A DNA stretch of 63,345 bases, filler included, from Asterionella formosa (GCA_002256025.1; 10 parts of 10 records of this genome joined end to end with filler, not necessarily neighbours in it), one strand, 5' to 3'. Shown: positions 1 through 63,345, numbered from the whole stretch's first letter. Numbers and translations are program-made. The notes: generated from the letters alone by a model not told the origin.

Positions 1-701
1 ACGGTGGTGAAGTTGGTTTGCTCGCAGTGTTGGATTATCAAAAAAGGTCCGATGTCTTGTACTCCCCTCTAAGTAAAATCAGTCGTGGCTGTGTACATTG
101 AGGGGTACGAGACACCAGGTTTTACGGTAGCTAGCTCCCACTGGACTACCGCTATCATGTATGATCGGTAGAAACCGGACGTGTTGTTCTGGATCCGCGT
201 TCTGATCCTTGTTGCACCTTGCTTCGTTTTCGTCTCGGCTTCGACTGGTACCGGTAGATCTTTAGGTACATCACAACCTATCACTTCTGTGTGCATTGCT
301 GTTTCAATTGCATGGCACCACCCCGTCAGAGCAAGGTAAGCTGCTTCTGAAGTGATACAAGCCTGATGGTTGAGCATTGAGAGCGAGACAGCGACGCCGC
401 CACGATGACTCGTGTTACTTCGGAACAGAATGCGACGAGTACGGTGTAACATACGGGTGTGAAACGTACACCGCCTTGATGGTTACCGGTGAAAACGGAT
501 TCAAGCAGCACTCGGCCCTTATCTAGTGTCCAGTTTTATTGCGAAGACTACTATTGAACCTCTGATTGCGATCCATGATCAAACACAATTATACCCTGCA
601 CTAACAAGATGGCTCGTGCGTATCACAACGACTCCCTGCAACCTGCTTGCAAACGACAGCGAAGACAAGGTGCAGCTCTAGTAGTGCAATCGTTCTTCGA
701 T

Positions 702-2378
702 ATGGGTAAGAAGAGTACTGCGCAGCCTCGGCCGAAGCTTCACGTTCCTCCCAGAGGAATTGGGCCAGTTCAGGACCTAAATAGAAACGATGTCTTGTGC
801 GGCAGAGGGGGGAGAATCAACGCACATGAAGGGAACGTGCAGTTCCGCGACATCATCGCTGCTAACAAGAAGCACTACCTTGCCAAGACCACCAAAAAGC
901 TCGAAAAAGCTCATATTGCAGCTGCACTAGTAGAACTGATCCGCGGTATGAATCCTCCTGGCCGGTTCTTGAAGGAAGATGCTGACTCTGGCCTATGGTT
1001 TGACATTGGTGATGCCAAGGCTATCAAAAAGGCCGGCCAAGCCCTCCGCGAAGATGCGCCCGACATTCGTGACGGAGACTCGGACGACGAGGAATCGCCA
1101 ACGAAGGCTGTTGGATCAAAGTCCAAATCCAAATCTCCTACTCGAGCTGTTGATACACCGAAGCCGGACAACAGAGGTAGTCGTGACTGTCCGCCTGCTG
1201 GTTTTCCTGTTGCTGCACGTGGTCAAGTTCGACCTAGTACGTCCCAGTCTGCCATGCCGCAGTTTGTCGAATCTGCCAGTGCTTACGCTGTGCCCAGTTC
1301 CGTGCCATATCCACCTCAGCACGAAACATATGGTACTCCATACGGGGTACCGCCACCACCACAACAACGACAGCAATTGAAAGCGAATCAGCCCTCAGCA
1401 CTTTACAATGTTCCTCGTCAGCTTTGTCAAGGTGTCACGAAAGGAGTAGGAAACGTATCCAAGAAAGCTCTAGAGGCCCTTAACGCAGGTCATCATCCAC
1501 AAACCCACGGATATCCCTTGGAACACGAGGACCAGGCCTTTGGACGCCATTTCACGCCGACACTTTTATCATCTGGATCCGATGCCATGTCGACTCTCTC
1601 GGGTCTTAGTGGTATTTCCCAAGCAGATGGTCAGTTTTACAACAAGTCGGAAATATCTGCCCTGTCCATGGGAAGTCACTACTCTGGTCGTCAAGGATCA
1701 GCCCACAATGGAGGCGCTGCTCCATCTGGACCTGGGAATCAGCCTTCGGGACGAGATAGTTTTCGGGTGAGTCAGCTTCGACTCAGTGGTGTTTCCGATT
1801 TGACCTACTCGTTTAGGAATATGAGTGGGATGACAAGGTCACGGAGTTTCGGAGAATATAGTTCCCGCGGTTCTAGTGTTGGAAGTATTATTCGAGAGGA
1901 TATGCCCATGAGCGATGCTTCCCTGGTAGCGCTATTAAAGGAAGATGTTGAAGTTGGTGCCATGGGAGGCGAACACGAGGCCGTATGGGACGCAACTGGG
2001 AAGGCTACTCCTGTTGTAACCAATCCTCACTCTTCGGGTACTTCAAGCAACTCAAAAGGTTCCCATGGAAGTGGTGGTGGGGCAACTCGAAATCGAGTAT
2101 TTTCAACTAGTGCCATGTCCATTACTTCTATGGGTTCGGGAATGTCGGATGCATCGTGGTTGATGCCAAATAGAAAGCTTGTTGGGAGCATAGCAAGCGA
2201 AAATAATCCCTGGGGTGATGATCAGTAAGTTTTGCAAAACGTTTTTTATGTTTCTGTTTTGCCAGTGTTGGCTAACTAATACTTGCCGGATAGGTCGCAA
2301 ATGTCTGATAAGTCTGATTTCTCCTACACTTTGATGGCGTTGGATCTTTCTCCCGGGTACTCGCTCACTCAACGGTAA
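702..2378 (+). CDS. DUF6824-domain protein (two exons: 702-2224, 2294-2378)
   Basis: Motif DVLCGRGGRINAHEGNVQFR...GRFLK...WFDIGDAKAIKKAGQALRE is typical of diatom DUF6824. The ORF-track stop overlaps a GTAAGT donor at 2225, with branch GCTAAC ~2271 and acceptor TAG 2291-2293. Splicing adds QSQMSDKSDFSYTLMALDLSPGYSLTQR*. An in-frame upstream ATG at 609 is also possible. Confidence 0.85.
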
Positions 2379-2518
2379 TGTAGCTGGTATTTGTTATCTG
2401 AAAGTTTTGACAATTATGGTTATTTTATTTAGGTCAATCCTTTTCAGTTTTACAACAATTCAGCTGATAGTCACTCCAAACCCAGAGAAGTAATTGTGCT
2501 TCGTTAAATGATTGAATT

Positions 2519-3824
2519 CTAACGTGGTCGTGAGAAACCAGTGGAAAATTGAGGCACCCCACTTGCATTGAAGGACGATGAAGTGAACGAGCTGCGAGGT
2601 GAAGCTGCTTGCTGTTGACTGGACCCTCCCCCAAATACAGAAGTCGGTGTGCCACTTATTCGACGGCGTTTATTAATGTGACCCCCTTGTCGAGACTGAG
2701 CTGTGAAAACATAGTTAGAGTTAGATGTCAAGTGGCGAAGTGGACCCTGTCCTGAACCATTGCTGGTGCTTGTTGACAAAGTGTGGTGGCCAAGTTGGAT
2801 GGGAGTGACGTGCGTTTGGTGGTTATTGTTGAGAGACAGGCTGCGTTGAAGGTGGCCGATGGGCTGACCATGATTATTGTTCATTTCCGATTGTGGTCTT
2901 GACTGACCAAGAATGCGTTGAATTGAATAGGGATTATGTTGATCACGCTCCTTAGCAGCCTTCTGTGCAGCGTACTGCTGCATTGGTGGCAACTGCTGTT
3001 CCTGTCGATGACCGCTTAAACGAATGTCAGCAATGTCAGATGACCGTCCATGGGAACGAGGAGAAGAAATTCTCGCTTCCAATTGCTTCACTGAAAGTTG
3101 AAGCTGGTTATTGGCAGCGTCTCGTGACTTGAGTCTGTTTTGAAGGTCGGCGATTGTGCGTTCAGCCTGCAGTCTAACATTTGAAAGTTCCTGTTTGGTA
3201 GTCATGTAAGTGTCCTTGAGAGCTTGGTAGGCTTGGGATATATTTCCACTTTTGTGCGCGCTTTTCGAATTATCATTGAGAACCTGCTTCAACAAGAATT
3301 TGGTGCTCTTCCTGTGGTCATCAATTTGTTGCATTATGCCAGAGCATAGGTCTGCATAGCTCAAACTAGTTCCTCCCGCACGTCTCATGAATAAGTTTTG
3401 AAGAGTTGCTTTCTGTTGTTCTTGCTTGTTCAATGGATGGGCGATGACTAGCTCCGTAAAGTCATTTTCACTGAGAGTAGCGCGGCATGTGGGGCAATTG
3501 GAACTAGTCTGAAAGTGAGCGTACGTGCAATCTTGAGGAAAGAATTCACGAGATGGAAGGTGTTAGTCAGATTTCAAAAAAAATGACGACAAAAGGTAAC
3601 CGAAGAGGCGAAACATGCTCTACCCCACAAGATAAATGTATTGATCGTATGGCATTGAATATTTTCAAATCAGATGGGTGCATTTGAGATTTTCTAGAGC
3701 ATACTTTGATTATAATTGCGGTGGAATTCATCATGCTTGACCCACCTTCACAGAAAACACAGTCGCAGGATGTGAGGAAGCAGGTCGTGGTAACTGGCTT
3801 GTCACACTTGTTACAATGGACCAT
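2519..3824 (-). CDS. N-terminal RING + coiled-coil + disordered tail protein, Zip3/RNF212/HEI10-like (intron 3532-3745)
   Basis: Exon 1 MVHCNKCDKPVTTTCFLTSCDCVFCE splices (GT at 3745, AG at 3532, CTAAC branch ~3565) to DCTYAHFQTSSNCPTCRATLS, completing a RING. A coiled coil and S/Q/H-rich tail follow. Alternative ATG at 3890. Confidence 0.7.
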
Positions 3825-4714
3825 AGCACGAGACGACGATCTGACCGAAGGTGTTCCAGGTTTGGCGCTTCGCTGCATTGAGCTTGCCATGGTTCGATCA
3901 GGAGAACAATTTATTGCGGCAATGGTCGTACAAAACGCCACACTTGGTTACCGGTAGGGAAGAACATAAGAGTATCTTTTATACTCCACCTTTATGTATG
4001 AGGTTCGATTTGGTGTTTATTATGATTTTTCATGCCGACACGACTCATTCGAATGGCGACTCTTATAGTACCAGGTACCTGGTAAATATTACGGAGTCCC
4101 TCATACCTCAGTTACCCACTACCGGTACCAGGTACCTGGTACTGGTAAATGGCTCTACTCCATCAGTTAACTTAGCCACTACCAGGTACCGTACTGGTAA
4201 ATGGCTCTGAGGCACGTTTATTTATGTATTTTTTCATCTAATTCTAGATGTATGCTACAATCAATCCCCTCTTTCGCCCTTTTGCACAATATTAGTTAGT
4301 TCATTAAGCTACATGATATTAAGATCATTTTCATACTTGAACATTTATTAATTGAGATCTATCCATTTTAAAGGTGACAAAGCCAGTCAACGTGGGCAGC
4401 TCAAAGCCATTCAAAATTTTACCACACATGCAGTTATTTTTATGGGCGACCACGGTATGAAAATATTATTTCATTTGCAGGCTTTTTCACAGTAGTTGCA
4501 TCACTCTAAGACTGGTGGTTCTCCTATCATATCTTCTCTTTTCTTCGCAGGAGTTGCATCCTCATTCTTAGACTGGTGGTCCTCCCAGCCATCATGTGTT
4601 GTCGTGTAACAGGAGCAAAGGAAGAGTGAGGAAGTGGCGCTGTTACAGTTGCAACTCATACTACAGTGTCACCATTCAGCATGGAATCATGATATCTGGT
4701 AAGCAAAAGTTGCT

Positions 4715-5284
4715 TCATTGTTGGTAATAGAAGATCGCCTGCTTGCTTGTTGTAACACATCGCCATTGTTTTCGTTTGCGCCATGACTGTCCACTCTGCA
4801 GGCTGTTTTTTAGCGTTATGATTACGTAAAACCTTTTTGCAAGCGCCATGTGTGCATCTATTTTCTTATTATCTCGCTCACTCTGCACTTCTTCTACATG
4901 CCTCTTCATTTTCAGCTGGTCATTGACTACCTCAGGACCCAACAAGTACCTGCCTGCAACAACAAGAATACCGGCTGTGTATCGTGTTTTGTTTGCAACT
5001 GCCCTCAGTGCTATTTCTTTTCGTTGGTGGAAATTTTTGTCCAGATTTATTCCATGTATACTAGCGTTTTCATAATTGCGATACTGTATGTCGGTTTGTG
5101 CAATCGGATGTTCATAACCCCATGACATGGCTTTGATGTTTCCCTTTGTATGCCCATAAAGGGTGGCATCATTGTCGTCAGTTGCATGAATATAACTTTC
5201 ATTTTCACAAGTAAGTCCATCTTCATTATTGACTTCTTTTTCTTTCTCTTCGTTATTTCTCACACTTGCACTATCACTACTCAT
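4715..5284 (-). pseudogene. Degenerate ORF, possibly the C-terminal remnant of a DNA-transposon protein
   Basis: 189-aa ORF (RYTAGILVVAGRYLLGPEV followed by a charged helix) in an AT-rich, repeat-rich region. No catalytic motif is visible. Confidence 0.25.
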
Positions 5285-6302
5285 GAATGTATCTACTGGT
5301 TGGTAATTGCACTAGTGAATTAGTTGCCTTTCCGCCTGATTTAGCTTCTGCAAATGGTACTGGACCATAGGTTATGTTATCCAAGTCATTGTAGCCAGCA
5401 CCTTAGACGCAACAATATTTGTTGATTGTGCACCTTAAGGCAGTTTGGGTTAAACTGAAGAAGTGCGCATAAAACGTGCACTAATGGGCCTTTCAGGTAC
5501 CAGGTGGTACCAATGGGGGTACGACCAGGGTCCCTGGTACAAAGTTCTAGGTACCAGGGTACCTGGCAGGTGTACCGGAAGTAGTATAGAATAAAAAATA
5601 TTAGCTGAACCTGCATGCTGTGCGTGCTCTACCACCAGTAGTCGTTTGCCTTGCCTGTCGTGCAGGCAGGTTACAGAGGTCGCAGCCAAACATAAATAGA
5701 CAACCAAATATATACAACCAGTCGGTAATCCCAGCAGGTACAAAACTCTATAAAAGTTTTAAGTTATTTTAAATAAAAGTTTGCATGTTCAGGTGATTCA
5801 ATTGATGTTTTTATTCGACAGTTAAGGAATAAATCAATTTTTATTAAAAAGGTGAGATTTTAAGTATTAATTGTTAGAGAACAAAATTAAAAAAGGTGGA
5901 TTAATTAATAACATATTTATTGACAATTGTGTGATTTAACTCAAAAAGCAAAATAATCAAGTTGCAAGTAGAATAATTGGTCATAAATATTTGATATAGT
6001 ACGTAACTTTTTCTGTTGGACTTTTTTAAAATTTTTAATGACCTTTCATGAAAATTACCATAGAAATGTTATTAAGTTTGATTTTTTTAGTAAATTTGTT
6101 TACTGTTAATTTTTATAATCCCTAAAGTACTTAAAAATAATTGTAGATTTTTGCTCTTAAAAAGTCAAGTACTAAAGAATTATGTACAGCAATTTTAGCT
6201 TTAGAATAAATTACTTCCAAAAGAGGAAAAGTTTTGATTGTAAAAAAGGCGAAACTTTTCTTATCCTACTTTAAGCCAAACAACATCAGCAAACCTGCAT
6301 AA

Positions 6303-6397
6303 AGCAATATTTCGCTTAAACTAGACAAGCATAGTAATCCTTAATTCATATGTACTTCTTGGCTGCCTACATCACTGCAGAAGGAAAGTAATTTACC
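6303..6397 (+). repeat. Dispersed repeat, second copy at ~53470-53567
   Basis: Shared GCAATATTT..CTTAAAC..TAGACAAGCAT..TCCTTAATTCATATGTA..TCACT.CAGAAGGAAAG..ATTTACC. Confidence 0.75.
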
Positions 6398-6620
6398 GGA
6401 TGGTCTATCAGTTTGCTACATATATAGCATATCATTGAACCACACAGTTTGATAAAAAATTGGCATGGTTTGCTTGTACATGCACTCCTGCCGGCAAATG
6501 GCTGAGTAGACCAGTTTTCACATTCCAAACCTGTTTGTTCAATAGTTTCAGAGTGGCATCGATCAAGCCGGCTGTTGCGTTCCTATTCTGATTGAAAGAT
6601 TTCGTCCCAGCAAGATATGG

Positions 6621-7836
6621 CTGGATGCAAAGAATTTCAGAAACCCTAGTAGGTAGCCTTGTTGTGTAGGCCTGGTAACAAATGCAATCTTTTGTGTTTC
6701 AAACGTTTGCTGACAAAAAGGGCAATAAAAATCATTGTAAAAAGAATCCTAATCAGTCTTTTTTTCGTAGCTAAATTAAGATTGTTTCATCAGCATGCAA
6801 ATCGAGCAATGCGAAATGAGGGGTCGGTCGCTGTCATTTCGATTTTCAACTTCTTCATCTCTTGTAGAATCTTGACCGATAAAGAAAGCTTTGGTCGGGA
6901 ATACTGCCAAGATCTGCCAAGAGATGAATAGGTCGAAAATCTCAGATCACGGCGATTTCATAATTTCGGAGATATATCACTCATATATTCTTACCTAGAC
7001 ACTGTTGTAGACTTTGCTCATCCTCTGATAACAACATTGTTAAGCTATTTCATAGGTTGAACAATGCAAGTTCATGCATCATAAAAATTACATCGTCGCA
7101 CATCACCTGAATCGTCGTCGTCATCTTCCCTTTCACCCTTTTCATCTAGTTTCTTGTCTTGTTTGATTCTACACAGAATCACACAGGTTGATTGTCGGGT
7201 TTAGGTACCTACTCGGATGGGAGGGAATGTTATTTACTATAGCTAGTATTTACAGCCCCTCATGTGGCAAACAAACCGAGACACCTCTTAACAGTAAGTG
7301 TCGACCAGCAGACTGTGTATTGTTGCACATCGTTGTCCACCAGAGACTCTACCCATTTTCACAACTTCTCGTATTTCTAGTAGAAGCATCAATAACGGTG
7401 ATATGAGGAATGGTTTGATTTGCAAGAAAACTGGTGCAATGAAAGGCAAAGAAAAATTACTTCCAGGCGGGAATTACCAACTGGACAAGGAAACAATTTG
7501 CGAAGGCTTGGTGCAAGCCTTCAATTAAAAAACTGATCAGCAGAGACAAGGGAAGCAACACATGGGTCATTCTATCTACAGATGTAGCAATGGATGAGAA
7601 GAAAACGCGATTCTCAGATAGTTTATTGGGAGAGATAGCTACTTTTTATTCGCCTATTGCAAGAAAATTATCTAGCAAACGGCTTACAGATCCATCAGAT
7701 CGTCAACGTGCCCCAATGGCGGTTGGAGAATTTGCATTATGTAACATTATGTAAATTGTATGTACCAGTAGGCATTACTACAAAATAGTTCTGGATGCAA
7801 ATTTCAGAACCCCCAGGTGCTTGTGTAGGCCTGGTA
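6621..7836 (+). repeat. Direct repeat pair of ~50 bp (6621-6677 and 7791-7836)
   Basis: CTGGATGCAAA..ATTTCAGAA.CCC..AGGT.GC.TTGTGTAGGCCTGGTA at both positions. Confidence 0.7.
6880..7053 (+). repeat. Dispersed degenerate coding-like repeat, second copy at ~58300-58481
   Basis: Shared CTGCCAAG....TGCCAAGAGATGAA....GTCGA.AATC......CGGCGATTTCAT.AT.TCGGAGAT...CACTCA.ATA. Confidence 0.75.
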
Positions 7837-8439
7837 TGCCAATATACCTTACCCCTTAAAAAATTTATTTCTCGCCTTTTTTGCTAAAAATCGCCAGTCA
7901 CCACAGTGCTCACATGTTAATGCCTTTCTCTAGTTGTCGTTGCGCTCAGCCCTTTCTAGCCCTGTATTCGCTTTGTAATTGTCCAAATGAATAAATAATT
8001 TAAATCCACAAGGGTCTGCCACACATAAGGTCAATCAAAAAATTTTGTCAGATTATTTGCTTACACACGTCAGGTTACGCATAGATAGAACTCATAAATA
8101 TTAGTTATCAAACTAATATCATGCTAACCAAATGCTTTGATATATTGATACATTGTTTGATTGATCAATAACTGTTGTTCTTTGATCAATTGTTGTTTTA
8201 GCGAAGGTTATGACTTTACACAGATCACCTTCTTACATATATGTAAACCTTGTACCCAACGATGCTATCAGAATGAATTCTGTGCAACAAGGGTGCGTTC
8301 CTTGTTGCCATTCCGATTTGAATGCTCTACCGGTAAATGCTTTGATCCAATTCTTGTACTGGTAGTATTCGTCAATATATCTCCATTCGCATATCAGTAA
8401 TCGAATTTCTTACAAGCCATGTGCGTTTGTTGAAAAATC

Positions 8440-8820
8440 CCTTACGAGCTACACGAGCTACCTTCTTGCGGGGATGACGATGATCTCAGTCTTATAACGA
8501 ATGATATGGTCTCGATATCGATGGGGAATTATGCTGGCGAAGTTTGATTGTTTGTTTGTTACTCGAAATCAAAAGCTTTGGTCAATTTATATGACAGAAT
8601 TGGAGAACGATGCATAGAAGGCCAAACCCGATTCCAATTCCAACCGAAATCAAGAAGATAGTACCTTTTGATCATAATTCGCCCATTGCGAACATCAATC
8701 CGTATTTCGAATCTGTTCTTCAAGATGGCTGAGATATGGATTAAAGTGAAGATGGACCAGATGGCGGCGCAGTTTGTTGCTCATGGCCTTAATCATGGGT
8801 CTTCCATTCTCATTGACTAG
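8440..8820 (+). pseudogene. Decayed copy of a small KOW-like-motif ORF family (paralogue at 31629-32111)
   Basis: Translates as DDDLSLITNDMVSISMGNYAGEV*...ALVNLYDR...IKKIVP...WIKVKMDQMAAQFVAHGLNHGSSIL, matching the 31.6-kb copy; contains stops and frameshifts. Confidence 0.65.
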
Positions 8821-10380
8821 CTATTGGCGAGCACATTTGTATCCTCCTGCAGAATTAGAGCCGCAACATCACTAATCAGGAAGTAGCTTCATTTCATTCA
8901 GGAAATAGTAGCATCACATGAACCTTGAATAGCAGGGGGTTTGAAATAAAAATTGTAACTTTGCTTAATAACATTGTACTATCCCATTGCTTCAAAAAAT
9001 CTCTTTATTGGCGACATCAGAGGCACTATATAGGATAGTCTAACCCCATTGCCATACATTTACTTTCCACAAAGTGACCGCTATTTTTAAATAGCTTATA
9101 TATACATAGTGTAGCTTGTCCCACACATATGTTCTCGCCACTCCGAAGATGTGTAAAATATTTATGAGGGTACCAGAACCATTATTCAATTAATAGCTGA
9201 TTCCAATTTCGTACAGCAACAATTGTTGTCGAAAGAGGAACAAGCTTCTGTGCACCATTACAGCCACATTTGAAAGCATGGCCAAAATTGGGAAACTTTT
9301 TTTCCTGACAAGCCAATGGAATTCGTCATAGCTACCTGTCATTCCAAATAAAGATCACCGACGTTGTGTATTCTCCGTTTATGCATTGACACAGGCGAGT
9401 GAAAACGAAATAGTTGATGCCAGTTCATCTTCTCCAAATACCATTCCAAGAAGTAAAGATTGTGTTGCTTGTATGCCCGTGGTAGATCTTGTTTCTACTT
9501 CCTCAGAGCGTCTAATTGAGTCTATCGAATCTGATAGACTTGATATAAAATCTCCCTCTTCCAAAGAAAAAGCAAAATGTAAATTAAAGGCAACTCCAGA
9601 CATGGTTGCCAATCCGGAAGAAGCAGTCCATGACTTGTCACCAAAGAGTTCCGAAATTGTAGGAGTGATTGGGAAAGTAAATTTAAAAAAACAGGTCGAG
9701 GAGCAAAGTGATTTGTCCCATTTATCTAGTAAGGAGTTCGAAATATTGAAACAAGACATGGTCGCCAGTCTGGATGTAGTTCATGGGTACATTTGGTGGC
9801 ATACTGTTGTCTTTCTGATGTTGTCTAAAATCTCGAGGAAAGTGAGCCTTCCATAAAAATCATTGCTGGTCCTATATGATTCCGAAATTTCCTTGAAGTT
9901 CCAAATGATGTTTTGTCAAACAAGCCAGACTCTAGGACCACATAGAATTTGTTGAGAACAAAATCGAGGACACTGTCATCTAGTCTCTTCTCCTTGCCTT
10001 TGTCATACTAATGATCAAAGTATCTAACCAGTAAGAGTCATTCCTTACTCTTCAGTTGTCTCTTGAACAGACATGAAATACGCTTTAGAAACTCTTTTTT
10101 CCTGATTAAAAAATCTGCGATCGGTATCCCCTTCACAACCAAAATCATTCCATTCCTTGTAGCACTCAGAACATTTGCCATTCCAGATAACAACTGATAT
10201 ATGGCACTATCGATAGCGTGCAAATGTCAAGTTGTCAAGAAAAATGTGACTGTAACAGAACAAGGAAGCAGAAAGGGATAATGGTCTGTCAACTATAGGA
10301 TTAGACAGTTGGCAAGTGCTGGATCGGAAGCAATGCATCACCGACATTATACTCAGTAATAGACATTAGATTGGTAGCGC

Positions 10381-10780
10381 AAAGCTACAGTTTCATAGTA
10401 CCAGCTTAGTAATAGGTACAGTTTCACTGTAGCCATGTCATGTTCCGACCGGGTATTGAGACAAGGGGAAGAAGGGAATGCTGGTAGGGCTTACGTACAG
10501 TTTCACAGTACCAGCGTAGTAATACGTACAGTTTCACTGTAGCCACGTCATGTTCCGACTGGCTGGGTATTGCTGAGACAAGGGGAAGAAGGGAATGCTG
10601 GTAGGGCGAACCTACAGTTTCACAGTACCAGCGTAGTAATACTAGGTACAGTTTCACAGTAGTAGCCACCACGTCATGTTCCGACCAGGTATTGAGACAA
10701 GGGGAAGAAGGGAATGCTGGTAGGGCGAACCTACAGGTTCACAGTACCAGCGTAGTAATAGGTACAGTTTCACAGTAGTA
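10381..10780. repeat. Tandem repeat, ~118-bp unit, ~3.5 copies
   Basis: GAGACAAGGGGAAGAAGGGAATGCTGGTAGGGC at 10458, 10575 and 10694. Its reverse complement is related to the array at 28583-29150. Confidence 0.9.
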
Positions 10781-12080
10781 CCGGGTATTCGAATTCCTGT
10801 TAAGAAGTCTTGTACATGATGGTAGGGTATTAAATGTTCCTTCGAAAAAGTTACCAGACATACAGAGATGTATGTTATACACACTTTTTGACGAAGAGGA
10901 AATTTTGAGATATTGTTAAAAAATTCATGCCGGTAATGCATTCTACTCCACATAACAAACTGATGAGGGAATGGTGATAGTTGATTGAACCTTCCCTTCC
11001 TACCCCTGGCTGGAACCACTCTGCAAAGGTAAGGAAAGGGACGAACATATTATATCAGCATCAACCAGGCAGATTCCTGCTTCGTGACAACCAAGAACAA
11101 ACATGCTGTTGCTTGTTGATTGCAAAGTGTCCCATTTGATTGCCTTTCTCATGAATTCCTTCTTTGTTTTTGCAAATTACAGGTTCAATTTACGTTCTTG
11201 AATTACAAAGTCCACAGGTAATTGAAATTCGACTTGCAATGCCAAGAAATGGACTGACATTGTTGGCTGTCAACAATCAGCAGCTGTGAATTCTGTAAAG
11301 GACGAGGTTGGCTGACCATCAATGACGTCAATGGATGCGGAAATTTCAAGGAATGCATTGCATATTATATTTGAATGATGGTTTGGTATTAGATTCTTTG
11401 CAGAGGTTTGTTTGTAAATCTGCGATTCCTTGTAACCTGTTACAGTTTAAATTTTCAGAAAGGTACTTGCATCATGGGAATACACAGGAACAAAATTCCC
11501 TGTTCCACGTCAATTTTACAACCCTAGCGACTTTTTCTTCAAACTAGGGTTAGGGCCCGCAACGACCATTGCAAGTTTATTCGCTCTAATGTCTAAATAC
11601 TAACTACCTGGTACCAATAATAAAAATGAATGTATTTGATTAAGCCGACCCTCAAGCAGAAAATAGTATGTTGTCTATGTAATCCGTCGTAAAATAAGCT
11701 GCTGGGCACTTGGGGTTCGATGCATTTGTTGTTGGACAAGTGTTTTCGCTGAAGTGCGAACTGTGATTTAACCCCCCTTTGCCCTCTTTTCTTCGAGAAA
11801 ATGAAAGCGCCTCGTCTGCGTGAGCGATGGCACAGCATACCGGTACCAGGTACTGGTTTAGTATATGCATACTGTGTATACATGCACTAAAGTACAATGG
11901 TAGATACAAATATTGGTTTTGTACAGGATTGGAAAAGGCAAGGATCGAAAATCGAAACCTTGCCCTGTTGTTCGTAGAATTATAAGGAAAGAACACGACC
12001 CAACCTCAGTCGAGTCATAGCTGAGACTGCAGTGCAAGTGACTCTTGCCTCTCGTCGCCTACTACAAATAAGGCCTCAAG

Positions 12081-13859
12081 ATGATGTTGACCAAACCGAG
12101 ACCGACAGAGGAGACGAAAGAAGCTCCTTCTGTCCAAAAGCCAGAAAGTTCGAAACCAAAATCTTCAACGGACGCTGTTGAGGATTTGGAACGACGCCTA
12201 GCGCTCCTTGGAGGTGCCAGTTCCAGCACCCTTCCTCCTCCTGAAGTTTCCGCCGGGGTTGATTTACAGGACGCTCCTTTGTTGGCTGCAAAAGCTCCTC
12301 CTATAAGCCACGCAGCTCCGCCTGTTGAGGCTGTCGGTGTTGGTGTCCCTTTGAAGGGCGGAAAGAGCGCTCTGTTGGTAAGGACTAGGTTTGAGAATAG
12401 TTCTATTCGTGTTTATCCTTCGTGCCCTTCATTGTTCTTAATCATCCTTTGTTACTTTGTTCTGCAGGCCCGTATTATGGCAGCTCAAGAACGCGCAAAG
12501 TTTGCTGGTCAAAAGCAAGCGTCAGAGATGGATCAGCATCCGGTCACCTCTGAACAAGTGATGAAGGATCCACCCCCTCCAGACTTTGATGATGCGTTTT
12601 TACCAATCCCCACAACTAAAATACAAGAAACTGCTCCACCCCCATCGTTTGATATGTTTGCCATGCAACAAATGCAGATGCTGCCTCCGCCATCTTTGTC
12701 GGACCCTGCTGTCGTGCCTTCTGCCCCAGCATTTGATCTACTCGATGTCTCCCAACCTGCCTCTACTCTACCAACGCAATCCAGTTCATTTGGAGGTTTC
12801 GAGCAGCTCATGTCTCCACCTCCTCCCACCGCTTTGTCTCCTGAAGAAGAAATAATCATGGGAATGGAGGGATTATCCGCCGAGGAGCGCAAAGCGCTCC
12901 TTGACGAACAGCGAACCATTATGGATCAGATTGAGAAAGAAAAGGCGGCGAACGAGGCTGCCATTGCCGAAGCAGCTGCTGATGACTTTGACCAGCGTAG
13001 CGCTCCTGCTGTTGCCCAGATCGCTGGAGGTGGAGCAACCAAGGCTAGGATGCCTGTCACAACTTCTGGCAAGCAGAAACCTGGGAGTAGAAAGGTAGAT
13101 CTTGGAGGTGGAAATGAAGTAGCTCTCCATGGGCCAGAAAAAACTCGTGCAGCGATCAAAGACGGAACCGCTATCCTTGTTCAGTGCATGAACTGTGAGA
13201 GTTGGATGCAAGTAACAGCCCATGCTACTTTGATGTATTGCCCAGTATGTGCAGTGGTGAGCCCAGTTGAGGTTCAGTCTGCCGTTTGCACCCGCGAAGA
13301 AGCTTTGCAATTGACTATGGATCGACGAATGGCGGAACAAATGCAAAAGGAGGAATACGAAGCCGTCAATCGCGAGGAAGTAGCAGGAGGACCGGCAGCT
13401 GCTGCAACCACCAAGATTGCTGAAGAAGAAGCGTCGTGGTGGGATACTGTTTCAAATATGTTTTCAATCAAAAGCGAAACTTTGCAGCCAACGCCACAAA
13501 TTCAAAGACCACTTCTACGCGGAGAGGTTGGTGTATCGCTTCCTCCCGGAGCGTCAAAAAGTGCTGGGGGATTGAGCCCTACTCGCAATGATATCCAGAG
13601 TATCGACTTCACAGATTCCAATGATGAACGTGATGGTTTGTTGGGCAACGGAGGAGGTGGTCGAGCTCGTGTTGCAGAGAGGAAGCCAATGTTCTCTTGT
13701 GTGGTTGACAGCGTTGCCAACGCTGGGACATACCTCGGAAGTGCTCTAACAACTCACACACTTTCAGAAGACGACGAAGGTAATGTACATGGCGTTGACG
13801 CTTCCTCGCTTTTAGCTGTTTCAACTGTCTCAAGAGAAACGGATTATAAACCACTTTGA
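12081..13859 (+). CDS. Uncharacterised Pro-rich protein with coiled coil and CxxC...CxxC zinc ribbon (in-frame intron 12378-12467)
   Basis: Long ORF with a 90-nt GTAAG...CTGCAG intron removing the atypical VRTRF...FVLQ segment; VQCMNCESWMQV...LMYCPVC. Confidence 0.8.
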   Translation: MMLTKPRPTEETKEAPSVQKPESSKPKSSTDAVEDLERRLALLGGASSSTLPPPEVSAGVDLQDAPLLAAKAPPISHAAPPVEAVGVGVPLKGGKSALLVRTRFENSSIRVYPSCPSLFLIILCYFVLQARIMAAQERAKFAGQKQASEMDQHPVTSEQVMKDPPPPDFDDAFLPIPTTKIQETAPPPSFDMFAMQQMQMLPPPSLSDPAVVPSAPAFDLLDVSQPASTLPTQSSSFGGFEQLMSPPPPTALSPEEEIIMGMEGLSAEERKALLDEQRTIMDQIEKEKAANEAAIAEAAADDFDQRSAPAVAQIAGGGATKARMPVTTSGKQKPGSRKVDLGGGNEVALHGPEKTRAAIKDGTAILVQCMNCESWMQVTAHATLMYCPVCAVVSPVEVQSAVCTREEALQLTMDRRMAEQMQKEEYEAVNREEVAGGPAAAATTKIAEEEASWWDTVSNMFSIKSETLQPTPQIQRPLLRGEVGVSLPPGASKSAGGLSPTRNDIQSIDFTDSNDERDGLLGNGGGGRARVAERKPMFSCVVDSVANAGTYLGSALTTHTLSEDDEGNVHGVDASSLLAVSTVSRETDYKPL

Positions 13860-14403
13860 ATTTTGCGGCTCGCTCCCATGTTTAGATTTCACATTCGTCA
13901 ATAATTATGATGTGACCTTTTAAGGTTACATAAAGTAATTTAATGATGTTTTGTTTGCACAAGTTTTGTATGTTGCGATTTTTCTGAAACCATATGTTGG
14001 GATTGCTTTGCTTTTGCTTGCTATAGCTGGATGTGGCACCAAACAGAAGTTGGAAAATCCAAAAGCTCCCAATTCCAGAGGGACAAAAAATAATGGATGC
14101 TTGTCAAAAACGGCTTTTCTGTTCGTATCCTTAAATATTATTGTGGTCTTTTTGCAATTTCTGGTTCCATCATTAGTTAGTCATTTGATTAGGATGGCAT
14201 CCATTGACCATCAATTGGGTCTTGATCCCCACCACTGGTGGAAGGGCATTATTAGATGGGTTTTCTGTTGTTTGCAAGAAGGAAGTGGTGATTTCCAAAT
14301 GCTATGCAATGTGCAATGTACAATGTCCAAACCTGCTTCAACCAGCTGAAAAACTTCCCTATGCTTGTCCGATCTTGGGGTTCCTATTTTCACTTTTTCT
14401 AAA

Positions 14404-14726
14404 AGATGCTACTTATAACATTGCATATCATACTTTGGTTGCTCCAAACATCGCTCATGTTCAATTTTTCTTGAAATTTTATGTGACAATCATTCTCGTG
14501 TGTTTGATGCTTGTTTTACCATCACTAGTGCAACATATGTACCAGTATTTCTATAGATTTTACAGTTTTTCTCGCTGTCATGCTTAATCTGCAATTTTTT
14601 TGCCAAAAAATTTGATGTACCCCCATATTGCCCCTTCATAAAAATTACCTAAGGAATTACTTAGAGCCTAAAATTACTTAGAAGTAGTGCCGGAATGGCA
14701 AGCAAGATAATAGGAATTGCTCACAT
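14404..14726 (+). repeat. Dispersed repeat or probable transposon end; inverted copy at ~57268-57566
   Basis: Shared GATGCTACTTAT..CAT.GCAT.TCATACTTTGGTTGCTCCAAACATC...AATTACTTAGAGCCTAAA..TTACTTA; both copies end at GGAATTGCT(C/G)ACAT. Confidence 0.8.
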
Positions 14727-15054
14727 CTACGCCATCAATCATACACGCCAATATGTACTTGGTTTGTGTACAAATATGTAGTACCAGGGACATGCGGTTA
14801 TAAAGATAACAGCTTTCGACGACAAAGACGGCCCTGCACTATCTGGTACTAAATGTACATGCATATTTTTATAAGATCATGTTTTCTATCCCGTGAACTT
14901 TCACATCATCTACCGGCAGTCACATACCGACCATAAACTATTATTATGCATAGCATGTAGGTTCATGACTTTCATTCTCTCATTATGATCTCGTAAATTT
15001 TAGATCTTTGAAACATAATTGTTAGCATTTACTAGCACTTGTCCTTCACTGATT

Positions 15055-16998
15055 ATGCCGCCACTTCGCCATGAAGAAATCTCTAAGGAGGCCAAGGAAG
15101 GAGGCACGAATAAGACAAACGGAGGATTCCACAAGAATGATCGAGCAGCAGTCGCAACAACAACAAATAACGAAACTGACAGTGGCGTAAAACTGTGTTC
15201 TGTTTGCGGCAACAACGGACCATTCTCTGTGAGACAGCTCAAACGAAAAGGCAAACAAGCTCGATGTTCCCAATGTATTCAAGATAACATAGGGTCGCCA
15301 CCTGAAAAGGTTCAAGAAGAAAGTGAACGCAAAGCAGATACATCAATCATGGTGGTTGCTTCGAACAACAAACGGAAACGCATTTATTTCTCCGACGGTG
15401 GCTCTGTTTCCCGCGAATCGTCACCCTCGTCCTCCTCGTCGTCCACAAGCTCGCCCTCATCTTCCATGGAACAAGTCATGGACGTGTCTCTCAATGATAT
15501 CAAACGAAACGTCCTCGGCCGCTTACTCCAAACCAACGATAGGCCTGACCACGAGAGTACCACCAACAACGACGACGAACTCATCGATGACGCGAACATC
15601 GAGAACCTTCGAAAGGATTTGACCTGTGCCATTTGTCACGAGATATTTCATTCCCCGGTTTCTCTTTGCTGTGGACATTCCTTTTGTCATGACTGCGTGC
15701 ACTGGTGGCTTCAACGCTCAGACTCATGTCCCACATGTCGCAGCAAACTCACTGCTACAAAGGAAGCATCCATTGGAATAAACACGGCCCTCCGAGCATG
15801 TGTCACAACCCTGTTTCAAGAGGAAGTGCGACAGCGTGAACATGCCGATTTTCGCGCGAAACAAAAAGCCATATCTGGAGAACATGGAGGTGCCCATTCG
15901 AAGGGATATGAATCCATAGAAGCGCTGGAGGATGCACTTTGGAAAAATGTCCAGAACCGTTTTAATTTGTCAGCTAGACGATCGATTGTCATGGATGCGA
16001 ATGACCAAAGAATGCAGTTGGCCATGGCTATTCATGGTGATGAACCCATCGAATTTGTTCAAGCTAGAAACGGAAAAAATGGTGAACTTCATGTGACATT
16101 GTGTTTGCTAACTATGGAAGAGGACGAAGCAAGCGATGTTGATGGTTTTCCGTTGATCGTTAAAGAAGACGATAGTGCTCTCATTGTGACGGAAGACCGC
16201 TTCCAGTACTCTTTCGTCGAAGCGACGGCAAGGATTGGTGGAACGGTGCCAATGTCAAATGTCCCAATTTCACGTATTGGAATGCGGCAGGGTCTGGTAC
16301 ACTTTCATATTGATCTAGGGACACCAGCACTTCAAAATGCAGTTTCGATCTACTTTCGTGATGAAGAAACTGGTGTAGAACTCGAGGTACGGGTACCACC
16401 ACCAAGAAGTTCTTCTGGAATTGACCCGAATCGTGACACAGAGCTGAGTCAACTAGAAGAGGGTAACCTTTCTGGTATGTTGAGCGACAACGAAGACTTA
16501 ATTATGAATCGAAGTGTTGACTTGGACAAGTTCGAAGACGATGGATTTGTTGTGAATTCCTCCGACGAGGAAGATTTCGAAGACGACTCTGATAGTAGTG
16601 GAATTGGATTGTCAGACGATAATACTGGTAATGACGACGAGCAGCATATCGAAGATGTGTGCGTTATATGTATGGATGGTGGTGAACTCATGGTATGTGA
16701 TGGAGGAAACAAGTTGCCGGGCTGCGGAAAGAGCTTTCATATTGAGTGTGTCGGACGTGATGTAGTACCACCAGGAGATTGGGTTTGTGAAAAATGCGCG
16801 AATGCAGGAGGAATTAATGTGGGCATTGAGGGTTTTGAGTTTGTCTCGGATGATAAGCATAAAGACACCCATAAAAATAACGAGGGAACATATCAACCTG
16901 ATGGAGGTGAGAGCGACGAGTCCTCTGTGGTGCCTCCAGCAAGGAAGGGCAAAAAGGCGAAAAGGAAAGCCATTTCTGACAGTGATGATGATGATTAG
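15055..16998 (+). CDS. Zinc-finger protein: N-terminal Stc1-like C4 finger, C3HC4 RING, C-terminal PHD finger (putative chromatin E3 ligase)
   Basis: CSVC..FSVRQLKRK...RCSQC; CAICHEIFHSPVSLCCGHSFCHDC...CPTC; CVICMDGGELMVCDG...CGKSFHIECV...PPGDWVCEKC; basic C-terminal NLS-like stretch. Confidence 0.85.
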   Translation: MPPLRHEEISKEAKEGGTNKTNGGFHKNDRAAVATTTNNETDSGVKLCSVCGNNGPFSVRQLKRKGKQARCSQCIQDNIGSPPEKVQEESERKADTSIMVVASNNKRKRIYFSDGGSVSRESSPSSSSSSTSSPSSSMEQVMDVSLNDIKRNVLGRLLQTNDRPDHESTTNNDDELIDDANIENLRKDLTCAICHEIFHSPVSLCCGHSFCHDCVHWWLQRSDSCPTCRSKLTATKEASIGINTALRACVTTLFQEEVRQREHADFRAKQKAISGEHGGAHSKGYESIEALEDALWKNVQNRFNLSARRSIVMDANDQRMQLAMAIHGDEPIEFVQARNGKNGELHVTLCLLTMEEDEASDVDGFPLIVKEDDSALIVTEDRFQYSFVEATARIGGTVPMSNVPISRIGMRQGLVHFHIDLGTPALQNAVSIYFRDEETGVELEVRVPPPRSSSGIDPNRDTELSQLEEGNLSGMLSDNEDLIMNRSVDLDKFEDDGFVVNSSDEEDFEDDSDSSGIGLSDDNTGNDDEQHIEDVCVICMDGGELMVCDGGNKLPGCGKSFHIECVGRDVVPPGDWVCEKCANAGGINVGIEGFEFVSDDKHKDTHKNNEGTYQPDGGESDESSVVPPARKGKKAKRKAISDSDDDD

Positions 16999-17469
16999 AT
17001 ATGTTCGACTTGCATTAAATAACAACCCCTTATCAGATGGGAAACAGCAGTCTGCCACCCATGAATTGCTCATTTTTGTTACTGCCAGATCGCGTCATAT
17101 ATTGCATGCAAGACAATGATTTCAAATAATTTCATCAAACACGCTTTATCAAGATTTCTCCCCTTCCATCAAAGAGACATGTAGTAGGCTTTTTCAATGA
17201 TTCACAGATTTTCCTCTAATCCCTATCCTCTCTCGCTTGGTGTCAGTATCAATAATGAGCGAGTTCAAGGCACTCTACTGGTCAGAACACTTTTCCACAT
17301 AAGATCCTGTCTCTGTTTTCATATAATGGGTGAGAGCATCTTAAACTCAGACTAGTATCATAGTTCGACAAAGTCTAAATGATTTAAATACCCTCTGTCT
17401 AGTGAATCTTGACCACTGTATCAGCACAAGCCATTGACATCCTCACTGGACTCCCAAGGTGTTTGGTGG

Positions 17470-18346
17470 TTAATCATTCAAGGATGAAAGAAAGTCCAGC
17501 AGCCCAGATTTTTTCCCAAAACTTTTCTTAGCTTTCTTTGATTTTGACTTATCCAGATGATCTTTCTTTCCCGGTCCAGATAATGTGGCGTTATCCTTGC
17601 TTCTGTTAGGCAATGGAACAACATCTAACAGCCCGAGGTCATGATCTTTTTCTTCACTATGCTTGACATTTTTTGTTTGAGTTTTTCTTGTAGATGCTGA
17701 AATTTTCTCTTTCTTCGTCCTGACCCGGTTTGGCTGTCCTCTCATCTTCTGTTTCGTGCCACAATATCCACAAGTTAGAACAATAGCATTCCGGCAGCTG
17801 CCATTATTCACTTGATTCATTCCTGGGCCATTTATATCTTTCGCTTCTGTCCACTTCTTCCCTCCACTTTTTGAAATTGATTTCTTTCTCACTTGATCAA
17901 CGGCCTGTAAAAGACATAGACATTAGATACCTCCAATTATGTCGGGACAAAAAAAATAAGTAAACGTCGACACACACCTTCTGTCGGGAAGCTCTCCTTC
18001 GCCGCGTCTTCCCTCGTCCAAGTCGCGTCACTCGCAACGTCGATGCGCCTGTAACGAGCCACATCCCACACATGGAACAATGGATCATTGTAGACGGAAC
18101 GCTGACATCTAGTTTCGCACCGTTCTCATCTGCAACTAATAATACCGGCACTAATATTGTTGCTCCTTCCACGTCGCAGTCATCGCATGCGCTTCGACCG
18201 AGGCTCTGTCCGGCCATGAGGATCATCTCGCTTCGGCATGATGATGACTGATGTTTATCAACAGCACTCTTGCACAGGAAATGGGATGCCTGCCTTCGAT
18301 AAATAGCACGGACGTCAAGCAATCGACTTTCATCCATGTCAAGCAT
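17470..18346 (-). CDS. Rpr2/Rpp21/Snm1-like RNase P/MRP subunit (intron 17905-17977)
   Basis: N-terminal helix HFL..SA, CSMCG..LV, then after a GT-AG intron joining RQK|AVDQ, AIVLTCGYCG; Lys-rich tail ending LLDFLSSL. Confidence 0.65.
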
Positions 18347-18529
18347 TGACAAAAGTACCGTCTACAAATTAATTAGACTACCGGTATACATGTAGCACAT
18401 ATCTAATGCATAATATCATGGCGGAAATATATTTTATGTCCTCCCCATCACAGTGTGTAGCAATCACAGACAAATTGTTTATACATCAGACGCGCGTATT
18501 CTTATATTGACCGGGTGGTGTACTTTTTC

Positions 18530-20300
18530 AACTTTCCATTTCCAACAGTGTCTGCTGTGTTTGTTTTAAGATCAAAAGAAGTGATCCAAATGGTTCAATG
18601 AACCTGAAACTCCCATCATTAACTGGAACCAACTGGATCATTTCGAAGTATTTCTTAACCCTGACCCTCCACTTGTACATCAATACTTTGGATACTTTCA
18701 TTTTGACAAGCCAACACACCAACTGCCCAATCCTGTGTGTCCAGCCATGCAACCCGAGCTTATTATTTCTGTGCCAGTATACTGTAGTATTCACATGTTC
18801 AAATAAAACAGAATTCCCATTTCCCCACTGTTCTTGCAGATCACAGGGCATGCATGTAAAAAAGCAATTCTTGCAAATTTAGCATTGATGGAAGGAATAT
18901 AAAAACTTAAATATAAGGTGAATGCAATGTATCCAAATCACAAAATTCTTTTGTGATGTTTGATCTTTTCTCATATGCTTTTTGAGACGAGGTGATAGTA
19001 AAAAGTATGGCACCCTCATGCATCTTCGTTTTGCTCCAGATGGCTGAGAGTAATGATAATCAATCAAACAAAGTCACCAGATATACTGAACACATGCATC
19101 TGTAACTTACAGGACTTGGGGAATCGAATTGGAGAAGTCAAAATGTCACAAGATAAATTTTGAATATTGATGCAACTGATATTATAAAAGCTGTTTCTCA
19201 AAACTAGAATAACAATAATAATATTAATAAAGCATTATATTCACAAAATCCTCAATGCATGACTACAAATGGCGTCCCACTTTATCTTCTCCTCAATCGT
19301 TTCAAACTCTGGAATGCTTCTTCAGACAGCCTAACTCCTTGATTGTCAAGTGCTTCTTGCTTTCACTTTTAAAGAATTTCATTTCCTTTGGAACTCCAGT
19401 CATTTCACAATCATTAAAATATGCAGCAATAATTAGGATAGGTACATCGTTTTCTTTGATGAAGAATACACAAGGATCTATCTTGCTTTGCTGCAATATG
19501 AATTATTAAAAGTTTTGATCCGATTTCTTGAAGAATTCAAGTGACACTTGAACTGTGCCATACATCGACTTTTTCAACATAATGCAATTGTTTTCTCTTG
19601 TTTGTTTTGTATCAACACAAGACTCTAAACCCCATCTGGCCACTCATGTCTCCTTCAGAAAGAGCCGCTTCAAGAGCAATGATTTCACACACCAATCATT
19701 TGTCCTCACAGCACTTATTCCATTTTAATGACAAGATGGCAAATATCAAATGCATGCTAAAGCAAATTCTGACTTCTTCTTCTTGGAAATCCAGCATACT
19801 CTTTAAGATTTTCTTCATTTGTGATATTCACAAGTAACTGTTCTCCAAAAATTTCTTTTGTAGAAGATGGAGTTTTCACTTTTTATTGCAATTGTCCATT
19901 ACTTGCACTCCTCTCATTTGCAATTCGATGTCTTTCTTTTCAAATGAGATTTCGATTTGACTCATCTTCTTCCAGATGCTGACGATAGCAATGAACTACT
20001 CAGCTGCATCAGCCACTGTCCTTTCCAGAGTGCTACAGCTATTGAATCCAACCATAAGCTGAATTAAATCTGTAACTTGATGAGGAGCATAGTAGCAATC
20101 CTCCAAATACTGCCAGGCAAGAAAGCAATCAACATCTATCATCAAAATAAGAAATGCAGTTCCACTGACACTTTGAATCAATAGCTGAAACGCTTTGTGG
20201 TTGCCTTCAAACTCATACTTAGTCTTCTCTTCCCCTGATCACATCATAATGTGATTGTGCTTCATTTTTAATGCATAAGCATCTCAAATTCTTACCAACA
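18530..20300 (-). mobile_element. Highly decayed Ty1/copia remnant (gag and RT pieces)
   Basis: SKIDPCVF...IIAAYFNDC (degenerate YVDD)...TIKELGCLKKH at 19302-19496, preceded by LKKSMYGTVQ; many stops. Boundaries approximate. Confidence 0.7.
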
Positions 20301-20718
20301 TGAACATTTCATGTCTTGGTTTCTAATCACTCAAAATATCAATCCTCAACTTGTAGGATTCCATAAATTTTATCACTTTGCAGCAATATGCATGGCTTTA
20401 TTAGGTTTACACTTTACTTAAGAGTATCACAGTATTCTAGGGCAGGATCATGAGTTAAAACCAAGCAAAGGATAGACACCACTTAAATCAATGTTGATCA
20501 TGCTGCTGAGCCATTATTATTTAGTATCAACATCATTTAATGAGCATGTGCTATGACTGATTGGCACCTAAGTCGACCTGAAGAAAAAATGGTGTGTCAA
20601 CACCAGGTGAAAACCATTTCCAAAACAGAATTCAACAGTTTTAAGGTGAAATTATATATGCTTTGTTCATAAACGTTTCTTGAGGTCTGCAATATTGGAT
20701 ACTTCACATGTACGCTTA

Positions 20719-22326
20719 TTAGTCCTTTTTGTCTGCAGGGTCATCATAGGATTCATCATTTAAGCCTTCTTCTTCCAAAATCTGTGTCAACTCCTCTTTG
20801 GCACGCTTCAACAGAGTCTCCTCCTTGCGCTTCTGTTTTTCGTCAAAGTCAGCATATTCAATTTCCGCATTGATTTTTTCTCCATGGATCTCACGATATT
20901 TTAGTTCCCCTTCCATCAGAGCACGGTCCCAAACAGCTTGCACATATTTGTCCTCCTTCAACTCAGTGGTCCCTGCCATACTCTCACGGAAGAACTCTCT
21001 CTTTGCCCATTCCTTGGCTATGGTTTCAATCTCTGTTGACTTTGCTGTTGCAGCAGCCTCTTTCTCCTTCCTGGCCGTCTCAGCAGCCGTCTTTTCAACG
21101 TCCTTGTCAGCGTATTCTGGTGCTTCCCACCAGTTAGGTCCACCATATCCCGCACCCCGGTAATAAGGTGATTTCTTGAAGTCGGCAATGGCATCCTTGT
21201 AATTCTGGATAGTTTCAAGATATGTGAGAGTGACAATCACAAAACAGAAAATTCCACATGCGATTCAAATCTTTCATACCTTTGGACCATCTTTGAGCAT
21301 ATGCTCGATTTCTTCGGCATGGTTGAAACCCCCCTCACGAAGTCCCTTGATCAACTTGGCTTCTGTCTCTTCGGGATCATATATTTCAGCAAACGCCAAG
21401 GCTTTGCATGATCCGGCATCACACTGAAGCATATCGGTAACCAAACGCATGGCCAACTCACGAGAAAACTCGAGATCTTCAGGTAAGGTTCCATCTTCAG
21501 TACCCATGGGTTCGAAGGCGTAAGCGGCCGACCCTTCCGGATAGTCTTCGAGTTTACCAACAGCAACAATGTGGTATTCAACAGGGAGACTGATCAGGCG
21601 CTTCTCAATGGGTTCCATGTATCCAGCGGCCATGGCCGCAAATTTGTCGATGATTTCCTTGGACTTGTCCATATCCAGGTCAAACGCGTTCGTCAAGAGG
21701 ATTCCAACGTTTTGCAATGTCCCCTTGGACCCATACGCCACATCGTAAATTTCTTGAAGCTTGTTTAAGTGGTCTTCTTCCACAATAGCGATCCAGTTGC
21801 TAATGTTGTACTGCACAATCTCCTCAGTCGTTGGCAAGGCACCAGGCCCTTTGGCCTCGGCAAAGTCCAGTCGATCTAGGAGGCCTGAGTAGCGAGCGGA
21901 TCTAGACAACAACCGCTTCTTGGCGAACTTTGAATCGTCCACATGCGCGTAGATCTTGTCAAAATTAAATCCCGATGCTTCCGTGTTGAGCATGTCGAAG
22001 ATGGTCTGATCCGTTCTCTCGGAAGACCGGACCAACCCAGAAACCATGGCATTGCCTAGCAAGTTATCGCGAGAGATAATGCCGTAATCGTTCTTTTTCA
22101 GATACGCCTGGATGTTCTTCTCGGGATCTACGATTCGGTCGTCTTGAATAGACGATGGCTTCTTGTCAAAAGATGAAATCATTTGCAGAGGCGAACGGCT
22201 GGTGTCCGAGCGACCGAGAATAGCATTTCTCATCCCGGTGGAGAGAAATGCAGCGGGCATAAAGGCGGCGACGCTGCTGTCGGCAGCAATGGCCAGGGAG
22301 GCCAAGGCAAGAGGTACGGAGCGCAT
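20719..22326 (-). CDS. Nucleus-encoded plastid-targeted protein of unknown function (intron 21205-21279)
   Basis: Signal peptide MRSVPLALASLAIAA with ASAFAP-like cleavage site VAA/FMP and an S/R-rich transit peptide; GTATG...CCAG intron joins DGPK|NYKD in frame; charged helical C-terminus. Confidence 0.8.
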
Positions 22327-24314
22327 CCTACTGAGAGGAGATTGCAAAGAGTAAGAGAGAGACCGATAACGACGAGGCGACACACAAAATGCACCAAAAG
22401 CAAAGTGAGAAGTGGACTAAAATCGATGTCGACCGAACAAAGAAAAAGGACTTCCGAGAAAAACAAGATCTATAATATATCCATACATGTATACCGGTAT
22501 ATACAGAAATATACCACAGCCATGACAAGGAAGATTGAACCACACTCCTCTGTGCTGGTGGAGACGAATGATGAGTGAGTACCGGTACCGGTAATGCTAT
22601 CAGGGTACCGGTACCTGGTACCTGGTAACATGTACAGTCAGTACCAGGTGATATGTAATGCCAGGTCCAAGTCACCGATGTACGAGACCCGGAAATTGTC
22701 CAGAGACCAGATTGCCTTCGCACCTTCAGCCTTACAGTCTGGCCTTGTTGCAAAAACAGAACTCGTTGAAATCGTCAATCCATCGTCTCAGGTAAGTTAC
22801 GAAGAACTGACGTCGCTCGATCATTGTATGCGTGTACCCAGTAACTTCCGAACATCAGGTGGCCTGATGTGTAAGTAGCAGAATGTCAGAATACCTTGTG
22901 GTCTTCCGTAATATTTTACTCCATGACGGCCTTCCGAGGGTATATCAGAACAAGGGGCAGATGGTGGTCGAAAAAAATCACTCAACATCAGCCGCATGGT
23001 CAACATGAACAGACTGCTAATATGTGCAGCAAAGCATTGTTCTTGGTCACGATACCGTAGTATTGTAGCTACCTGGTACCAGGTACTAGGGACCTTGGCA
23101 GCAGCTGTACTAGACAGGTAGCAGGTAACAGGAACTGAACCTGGTACCTGGTACCACCATCTGGCCATTAGGTACCTGTACCAGGTAGTCTGCCAGGAGG
23201 TGCAGCAACAAGGAGGATTACAGCACCAGGTATCAGGGTACACGTACCTGGTACTCCCTCTGTCCAATAACAGTTGCATCGATAATTCAAATTTATCCAG
23301 GGCCATTTTGACTCCTATGATTTTCTCCGGCTCAATTGCCCTGTTGTGTGGCTTGCTCTAAGCTACAGAATTATGTTTATGTTGTATATAGAAAGATAAA
23401 AATTGGCAGCTACATTTCAAAAAAGGGTTTTTGGGCTTTTTTGATTTTCACTTATGACTATCTCAAGCAAAATGCAGATGCATGAGGACCCATTTTTCTT
23501 CGAAACATCTATTCTTGACATAGGTACAAAGTATGATATAACAGTAGAACAATTTAGTTAAGCATTTCAAATTCAATTTTTAATGATTTGTTCCCTACCT
23601 GTTTTGTTCTCATTAGGGTTGGTTGTTGCTTGCATCATGAATCATGTTGCGATATTTCTCAAGATCCATTTCGCTCCGTTTTTCTCAATCAATTAAGGGC
23701 AGATTGCAATCAAACAATTTGTAGTGAAGTTGTCTTTCACAATGATTTATCCTCTAAAAAATTAATCTTGAACTTGTATAATATTTGTTGTAACATCAAC
23801 TAGTCCTGCCTTGGAAATAACTGTATGATTGTGAACCATCACATGAAACCACGACAAGTAATCTTGTTCAGTATAATAGTAAATATTATTTACGTGAAGT
23901 GCACAACCATAAAATATAGCATGAATGAAGACACCACAAATATCCTTACTATGGCACCAAGGAAGATGCATGTCGTAAATGAATAAGCCTCAAGAGCAGG
24001 ACTTAGTTGAATTTTGCAATGAATTATTTGAAACATCAACTAATTCAGTCTTGAGTTCAAAGCTTTTGTGAAATCTTCACGTGAAACCGTGAAAAGTAAC
24101 CTTTTCTATGGGAAGAGTAGCATTAATTCTTGTGAAGTAGTACCACATAATTAACACTCCTACATAGAACAAATTTCGAAAAAGTGGCATATTTCGCGGC
24201 TTAGATGTATGTGATACTACTACCAGGTATATTGCATCTTGCCATGTATTAGAAGAAATGTTCATATTGCCCCTGAATATTGAATTGCTTCCTAAGCAGA
24301 GTACCATATACTTC

Positions 24315-24389
24315 ATTGTCCTGGACCCCCCAATGTACACTGCCATGACTGAATTTGACTGGTTTTACTTAAGGGGGGCCCAGGACAAT
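24315..24389. repeat. 17-bp inverted repeat (1 mismatch) around a 41-nt spacer
   Basis: ATTGTCCTGGACCCCCC (24315-24331) and GGGGGGCCCAGGACAAT (24373-24389). Confidence 0.7.
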
Positions 24390-25141
24390 AAAGAGATTTC
24401 CCTAATACTGGACCTAAGTAAATTTCATTGTTAGTTCTACAGGATAGCGCACATTTTTCCAAGGTGTATTAATATGACAATTATTTCCGTGATGTGAAAA
24501 ATGAGAGAGTTTTTCACCTCGCAAGAAAAACGCGACCTTATGTTGTTATCGGCGATCTCAATTTTCGTTGTCATTATTATTGTTATTACTATAATTCTTT
24601 TACGACTTTTTTCCATGTCGTTCTTCTTAAAACAGGAGGTAGCAAGTAGCAAAGCGTCATTCTCTATTTTCGTGGAGATAATTCGTATTTTCGTCATGGT
24701 CAAGGCTGCAACAACATTATGAAGGATTTTCCAGCTGCTCACAGCCACTACCTGTCTTTTCTTGTGTTTTGTATGTACCACATTCCATTGCTCTAACCCC
24801 GCCAGCCATTGTTGGCCATGTCATTTCCAATCACTCAAGCATCCACAGATATTTTTGTTAGTAGTCTCACCACCTCTGTATGTTAGGGGGCGGGGATTGT
24901 GATCTTGGACAGCTTCCATAGTATTCTTCATGACCACTCATCTAAGCCGCGTATTACGTGAAGTGACCATCACGTAAATAAGCCTAGTTGATTTTGAATG
25001 CATCACATGAATTAGTTGAATACATCAAAATACGTAGTTGAACATGTCTATATATTATCTGAATACATCACGTTAAATATTTGATCAAAGTATCATGCAT
25101 GCATTCCTGATCATCACTATATTATGTGATCACCTTCACAT

Positions 25142-25241
25142 NNNNNNNNNNNNNNNNNNNNNNNNNNNNNNNNNNNNNNNNNNNNTTAATTAATTAANNN
25201 NNNNNNNNNNNNNNNNNNNNNNNNNNNNNNNNNNNNNNNNN
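25142..25241. other. Artificial contig linker N44-TTAATTAATTAA-N44; also at 50366-50465, 51990-52089, 53614-53713, 55237-55336, 56860-56959, 58482-58581, 60104-60203, 61725-61824
   Basis: Identical 100-nt spacer with stops in all six frames; the downstream contigs decrease in length from 1524 to 1521 nt. Confidence 0.98.
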
Positions 25242-25384
25242 AGTACTGATGGAAACTGTTGTACAAATCATCTAAATAATTTATTTATTTACCGGTACTG
25301 TGCATGCAAGGACGTTTAATTAGTTGCATTAACACCGATGATGAGGATGAGTGCATTCTGTTTCTAGCACAAATCAATGAGATC

Positions 25385-26200
25385 ATGTCAAAATCAGAAT
25401 CATTCACACCAGCAATCGTCGACTTTGTTGCTGGCTGGTGCTCCGGAGGAGCGGTAGTCGTTGCGTGTCAACCAATTGATACTATCTTGACCAGGCGGCA
25501 GGCAGGAGCATCGCTTATTCTGGGAGGCACAAATGTTCGCTCCTTGGTAAATTCTGCCGGTGTGGCTTCTCTGTGGAGAGGTTCGAACGTCATGATTGGA
25601 GCCGTACCCTTTCAGAATGCTCTCCTAATGGCGGGTTACGGTTTTGGAAAGCGGAGTGAGTCGTACTGGGGCGTTTTTTGGGGAGGTTGTACCGGCGGTA
25701 TGGCTCAAGCCTTCTTCATGAGCCCCGTCGAACTCATCAAAGTCAAGCAGCAAACGTCCTTGGAGGGCAAAGCACTTCAATTAGGGAAGGAGATTGCGAC
25801 CAATTCCTTAGCTTGGCGAGGGTTGGGGGCCACGATGCTGCGGGACGGCATTCCACATGGAGTCTGGTTCGTGTCATACGAGTACTGCAAGACGGAAATG
25901 ACGAAGTCTTTTCTGGGAAGTAGTGAAAGCCATAAAACAATCACCATTCCGATTTTTTCGGGAGCTGTTGCGGCTACGACTGCGTGGGGCGTGGGATATC
26001 CATTTGACTTGATCAAGACTAGAATTCAAGCTTCCCATGGAGCCAAGGGAATCATTGAGACGGCGGTCGAATTGCAGAAAGAAGGCAATCTCTACCGGGG
26101 TTTTGGTCTTAAACTAGTTCGAAGTGTGCCTGCAAGCATGATTGGTTTCTGTATCTATGAATATGTGAGTGGAAAGTTGAGAGCGAACGATAGAGACTGA
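25385..26200 (+). CDS. Mitochondrial carrier family (SLC25) protein
   Basis: Three signature motifs: PIDTILTRRQ, PVELIKVKQQ, PFDLIKTRIQ; LWRG, AWRG and LYRG motifs; RDGIP is reminiscent of amino-acid/carnitine carriers. Confidence 0.93.
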   Translation: MSKSESFTPAIVDFVAGWCSGGAVVVACQPIDTILTRRQAGASLILGGTNVRSLVNSAGVASLWRGSNVMIGAVPFQNALLMAGYGFGKRSESYWGVFWGGCTGGMAQAFFMSPVELIKVKQQTSLEGKALQLGKEIATNSLAWRGLGATMLRDGIPHGVWFVSYEYCKTEMTKSFLGSSESHKTITIPIFSGAVAATTAWGVGYPFDLIKTRIQASHGAKGIIETAVELQKEGNLYRGFGLKLVRSVPASMIGFCIYEYVSGKLRANDRD

Positions 26201-26325
26201 GAAATCGGCCAAAGTATGAATACACATACTATTTTGTAAAAACTATTAGGTCCTTCTTCGCATGACTATTGGATTGTTTCATAATGCATTGATTTAACTA
26301 CCCAACATTGCCACAATTCTCCCGA

Positions 26326-26955
26326 TTAACTTGAAGATCCTGTATCAGTCCCTACCAAACTTATCCCTGCTACTAACAGCAATACGCCCAACCATCCTTG
26401 ATAGGACAGGTTTTCTTTGAGCAACAGCAACCCCAACACGGTTCCACAAGCGACCGACCCACCAGTAACAATTGGGATAGATTGCATAGCTTGCACGCCC
26501 ATTCCGGACACAAAAAAGCTGATAATCTCTGCTAATCCAACAGCCAAGCCTGCACAAATACTCCATTGAATGCCCTTCATATCATACTCCAATTCAGAAG
26601 TGCCTTCTTTTGCAATGATAGCCAACAGCAGACAACATCCTAAAATGGCAGCTACGATTTGCAAAATGACCCCTCCAAGAATAGGATGGATCGAATTTGA
26701 GCCCTTTTTGATAGAGATGCTGTACATGGCATAACAGAACGCACACGCTAAGGCAGGTCCGATCCAGAGGACGAGGGATGGCGATGCAGAAATTTCACTG
26801 CTGTGCGTTGCTAATGAGAAAGGTTTAATGATGGATGACGTTATAAGGGGAGTCAGTTCTCCAACTCTTTTGAATTGATCAGTTTGATCTGCGGTAGTAA
26901 CTCTCATGGTCCCGCTGTGTGAGACATGAGGTGCGTCGTTCTGTCTTGTTTGCAT
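26326..26955 (-). CDS. Small DMT/EamA-like membrane transporter
   Basis: About five hydrophobic segments and C-terminal LGLLLLKENLSYQGWLGVLLLVAGISLV, typical of EamA/DMT. Confidence 0.8.
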   Translation of the reverse strand: MQTRQNDAPHVSHSGTMRVTTADQTDQFKRVGELTPLITSSIIKPFSLATHSSEISASPSLVLWIGPALACAFCYAMYSISIKKGSNSIHPILGGVILQIVAAILGCCLLLAIIAKEGTSELEYDMKGIQWSICAGLAVGLAEIISFFVSGMGVQAMQSIPIVTGGSVACGTVLGLLLLKENLSYQGWLGVLLLVAGISLVGTDTGSSS

Positions 26956-27645
26956 TGGTCTATTGATGCATGAGCGACATGGTTGCCGTGAATTAATAAT
27001 TAAGGTTGCTGCATTTGAACCCCTAGCTCGAGGTAGGGTTTAAAAAATAGTATTGAGTCAGACTAATCAAACATGTATTTTCCACATATAAATCAAATAT
27101 GTATAACGCTCAACGGAGCTTTCACCAATAGACACCCTTTCCATATGCTTAAATACAGCCTTCGGGCAAAGTAGGGGTGTGTTAAAGTATTACTTTTTGA
27201 TAGATCTATATCGTTAGACAAAAAAGACTATAGATAGAGACGTTCGTTTCTCTTTCCCTTTCTATATTCTTATTGTGAGTTTACTAATCTAGTTTTAGGT
27301 TGTTCTGTTTGAACAAACAAACAAAAAATTCTCCAAATGCTGTTTGCATTTCTAGAAACATACAATCATAGATAGACCCATGTTTTTCTCACACTTACTG
27401 ATCATAGGTTTTTAACCATGATCATTCATTTTCAAACTATTGGTCTTCCAAAATAGCTTATATCGTCTGGCTCATTATAGGCGGAGTAACAAGGTATAAT
27501 GTGTGGTTGATGAGAGCTTGGTACATCAAAGTTGACTCATTCGAATCGTTTGACTCATTTGACTCCGAGTCCTAACTACCGGTATGTAGATGAGCTCACT
27601 TTAACAGGGGTGTAGGTCCACTCTATATATCGTCAGGATATAGGA

Positions 27646-27786
27646 TCTGGCGAGAAACTGCAGAAAGGAACTTCGGTTTTAACTTCGGTTTTTTTACTAT
27701 TCTAAAAAGACTGGAAAATTCGGGGGAAATCTGTTTATTTGGCATAGTAGGGAAACCGAAGTTCCTTTCTGCAGTTTCTCGCCAGA
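27646..27786. mobile_element. MITE-like foldback with perfect 34-bp inverted repeats
   Basis: TCTGGCGAGAAACTGCAGAAAGGAACTTCGGTTT (27646-27679) has an exact reverse complement at 27753-27786. Confidence 0.7.
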
Positions 27787-28582
27787 AGTTATATACTGAT
27801 GCTATTTGAAAGTTACGTATGTATCTAAATCGCCATCAGACCCAGCCAACGTTTAGCTATCGTTGTCCAAAAACTCGACAAAATCGGCCTTTTCTAAGCT
27901 CGCCAAAATAGCGGAATCAGAGTTACTAAGTGCCAAAATGTCATCATAGGAATGGTACAGTAGTCGTGTGCCGGAATTTTTAAGTCCTAAAATCTCCTGT
28001 CCGAAAAATCCATTGTAAGTGCCCGCTTCCACATATATAATATGATTGGTGAAGGTGAATTACATTCCTCTGTTTGATTGGCCTGGTTTGCGAGGTCTTG
28101 CAAACCCATGCCAGCCACACTGGATCAACATGTAGCATTTTCTTGGGTGTTCTGACAGTCCGGTGCTATATTCACGACGGGTACCAGTAGATGATCATCA
28201 TTGGACATACGCGTACCGCTCCTTGAGTGCACTTTCAAATATTTGCCAACCCGCCTGGTTGTATACATGACACATAGTCGTCGATCGGAGTATAGATTGT
28301 AGTACTAGTATATGCACATCAAGCGATGTAGAATCAAAATACATATATAAACTAAGTGATTTGAATATGTCGAACGGATTCACTGCATAGCATAGAAGAT
28401 CGTTAATCGGAGTATAGACTGTCCATGAATATATGTTGATCGTGTTTTTAGGGCATATATACATACAGCGACATAGAGTGTTTATATATATATATTTAGC
28501 GATTTCGACAAGGATATGTACGTATTCGCAAATTTCCACTGATTTAAACATTTCAAATGGAATCATGTCTTTCAAAAATAGC

Positions 28583-29150
28583 TAAAACGTAGCTTTGCCC
28601 TACCACCATTCCCAGGCGTATTCCCCTTGTTTGAATAGGAATTACGACTTTCTTACTGTGAAAACATAGCTTTGCCCTACTACCACTTTCATACTGTGAA
28701 AGCGTAGATTGGCCCTACTAACAGCATTCCCGTATTCCGCCCCTTGTTAGAATAGGAATTACGACTTTCGTACTGTCAAAACGTAGACTTGCCCTACCAG
28801 CATTCCCGTATTCCCCTTGTTAGAATAAGTTTTTTGAAGCCGCGGTTGGTAGTATATAGTGTATATATAGGTATAATAGTGTACATATGCATCAGTAATG
28901 AAATAGTGTGTATGGAGCATGTCAGTGTGGTACGATCATTTACTGCTCCAGTACGGTCAAAACGTAGACTTGCCCTACCAGCATTCCCGTATTCCCCTTA
29001 TTAGAATAACATTTATGTAGCAGATACCGGTAAAATATATAGGTATAAGAGTCTAGTGTGTATGGAGTATGTCAGTATGGCATCACTTACTTCCACTCCA
29101 GTACTGTCAAAACGTAGACATGCCCTACCAGCATCCCCTTCTTCCTTCGT
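28583..29150. repeat. Irregular tandem array of (GTACTGT.AAAACGTAG.CTT)GCCCTACCAGCATTCCC..TTCCCCTTG
   Basis: Core GCCCTAC at about 28597, 28674, 28712, 28791, 28972 and 29122. Followed by 29268-29400, which is homologous (inverted) to 10060-10190. Confidence 0.85.
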
Positions 29151-30189
29151 CTCTGTTATAACTAACGTTTCTCCTTACATTCGCGCACTAATAACACATC
29201 AGTCAATTGTTCAAAAAGAAAGCAGTGACGACAAAAACCTATCTTCAAATTATTTAGAACTTTTTTGTATCTGAAATGGCAAAAGTTCCGAGTGCTACAA
29301 GGAATAGGACGATCTTAGTGGTGAAGAGATTACCGATAGCAAAATATTCAATCAGGAAAAACGTATATCTATGGCAGCCAAATATCATGTCTGTTTAGTG
29401 GACAACGAATTAGGAAACCCTAACAGTTTTGAATTCAAAAAGATTCAAATTAGAATTAACAATGTTTGATGTATTCTCAGTGGTCCCATTGATCAAAGAT
29501 TTCAACCTACTAAAACATCAAGAATAGCACCTTTCATACATGCATAACAGTTCGACATCTTGAGTCTTTCAACCAAGCAAGATGAGATTCAAGGAAGCTC
29601 CGTGGAAGCTTTGTTCTTGTTGATTGCTGTGAGTTAATTCCATGACATTGCTTGTTGCCTAACCTCCAACAAGAAGTACCTTCTTTCTACTCTAAAGGTG
29701 ATATCTACGCCTTGTCCGAATGGATGAATGTTGAAGTACTCCCAGATGATCAGTCCGATGACTGTTTTGATGATGCCATGGTGATATGGTTGGAAGAGCG
29801 ATCTTCTTCTTCAGGATAGCCTTCAGTGTCAGCATCAGTGAATGCTCCTCTGATACTTGACAAAACTATCCAGCTTTATTTAATGGACTTCTTCGGATAC
29901 TGTCTCAAGACCAGGAATATACTCCTTAAGCTCATGTAGCTATCATCAAGACGATCAATAAACTTTGACCAAGGAAGATTTGATGGTGATTTCAATTTGC
30001 TCTATGCTCGATGTGTTGCAGCAACAGTTTGGATTGTAAAAAGAAAGCAACACAGACCAATCGATTTTCTCGGTTTCGACTTATACATACTTATAGGATT
30101 TTAAATAATCTTTTGAAATAAAATAGGTTAGCAGATAATCGATTTAGCTAGCTAGTACACGAACCGTGAGTGCTCCCGCGCCATTCTAG

Positions 30190-31215
30190 CTTGCAAAAAT
30201 TCAAAAAATGATCGGATATTGTTGACAACAAACTAATACCTAACTGTCCAATCTACCGAAGCAACATCGCTGCAGCAGAAAACACATTTGGGCCAGATGG
30301 GGGATCTTTAAAGGAAAAACCGTCCACCAAGCAGCCACATAGGTAGAGGTATATACTGTCAATATCCTGCCAGCAGAAATAAAAAGTCGATACTTTGACA
30401 TCACCCTTGCTGGAGATATCATGTTTGTCCACAAATCCCATTCTTTATGAACATATACCAATACATCAAGTTCGGAACTGCCGAGATGCTAAAAAATCAG
30501 CAAGCAAGGTAGGCTAATCCCTGCTGCGATTAAACAAGTAAAGAGTATATAAATGAAGAGGGGATTTACGATATCCGTGCTTTGTTGGCTGGATGGCCAA
30601 TTCGAAATGCCCCGCAGTGATCTTGCGGAGATGCAGAGGATTACTCTGAACACTGTGTCGAATGGGGAGCATGTGCCAGACATTGAACTACACATCTGTA
30701 TGTTAAGGACCGCACTCGTAGCATATACAACACTCCCCCATTCATGCGCTAATGCCAGTGCAGGTCGCCATTAGAATGGTATACTACAGCAATTTCTGGT
30801 TAAACAGTTTTCTACCAACCGATGGAGGATCCACTAATATTAGCCCTCAAGCCATGATAGTTGGAAGAAACATTGACTTTTCCAAACATTATAAATTGGA
30901 GCTCATGTGCAAACTCATGGTGAGGAATACAACAATTCCATGGCCACCCGAACCACTGGATTCATTGCCCTTTGTCCCATGGGTAAAGAGGATACTTTTT
31001 CCTCAGCCTCACTACTTCGTTTTCTCAATAGAAACCACTGGACCAAAAACCGATGCCACATAAAGTGATTGATCAGGTACATGCCCTTGCCCGCTGTAAT
31101 GGAAGCAGCATGGGTACAGGCCTTGAATTTACTCATCGTGATGGTAATCCACTAGTCAGCACAGACAATGATGAATCTGACAAATCAGGCCCCTCTGATG
31201 ATGAGTATGATGACC
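30190..31215 (+). mobile_element. Decayed copia (CoDi-like) integrase region
   Basis: GIFKGKT, ITLAGDIMFV, IKFGTAE, DGQFE, NGEHVPDIE, FWLNSF, PMPHKVIDQVH, spread over broken frames. Confidence 0.75.
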
Positions 31216-31628
31216 ACGGGAAAATATCATCCTTGCACAAAAAGTGTTTCTAAATGCACAATTGCCTTTTTTGGGAATTCGTGATTATTTTTTTGACTAA
31301 ATATGTAGCAAATCGAGAAAAATTTCTATCAATGATAAAATATTTTCCTAACTAAATTTTGAATGACTATTTTCGTTTACTAATGGAATATCGAGAATTA
31401 TTTACAATTTTTGTTTGTCATCGATAATATGCACTGGATGTCCAAATCGACAAAAAATCAGATGCATAAGAATGTATCCGATTCTAAGAAGCTATTGACA
31501 TGCCTCGACATCATAATACAATACTCGTACCACTGGTAGTATCGGTAGTAAACGTCTAAGTGTACACGTACGTAATTCACAAACAAGGTGTACACCACAT
31601 CCATCATATGTTATCAAAAGTTACTACC

Positions 31629-32111
31629 ATGAGTGCCTCGCGAAAGCCCAATGAGTTGCCTGCTCGGAACTACGATGAGGACCTCTCTCTTGTGACAAGT
31701 GATTTGGTTTCAGTATCAAAGGGTAATTATGCTGGCGAAGTTGGCAAGTTTGTATAATACACAAAGGCCAACGCGTTGCTCAATCTGTATGACAGGGTTT
31801 CCAATTCATCTGTTCTTCACCATGCACGGAAGGCTTCCAAAATCAAGAAAATCGTCCCATGGGACAATTCAAGATGTCCTTTACCTGAATTTTTTGATTC
31901 TATTTTAGAGGAGGAAGCATGGATAAAGATCAAGATTGATCAGATTGCCGCACAGCTTGTTGCTCGTGGGCTAAATCACGAATCGCCTATTCTTCTTAAC
32001 TTTTTTCATGATCGATTGTATGCCGCGCAACTTGAGCGCACAGAAGTAAGTGATCGCGTGTCAACCGCAACACTTGCTTCAGAAGAGCAGAATAGTAATA
32101 ATAATTATTAG
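31629..32111 (+). pseudogene. Small ORF with KOW-like motif, one frameshift near 31755
   Basis: DLVSVSKGNYAGEVGKFV followed by LLNLYDR...WIKIKIDQIAAQLVARGLNHESPILL; paralogue at 8440-8820. Confidence 0.6.
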
Positions 32112-32427
32112 TACTACTAGTAACGAAAGTATGCATGAGTGGTGCATATATGATTATTATTTCATTGCCGGTTATAGAACCGTTACCATGGAATATCATA
32201 AGATGATGTCAGAATTGGATATTTGGTTTTGAATCAAATATACCGCCATCATTACCTGTACCACCATCACTTCCGGTCAAAAATATATAGCTCACAATTT
32301 CTAATAAATACTTTAGGAATTAGTCGTCATTACAAAACTTCCGCTTCTACAAGTTAGAACAACCACAAGAGTCTACTTCATCCTGCCTCATTGTAAGAGC
32401 TGTCAACAGTAATATTCATCTATAACA

Positions 32428-35400
32428 AGTGATTATGAGCTCAACATTATAAGTGAATAAATAAAGCTTCCATCAGATTACAAGATCAATGACCATGTCT
32501 AATCCAGTAAATCTTCCAAACGTTCCCCCTCAGAGAGGAGGTATTCATACCACATATGGCATATTCATTGGAGGTGCTCAACTTGATGACACTTACCACC
32601 TTCTACCAAACCGAAGCGCTTATCGATTCTTGACGCAACGTCGTCATGATAAAACGATTGGTTCTATTGAACAGAAGCTCAGAGATGCACGCGATTCTGT
32701 ATCCACTGTCAAGTTCAATGGACAACTTGAAGCAACTGCTGAACTTTCTACTGAGATAGGAAAAGCAAAATTCATCAGTATGTTGAAAGAAAAGGTGAAA
32801 GAGCATGGCCAACAAACCCTCTATGCAATCAAAGACAATGATGGAACAGTCGTTGACCTATTCGAACACTCTCATCGCTTCAAATTTGTCACTGTTGTGG
32901 ATGAGTTTGCTCGTCGCGCAGATACAACCAATGTTGACTTCGAAGCATTTGATCAGTATGAGTTAGAAGATGTTGAATTGTCAGGCATGCTCGTGTTTTC
33001 TCTAATTACCTCGACCTTCCGTGAAAAAATGGAAATCAGATTTGACCATCGAGTCGATTTTGAGTACCTCTCTGGTGCTTGTCTATTCATGATGGCCTTA
33101 GAAACCTGCAATGCATCCGTCTCCCATGATGTCGAAGGGGCACGCAACCAACTTGACGGCCTCACTCTTGACTCCTATCCGGGTGAAAATGTGACGGATT
33201 TTACCACTGAAGCACAACGTCTTATCAAAATCATGCAAGGCGACTACGCGTTGCCTGTCAATACTGGTTCCAAATTGATTCAGAAGTTCACAAAAGCTTC
33301 GTGTGAGTACTTTAATCGTAAAATGTACTCCCTCCTTGATGAAGTCAAAACACTTGAGCATAAGTACAAACTGTCCGATCCTAAGACACTCACCAAGGAC
33401 CCAAAATACGCTAAGTTTGGACCACTGGGAGTCATTGCAATTTTGCAAGCAGCTCATGGAGCTCTTCTATCTGAACTTGATTGGCCTGCTCTGGCAACCA
33501 AACTCCCAGAAGCCAATCTCTCGATGAACACCAGTGCAAACACCCGCACCTGCTATCGCTGTGGAAGTGGTGATCATCTCTCTTGCGACTGTCCCCAACC
33601 TCCTGCTGGCGTATCCAACACTCGTAAACATTCTGCTGCTCTGGCTGATTGGAAATACATCAAGCCAGTTAACCTTAATACAACCAAAACTGGTATCTTG
33701 GACGAGTTTGGAAATTCTGCACAAAGTGTAAGTGTCGGGCGACCAACAAGATTGGATATTATCAGCTTAGTCACTTGGACTCGGCTCACCTTGATAACTA
33801 TCGTGCCTGTTAGCGAGCTGCCGCAACCAATCAACCTGCCAGCTCCCTGTTGGACACCACCACCAATGGTCCCACATCGCACGAAACTGCTCCACCCGAC
33901 ACTCCACAGAGTAATTTTTCAGCAGTTGCCAACCCAACCCCATTCCTGTCGGTCCTCCTGATATCACTACCCCTACTCCTTCTACGACTACCACTGAACC
34001 ACTCGACAATATGAGCTTTACTGGGGCATGGTGTGCTCCTATTATCCATCCACTTGATGTCGACGTGTCTGTTCACGGATACACTCCTACTACAGCTACC
34101 TTCAGAAAGAGCGAAACAAACGTGAACACTTCTGTCATTGAGAGGGAGAATAAAAATAACAGTGTGTGTGAGACACATGCAAATCTGGAGTGCAACAGCA
34201 ATGACATTGTTGCTGGGGAGGACCTGAAACTGCCAAGTGACTTGATCCAGTCAACATACCTTATCATGAAAAACCTATTTTGGTTCAGTGCAATATTCTG
34301 GGATACAGTGGCATACTTTATTTTTTCTTCCCCATATGATAATCCTACTCGCACACAGCGCCGATGCCAACAGAAGAATATTCCTGTACCTTTGATTTTT
34401 GCACCAGCATCATGGATGCTAATGACACATTCCATTCTACTTTTGCCTGGGATATTTTATGGTCACAAGAATCTTCCAACCTTCCACTCTGTCAAGCATC
34501 TTGTCAACACTCAATCGGCTGCTTCGTACGACAGAATCACACAACTTGAAATGATGATTGACCTTGATTGGAAGGCTCTTTGGAACTTCAACCACATAAA
34601 ATGGAAAAGTATTCACAATGATCTCAACCCATGTGTTCTTGAATCCACATCTGTGAAAGCCTCAACACCTAAGACACCATATGATCCATTTCATTTTCAT
34701 GACCTCTGTGCTACCCGCCACTGTGTTGACTGCATACATGACTCGAATGCAACGGTGTTGGCAAATACCAAGGAGGATCCAACATGCAAACACTCAACGA
34801 CTCAAGTTATGGATATTCTTACCGATATCGATATCTTAGCACATGAACCGTACTCTTTGTTCACAATGGCAAACACAATGTCAGCAGTAATCTTCGATAC
34901 AGGAGCATCATTGGGAATTACACACGACATACAAGACTTAGATAGGCCACTTGCGATTCCAGACCGTGATCTTCGACTAGGGGGTATGGCCAACGGATTG
35001 AAAATAGAGGGAGTTGGACCAGTTACATGGACATTCAGCAACAAAGATGGCAAAGGAGTGCAGATTCGCAGCCAATGCTACTATGTCCCTCAATCCAAAA
35101 TGAGACTGATTAGTCCCCAACGTCTGTTCAATAAAGAAAAAGGAGCGTCTGTTCAATAAAGAAAGAGGAGTAAGCAGATGGTACAAGGGTGATGAAGAAT
35201 CATTCAGGCTTCAATTCGATGGGTGTCCTTGTCTGATTGTTGAGTATGACCCCAGAAATCACCTCCCAATTGGGCAAGCCAGGATTGGATCAGGAATGTT
35301 ACCACAGGTGAACTTTGCCTTAACCAACAACGAGGGAAGTCAAAACATTAGTGCTGGTCAAAAACTTCTTTTAAACTGGCATTTTCGCTTTGGACACTTA

Positions 35401-36400
35401 AACTTACCAGCAGTTCAACGAATACTGCGTGCATTCCCATTCACTGCCAATCGATTCGCCTCAGCATCCAAATGCAATGCATTTGACCTAAAATGCGAGA
35501 TCTGTCAATACTTTAAAGGACACCGTCGTCCAACACATTCTTCCACAATCATCGCAAATCCTGAACGAACTGGCGCACTGAAGGCTGAACATCTTGGACC
35601 TGGTGTTAGAGTTTCCGTTGATCACTTCGAATCTCGCCTTTTAGGACGCACCTTTGACTAAAACCATCAGCAGACACCTACACAGGGGGGTGCATATTTG
35701 TGGATCAGGGCACCAGATACATTCAGGTGGAGCACCAATTGGGATACTCTGCTGTTGAAACCATCAGAGCAAAACAAAACTATGAGCAACAGGCAATGGC
35801 CAATGGTGTCATTATACAATCCTACCTCACTGACAGTGGAGCATTCAAGGCAAACTCTTTTGTTCAACACATTCGAGAACATACTCAGCGTCTTCAATAC
35901 TGTGGAACAAATGCACACCATCAAAATGGTGTAGCAGAACGGGCTATTAGAATAGTATCTGACATGGCTGGCACGCTCGATGATTCTCCATGCTTCCAGT
36001 CATTGGAATGGAGGGATCAACAGCACACTTTGGCCTATGGCAGTTACTTACGCTGTGCACCTTTACAATCATACACCAAATAATCATTCCCTTTGCCCAG
36101 CTGATCTCTACACTGGACGCACAATTCCCAGACATCGACTGCGAGATCTTCACACTTGGGGATGTCCAGTGTATGTTCTTGGCCCAACTCTTCAGTCTGG
36201 GAAGAAATTGCCATAGGTGTGTTCCTTGGATTGAGCTCCATTCACTCCAGCGAAGTCCTTTTGGTCCTTAATTTGCAAACTGGGAGTATTACCACTCAAT
36301 ATCATGTGGTTTTTGACAACAGTTTCTCCACAGTGGCGTCAATTGGAAAAGATGAAGACCCTCCTGAAAAATGAATCTTCCTTGCTGCTGATGCATCATA
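32428..36400 (+). mobile_element. Ty1/copia (CoDi-like) retrotransposon, 5' half: PBS-like site, gag, protease, integrase; truncated before RT
   Basis: LTR-like end ..TATAACA (32427) then AGTGATTATGAGCTCA; gag with zinc knuckle CYRCGSGDHLSCDC; protease VIFDTGAS; LLNWHFRFGH...CEIC; integrase VSVDH, YLTDSG, HHQNGVAER, WGCPVYVL, QYHVVFD. Stops and frameshifts present. Confidence 0.9.
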
Positions 36401-36414
36401 TAGACTTACCCAAT

Positions 36415-38230
36415 AGGGAAACGGTGTATTTCCGGGGAATACAACAAACTTGGCTCAACAAATGAAAGCGATCGCCTATGGAGTGATTAGTCATGAACAC
36501 CACCACAAGCCACAAAAACTCATATTTTCGTCTATTACTAACAAGTCGTCATTGGAAGAACTGGTTAGATATAGGAAAACTAATAATATTCCAATCTAAA
36601 AACAGCAGGTTAGGTTAGATATAGGTAAACTAAAATATTCGCAAACAATTACAACTATTATAATATGTAACTTTCCGTAGTAGTATGATTTAAAAAGGTT
36701 ATCCATGAATATCCAAGTTTCCTCAACGTTTTGCATGTTTGTTCCGTCCGGAACCTCTATTCTTAATACTTGGCTTTGGATTCATTCTTGTCTTAAAGAA
36801 TGTGGTATTTATCTCCCTGTCAAATTCAAATGCACATGCATGTTTACACCACGCATTTGCTGAATACGTGTGACAATGGCAACATGCAAGGCCTTCATGG
36901 CCCGTCTTTTTCAAGTTGTTTATGTTAATTGGACCCAGTCCAACTTTCCCAAAACTCCTAAAAAGTTTGTGAGGGCAATATCATCACTTGCGTTTTTCGA
37001 TACAATAGGTTCAATAATATGAAACCTGCGTGTGAGAGATAGTACATCATCAAATTTGTGGTTAGCACAACAGTGTTCGGGATTCCGGAGAAGGCGCTTG
37101 TATTCATCATGTCTCTTGTTTCGCTTTATCATATGCATGAAAGTAGCAGCACTAATAGGTTCCGTCATACCCATCATGTAATGCAGCCTTTTTCGAGATT
37201 GTGAGAGCTGTGATGCTTGACTGTACTGGGACAATGCAACAGCATTGTTAGACTGCATTGTTTGCATCGCGGACATTATGTTTAGGTCAACAAATGATGA
37301 TGTGGCAATCAGCCAACAACAAACAATCTGCTATCCTAATTGCCTCACACTTGAAATCAAAAGTAAGAGTGAGAAATGCAGCATCTCCTTTTCGGCTTTT
37401 CTCAAGGACCTTATAAATGGAGCGACTTGTAGGAATTGATGGAGTGTACTGATGAGTGCAAAGTGGAGCAAAACTCTAAGTCATCCTTGGATTGGTCCTC
37501 CAACATGTAGGACATGTTGTGGATAAAATTTGCTGTTAACGGTTTCATTTAATCGAAGAAAGATTTGTCTCCGCTATTTGCTCCTTCTGAATTAATGTTG
37601 TGTGCAGGTAATCCACCTTGAAATAAATTAGAATCATTCAGTTTAACTCTTGTATGAATGGTTGGACCCCATTGTTTCAACCATGCAGTTGCGACTTTCT
37701 TTTCTTTGTAAGTGTTGATCCATTTAAAAATCATTAACTCCCAAAGGAAAGGAACTAAATGAATCCAGGGACTTCTCTTATAAGCTTCGAAGTCCTCACC
37801 CATTCTCTTCTTGTTCTTGTCATATTTCTTGAACTGCCCTCTATGCTTGCTTCTTTACCCAGGCGTTCCAGGCATGATGATAGGAACACATTCCAAACTT
37901 AAACTCAGCAGTTGGCCAACAAACCTTTTTGACATCTTTGCGACAGGCTAAAGTATAATCTGTCATTGTTTGTATAGCATTCAAAGGTGGTTCCGGTTCC
38001 CAGCTCCATGGAGTATCACCAATTGGAATGGGGAAAAGTCAGCTCGTGCTGGTGTTGTGCCTGCAGGTGACAAGGTCGTGAGTTCTATGCTTTTTTCTTT
38101 CTCAACCATTTCCTTGTCTGAACCGGAATCACTCTCATCTGAAGAAATTTCTACAGATCTATTGTCAGCTGACTCCTCCTGCAAGGAGTCTTGATCTGAG
38201 GAGCTTGAAGAACTAGAAGAACTGGACATT
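36415..38230 (-). mobile_element. Decayed Mutator-like (MULE) transposase with SWIM zinc finger
   Basis: LPAHNINSEGAN (PxxNxxxExxN) at ~37575-37615 and CHCHTYSANAWCKH (SWIM CxCxnCxH) at ~36845-36880; ORF fragmented; boundaries approximate. Confidence 0.6.
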
Positions 38231-38469
38231 ATCAGAAAGAATTCTTCCCGTGCAACAGAAAGTTATCGAAACATGATGCGTTGCTGGCTTATGCCGAACG
38301 CGATAATGACATACATATCCTATGTGCATGAATAATCTAAATGCATTGTGATTAGATACTATGATACACAAAAGAGCCGCAGCACCAGCCAGATTTAGCA
38401 CGACAACTTCAGTACATCACAAGAGTTACCATCTACCGGTACCAGTGTACAATGAAAATACAAGAACAG

Positions 38470-39080
38470 TGATGCGAACGAACCTTATGAAAAAAGGAAT
38501 CACGATTTTTGTGGAGGCAGGTGTAGATGCAATACTGCTGTATCTGCAAGAGCTTCACAACTGAGAAGTCATACAGCCCAAAAATGCATCCAAGCTATCA
38601 GGTAGCGATAAAAAGGGTTACTACAATACTAAACATTCCTGAAAAAGATGCGTAATGGCACAATTAAAGAAGGGGATATGCAGAGGGAAGAAAAGAATGA
38701 GATTACATCTCCAAGGAAGAAGTATCCAGCTTGCCAACAGTTGCAATGTAATCAGTACTATTGTTGTTGAGTGTCATAGATGCAAAGGGATATGACATCA
38801 TGGACTCAATCATCAGTCAGTACAACCAGAGTGCAATGCTACTGGAAAATAACAGCCGTGCCTCCAGCAGCAAATGGACTTGCCATCATATTAACGTTTG
38901 CTACTTCTTTTTCACCAACCGTATTGCCTCCAAGGAGGTCTCTGTCACATATTGTCCAACTGGCAATATGATTGCCGATTTTTTCACAAAAACCCTCCAG
39001 GGGTTGTCATTCAAAAAGTTTTGGGATCAAACCCCGAACATTGATCCAGTGACCTGACAGCTCATTGGATCACAGGATTG
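38470..39080 (+). mobile_element. Copia RT start fused to RNase H end (internally deleted), with PPT/LTR junction
   Basis: MKKGITIFVEAGVDAIL..LQELH; YNQSAMLLENN.RASSSK.T.HINVCYFF...YCPTGNMIADFFTKTLQG; CACAGGATTGTGCTAG at ~39071. Confidence 0.8.
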
Positions 39081-40585
39081 TGCTAGCTAGACAACTTACA
39101 TATGACAATTGCACAAGATGATGGATGGACTATGCTCCTCCACAAACATAGTAAGAAAAAGCGCCACATAGACAATGAAAAATGCAACAACACCACATAC
39201 CAGAATAGCAGTTACTAACTATCTGGTTTACAATCAATTCGACTACTCTATGTGAAAATTCCACTCATTCTGTTGTGTCATCGGCACAGTTGGGGAATGC
39301 AAATACTGTAGTTTCAACAGCCAACGCGTAAATCTCATTGCTGCATCATCAGCCGCATCAAGCAGCACAAACAAAAATCGTCGCAACATGCAATCCAAAA
39401 TGCCTACTACTCCATCCAATCTTCTGGTACTAGAGTTTTGATTATACACAATATCTGTTTGGAGGATAGAAATTTGATGGAGGCCTGCTTTTCAGATAAG
39501 CAAAGATTGAAGATAAGCCCATTGCGGCTGATATCAGAGTTATCACAACAATCCTTGGCGCCTTCATTGTTGATTGACAAATGTCATTTCCGGAATGTCA
39601 TAAAATGATATTCATTTCTTCTTTCATAAACCTCCTAAAGTAGGCAAAGTTTGCGATTTAGTGCGACATGAAGACAAACAGAAGGCATGAAGAGGAAATA
39701 ATCTTGGCAACGGAGTCTTGGGTGTATCCTTTGGTCCATCATCATGTTCGGAGACTGGAGTGGCGATTCGGGATTGCTGTATGAGAAGGAGGCTGTTAGG
39801 CGCAGGTGAATACACTTGGAAGCAAATTTGCGTGCTGTCCCATGAGGTGTCCAGCCAGCCATATCCAGCAATCTTCCGATGTCACCATGCGATAGCAGGA
39901 GGACAAACTATTCACTCTATATGTTCATAGAAATTGAATTAACCAAAAAATATAGACTTTAAAGTGTTAATCAATGCATCTACTGCTCTTTGATTCACAA
40001 CAGTAGCTGCATTGTTAATTATCATTAGCAAGAGCAACAATGATGGACCTATCAATTTGTTGCAACAAATGCCCCAGCATGCAAGTCACCATGATGGCTG
40101 GTACCACCAACTTAAGCAGTTCCACCATCAAAGGAGGGAGGTCATGAAAAGTTGAAATATTTGACAGTAGAAAAAAGTGAAGAAATCAAAATCAAAATTC
40201 CTCAAATAAACATTGGCCAACATGACATTACCATAGATGACATACCAGGGCAAAATGTTCATCCGTAACATGGACTGCTCCATGTGCCTTTGGATATGAT
40301 AAAATCCTCATATCATGATGCTTACGTACAAATTGTGAAGGTCAACATTTGTACTTACGCACCTGTACTTCCATGTGGATGTATACGCAACGCCTGTTAC
40401 CAGGTACCAGGTACCTGGTACCAGATACTACATATGCATCTCCTCAAAAAAATGATTCCATGACCAATATGTATGACTGTCCACGGTATTCCCTGCTACA
40501 TCAGTCGAATTTATAGAGGGGTACCATAGAGACCGTGATCCCAAAGCGATTCACCAGCATCCACATTGACTCACTCTTCCTGACC

Positions 40586-41152
40586 ATGTCCTCCTATCAG
40601 ATGCCCACCAAGCTCTCGAAGCAGCTACAGATGTTGCCAGGAAACAATATCTGCGTTGACTGCGGTCGCAAGGACATTCCTGCCGACTGGGCGTCGGTGC
40701 CCTTCGGAATTTTCATGTGCCTGACTTGCAGCGGTGTTCATCGTGGACTAGGCACGCACTTGAGCTTCGTGAGATCAATCAAGATGGACTCATGGAGCGA
40801 GAAGCAAATTGAAAGTATGCGCCAAGGTGGAAACGAAAAGCTTAATTCTTATCTTGAGAAGAATGGCATCGATAGGACAACAGTCATCCAAAAGAAGTAC
40901 GACAACGACGTTGCCCAGCTTTACAAATTGCAGGTAAAAGCCAGAGTGGAAGGAGAACCGGAGCCCACTGAACTTATCAAGAGTGAGAAGAAAACCTCCC
41001 AACAAAATTTTAATTACCAGGGTTTCGGATCCGCGCCTCCGCCTAGACGGAAACGAGGTAACAAATTTCTTCAAAAACTTGCAATTCCAGCTGGGATCGC
41101 TGTAGGAGCCATTTTCATGTGGAGAAACAGAGAGAAACGAGAAATTCCCTAG
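40586..41152 (+). CDS. ArfGAP-domain protein with C-terminal hydrophobic anchor
   Basis: CVDC..WASVPFGIFMCLTCSGVHRGLGTHLSFVRS..MDSW...GGN includes the arginine finger; tail LAIPAGIAVGAIFMW flanked by basic residues. Confidence 0.92.
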   Translation: MSSYQMPTKLSKQLQMLPGNNICVDCGRKDIPADWASVPFGIFMCLTCSGVHRGLGTHLSFVRSIKMDSWSEKQIESMRQGGNEKLNSYLEKNGIDRTTVIQKKYDNDVAQLYKLQVKARVEGEPEPTELIKSEKKTSQQNFNYQGFGSAPPPRRKRGNKFLQKLAIPAGIAVGAIFMWRNREKREIP

Positions 41153-42764
41153 GCCAAAGAAAACGGTGTAATTTGCAGCGTCACAATTAAGCTTGTAGAT
41201 ATATTTCGAAGATTTGGTTGGGAACCAATTCTGGTTTTCTTTGATTTCATGTGGCCCCGTCGGTTCAAGTCATTCGATGACGGCTAACACATCGCTGTTG
41301 AAAATGGGTTTCCTTCGTTTAAAAATGAGAAATCAACTGGTGGCAGCCTGTTCAGTGCAGTGTGTGTGTGTTTGCCTGATCGAGCTTGAGAGTACACCAA
41401 ATTTTAAAGAACGGGTCTATAGATCAGTCTCTTAACTGTTGAATAGAGATAGCGCACTGCCATTACCTCGGAAATTTTTAACAGGGATTCTGTCTTTGGT
41501 GAAGTAGAGTGAGTACCCTGTGGTCCATATCACAAGATATTACTACTCGTAATAGCAAAACTAACAGATTGAACTACATCTATTTCATTGGTAGAGATTT
41601 AGCTGCGAGAAGCAAAAAGATAGTTAAAAAATAGATGGCGAGAATACGGTTTCAGAGCATCGTTTGATTTGTTTTGAATGTCTCTATTGTCCTAGAATGT
41701 GTAAAAGTACCTTTTGTTCAACCATAACACAACCATTCAATTGACTTCCCTTTCCCCAGAAAGGGCGGAATCTGGTTATCTACGGTGCACCAGATATTGA
41801 CTGGAAGTAGTAAGTAAGCACCTGTATCCTTTGGTAAACCAAATAGAATATGTACTCATAAGTTTCACTTCATCAACGAAAATACTTTGTAGAATCTAAC
41901 ATCCAGATAACTTCCACCGGAATATAAATCGGCTTGAGCCCATGCAGATTCTCATGTCCTCGGTTCGGCAACATGAATTCGAGTGAGGGGTTACGGGAAA
42001 TGAAAGAATATGGTAATTAATGGAGTGGTAATTGAATATGGAACACATTAGACTACACGTATTTACTGCCAAGAGTTGGTAGATGCTACGTATCTGTAGC
42101 TCTCACACAGTAAAAGTTGCTAGAAAAATGTTTCTACACAATTTGTTTGTGTTACTTTGTTTGCTAATAGTTGTTTTTATAAAAGAGTGAGCTTAATGTA
42201 AATGTAAATTTGAATGTATAATTTTGAAACTTCCAAGCTCATGCATGTTTCAAAATAGAGGTGATCTTCGTTCATTTGTGTTCCCAACTTGAACTGAGAA
42301 TAAACTACATCCTCTTCCTAAATACACATTTGTCTTAATCTTGGCCTGTCTCAACTTAGGCCAGATGCTGTTTGATCGAAGACTGCTTACAGAATGATCC
42401 TGTTAATCATAACTAGATCATATCTAGTTTGCTTCTTTAATGTTCCTTGATTTTGCGGAAATATCTGTAATTGTCTAGTCAATCATTTATTGATTTGGCC
42501 TCTAGGTCCGATTGTCTTCTAGAGTCCAATTAATAGGTTAGAGAGAACTTCTCCTGAAAGTTCCTCTCTCAACTGTGGCATTTTACACGCGATACTTAAC
42601 CATGTGTCCTTGACTCAATCATCTAGTGGATTGTGGTACATGTTCCTAATCAGGTCACTTGAGACGAAAATATATTGACACTCTCATAAGCTGATCAGGA
42701 ATCAGGAATCTCTATGTGTTTCAACTCCAAGAAGCAAAAGGCTGAGATCTCATCAGCTCAGCCA

Positions 42765-43370
42765 TGTCAGAGTGTGTCTGTTAGGCTGTTGATGTCGACA
42801 GGTGTCTGAAGACTAGGTAGTCTGAGGAATGTCCAAACAGAAATAGTCAGGATTTATATAGCAGAAGAATCTGCAGACGAGCGGCGCGAGTTTGATCTTG
42901 ACTGGTCATTCCAGGGCAGTACTGGAGCTCGCTAGAGTGGGCGCCACATATTTCCACATGGTACCAGGTAGCGGGCTCGTTAGTACAAGTGGTACGAGGA
43001 TATACGTGAAAACCAGAGGTCGACAGTTGGAGTCCTCAGCAAGAACAGAAAAGAGAAAAAAGAAAAAAAGAGACGAAGAAAGAGAGAGGGCACTATGAGA
43101 ATTCCTGTAGGAAAGGATGTGTCAAGCATACACATTAGGATGATGTGGTATGTCGAGCATCAACAGGGGAGGGTGTCAGAGTGTGTCTGTTAGGCTGTTA
43201 ATGTTGACAGATGTCCGAAGACTAGGTAGTCTGAGGAATGTCTAAACGGAAATAGACAGGATTTATATAGCAGAAGAATCTGCAGACGAGCGGCACAAGA
43301 AAGATCTTGACTGGTCATTCCAGGGCAGTACTGCTGGAGTGCGCTAAAGTGGGCCCCATATATTTCAACA
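42765..43370 (+). mobile_element. TRIM-type non-autonomous mini LTR retrotransposon (606 bp)
   Basis: LTR1 42765-42958 and LTR2 43174-43370, both TGT...ACA; PBS-like TGGTACCAGGTAGCGGG at 42959; PPT AGGGGAGGG at 43165-43173; TSD GCCA at 42761-42764 and 43371-43374. Confidence 0.88.
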
Positions 43371-43867
43371 GCCATTCACAGCTGTTATTCATGGCAAGGA
43401 GTATTACATGGTGCTCCAGGTACTGGTATGAGTACCAGCAAGTTGCAGTAATTTTGCTGAACTAAGATGTAGCTCTCTTTATCCAATATTAAATTCTTCA
43501 TTTAAGCAAAATGACCGCATCTGGTCATTGGGAGTGCGTCAAAACTGAAAAGGTGCACATAAAATGTGTGCTACCGGACCTTGAAGTAACTTTGACACAA
43601 TTATCGTCTCATCCATTTCATCTTTCTCCATAATTAGTCTGTGTCATTGCTTTGTGAGTGCTTTGTATATTAGATCGGTTCATAGAATACTAAAATAGCA
43701 AACCAGAAATATTAAGTGTGAATAGCATAATGGTTTTTGAATTTGGTGCTAAGTAGGAAGCGTGTCCCATTCCCTCAATCCGTGTTTAAAATCCGGCCAG
43801 CTCCAATCTCTGGGTTCTGCAGCAGTCAAGTTGTGCTTTGCCGAGCTACTTTCGAGTCACTGCAAAT

Positions 43868-46800
43868 TTATGTTTGATGCATGGTGGCATGCGCTTCTTG
43901 CCCTGCCATTGCTGATTGAGAGGTGAATGCTGGAGTGTTGTCTGGCAGATGAAAGAATGTTGTTGTTGTAATCATCTTTTGACTGACAGATTTTGTAAAT
44001 TCCGCCACCTGTTTGCGGATGTAAATTAGAAACAGGTCTGATTTCCAATGTCTAATTAGCATGACCATGTAGATAGGAACTCCAGATAGAATCATGGCCA
44101 TCACTGCTGCTCTTTGTAACGAATTTAGGCCGATATCCTGTGGATCATGGCCAAGGTGATTGTGGCCAAATTCCATTGCAAGTTTCCAAACACGTTGGAT
44201 CACTGTCTCTGATTTAAGCGTATATGAGTGCATTCCCAACTGGTAGGTATTTATGCTGGATGCTATGCTTTGGCCGGGTATGGCCAATAAGCGATTGACG
44301 ATACATGCGCACTCCTTGTCAAATGGGGGACATGATTGGGTTGGTCATGTGTCTTGGTTGCGAAATGTGATTCAGATGATGTCCGCGAGGTGGTCGAGGT
44401 GCAGTGTTGGGTGATATCCATGCAGGCCTGGAAGAAATGTAGATCCTGCACACACAGAAATTTTGCTTGTCATTTGCCCCGGTGATTGATAAATACTCGC
44501 AGGACTGCATGGCGAAGAAGAATGCTACAATGACGAGAGGCCCAAGGCAAGCATCCCCTGGGGTCGCGTGTTTAAAATAAACTCGATTTTTAATGCTTGT
44601 TGGTGTTTAACGGCTGGATCAGTATGTTGGTACTAGGCAGAGAACTGTAGGCCTAGAATCCGGTCAGTTTTTCCCTGTAGGTTTGTATCGGGGTTGGGTG
44701 TGTCATTTCCCACAAAGGTCGCTGATAGAGATGCAATGGTATCACGGACTGTTGCTGATGCCAGCGGAGAGTCGCGATGCGCGCTGAACTCTGCTTGCCG
44801 AACGGCATGCGCGAAGGCGCCAACGAGTCGTGTGCGCTGTGCTGGGGAAAGTTTAGCGAGGAAGGGATCAGTGACATCACAGAATCCGATGGATGCAAGA
44901 AATTCTTGCCAAATGCGGAAGACGTGGCTGAGCTTCCCTTTGGTGTTAGCCTGAAGTCCGTGGGAGGAGCGGGCCTGATCTGCATCCACGAGGAAAGTCT
45001 GGAGACGATGTCTGTGGCGAGCGGCCAGATGGAGAAATTCGGGGGCATCTGATGATCAGCGGAATGTTGAAGGAGTTGTTGTGTTAGTTGCGTGGTCGAG
45101 AGGTGGTGGTCGCATGAGAGGGAGTCGGCAATCACATTCTCGACGCCAGCCAGGTATCCATTGACTGTAACTGCACGCCTGTGTCGTCTCGAGCGTCGCC
45201 GCAAGCCAGCAAGATGTTGCGAGGTGGATCGATTTTTCCGAGCCCTGGAAGCGTGCGCTCCCGCGGTGAAGCCAATAATCCGCAGTCGAGTTGTCGAGTT
45301 GGGAGAGTATGCAGTTGTCGGTTTTTATGTTGCCAACGGCGGTTTTAGTGACAATGGTGGTGATGGAGGCTAGGTATCATACTAGGGGGTTTAGCGACAG
45401 TCAGAATCTCAAATCGCCAGGCTTGGCCCAATGCGAGGGAGAAACGACTGATCCTGTGTTGGCAAGCATTGGTGCAAAGTAATATGGTGGAATGCGGAGA
45501 TTTAAACGATTTAGGCTGATCCCCTGTCTCAGCACAGTACGAAAGAAAACTAGCCATTGCCGCAGTTTCTCTTTCTGTAATTCTACTAATGTTATGCTTT
45601 TTCCGCCCAATCTTGCTCAGAGTTCAGCTCATCGGAGGTGACGGATGTTGCCGCAGGCTGTCGGGGTTTCTTACATTCAAGGCATGGTTCAACCGTCTAA
45701 TTGTAGTGGCCAAAGCATCACAATCAACTGTATTTGACTGTAGAGTTTGATCAATTTCGGCGTTCCAGGTCATGAGTTTGTCCTGAGGAAGGTGAAGCCA
45801 GAGTGTGCATGTGTTTATTTCTTCCCAGCCAAGAATTATCTTTGATTCTTCTGGGGAACCTTCTGCAATCATCTTGTTGTTGTTGAATGCTAGTAGATCA
45901 TTGCATTTCAGGGGTTTGTTCTCCGAAATGGATCTGCCTATTAGATGTAGCATAAGCAGTGTGATCCTCGAACCTGTCCATATCGGAGTAGTCTGATCCA
46001 GAAAACCTGTGAATAGATCATGTAGATAACGCTCCATGAAAAATGGGGCTAGGGCGGTCGTGATCTCCATGATTGTGGGTAGTGTAATGTTGCATGGTGC
46101 CTGGCTATCTTGGTAATGAGGTGTAGTGACGTATTTGTGCTGATGTGGGGATTCCAATGTGGGGTGTGATTTGGGATTCCATGACTCGCATTGTGAAAGC
46201 AGATTACATGTGTTGCACACTGATTTGGAGACGTCACTCCACATGCTTGAGTTTGGTGTGCCACCAAAGGTCATGCGTAGAGCGGCAAGGAGGGCAATAT
46301 CGTCGACAATGACTATGGCCTGTGACACGCTGATGCCCGATGTGTGTAGACGGCGGTACACAGCTGTAAAATCTAATTTAGTCATTCGAATTTGAGTGTC
46401 TGGGTGGAGGCAACATAGGTCCACTATGTAATGGATAAATCGCCTTAGTGAGGTTTAGTAGCAGCAAGGCGTCAAGGAGTCAAATATCACATGTGTGTTG
46501 ACCAATGTCCCCAGCAAGAACTCAAATGATTGGTTGTGAGTCAGCCAGTCTTTGAAAATTATTTACCCATGTTTGTTAATCATAGCTTGCGTGACTAATC
46601 TCAGTACCAGGTAGTGCGATTACAGCGTGAGGTAGTGCTCGAATTTTTTTGGGCGGGAGTGGTAGTTGCCAGCCGCATTCGACCTCTTTGCGTAGAAGTG
46701 CCTTGACGATGCACATCACTTTCAGTTTTGTAGAGGTGTGGTTTCCACGTGAAATGGCTTGTTCGAGATCATGTACCGTTAGTTGTTTATCATCTGGTAG

Positions 46801-48890
46801 TGATGTCAACGGAAATTCGACCCCAGTTGTGAGTGGAACAATCAATTGTGGCCAGAGTGGGTGGTAGTCCAGTGCATAGTGGTTGCAGTAGATTTACGAC
46901 GCGGGACTCGGACCCATTACTAAGTGGCAAGTTCGCCTCCTGGCTCGTGATTGCCCTTGTGATGTCCACATCGAATTGCGCTACAACTGTCCAGTTGTGT
47001 TCCGCTGCCTCGGTACTCCAATCGAAACGAAACATGGGTGCGCACATACCTGGTGAAAGGGTGTCCATGATGAGCGTGATACATCGAAGTAGCTAGCGTG
47101 CGCTCTATGTTATCTCGCAGAGTGGCGGAGGTGGGTCGACTATCGATATGTGGAGTCGGGTTTCTGGCATAGCGCAGTGCGGAGTCGTTGCATGTATGTG
47201 TCGGGTCTGCTTGGTGTGGCTTTCTGGCTGCTGTCAGCGCGACTGCCTCCTGTGACGTTGCTGATACCCGGTACAAATCGCTTTACGAGATTGACTTACC
47301 CATTATGGTTTGAATTGTCGCACCATGCGGGAGTGCCACGCTGTGCCGTTGTGTGTGCTGGGGGCGGTGGCAATGGTGGCCGCATGGGTGATGATGTAGG
47401 GAGTGGTGGCAAGTTTGGTGGTGTGACACCCGTTGGTGACGGAATATTATGGTTCCGAACCGGTACCCTGTCCAGAAATCGGGATCGTGAGGTGCATAAT
47501 AGTTTTGACATGTCATCCGTGGAGCTCTTTTCGTTCGGCATGACGGACACGGTAGGTGAGGCAATATGGCTGGGTATGTTCGAGTGGTACGACTAGTGTT
47601 GATAGACCGCAGTAGGCTGTTAACGGTTTCGTTAAATAATTCGTTACAGCTACTCGGTTGTGCCCTAATCAATTCGATGATTCCGGCATGGCTGCGCGAA
47701 TCGCCTCGTTGAAAAATGTCGTAAATGTCTTCTTGTTGTCACCTGTCAACTGAACATGCGCCTCTTTTCTATCACAGGTGTCAATACAGATCCCGGAGAT
47801 TGGCCAGCGGCAGCAGTTATTCGTGGAACCATTTACCTTGTTGGGTGCTTGGCGGAGAACGGATGACGGAAAAGCGTCGCAGTAAATGATGCCGTGCGGG
47901 AGGCGAAAAAGAGGGTCTGCCCAGGAGTTTGTCATGGCGTGGCCTCGAACAAAAGAGTTTTAGTGTGTGGGTGATTCCCGTCTGGCGAATGATAATTGTG
48001 TTGTCGATTTCGGGCATGATGGTGTATGTCTGCAAGGTTGTTCCTCCGATTGGTCTTCCCTGTTTCGCTTGAAGAGTAGAAAAAGTGCTGCGACCCAAGT
48101 ATGTAGCTAGTGGTGAGATCATGTGATTGCCCACCACGATCTGTCATTATTGCTGCGAATAATCTAAGACATGAAAGTCCATATCATGAATGGATTTTGC
48201 GTCTATCGAATTCCTCCAGAACGCTTGGATCATGTTGTCCACCATGATGGTAATTTGATGGGCGAAGAAACAGATGTCCAAATTGGAGCAATGTCGGTAT
48301 GTAGCGCGGTTCTCTTCAATGTGTGTCAGCCATGTACACAGTTGATCCGCCATGAAACAATTGCCCAAAACAAACAAGACAATGGCGATCATATTCTTGA
48401 TGGTAGTTTCGAAGTCAGTAACAGTTTGTGCAAGATCAATCAGCAGTTTCTTGTTGCCCAGTCTTTTATGATCTGGGTATAGCAATCTCCATCACCCGCC
48501 GCATCAATAGTAGTATTGGAAATGATTTCAATGTCTGAGGAGGAAACCATGCTGTTAGATTCTGACAGAAGCTTAAACAGGCTGATGTGTGAAGGTACCT
48601 TGGTGGGATCGTGGTTAAATTGAAGTTGAATAATGCACAATGTTGTAAACAGATCCAAATGTAGGTCTTGAAAATTAGGATTGATTGAAGGTATTCTGCC
48701 ATAAATTGTTGTGCTGCTGAAGTATTTGAGCTGAGTGAGAGGATTGTAGCCAGGGATTGAATGGGCTCTGTTACAATATCTTCATCATGAGCAGCCATTA
48801 AGCTAAGAATCTGGTCTTGAAGGAATTTAGTTTGCTTGTCCCCCCAAGCTCTTGAAGAGGAGGGTGTATTGGAGGATCTAGCCTCCACTA
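43868..48890 (-). mobile_element. Decayed tyrosine-recombinase retrotransposon (Ngaro/DIRS-like): gag-like, RT, RNase H, YR
   Basis: C/H finger CCRWPISGICIDTCDRKEAH; RT KLDFTAVYRRLH, LRMTFGG.PN, YLHD (decayed YxDD), ILGW; RNase H YLAGVENVIADSLS; overlapping YR frame with FFAMQSCEY, IGLNSLQ.AA.MAM, HWKSDLFLIYIRKQ. Confidence 0.88.
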
Positions 48891-49535
48891 GCTAGCCAAT
48901 CAGTATTCGTAGCAAGATTTGATGCTGCACTCATGAGTGCTGCGGCTACCTGCGCCATACTTTTGTCTCAAGATTTAAGCGTATCCGTGTTCCTGGGAGT
49001 GGTCTGCCCTGCCTCCACCTGGGAACTTGTGGGCAATGCAATGTGTGAGTCAGTATATCACTTGATGATGTAGTGATATATATAAGAGATTGAGTCTTAA
49101 ATGGAAGGTAATGAAAACTAGAAATTTCCAGAAGATTACAGATTGTAGAAGGATCCAAGGTTGTGTAGAACTTAAGTGACAAACTGTGTGAAAGGTTGAG
49201 AAGGGTGGATCTTGTAGGGATCCAAGGTGGTGGATCTTGTAGGGATCCAAGGTTGAAAGAAAGGAATGAATGTAAGTTTGGTTGACAAAACTGATGTTAT
49301 TCAATTATATGAGCTAATTCTAGTTGGCAAAATGAGGAAGGTGAGGAAGTGCCAGAAGCAACTAATGAAGTGCTGGCATCATAGAATAGGTAGTGAATCT
49401 ACAGAATCCTAAGGGAAAGGTAGAGAAATGCCAGTAGCAAGATCAGAGGTGCTGACAGTAAGCTGTGTATGAAATGTACAGCCTGGTACCATAGACCTGC
49501 CTACTTGGTACCAGCAGCATTGTGCTGGTGCTGAA

Positions 49536-49719
49536 GGCAATACACACCCAAGGTGGTCTCTTGCCTGTGAGTATACATGTGTTGGAGGCTGGGTGGCGCG
49601 AGTAGCTTGACCGTACGAGTGGCGCCCCCGGCGCTGCGAGAAGGTCACCCTACAAGTGCCATCCCAGTCGAGTACACATGTATACGAGAAGGCAAGTAGC
49701 CGCCGAGAAGGGTATTGTT
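49536..49719 (+). ncRNA. Candidate structured RNA: long rod-like imperfect hairpin
   Basis: Nested helices GGTGGT/GCCGCC, CTTGCCT/AGGCAAG, GTATACATGTGT/ACACATGTATAC, GGCTGGG/CCCAGTC, TGGCGC/GTGCCA, GTAG/CTAC, TGACC/GGTCA, GTGGCGCC/GGCGCTGC; helix deviations read as G-U on the + strand. Confidence 0.55.
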
Positions 49720-50465
49720 GAGGCAATTCCCGCTCTAGCCATCGTCGCGTCATTCGCTTACCTACTGCCCACAAATTTAGCATAAATGTCAATTTTAGCC
49801 TACTATTGCCCATCATATAAAATATATTTTGGATATTTCCTATCTTCACCTCGAAAATTGCCAAAGGTCCGATATTGCCCTTCATTAAAATATATTTTGT
49901 ATATTTCATATGTTCGCATTTTGGCAAGACAACAGACACCAATTGCCCCTCGGTTTTCCAGCCCTGGGATTGCCAAAATCGGCAAGGGGTCTACTTAAGG
50001 AAACTAATTTATATACTAAACAGATTTTGATAATTTATATCTAGAATTCACCTCGTTTTTGTTCGTCTCCTGAAAAGTGGACTCTGGCAATTCACCTTTC
50101 ACCATGCCAATCGTCGTCCATCATGACCGGTTTGAAGCGAAATCAGTTCCGCAATGACGCCAGTAGCGATTCTTTGCCTAACGGATGCGGTTGATTGTTG
50201 GATTGCTTGTCTTCTCGAGGTATTCATGTAGTCGCATTGTCCATATTTCGTCGGACGAACGATGATATCGATACATCTGATGTTGGTGGCAAGTTTTTGC
50301 TCCGGTCATGTATGTAATGATGCTTAACGGATATTCTACTGGTACCGGCAGTCATCTAGTCTACANNNNNNNNNNNNNNNNNNNNNNNNNNNNNNNNNNN
50401 NNNNNNNNNTTAATTAATTAANNNNNNNNNNNNNNNNNNNNNNNNNNNNNNNNNNNNNNNNNNNN

Positions 50466-51209
50466 GCGTCCCTTCTTTTCAACGAATTAACGGCTTACTT
50501 GTCAAGGCATAAGGCTGATGTGAAGTCATCACCTATTCCGAAAAGAGTAAGTGTTGAACCTACTTTGCCTTGCATTTAGATTTTCCTTGTTCATGTCTCA
50601 CATTTTGGAAGTTGATTTCAATGCAGAGTTCTGTTTGAAGCGTTGATATAAAGGTGGACAACACTGCCGCTCTCTACAAGCGTTTACGAAATCTTCGTTT
50701 ATTTTTATGGTGTCTCTGAAACTGTGAAGTGAAGTATTGTACAACTTGAACATCTGTGGCAATTGTGTGACATTCCTGCTGATAGGGAGGAGATAATGGT
50801 GTTTGTTGCACACGCATCATTTATTGGGGACTTCACAGAACTTGAAGCAGCAATAGCGCCTCGCCCTCAGGGTCAGAATGACTCAAGCCTATCCTCTGCT
50901 TTTTCTGATGAGATAAGGACATCCGCTTTCCTTGACCTTTTCTGTTCACAAGCAGTAAGTTGGGACGATTTGGGTGAGGGTGCGTACAAGAGTTTCTATC
51001 TCATGGTCAAGAAACTTCGCCAGTCACCTGCCGCTTCGCTTACAGCCAGCGGTCCCGCTCTTGACGCTCTGTCGCGTATTTGCCTCACGGCCGGCAACGA
51101 GAATGTTGCAGCTCAGTCGATGAAAGATCTCCTTGCTGTGGTATACGCTGCTAGGGCCAGTGGCAACAAGTCTCACAACGCTTGGTCATGTGGACCAAGT
51201 CCTATATAA
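50466..51209 (+). pseudogene. Fragment resembling the N-terminal region of USP9/USP24/USP34 deubiquitinases
   Basis: RLRNLRLFYG...*...QLEHLWQLCDIPADREE and ALDALSRICLTAGNENVAAQSMKDLL resemble USP9/24 helical segments; in-frame TGA near 50729; no catalytic domain seen. Confidence 0.45.
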
Positions 51210-51391
51210 TGTTAACCTTATAGGCTCTTCCCCTTAACTATGAGCTAATATAGATACACTAATCATTAAGCTTATAATTACCCAGAACCTACTTGTTGAA
51301 TCCTGACAACCGTAGGGCATTATATATTTATACCCCTTTTTAGAAAGAGATAAGTAATAACTGAAATAAAATTTAAAACAAACGATTACTG

Positions 51392-51950
51392 ATGTCTTCT
51401 CCTACTGTCAATATGACAAACAATGGAATGATGGAAGCCCTCCTGCTACAGCAGAGAGGACCTCCTCCCATTCCGTTCAAATCGGATTGTTCGAGTAAAG
51501 ACGTGACCACCCGTGACCAGTATGTTTTGGTACACTTGAGCATTGACACCAGGTCCGAAGCAGTAGGCACGTTCGAGCAGAAGGTGAAAACCTTCGCCAA
51601 CAGTACTGCCAAGGAGTAAGTACATTAGGTGGAAATTAGCATTTGCCGATGTCATCAGGCTTAAGCCCCTGGAGACTGGCATGGCAAAAATCGTCATGGC
51701 TAATGTCCTGTTCACAGGCGCAGCCAAAGACACATTTGGTAGTACGAACAACTTCGTGAGGAAATAAACGCGCTAAACAACCCGCGTGCATACGTCTACA
51801 CACAAAAAACACGTAAATCAGGACGGGACTCAGACCAATCATCCAAAGTCAATCATGATACCGTAGCGAAAATGATGAGTGATTGCAGAAATTACATGCG
51901 CAAACGGGATAAGACGCGTACTCTGCGTGCTACTAGATACCGGCGCAAGT
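51392..51950 (+). mobile_element. Decayed gag-like ORF start, possibly from an LTR retroelement
   Basis: PPPIPFK...TFEQKVKTFANST.KE, then stops; resembles diatom retroelement gag N-termini; contig ends. Confidence 0.35.
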
Positions 51951-52297
51951 GCCTCGATCATTTTAGCAAAATATACGAACCCAACTTTANNNNNNNNNNN
52001 NNNNNNNNNNNNNNNNNNNNNNNNNNNNNNNNNTTAATTAATTAANNNNNNNNNNNNNNNNNNNNNNNNNNNNNNNNNNNNNNNNNNNNTTTGGAATTGG
52101 AATCACTATTGCCAGCACGATGACGTATGTAGCACTAAAGTTTGGATACTGCTCGTTTAGCAAAATTACCGCAACTTGCCGGTATGCTGAGTACCCTGAT
52201 ACCAGGTACCTGGTACATGGTACCGGTACAACCATCTTGCTTCATGTGCATATTTTTATGCATCATCACGCACATCCCGGCCTTTCTACGACTAATC

Positions 52298-52524
52298 AGA
52301 GTTGATTTTTCAACCAAAAAGGGAGTACAAAATCAACCGTCAATGCAACCGGGTTGATTTTTTCTTTGTTGTACAATACTGTATTTTCTCGTGATCAAGT
52401 ACGGAAAAATACCGTCAAGGTATTTTACCATCCGCAGTAGAACGATACTTGAGGCCTACAGAAAAATACAACCTGGGTTGATTTTTACAAGTAATACGAA
52501 CGTACCCGAAAATAAATCAACTCT
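52298..52524. mobile_element. MITE-like foldback with nested inverted repeats
   Basis: AGAGTTGATTT (52298) / AAATCAACTCT (to 52524); internal AAAATCAACC and GGGTTGATTTTT motifs repeated in both orientations. Confidence 0.55.
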
Positions 52525-52544
52525 CAGCGCAACCTTTTATGGCC

Positions 52545-52817
52545 ATACATATAGTCGTAGCTGTGTCCTGCACTGGTAGTTAACTAGCCCCTTCGACAAA
52601 GCTCGCGATGTACATATACCGGTACTTGAGTACAGGGTAGACTGGGTACCAGGTACCAGTACATATAGTCGTAGCTTTGTTGTGCACCGGCACCTTCGAC
52701 AAAAAAGCTATGTAGCGATGTACCGGTACTCGTTTAGACTGGGTACCAGGTACCTGGTACATAAAGTCGTCGCTATGTAGTGCAGTGGTAGTTAACTAGC
52801 ACCTTCGACAAAGCTCA
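52545..52817. repeat. Tandem repeat, ~105-bp unit, ~2.7 copies
   Basis: TACATA.AGTCGT.GCT.TG...TGCA..GG...CCTTCGACAAA three times, joined by TAGACTGGGTACCAGGTACC. Confidence 0.85.
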
Positions 52818-53816
52818 GTATATATACTGCCTTGTATAGAGTGGGTAATACCATCACCTCTAATAGCTTTGTCATGAAATGAAATCCCTTGTTGTACCTC
52901 CCCAGTTTTCTAGTAATATGCATGTTAACATGCAAACCATGAAACTACTAGGAGATAAAATAGTTAATAACAATTGAGGTACTAAACAAGCAAAGTAAAT
53001 ACTAAAGACATTGCAAATTTCAAAATTTCAATGAAATTATCTAAACACACAGTAGTGAATGCCCACCAGTGCAACAATCTTTTATCAGATGCATGAGTAT
53101 GTATGTCACTGTTTGGTCTTGGCCATATGGCTCATAAATTCGGTCTATTGCTGTGTTTGCAGGAGTAGTATCACCAGCACAAACTAGCATTGCAACTGTC
53201 TCCCACAGAATTTAGCACCAGCAGTAAATAAATTTCAGTCTACTCCTTTCAACCCTTGTAAATAGCCTTTCTGGCTTTTGCCCTCCAATCCCAACCTCCC
53301 ATTCCTGTCAAAGAACAACTAGCATCTTTGGTGTCTTAGCCACTACTATTGTACTAGACTGGATCAACAGCCATTTTACTTTCCAAATCGTTTTACTTTG
53401 GGTTAAAGTACTGAAAGACTATTTAGGTTTAAGCAAATGATGGAATCTAATTTAATCAAGACAACGTTAAGCAATATTTTTCTTAAACTTTGTAGACAAG
53501 CATGCACAGTCCTTAATTCATATGTAGATGACTGCATGTGTCACTACAGAAGGAAAGAGATTTACCAGCATTAGTCTACTGGTACTATGTTAACAATATG
53601 CTGGTAATAACAGNNNNNNNNNNNNNNNNNNNNNNNNNNNNNNNNNNNNNNNNNNNNTTAATTAATTAANNNNNNNNNNNNNNNNNNNNNNNNNNNNNNN
53701 NNNNNNNNNNNNNGAATTTTTATTTACTCATTAATAGTTACTAACAAAATGGTTATTTGTTTTTAATCAAGTACAGCCATTTGCAAATAACCGGACGCTG
53801 GTGTCGTTTCTTTTGC

Positions 53817-54043
53817 TCCATCGACCGAGTCGGACAGAAGTGTCATGTTTATGACAAGTCTCTTCGTTCCAACCACTCCTCATATTCGAAACCCGTTTGA
53901 TTCGTCGTTGTGGCAAGTTTTGTTGTGTTGCGCAGGAAGTCACAAATAGGCGGGAGACATCCATCGACCAAGTCGGACAGAAGTGTCAGGTCAGTTCTTG
54001 TCACATCTCTTCGTTCCAACTCCTCTTATTCGAAACCGTTTGA
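53817..54043. repeat. Local duplication of ~85 bp
   Basis: TCCATCGACC.AGTCGGACAGAAGTGTCA...TCTCTTCGTTCCAAC..TCCTC.TATTCGAAACC.GTTTGAT at ~53817 and ~53960. Confidence 0.85.
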
Positions 54044-54462
54044 TACGGCGGGATACAACCTTCCTCGCTGTTTCCCAAGTCCAATGGTACCACCAGAATG
54101 CAGCAAAGTTTTCTTCCCATTCATGATCCTTGGGACTTCGTCATGTTGTGGCGTTCTACCCCCTGCTCCATAACCACAGCCACCCTGTCGCGGGCCGTTG
54201 CAACGCACGATAATGGGTGATGTACCAAATTTTTCCGGTATAATAGAGGGGGGGCGGGGGGCAGCGCTTTGACTTTCACAGCCTCTGTACAGAGCTGCGA
54301 CAGAAAATAATAGGGAAAAACATAGTACCACCATAACCGTAGGTGCTGATAAAAGATGTAGACGTACTACCTGGTACCGGTAGTAACTCGTCAGCCTGGC
54401 TAATTATCGCGCCAGTTAAATTCATAAAAGCAATATCATGATAACTACCGGGTAGGTATGCC

Positions 54463-54810
54463 AGAACATATGGTGTTCTGTTGCTCGCTTACCGGTATTA
54501 CTCCGACTATTGGTTTTTAGTTTTACGATCATACAATCCTAGAACTATGATGATTTATTGTCCCACGGTAGTAGCAACAGTCCTGAATATTTGGTATTCC
54601 ATTGGTTTTTAGTTTTACGATCATACGATCCTAAAATTATGATGATTTACTGTCCCGCTGCAGTAGCAACAGTCATGAACATATGGTGTTCTATTTGTTT
54701 TTAGTTTTACGATCATATGATCCTAAAACTATGATGATTTACTGTCCCACTGCAGTAGCAACAGTCCTGAACATATGGTGTTCTGTTGCTAGTTTACTAC
54801 TCCGACTACC
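54463..54810. repeat. Tandem repeat, ~91-bp unit, three copies, each with a ~30-bp palindrome
   Basis: Units start at ~54509, 54601 and 54692; TAGTTTTACGATCATATGATCCTAAAACTA at 54702-54731. Confidence 0.9.
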
Positions 54811-55383
54811 CCCACCAGCATATCACTTACTACCTGCTACTGGTACTCTGTATATATATATGATATATTGTTATTGTCATATGATGTACCGGTACACATG
54901 AAGAGCTCCCGCCCAAAAAGGGGGCTTAAACAATTTGCCACCATAACCCTGGCGGTTATGACTTACACGGTTCACGTAGTCGTGGAAAACAATGGACATA
55001 TAGTGCATTGAGTATTTTCGAATTATGTATATGCGAGTATGATCATCTCAACCATATCAGATGTTCCATATCGAGAGCGCCTTTGAATTTTATAAAATGT
55101 ATTACGCTATATATATATATATATTTACAAATTTTATTACTATATTCATGGCCAATATATTTTTCAAATCGTTCTGTCACGTTAACAATCAATGCCTGCT
55201 GCTTCATGAAAAGATACGTCGTAGTAAAGCACATGANNNNNNNNNNNNNNNNNNNNNNNNNNNNNNNNNNNNNNNNNNNNTTAATTAATTAANNNNNNNN
55301 NNNNNNNNNNNNNNNNNNNNNNNNNNNNNNNNNNNNTCATGGAAATCATACAACGCCAGAGGATAGTGGGAGAGCCGACCTAA

Positions 55384-55860
55384 GTGGTATTCGTAGACCT
55401 CAAGAAGGCATATGATACGGTGCCCCACGAGGCGCTCTTTGCGAAACTATCCCGGTTTGGGATCAGGGGACGTTGCCTTGCTTTTCTACGTGCCCTTTAT
55501 CGCAGCAGTACAATCAGGGTACGAGTGGGGGGTGGCAGTAGGTGTGGCAATACTGGTGTCGACCAAATTCAACTGTACCCCAGTTGGTAAGGCCACACCA
55601 TTTTGGACTTTTGCGAGAGTCTATGGGGCCACCCTCTTGAGGCCTATTCTTGTGGGAACAATTTATGTCCCATGCAGAGCGGATCGCATCCGAGTGCTCA
55701 GGGCCCTGCCCCGAGCCTTGGACGCTCTGCATCGGGAGTTTCCAGAAGATCCCATTGTGATGATGGGAGACTTCAACATGAAGATGACGGAGTTGCAGAT
55801 TCTGATGGGACCGTGGCGGCTTCCCTTTCGGGTGTTACCCATCCGAGGGGGGGCATCGGG
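55384..55860 (+). mobile_element. Non-LTR (LINE) retrotransposon fragments: RT piece followed by APE endonuclease piece
   Basis: VFVDLKKAYDTVPHEALFAKL..FGIRG (RT) then, in another frame, GVAILV...VGTIYVP...IVMMGDFN (APE). Confidence 0.8.
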
Positions 55861-58581
55861 TCTGGCAGGAATGCAAGGCACGCATCAGATTCGACATTTG
55901 GGTAACAAGCGCCTATGTTGCTCCCCTCACGGGATGGAAACTTGGCCGTAGTTGAGGGGCCCTCTCCCTTGATGTGCTGGCGGAATCTATCTATGTATTT
56001 CGTCCACACAAGGTGACCAATGTCCATCCACTCACCGAAATGTGGTTAAACTAGGTGGAAGCCTGGGGCAAAGAAGATTGGGTACAAATGCACCACCAAC
56101 AACAATGGGTGCGAAAAGAGTTATAAAAAAAGGAAAAAAGAAATAAAAATTGAAAAAATAAAGTTAAAAAATAAATATAAAAAAAGGGGAAGAAAAGGTA
56201 CCCGGCCCTGGGAGGGAAATGGCAAGTAGCAACACAACTTAGTACTGTTTTGTGCTCAACAGTGAAGTGATTGCCACTACCTCCCCCACCGAACAACGGG
56301 GAGGGGATAGGATTCTTGATGCTATGGGTGGCATGCACTGGAGTTCTGTCTCCTACCCCACTCCCACCCGAGTATTCACTATCGTGACTACTCGCGGGAC
56401 CTCTCTCTAAGCCTGGCAGGTCGAGATGCGGTTCCGGGCACGGGGAGACCAAAACAGTGCCGAAACAAACATTTGCTTCGACAAATTATAGGAATCGATG
56501 GAGTGTCGTTCCACCCGCAGCTCCTCGGGGGCTGAACCAAGAAATTGGGACAGCTGAATTTGTGCAGGAGACTGGAGATTCTGCCAGAACAGCGTTTGTG
56601 GGCCCTTTCCAAGGGGGGACACAAGGAGAGGAGGAAAAGGAACCAGGAGGAGAAGGAAGCATGGGAAGACCACAGGGTGGTGACCAGAGAGTAGGGGAGA
56701 ACAGGGGACCACATGGGGAGTTTCCAACACGGCTCCCGGCGCGGCTCATACGACAGGATGCAGTCCGAAATGACCAAGTCCAGTTGTGTGTTTGGGGGGA
56801 AGAGGGCAGTCTCACTATATTCTGGGAACGCCTCTCTTACCTCTGTCGTGCATCGACGANNNNNNNNNNNNNNNNNNNNNNNNNNNNNNNNNNNNNNNNN
56901 NNNTTAATTAATTAANNNNNNNNNNNNNNNNNNNNNNNNNNNNNNNNNNNNNNNNNNNNCAAGGGGAATGGATGTTGAGGCCCTCTGATGACATTGACAC
57001 GGATGGGGCCATTTGGGTAGTTGTAGTGCTGACCGGCGGTAGTACTGACCACACAGGAAGATTGGTCGGTTGCAAGAAGTATTGGATTGCAAGAGGTATT
57101 GGACTGCATCTTGTGGAGCCATGGTTGAATAATAATAGTTAGAAATAAATGAAAACATACATGTTGGAGAAATCGAAATTGTGAGATCACAAACTGTTTC
57201 ACGGACAAAATTCGTATTGCTATTATGATTGATTGTTCTCATTTTATTTAATTCTCGCCATTCATATATGTCAGCAATTCCCGCTCCAGCTATCGTTTTG
57301 CCATTTGGGTACTTTTAAGTAATGTTTAGGCTCTAAGTAATTTCTTAAGTAATTTTTTTTTAAGGGCAATTTTGGGCACATCGAATTTTTAGGCAATAAA
57401 ATTGCCGATTTTAGCATGACAACCAGAATAACGGTAATATGCATAGAGATGGTACAACAAGCGTAAAACACACGAGAATGATTGTAACAACATGCAACAT
57501 AAATGAAAATTGAACATGATGTTTGGAGCAACCAAAGTATGAAATGCGATGTAATAAGTAGCATCAAATAAGAAATAGAATAAAAATTTTGGGTTAGAAA
57601 TGAAATAAAAAAAGAGTTCCAATGGAGACGTATGCATTGTGAATCATTGTAGTACTTACACAGGCAACATTGACTTTCCATCACCATACAAGCGAAGACC
57701 GAAAGAAGAAGGAAAAAGCTCAACCCAATGTAGACCTGCATCGTTATTTAGCGTCAATGGTCTGGTTGCTGCAACCATGCGCATCGCTGTAGTAGCCTGG
57801 CACCAGTAGCAGTATTTCCGCCACAGTCATTCCTCTCCGCCCACCAAACAGGCAACCCTGATCATTCCATTCTGTGCAAGCATGATTGCCACGCTGCTCC
57901 ATCACTTTTGACTCTCTCTAGCTGAGTATTTATGTAAGCTTGTGATACGAGCTTGTAGTAGCAATGTAGCAAAGTGCGTTAGAACAAGAAAAGCATTGCT
58001 TGGCGGCAATATTGACATCATGGTAAACGACTATACAAATCAACAAATATGATCAACAACAATACTCGCTGGCATGAGACCACCTCAGGCGTGTATTGCC
58101 TTCAGCAACCTCATGCAACCTGTTGTGCTTCAAACGTTCATTGATGAAATGGGCAATTGAAAGTCATTTTAAAACAAATCCCAATAAGTCATGTGTTTTC
58201 TTAATATCTAAACAAATATTATTTTCATGATCCCAATCAACAAAAGCGAAATGACGAATCTTGGCAGCAGCGGCACACCATTTCAGACTTAAGCTTTATG
58301 AAAAAGCTTAAGTCTGGATGCTGCCAAGTTTTGCCAAGAGATGAAGAAGTCGATAATCGCAAATTTCGGCGATTTCATTATATCGGAGATTCACCACTCA
58401 CATACCTGTTTGCAGAAACCTTCACAGGTTTTGTTCTCCCTGCTGAGATCACAAGAAAACGGTTAAGCCAGTTGTACATATNNNNNNNNNNNNNNNNNNN
58501 NNNNNNNNNNNNNNNNNNNNNNNNNTTAATTAATTAANNNNNNNNNNNNNNNNNNNNNNNNNNNNNNNNNNNNNNNNNNNN

Positions 58582-59100
58582 GGGAATCTCGGGGATAAGC
58601 TACCAAACAAGGAGTCGCTCGGAGATAGTTGACATTGTCAAGAATATCCTCCAGGGCCTTCAGAGTTTTCATGATCACAATCTTGTTTTTTGGAATTTGA
58701 ATCTGGAGACTCTGATGTTTGCTAATGATCGAAAAGTCAAGCTCACCAATTATGGTCTGTCACGAAAAAATTTCAAAAATGAACTGCAGTTGATCAAGGA
58801 AGACCACTGGGAAGCCTTGTACGATTCATCTCCTGAATCATAATCTGGATCCCCTACAAAAATGAGTGACATGTGGAGTCTTGGTGTGATTACCTTTGCC
58901 ATGCTTGCTGGCTATACGCCATTCCGTGGTCGAAGGAAAGATCTGCAGAAGCAGATTGAATCTGTTGAATTCAACTTTTCACATCCAGTTTGGTGTAAGC
59001 GATCCAAGGAAGAACAAAATTTCGTAACGTCATTGCTACGAAGAGAACCATCCAAGCTACCACACACAAGATGAGCCCTCAAACATCCCTGGCTCAGAAT
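58582..59100 (+). pseudogene. CAMK-like Ser/Thr kinase pseudogene fragment
   Basis: ILQGLQSFHDHNLVFWNLNLETL...VKLTNYGLS...SPES*...SDMWSLGVITFAMLAGYTPF...*ALKHPWL; catalytic motifs degenerate, with in-frame stops. Confidence 0.7.
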
Positions 59101-59669
59101 TGATGTCAACGAGAATGGTACTCTCTCTGTTTTCATCGAGAATGATAATGCAAGCAAGGAGTTCAACATGATTCATACCGGATTAGTATTCCAGTGAGAT
59201 GCGTTGAATGTTTCGTCCAACATAAATAGCGTAGCTGAGATACAAGGCGCCCGTGCGTTATTGGACACTGTGGACAGTGACAGCAATGCGTTCAATAATG
59301 CAACAAAAGCACACTAACATTTCAATTTATTTTACTTTACATTGACACGATTTGTAACGTGAATGTAACCTGAATACGTACATTATGTTGCTTACATGTT
59401 TAAAATGGATGTTTTGATCAGTTTCCGGGGAATACCACCTTTCATACTCGAATACTACCAGGTTCCTCCATGACATTTACCGGTAGAGGTATCCTGTTGA
59501 TACTAGGCACTAATAGGGCGCAGCAGCAGGTTTTTCAACTAGCTCCTCAACTGTTTCCTCAGCCTACACAATAAGTGAAAACAAAGATAGTGAGATAGCT
59601 GAAAACGGATTGGTATGCCGACATGGTACTTGTCTCTCGTGTTACTTACGGTGTGACTTCCATCAGGGT

Positions 59670-60103
59670 TTACAGTGGTTGTAATGGTCTTCTTCGTTCC
59701 ATCTGGCTCAATGCCAGCTTTGATCGTGACGGTTCCGTATCTTGGACTTTTCTAGGAAGGAAATCGTCCACATATGGAGGAAACTTGCAAACCACAGCAG
59801 CCGAGACGAGGGCAAGAATCATAGCAGCCACACCTGTTCCGGATCCTGCACTAAATGAACAGGCAAAGGTGGTGCAAACATCGCTGGAATAGACGATGAA
59901 GATCAAAGATTCAAAGAAGAAAGCAAAGAACAATAGAAGGCCAATCAACTTGATAAACTTATCCGGCAAAGCCATACACGTCATGCAAATGATGGAAATC
60001 ATGGAAATTCTGAGGCAGACGTTTGCACAAACCGCCATCCACGCAGACGCCTTCCATTTGTTATCCAATAAGTTGTCGTACGCGTGGTTTTGAGTCCACC
60101 TGA
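59670..60103 (-). CDS. 3' part of a multi-pass membrane protein (5' end cut by contig edge)
   Basis: Three hydrophobic segments with a Cys-containing loop (DVCTTFACSFSAGSG); frame open from the contig edge. Confidence 0.55.
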
Positions 60104-60329
60104 NNNNNNNNNNNNNNNNNNNNNNNNNNNNNNNNNNNNNNNNNNNNTTAATTAATTAANNNNNNNNNNNNNNNNNNNNNNNNNNNNNNNNNNNNNNNNN
60201 NNNTCTTTCTCTATGTATTATATACATGAATCAGTAGCTTAGCCTCGGCATTTTGACGTTTCCGTGTTTATATGAAATAATTATTTAGGTCACTATGACA
60301 AGTCGTGATACTGTCGATTCAAAGTGTAA

Positions 60330-61723
60330 GGGCCGTTCTTATCATTCTGTTATTTGTTGTCATTGGTGTATCATCGCCGAAATATGATACAAAAATGGCG
60401 GTTTGGTTTTTTTTTGTGTATCACCAACGGTTTTTTTGGTCTGATCACCGGTGTATCATGGGTGTATCACTGATACAGTTTTTGGACCCCTGACCAATGC
60501 TGTATCACTGATCAAGCCGTTGATCACTGTGTATCACGTCCGTTGCCACTGATAAAATAACTGTAAATACGCAAGCACAACACTATTAAATATTGCGCCA
60601 ACTATTTTTTGTTATATATATACTACGGTACTCTGTATACATTACCTTTCAGCTTCGTGAGTCATACAAGAATCAGTAGTCCGCTCATCTCTATACCAAT
60701 CTTCCGACATCGACTATATCTCGATTAATTGGCGCAATGAGCAGCAAAGTAGTAGTGACCGGAAAAAAATGAACCAGGGTTGTTGCCACTTTCAACTATA
60801 GTCGGGCGGTTGATGGTGGCAAGGAAGCCGTCAATAGCACCAACACATCCTCTCATCACGCCCTCTGAGCTTTTGCATTCAAAGCTGGAAGCCAATTTGA
60901 TAAATTCTTCTTTTTCTTTTGGAAAAATAATTTCGAGTTCTTCACAGTTTAGTACAGCATCAATGAACAAATCACGACATCGATAAAGTGAAGCAATGCT
61001 ACAACCGTAGGCATGACGAATGTCGATGTAACTGCCACCAGCCAGCCATCGCAAACCAATGGCTACCACAATTTCGGGAATTATGGGCTCAGAAGTGCCA
61101 CATTTGGAATAATTCCCTGCAATCTGAATTTCCAGCATGGAGGTGAGTTTTTTGAATGCTCTGTGTGACATTCTGTATGTCTTCTCGAAAGCAATCTCGT
61201 GATTGAGTTTCTCGACATGTGATTGCCAGGAGATTCTTTCGTGGTGCCACTTGTGCCTTCGTTGTCGTCGTCGTTCAGATGACTGAAGCTGCCGTTTACA
61301 GCGTCGCCTTTGTCGTTTGGATGAGTGTTCTTTTTCCTCTGCTTCCTTAGTTAAATGACAGAGGAAGAAGAAATCAAGATCACTACTGTCATCGTCATTA
61401 TCATCAAGTAAATCAAATGGCGACGACATGATTCATGCAAATGTGTGTTTTTAATATTATATTTAGTTTCCCGGTAATTATATTTTGTTGTTGCTTGATA
61501 TCAAGACCATCATTATATTCTGGAGGGATATACACATGATCTTCGCCAGCCTGTTGCCGTTGAAGATTCATTTTACTCCATGATACAATGTGATCACAAA
61601 TTAGTGATACAGTGACACTTTTGGAATGAATGAAATTCAGTTCAAATCGAGTTACCGTTGCTGATACATTTTCAAAAAAATTCAAATTCCGTGATACACG
61701 AAAAAAAATGATAAGAACGACCC
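60330..61723 (-). mobile_element. PIF/Harbinger DNA transposon, internally deleted (1394 bp)
   Basis: TIRs GGGCCGTTCTTATCATT / AATGATAAGAACGACCC; TAA directly to the left; subterminal GTGTATCA/TGATACA repeats. Confidence 0.88.
60725..61429 (-). pseudogene. Truncated Harbinger/HARBI1-like DDE transposase
   Basis: FEKTYRMS...F..L, IGLRWLAGGSY, GCVGAIDG (first catalytic Asp), FFSGHY; ends before the second and third catalytic residues. Confidence 0.88.
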
Positions 61724-61824
61724 TNNNNNNNNNNNNNNNNNNNNNNNNNNNNNNNNNNNNNNNNNNNNTTAATTAATTAANNNNNNNNNNNNNNNNNNNN
61801 NNNNNNNNNNNNNNNNNNNNNNNN

Positions 61825-63345
61825 TGGATCTTGGAACGGCTGATGCGGCCAATATATTCTTCCAGATAGAGGAACAGCTGAGAGGGTCCAAAGAACAAGA
61901 TCAGCTGGAAATCTCAATCTGTAAACATAGCGCAACGAAAGTAGCGTCGTTTCAGTCCATTGCTCAAGTTAAAAAAGAAACATGGCAAAAGGTTGCTGAT
62001 AGGGCAAAGTTGTCCACACATCCCAAGCTCAGAGAGTGGGGTGAGAAATACGGAAGGTTTCTTGGAAAATATCAAATACAGGAGAAGAAGCATTTGTCAG
62101 ATAGCTGTGTCGTTTATTTTGGAACAGAATTTAATGATAAATCTGAAAACAGGAAAGAAACCAATGTAGCTCTCAAGTTCTTCAAAGTCAGTTCCGCCTT
62201 CCTGCGTGAATTGGAAAAGCGGGACTTTATCAGGAGCAAAGTTGGTGCAACCCAATTTGTAATTACTGTGAGAGCTGCATATACAGACAGCAAGAAAGGG
62301 CTGAATGCATCTGCTTATCCGCATACTAAGTTTGACTGTAACCAGACAATCGAATGGAAACAAGGAGACATTGAATTCAATCATCTCCTAGTCATGGATT
62401 GTGGGAATAAGAATGACCTCAGTGATGTTATATCACGTCAAAACATTGCAGGCAAGGACGTGCATGCAGTGCGTTACATTGCAATCCAAATTGCCAAGTG
62501 CCTTAAGTTTCTTAATGAAGAGTGTAATGTTATGCACGGAGATGTGAAGGCTCGAAATTTTGTGTCTTGTGGTGAGGGTGTTGGATATGCTGCAATCGAT
62601 CTTGACAATGCGGCATTAATTGGCTTGGAAGATGCTGGTCAGAAGCAAACAAGCTCTGGATACTTGCCTCCCGAACAGGCTGCTGTTGAGTACCATAAGC
62701 TAAACAAGGAACATGGTGAGAGTCCTCCGAAAGTTCAAGCCAGTCATGAATATGACATGTGGTGCTTTGGAGTCCTTCTTTATTATCTCTGCACTGGTAA
62801 ACAACTTTTTGTTATGGATGTTCGTGAAGAAGTGGAGCTGGATGAGCTAAGCAAAATAGTAAATTGGAGTGACAGAGATTGTGTTAAAAAGGTCGATACC
62901 TATGTGCGGGACAACAATGACTGGAATCCCATGAAACCTCTGCTTATAAGGTTGCTGAAGAGAAATCCAGAAGAGCGCCATCGTTGTTGGGCGGATATCA
63001 TTAGTAAACTTCAGGACGTTGGCGTGGCAATTGCTGATGCAGGAGGTATCGCAATGATTCTTTCTGCTATGAAGACTCATCCGAGTAATGCCGATGTGCA
63101 ACAAAATGGTTGTGCAACACTTCAGAATTTGGCTGTGAATTATGACAAGAACAGGATGGCAATTGCCAAAGCAGGAGGTATCACTACAATTCTTGAAGCT
63201 ATGATAACTCATTCCTCCAGGGCGGATGTGCAAGAGTATGGTTGTGCAGCACTTTGGAAATTGGCTGAGAATGACAACAACCAGGTGATGATTAATGATG
63301 AAGGAGGTACTGCTATGATTGTGTCTCGGATGGAAAGTCATCCAT
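61825..63345 (+). CDS. Partial gene: protein kinase domain followed by armadillo-like repeats (missed by the ORF track; open across the whole contig)
   Basis: Frame beginning at 61827: FLGKYQ, VALK, HGDVKARN, IDLD, SSGYLPPE, DMWCFGVLLY, RNPEER; then repeats AGGI..I..AM.TH...ADVQ..GC..L..LA. Confidence 0.85.

What the first reader, a model, noticed from the sequence alone, without database searches (positions are those of the whole stretch)
49536..49719. Rod-like RNA hairpin with strand-consistent G-U pairs and repeated GAG(AA) internal loops
Seen: eight or more nested helices form a ~184-nt rod. The in-helix deviations I traced are all G-U on the + strand and would be A-C on the - strand. The helices are separated by short purine-rich loops: GUGA/GAGA, UGGA/GAGU, GUACGA/GAGAA, GA/AA. 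CGAGAAGG recurs three times on the 3' arm (~49637, 49685, 49704). Inference: a decaying DNA inverted repeat should carry random mismatches, so this looks selected at the RNA level, with iterated tandem-GA protein-binding sites. I could not match it to SRP, U3, RNase P/MRP or hammerhead motifs. It lies ~650 bp beyond the 5' end of the YR retroelement, so it may be a novel ncRNA, a small-RNA precursor or a retroelement cis-element.
Basis: partly seen in the sequence, partly recalled or inferred. Interest (0 to 1): 0.8.

Follow-up and report, generated by a model that had tools for sequence, protein, structure and literature searches.

The report
Giant end hairpin of diatom repeat
The rod-like hairpin is real, but it is the end piece of a very abundant, non-coding mobile repeat of a probable diatom rather than a gene for a new RNA, and its helices are joined by a regularly repeated CGAG/CGAG purine mismatch that fits folding of only one strand.

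Summary
The hairpin at 49536-49719 is real. The + strand folds to -102.4 kcal/mol (z -9.5) and the - strand to -80.1. Rfam has no match.

It is not a single-copy RNA gene. In public runs, 49530-50365 is a highly repeated family. Eleven copies share the left edge T-(G/A)CTGAA-GGCAATAC, mostly next to unrelated DNA. The hairpin is therefore the end module of an interspersed, non-coding mobile element.

The family's intact form has CGAG ten times on one strand and CTCG never. These form five symmetric CGAG/CGAG junctions (C-G, G.A, A.G, G-C) about 16 nt apart, plus a purine loop at the foot.

The G-U argument is weaker than stated: G.T 8 against A.C 3 when counted without a folding program. Covariation is not significant.

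The layout, a stem-loop outside a 23-nt terminal repeat, most resembles non-autonomous Helitron-like-2 elements, but the hairpin is far larger. Whether it acts as RNA or as single-stranded DNA is unresolved. It is not part of the neighbouring retroelement.

The parts
49530..49724 (+). Whole rod: the hairpin of the finding (49536-49719) plus its foot, where GCU 49530-32 pairs with GGC 49722-24 across a GAA/GA purine loop. The apex CCC is at 49627-49629.
   Evidence: RNAfold gives -106.4 (+) against -80.4 (-). DNA parameters give -45.4 against -38.1. Helix list.
49529..49535 (+). Constant heptamer T-GCTGAA at the left edge of every copy. It is the candidate target site or recombination core. It can pair with UUGAGGCA at 49718-49725.
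   Evidence: T-(G/A)CTGAA is present in 11 of 11 copies, mostly next to unrelated upstream DNA. TGCTGA is already present at an uninterrupted counterpart site, window 57271 (-) against L001. Weak support from 2 contigs at 49533 (table 7).
49549..49552 (+). CGAG junction 1, 5' arm (mutated to CAAG in the window). Partner is CGAG 49704-49707.
   Evidence: Family copies L001 and L007 have CGAG here.
49568..49571 (+). CGAG junction 2, 5' arm (TGAG in the window). Partner is CGAG 49685-49688.
49584..49587 (+). CGAG junction 3, 5' arm (GGAG in the window). Partner is CGAG 49669-49672.
49599..49602 (+). CGAG junction 4, 5' arm. Partner is 49653-49656 (CAAG in the window, CGAG in L001, TGAG in L007).
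49616..49619 (+). CGAG junction 5, 5' arm. Partner is CGAG 49637-49640. It flanks the apical 8-bp helix.
49722..49744 (+). 23-nt terminal motif GCAATTCCCGCTCTAGCCATCGT directly after the hairpin. In hairpin-less units the same motif lies 3 nt from the terminus, in inverted orientation.
   Evidence: Alignment of ends. L001 402-656 is self-inverted.
49720..50365 (+). Non-coding body of the element, cut by the end of the contig (linker from 50366). It is rich in TTGCC/GGCAA boxes.
   Evidence: High depth up to 50365. 90.6-96.9% identity to L001, L004, L007 and L008. No conserved ORF. 14 TTGCC boxes in 836 nt (49530-50365, hairpin included), 16.7 per kb against 2.98 per kb in the window.
58062..58108 (-). 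Second copy of the left edge in the window: TGCTGAAGGCAATAC plus most of the 5' arm, joined to GTATTGTT. This is a deletion derivative that has lost the 3' arm.
57271..57699 (-). Hairpin-less related unit ending ...GATAGCTGGAGCGGGAATTGCTGA. It is 93.2% identical to the DNA that lies directly upstream of the hairpin in L001. An older copy lies at 14386-14709 (+).

Best explanation
The hairpin is the terminal stem-loop module of a very abundant, non-coding, interspersed mobile element of a probable diatom.

Shown:
- The element begins at 49529/49530, always behind T-(G/A)CTGAA.
- It continues through the hairpin into a 23-nt terminal repeat (GCAATTCCCGCTNNAGCYATCGT) and a body full of TTGCC boxes.
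- Hairpin-less relatives carry the same 23-nt motif 3 nt from their end.
- In two loci such an end faces the hairpin in inverted orientation, which lengthens the rod.
- In its intact form the rod is a stack of helices of about 12 bp joined by five symmetric CGAG/CGAG junctions. Each junction is a C-G pair, tandem G.A/A.G, then a G-C pair.
- On the opposite strand these junctions would be pyrimidine mismatches.

Inferred:
- The module works as a folded single strand of the + polarity.
- The enzyme that moves the element recognises it. The tandem-GA junctions and two duplex TTGCC boxes (helices at 49536 and 49561) would serve as landmarks.
- The fixed TGCTGA next to it is the target, possibly read by pairing with the foot of the hairpin.
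- The most likely class is a non-autonomous Helitron-like-2 (Helentron/HINE-type, 'reverse' layout) rolling-circle element. There the stem-loop outside the terminal repeat acts on the displaced DNA strand.

My odds by layer are: end module of a mobile repeat 0.9, selection on one folded strand 0.75, single-stranded DNA and rolling-circle class 0.35-0.4. The confidence given for this explanation (0.45) is for the statement as a whole.
For: Structure:
- Both strands were folded.

Repeat family:
- 54,857 contigs of run X1 lie on the 2,866 bases laid.
- Summed depth jumps from about 8 thousand (48940-49035) to about 0.35 million (49036-49515) and to 1.2-3.2 million from 49516 onwards.
- There are loose ends with diverse flanks at 49529. 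In X1 these are 43 contigs with agreement 0.37.

Common edge:
- 11 of 11 copies carry T-(G/A)CTGAA-GGCAATAC. These are the window twice and the 9 of 9 metagenome loci.
- In 9 of the 11 the upstream DNA is unrelated. In 2 (L001, L008) it is an inverted element end.

Family members:
- L001 and L007 carry full hairpins and 700+ nt of body at 94.6% and 90.6% identity.
- L003, L004 and L009 carry a short form that lacks 49568-49668. It is also seen as 25 contigs in X1 (table 7).

CGAG motif:
- 10 CGAG against 0 CTCG in L001, with 0 of 20000 shuffles as high.
- All twelve GA steps have a pyrimidine 5' and a purine 3'.

Terminal motif:
- It is shared by hairpin-bearing and hairpin-less ends.
- L001 402-656 is self-inverted over 263 nt.

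Uninterrupted counterpart site:
- L001 1-436 is 93.2% identical to window 57699-57271.
- After TGCTGA the window reads CATATATG, while L001 reads the hairpin.

Published layout:
- Canonical HLE2 has 12-16 nt terminal inverted repeats and a stem-loop after the right repeat.
- HINEs are non-coding and outnumber their autonomous partners. Their subTIRs lie 2-4 nt from one terminus, and a palindrome lies near the other (PMC4067079, passages).
Against: - Both ends of a single element were never seen. The contig ends at 50365, and the one locus that runs further (L008, +311 nt) shows no end.
- No Rep/helicase or any other autonomous partner was found, and no genome is held.
- HLE2 elements insert between T and T and have 5-10 bp palindromes. 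Here the constant flank is TGCTGA and the palindrome has 64-72 pairs.
- Covariation is not significant. One pair of 72 shows a double change, and 74 of 500 shuffles do as well. High similarity of copies may reflect recent amplification only.
- G.T against A.C is only 8 to 3.
- The short L009 form folds slightly better on the opposite strand, -35.6 against -32.5.
- RNA libraries do contain the element, so an RNA form is not excluded.
- A direct repeat GCTGAAGGCAAT / GTTGAGGCAAT brackets the hairpin. The hairpin may therefore be a secondary insertion that is merely carried along.
Confidence: 0.45

Rival explanations
1. RNA cis-element of a non-autonomous retroelement. The + strand transcript starts at or near the hairpin. 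The GA-punctuated rod binds a Gag-like or reverse-transcriptase protein supplied by an autonomous retroelement, for example the tyrosine-recombinase retroelement family next door. It would serve packaging, dimerisation or template recognition.
For: The RNA fold is very stable and strand-biased. G.U pairs and tandem GA are typical of structured RNA (established knowledge, recalled). Six RNA libraries hold 23-33% of the sampled words, and RNA contigs cover the hairpin. A degraded element with RT-like and YR-like ORFs lies at 43868-48891 on the - strand (Atlas leads only).
Against: There is no poly(A), no LTR-type ends and no tRNA/7SL/5S head. RNA contigs run on into diverse flanks at 49529, so they look like read-through or DNA carry-over rather than a discrete RNA (table 7). 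The fixed TGCTGA flank and the terminal inverted repeat are DNA-transposon traits. The element shares nothing with the neighbouring retroelement.
Confidence: 0.2
2. Site-specific integration by a tyrosine recombinase (Crypton- or DIRS-like logic). A circular form carries the junction ...AATTGC-TGAAG-GCAAT..., two inverted ATTGC half-sites around a short spacer. It recombines with TGCTGA sites in the genome and leaves the core on both sides. The hairpin, and its extension by the flanking inverted repeat, stabilises the junction in single-stranded cDNA or DNA.
For: TGCTGA lies at both ends of window 58108-57271 (-). It is also present at the uninterrupted counterpart site. The tail-to-head junction GGGAATTGC-TGAA-GGCAAT occurs in L001 and L008. 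ATTGCC/TTGCC boxes are strongly enriched. A YR-like ORF is in the window (lead only).
Against: It is not shown that 58108-57271 is one element. No circular form and no recombinase linked to these termini has been seen. Known YR elements are not described with such a hairpin (recalled; no search was made for this).
Confidence: 0.15
3. By-product or silencing substrate. The hairpin is a small foldback insertion carried by the repeat. If transcribed, it serves mainly as a long-hairpin source of small interfering RNAs against the family.
For: A 12-nt direct repeat brackets the hairpin. Deletion derivatives (short and mini forms) persist. Transposon hairpins are common small-RNA sources (established knowledge).
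Against: Ten CGAG in one polarity at regular spacing is not expected of a foldback made by DNA duplication. Helices of 5-12 bp broken by mismatches are poor Dicer substrates (inference). No small-RNA data were available.
Confidence: 0.07
4. Stand-alone structured non-coding RNA gene.
For: Very low folding energy. No known family.
Against: It belongs to a highly repeated family. The common edge and body continue for at least 640 nt beyond the hairpin. Truncated and deleted copies exist.
Confidence: 0.03
5. Neutral, decaying DNA inverted repeat with no single-strand function.
For: The excess of G.T over A.C is not significant, 8 to 3. Covariation is not significant.
Against: CGAG 10 against CTCG 0. 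Purine.purine is 16 against pyrimidine.pyrimidine 3 in L001. The mismatches sit at five regularly spaced junctions rather than at random.
Confidence: 0.02

Closest known systems
Non-autonomous Helitron-like-2 elements (Helentron/Helitron2 derivatives: HINE, DINE-1; 'HLE2-reverse' and proto-Helentron layout)
   Same: Both are non-coding, very high in copy number and carry a short terminal or subterminal inverted repeat a few nt from the terminus. Both have a stem-loop outside that repeat at one end only. The stem-loop at the 5' end is described for HLE2-reverse and for proto-Helentron of oomycetes, which are stramenopiles like diatoms. Tandem or abutting copies occur (PMC4067079 and PMC11417382, passages; here).
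   Different: The palindrome is 64-72 bp (184-195 nt) instead of 5-10 bp, and it is punctuated by CGAG/CGAG junctions. The constant flank is TGCTGA rather than T|T. The second end and the RepHel partner were not seen.
IS200/IS605-family ends and REP/RAYT hairpins of bacteria (recalled, not from a call)
   Same: Imperfect hairpin at the element end that is meaningful on one strand only. Insertion directly 3' of a fixed short sequence. Here that sequence can pair with bases at the foot of the hairpin (T49529-A49725 to A49535-U49719, from the sequence).
   Different: Those are bacterial elements with hairpins of about 20 nt, moved by Y1 HUH transposases. No eukaryotic counterpart is known to me. 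No transposase was found here.
Tandem sheared G.A motifs, 5'-pyrimidine-GA-purine-3', as in (rGGCGAGCC)2 and d(ATGAGCGAAT)2 (recalled from the structural literature)
   Same: All twelve GA steps of the rod sit in a pyrimidine-GA-purine context (CGAG x10, UGAA, UGAG). This is the context in which tandem G.A is stable in RNA and in DNA.
   Different: Those are model duplexes. A natural rod with five or six such junctions at spacing of about 16 nt is not known to me. No specific literature search settled this (one search found nothing relevant).
Kink-turn / box C/D RNAs
   Same: Tandem G.A pairs beside a helix. A sub-threshold archaeal C/D hit (sR14, 23.9 bits against gathering score 38) lies on the L009 flank plus the element start.
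   Different: There is no 3-nt bulge, and the junctions are symmetric 2x2. The hit lies mostly in a flank that is specific to one locus.

Membership tests
Helitron-like element 2, non-autonomous (HINE) | Short inverted repeats (12-16 nt) at or near both termini of one element | tested here: inconclusive
   The 23-nt motif occurs after the hairpin and, inverted, 3 nt from the end of hairpin-less units. It flanks the hairpin on both sides in L001 and L008. Both ends of one element were never seen.
Helitron-like element 2, non-autonomous (HINE) | Stem-loop outside the terminal repeat at one end | tested here: met
   The hairpin 49530-49724 lies between the terminus and the motif at 49722-49744. 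Its size is far above the published 5-10 bp.
Helitron-like element 2, non-autonomous (HINE) | Insertion between T and T, no target duplication | tested here: inconclusive
   A T precedes (G/A)CTGAA in 11 of 11 copies, but the whole heptamer is constant. The other flank was not seen.
Helitron-like element 2, non-autonomous (HINE) | Autonomous Rep/helicase partner with the same termini | not testable with these tools
   No genome is held. The long ORFs of the window give no Rep or helicase domain.
Any Rfam RNA family (SRP, snoRNA, ribozymes, miRNA) | Covariance-model score at or above the gathering threshold | tested here: not met
   0 hits in the whole window. Only chance-level hits near the hairpin. 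Only sub-threshold C/D hits in 5 loci.
Hammerhead retrozyme or other ribozyme-bearing repeat | Self-cleaving ribozyme motif in the repeat | tested here: not met
   No ribozyme family at E up to 10 in 49000-50300, or at E up to 1 in L001, L004, L007, L008 and L009.
Terminal repeat or internal complementary region of the neighbouring YR retroelement (DIRS-like) | Same copy number and continuity with the retroelement; a counterpart at its other end | tested here: not met
   Depth differs by more than 100-fold and a different repeat lies between them. There is no second copy near 42000-43868.
SINE / non-LTR retroelement | Pol III head or 3' poly(A)/microsatellite tail; variable target duplications | tested here: not met
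   No tRNA/7SL/5S match. The ends read ...GGGAATTGCTGA without a tail. The flank is constant.
Kink-turn | 3-nt bulge followed by tandem G.A | tested here: not met
   The junctions are symmetric. The foot loop is GAA/GA.
Hairpin small-RNA precursor | Phased or size-specific small RNAs from both arms | not testable with these tools
   Only contigs of long-RNA libraries were available.

The most novel reading that the evidence does not exclude
A eukaryotic (diatom) mobile-element family that moves through a single-stranded intermediate. It would choose its target, TGCTGA, by base pairing with the foot of a 190-nt hairpin built from CGAG/CGAG sheared-GA junctions. This is a guide-by-pairing logic known so far from bacterial IS200/IS605 elements, here with a modular rod that may load several copies of the mobilising protein.
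Probability: 0.1. Interest if true: 0.8.

Novelty: new variant of a known kind. Interest (0 to 1): 0.45.

Why it matters
If the reading holds, this repeat shows how far the terminal stem-loop of a rolling-circle-type or site-specific transposon can be elaborated. It would also offer a natural array of tandem sheared G.A junctions that could be studied as DNA and as RNA.

The repeat is a dominant component of a widespread freshwater and estuarine alga. It appears in DNA and RNA libraries of 16 studies, so it can be mistaken for a conserved non-coding RNA in metagenomes and metatranscriptomes. It also breaks assemblies: the contig ends inside it.

For the scan, the lesson is that a striking fold with a very low z-score still needs a copy-number check before it is called an RNA gene.

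Tried and rejected
Searches that found nothing:
- No whole genome is held for the window.
- Earlier notes of the scan gave nothing by place, sequence or words.
- The viral contigs and genome-contig scans with a 3'-arm pattern gave 0 hits each.
- Literature searches for diatom + MITE + hairpin (5 papers, none relevant by listing) and for tandem GA + sheared + transposon (listing irrelevant) gave nothing.

Protein checks:
- Pfam on 12 frames around the hairpin gave no family above its threshold. This includes the - strand frame 49409-49990 that crosses the hairpin.
- The body has no ORF conserved in L008.
- tblastx and blastn of all loci against the retroelement region found only one 109-nt match (L002 against 43419-43522), which I judged an unrelated repeat.

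Run shares that are no evidence of absence:
- Poly(A) RNA runs of the same samples as X1 and X7 held 0.03 and 0.00 of the words.

Depth ratios:
- RNA depth relative to DNA depth in the paired runs X16 and X3 looks far lower for the hairpin element than for the retroelement (table 2).
- The tool states that contig depths cannot rank regions, so I draw nothing from this.

Ideas rejected:
- An LTR reading (TG...CA ends) was rejected, because the flank is constant and no LTR-type duplication is seen.
- The sub-threshold archaeal C/D hit in L009 was rejected as chance.
- The mir-449 and SNORA27 hits upstream were rejected as chance, at E 1.8 and 8.6.

Full report
**1. The observation**

The stretch 49536-49719 folds on the + strand into one unbranched rod.
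- It has 64 pairs in 11 stacked helices and a CCC apex.
- MFE is -102.4 kcal/mol. Dinucleotide shuffles average -60.2 (sd 4.4), so z = -9.5, and 0 of 200 shuffles fold as well.
- The - strand folds to -80.1, z -5.55.
- With three more pairs at the foot, the rod spans 49530-49724 and reaches -106.4, against -80.4 on the other strand.

Rfam gives nothing at gathering level in the whole window. Near the hairpin it gives only chance-level hits, mir-449 at E 1.8 and SNORA27 at E 8.6, both upstream.

**2. The setting**

The window is not one continuous piece of genome. It is a chain of contigs joined by 100-base linkers, each a run of N, TTAATTAATTAA, and another run of N.
- The linkers lie at 25142-25241 and 50366-50465, then about every 1.6 kb.
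- This also explains the apparent 1.6-kb 'repeat'.
- The hairpin's contig ends at 50365, 646 bases after the hairpin.

The genes are eukaryotic: mitochondrial carrier, ArfGAP, protein kinase and DUF6824. An Atlas lead names Bacillariophyta. I take the organism to be a diatom, without proof.

The frames at 43868-48891 on the - strand give no Pfam hit. They do give Atlas leads to reverse transcriptase (RVT_1 on 12% of one cluster) and to Phage_integrase/DUF3504 clusters.

**3. It is a repeat, and the hairpin is its end**

The run search found part of 49300-49950 in 20 runs of 16 studies: freshwater, lake, estuary, wastewater and drinking water. Six of these runs are RNA libraries.

Four runs were laid on 47500-50365.
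- In run X1, 54,857 contigs lay on the stretch.
- Summed word depth was about 1-8 thousand over the retroelement part.
- It was about 0.35 million over 49036-49515.
- It was 1.2-3.2 million from 49516 to the contig end.
- The tool warns that such sums are not copy numbers, so I use them only to say that the family is very large and diverse.
- At 49529 many contigs run on into unlike sequence. In X1 these are 43 contigs with consensus agreement 0.37. That is what an insertion edge looks like.

One scan of metagenome contigs with a 5'-arm pattern returned 9 loci. Adding the two window copies, 49529 (+) and 58108 (-), gives 11 copies.
- All 11 of 11 read T-(G/A)CTGAA-GGCAATAC at the edge.
- Upstream DNA is unrelated in 9 of them.
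- In 2 (L001, L008) it is an inverted element end.

Downstream, L001, L007, L004 and L008 follow the window for 356-755 bases at 90.6-96.9% identity. No frame is conserved.

The hairpin is thus the end module of an interspersed, non-coding element whose other end lies beyond the contig.

**4. Anatomy of the intact module**

The better-preserved copies L001 and L007 show what the window copy has partly lost. CGAG occurs ten times on the + strand, five per arm, and CTCG never occurs. No shuffle of 20000 reaches ten, and the shuffle mean is 1.25. The window copy keeps six.

The ten CGAG pair up as five symmetric junctions:

| Junction | 5' arm | 3' arm |
|---|---|---|
| 1 | 49549 | 49704 |
| 2 | 49568 | 49685 |
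| 3 | 49584 | 49669 |
| 4 | 49599 | 49653 |
| 5 | 49616 | 49637 |

- Each junction is a C-G pair, G.A, A.G, then a G-C pair.
- They are spaced 15-19 nt apart and separate helices of unrelated sequence.
- The foot has a GAA/GA purine loop between GCU/GGC and the first long helix.
- All twelve GA steps have a pyrimidine before and a purine after. From the structural literature (recalled) this is the context in which tandem sheared G.A is stable, in RNA and in DNA.
- The read data add that nearly all depth has G at 49606, for example 1,065,437 of 1,075,969 in X1. That G would pair with C49649, so the consensus is better paired than the window copy.

Shorter forms exist.
- L003, L004 and L009 lack 49568-49668. 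This is a deletion between the near-identical CGAGTAYACATGT on the two arms. It leaves a 94-nt hairpin with MFE -32.5 to -37.9.
- The window's second copy (58108-58062, -) has lost the 3' arm.

**5. How strong is the case for one folded strand?**

A folding program can only place G-U inside helices, so A.C is counted as a loop.

Aligning one arm against the reverse complement of the other gives these counts:

| Opposition | L001 | Window |
|---|---|---|
| Watson-Crick | 64 | 62 |
| G.T | 8 | 9 |
| A.C | 3 | 3 |
| G.A | 14 | 12 |
| Other purine.purine | 2 | 4 |
| Pyrimidine.pyrimidine | 3 | 4 |
| Bulges | 4 | 4 |

- Eight against three is not significant.
- Sixteen purine.purine against three pyrimidine.pyrimidine is significant, and so is CGAG 10 against 0.
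- These mismatches sit at regular junctions, not at random. A decaying palindrome does not explain them. Nor do direct repeats for a duplex-binding protein, because the segments between the motifs are inverted while the motifs are direct.

Covariation adds little. On six sequences and 72 pairs, 97.6% of cells pair. Only one pair changes on both sides (49561/49695, U-A to A-U in L009), and 74 of 500 shuffles do as well. The copies are too few and too alike.

DNA energy parameters keep the asymmetry: -45.4 (z -5.6) against -38.1 (z -4.3). The sequence therefore says 'one strand folds' but does not say whether that strand is RNA or DNA.

**6. The terminus and its relatives**

Directly after the hairpin comes GCAATTCCCGCTCTAGCCATCGT (49722-49744). 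The same motif, inverted, ends a hairpin-less unit 3 nt before its terminus.
- In window 57271 (-) the unit ends ...GATAGCTGGAGCGGGAATTGC-TGA and is followed by CATATATG.
- An older copy lies at 14386-14709.

In L001 and L008 such an end lies directly upstream of the hairpin. The junction reads ...GCGGGAATTGC-TGAA-hairpin-GTTGAG-GCAATTCCCGC..., and the inverted repeat lengthens the rod. L001 402-656 is self-inverted over 263 nt.

L001 1-436 is 93.2% identical to window 57699-57271, including DNA outside the unit. I read the two as the same site with and without the hairpin element. TGCTGA is present in the uninterrupted site, and the element follows it.

Two contigs of X3 hint at the same for the window's own site. 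They share the window sequence up to 49533 and then differ (table 7). This is weak.

The heptamer T-GCTGAA can pair with UUGAGGCA at the foot, from T49529-A49725 to A49535-U49719, with G.A/A.G in the middle (from the sequence). A 12-nt direct repeat (GCTGAAGGCAAT / GTTGAGGCAAT) brackets the hairpin.

The body is crowded with TTGCC/GGCAA boxes.
- There are 14 in 836 nt, or 16.7 per kb, against 2.98 per kb in the window.
- ATTGCC occurs 61 times in the window against 40.8 expected.
- Two of these boxes are formed as duplexes inside the rod, in the helices at 49536 and 49561.

**7. What it most likely is**

A stem-loop outside a short terminal inverted repeat, at one end only, on a non-coding element that outnumbers everything else, is the published layout of non-autonomous Helitron-like-2 elements.
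- HINE and DINE-1 have 12-15 bp subTIRs 2-4 nt from one terminus and a palindrome near the other. They outnumber their partners (PMC4067079, passages).
- Canonical HLE2 has the stem-loop after the right repeat. [quoted passage not shown]

On the strand that folds best, our hairpin is at the 5' end, like the 'reverse' layout.

I therefore rank a rolling-circle-type element first. Its displaced single strand would fold into the rod, which the mobilising enzyme would read as an end signal. I put this at only 0.35-0.4, for these reasons:
- The palindrome is roughly ten times larger than any described in the passages I read.
- The constant flank is TGCTGA rather than T|T.
- Neither the second end nor a Rep/helicase was seen.

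The rivals are:
- an RNA cis-element of a non-autonomous retroelement;
- a tyrosine-recombinase core (ATTGC-TGAAG-GCAAT at the junction, TGCTGA on both sides of window 58108-57271);
- a carried-along foldback that feeds small RNAs.

A stand-alone RNA gene and a neutral palindrome are contradicted.

**8. Relation to the retroelement**

The hairpin element and the retroelement are neighbours only.
- A third repeat (49036-49529) lies between them, with its own depth step.
- Nothing from 49030-50365 recurs at the retroelement's far side.
- The loci share only one 109-nt match with the retroelement region.

**9. Verdict**

The interpretation as a novel RNA gene or a cis-element of the neighbouring retroelement does not hold.

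What remains unusual is the architecture of the rod itself and the fixed TGCTGA beside it. I rate it a new variant of a known kind, the terminal stem-loop of a non-autonomous mobile element, of moderate interest.

Noticed in passing
window 25142-25241, 50366-50465, 51990-52089, 53614-53713, 55237-55336, 56860-56959, 58482-58581, 60104-60203, 61725-61824: 100-base linkers (a run of N, TTAATTAATTAA, a run of N) join separate contigs. The last 13 kb of the window is a chain of contigs of about 1.5 kb. The '1.6-kb repeat' and the many 100-nt inverted repeats of the repeat finder are this artefact.
   Followed up: yes
window 49036-49529: A separate high-copy repeat between the retroelement and the hairpin. 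It holds a 25-nt tandem duplication (49204-49253) and three small GCCAG...CUGGC-type hairpins. In the lake RNA run X16, one 190-nt contig over 49048-49237 has depth about 3,500.
   Followed up: partly
window 43868-48891 (-): Degraded retroelement with many frame breaks. It has no Pfam hit. Atlas leads point to reverse transcriptase and to Phage_integrase/DUF3504 (tyrosine recombinase) clusters, one of them with Bacillariophyta members. RNA contigs of X16 cover 47776-48536.
   Followed up: partly
window 42765-42924 and 43174-43333: Two direct copies of 160 nt (93% identical), 409 nt apart, just beyond the recombinase-like frame. They are possibly the split direct repeats of that retroelement. 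The flank of L002 matches 43419-43522.
   Followed up: no
L009 1936-2029 (stored coordinates) and the following 400 nt: A diverged short-hairpin copy is followed by a second copy of the hairpin's 3' half and by three copies of a unit of about 45 nt (ATGACAATTTTATCC...). The rest of L009 is similar to window 26999-28578, so it comes from a related genome.
   Followed up: partly
L009 2006-2061 (-): Sub-threshold match to archaeal box C/D sRNA models (sR14, 23.9 bits, E 0.004). It spans the flank plus the first 24 nt of the element and is probably driven by UGAUG/CUGA-like motifs.
   Followed up: no
window 28571-29145; 10323-10778; 54507-54788: Other local tandem or dispersed repeats: 50-100 nt units with TTGCCC at 28.6-29.1 kb, units of about 110-119 nt at 10.3-10.8 kb, and 92-nt units at 54.5-54.8 kb.
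   Followed up: no
L008 312-965 (hairpin-forward orientation, i.e. reverse complement of the stored locus): The whole 650-nt body of the element lies inverted directly upstream of the hairpin, giving body(reversed)-hairpin. This is either a head-to-head pair of elements or a long foldback form. The contig ends inside the hairpin, so the other side is unseen.
   Followed up: partly
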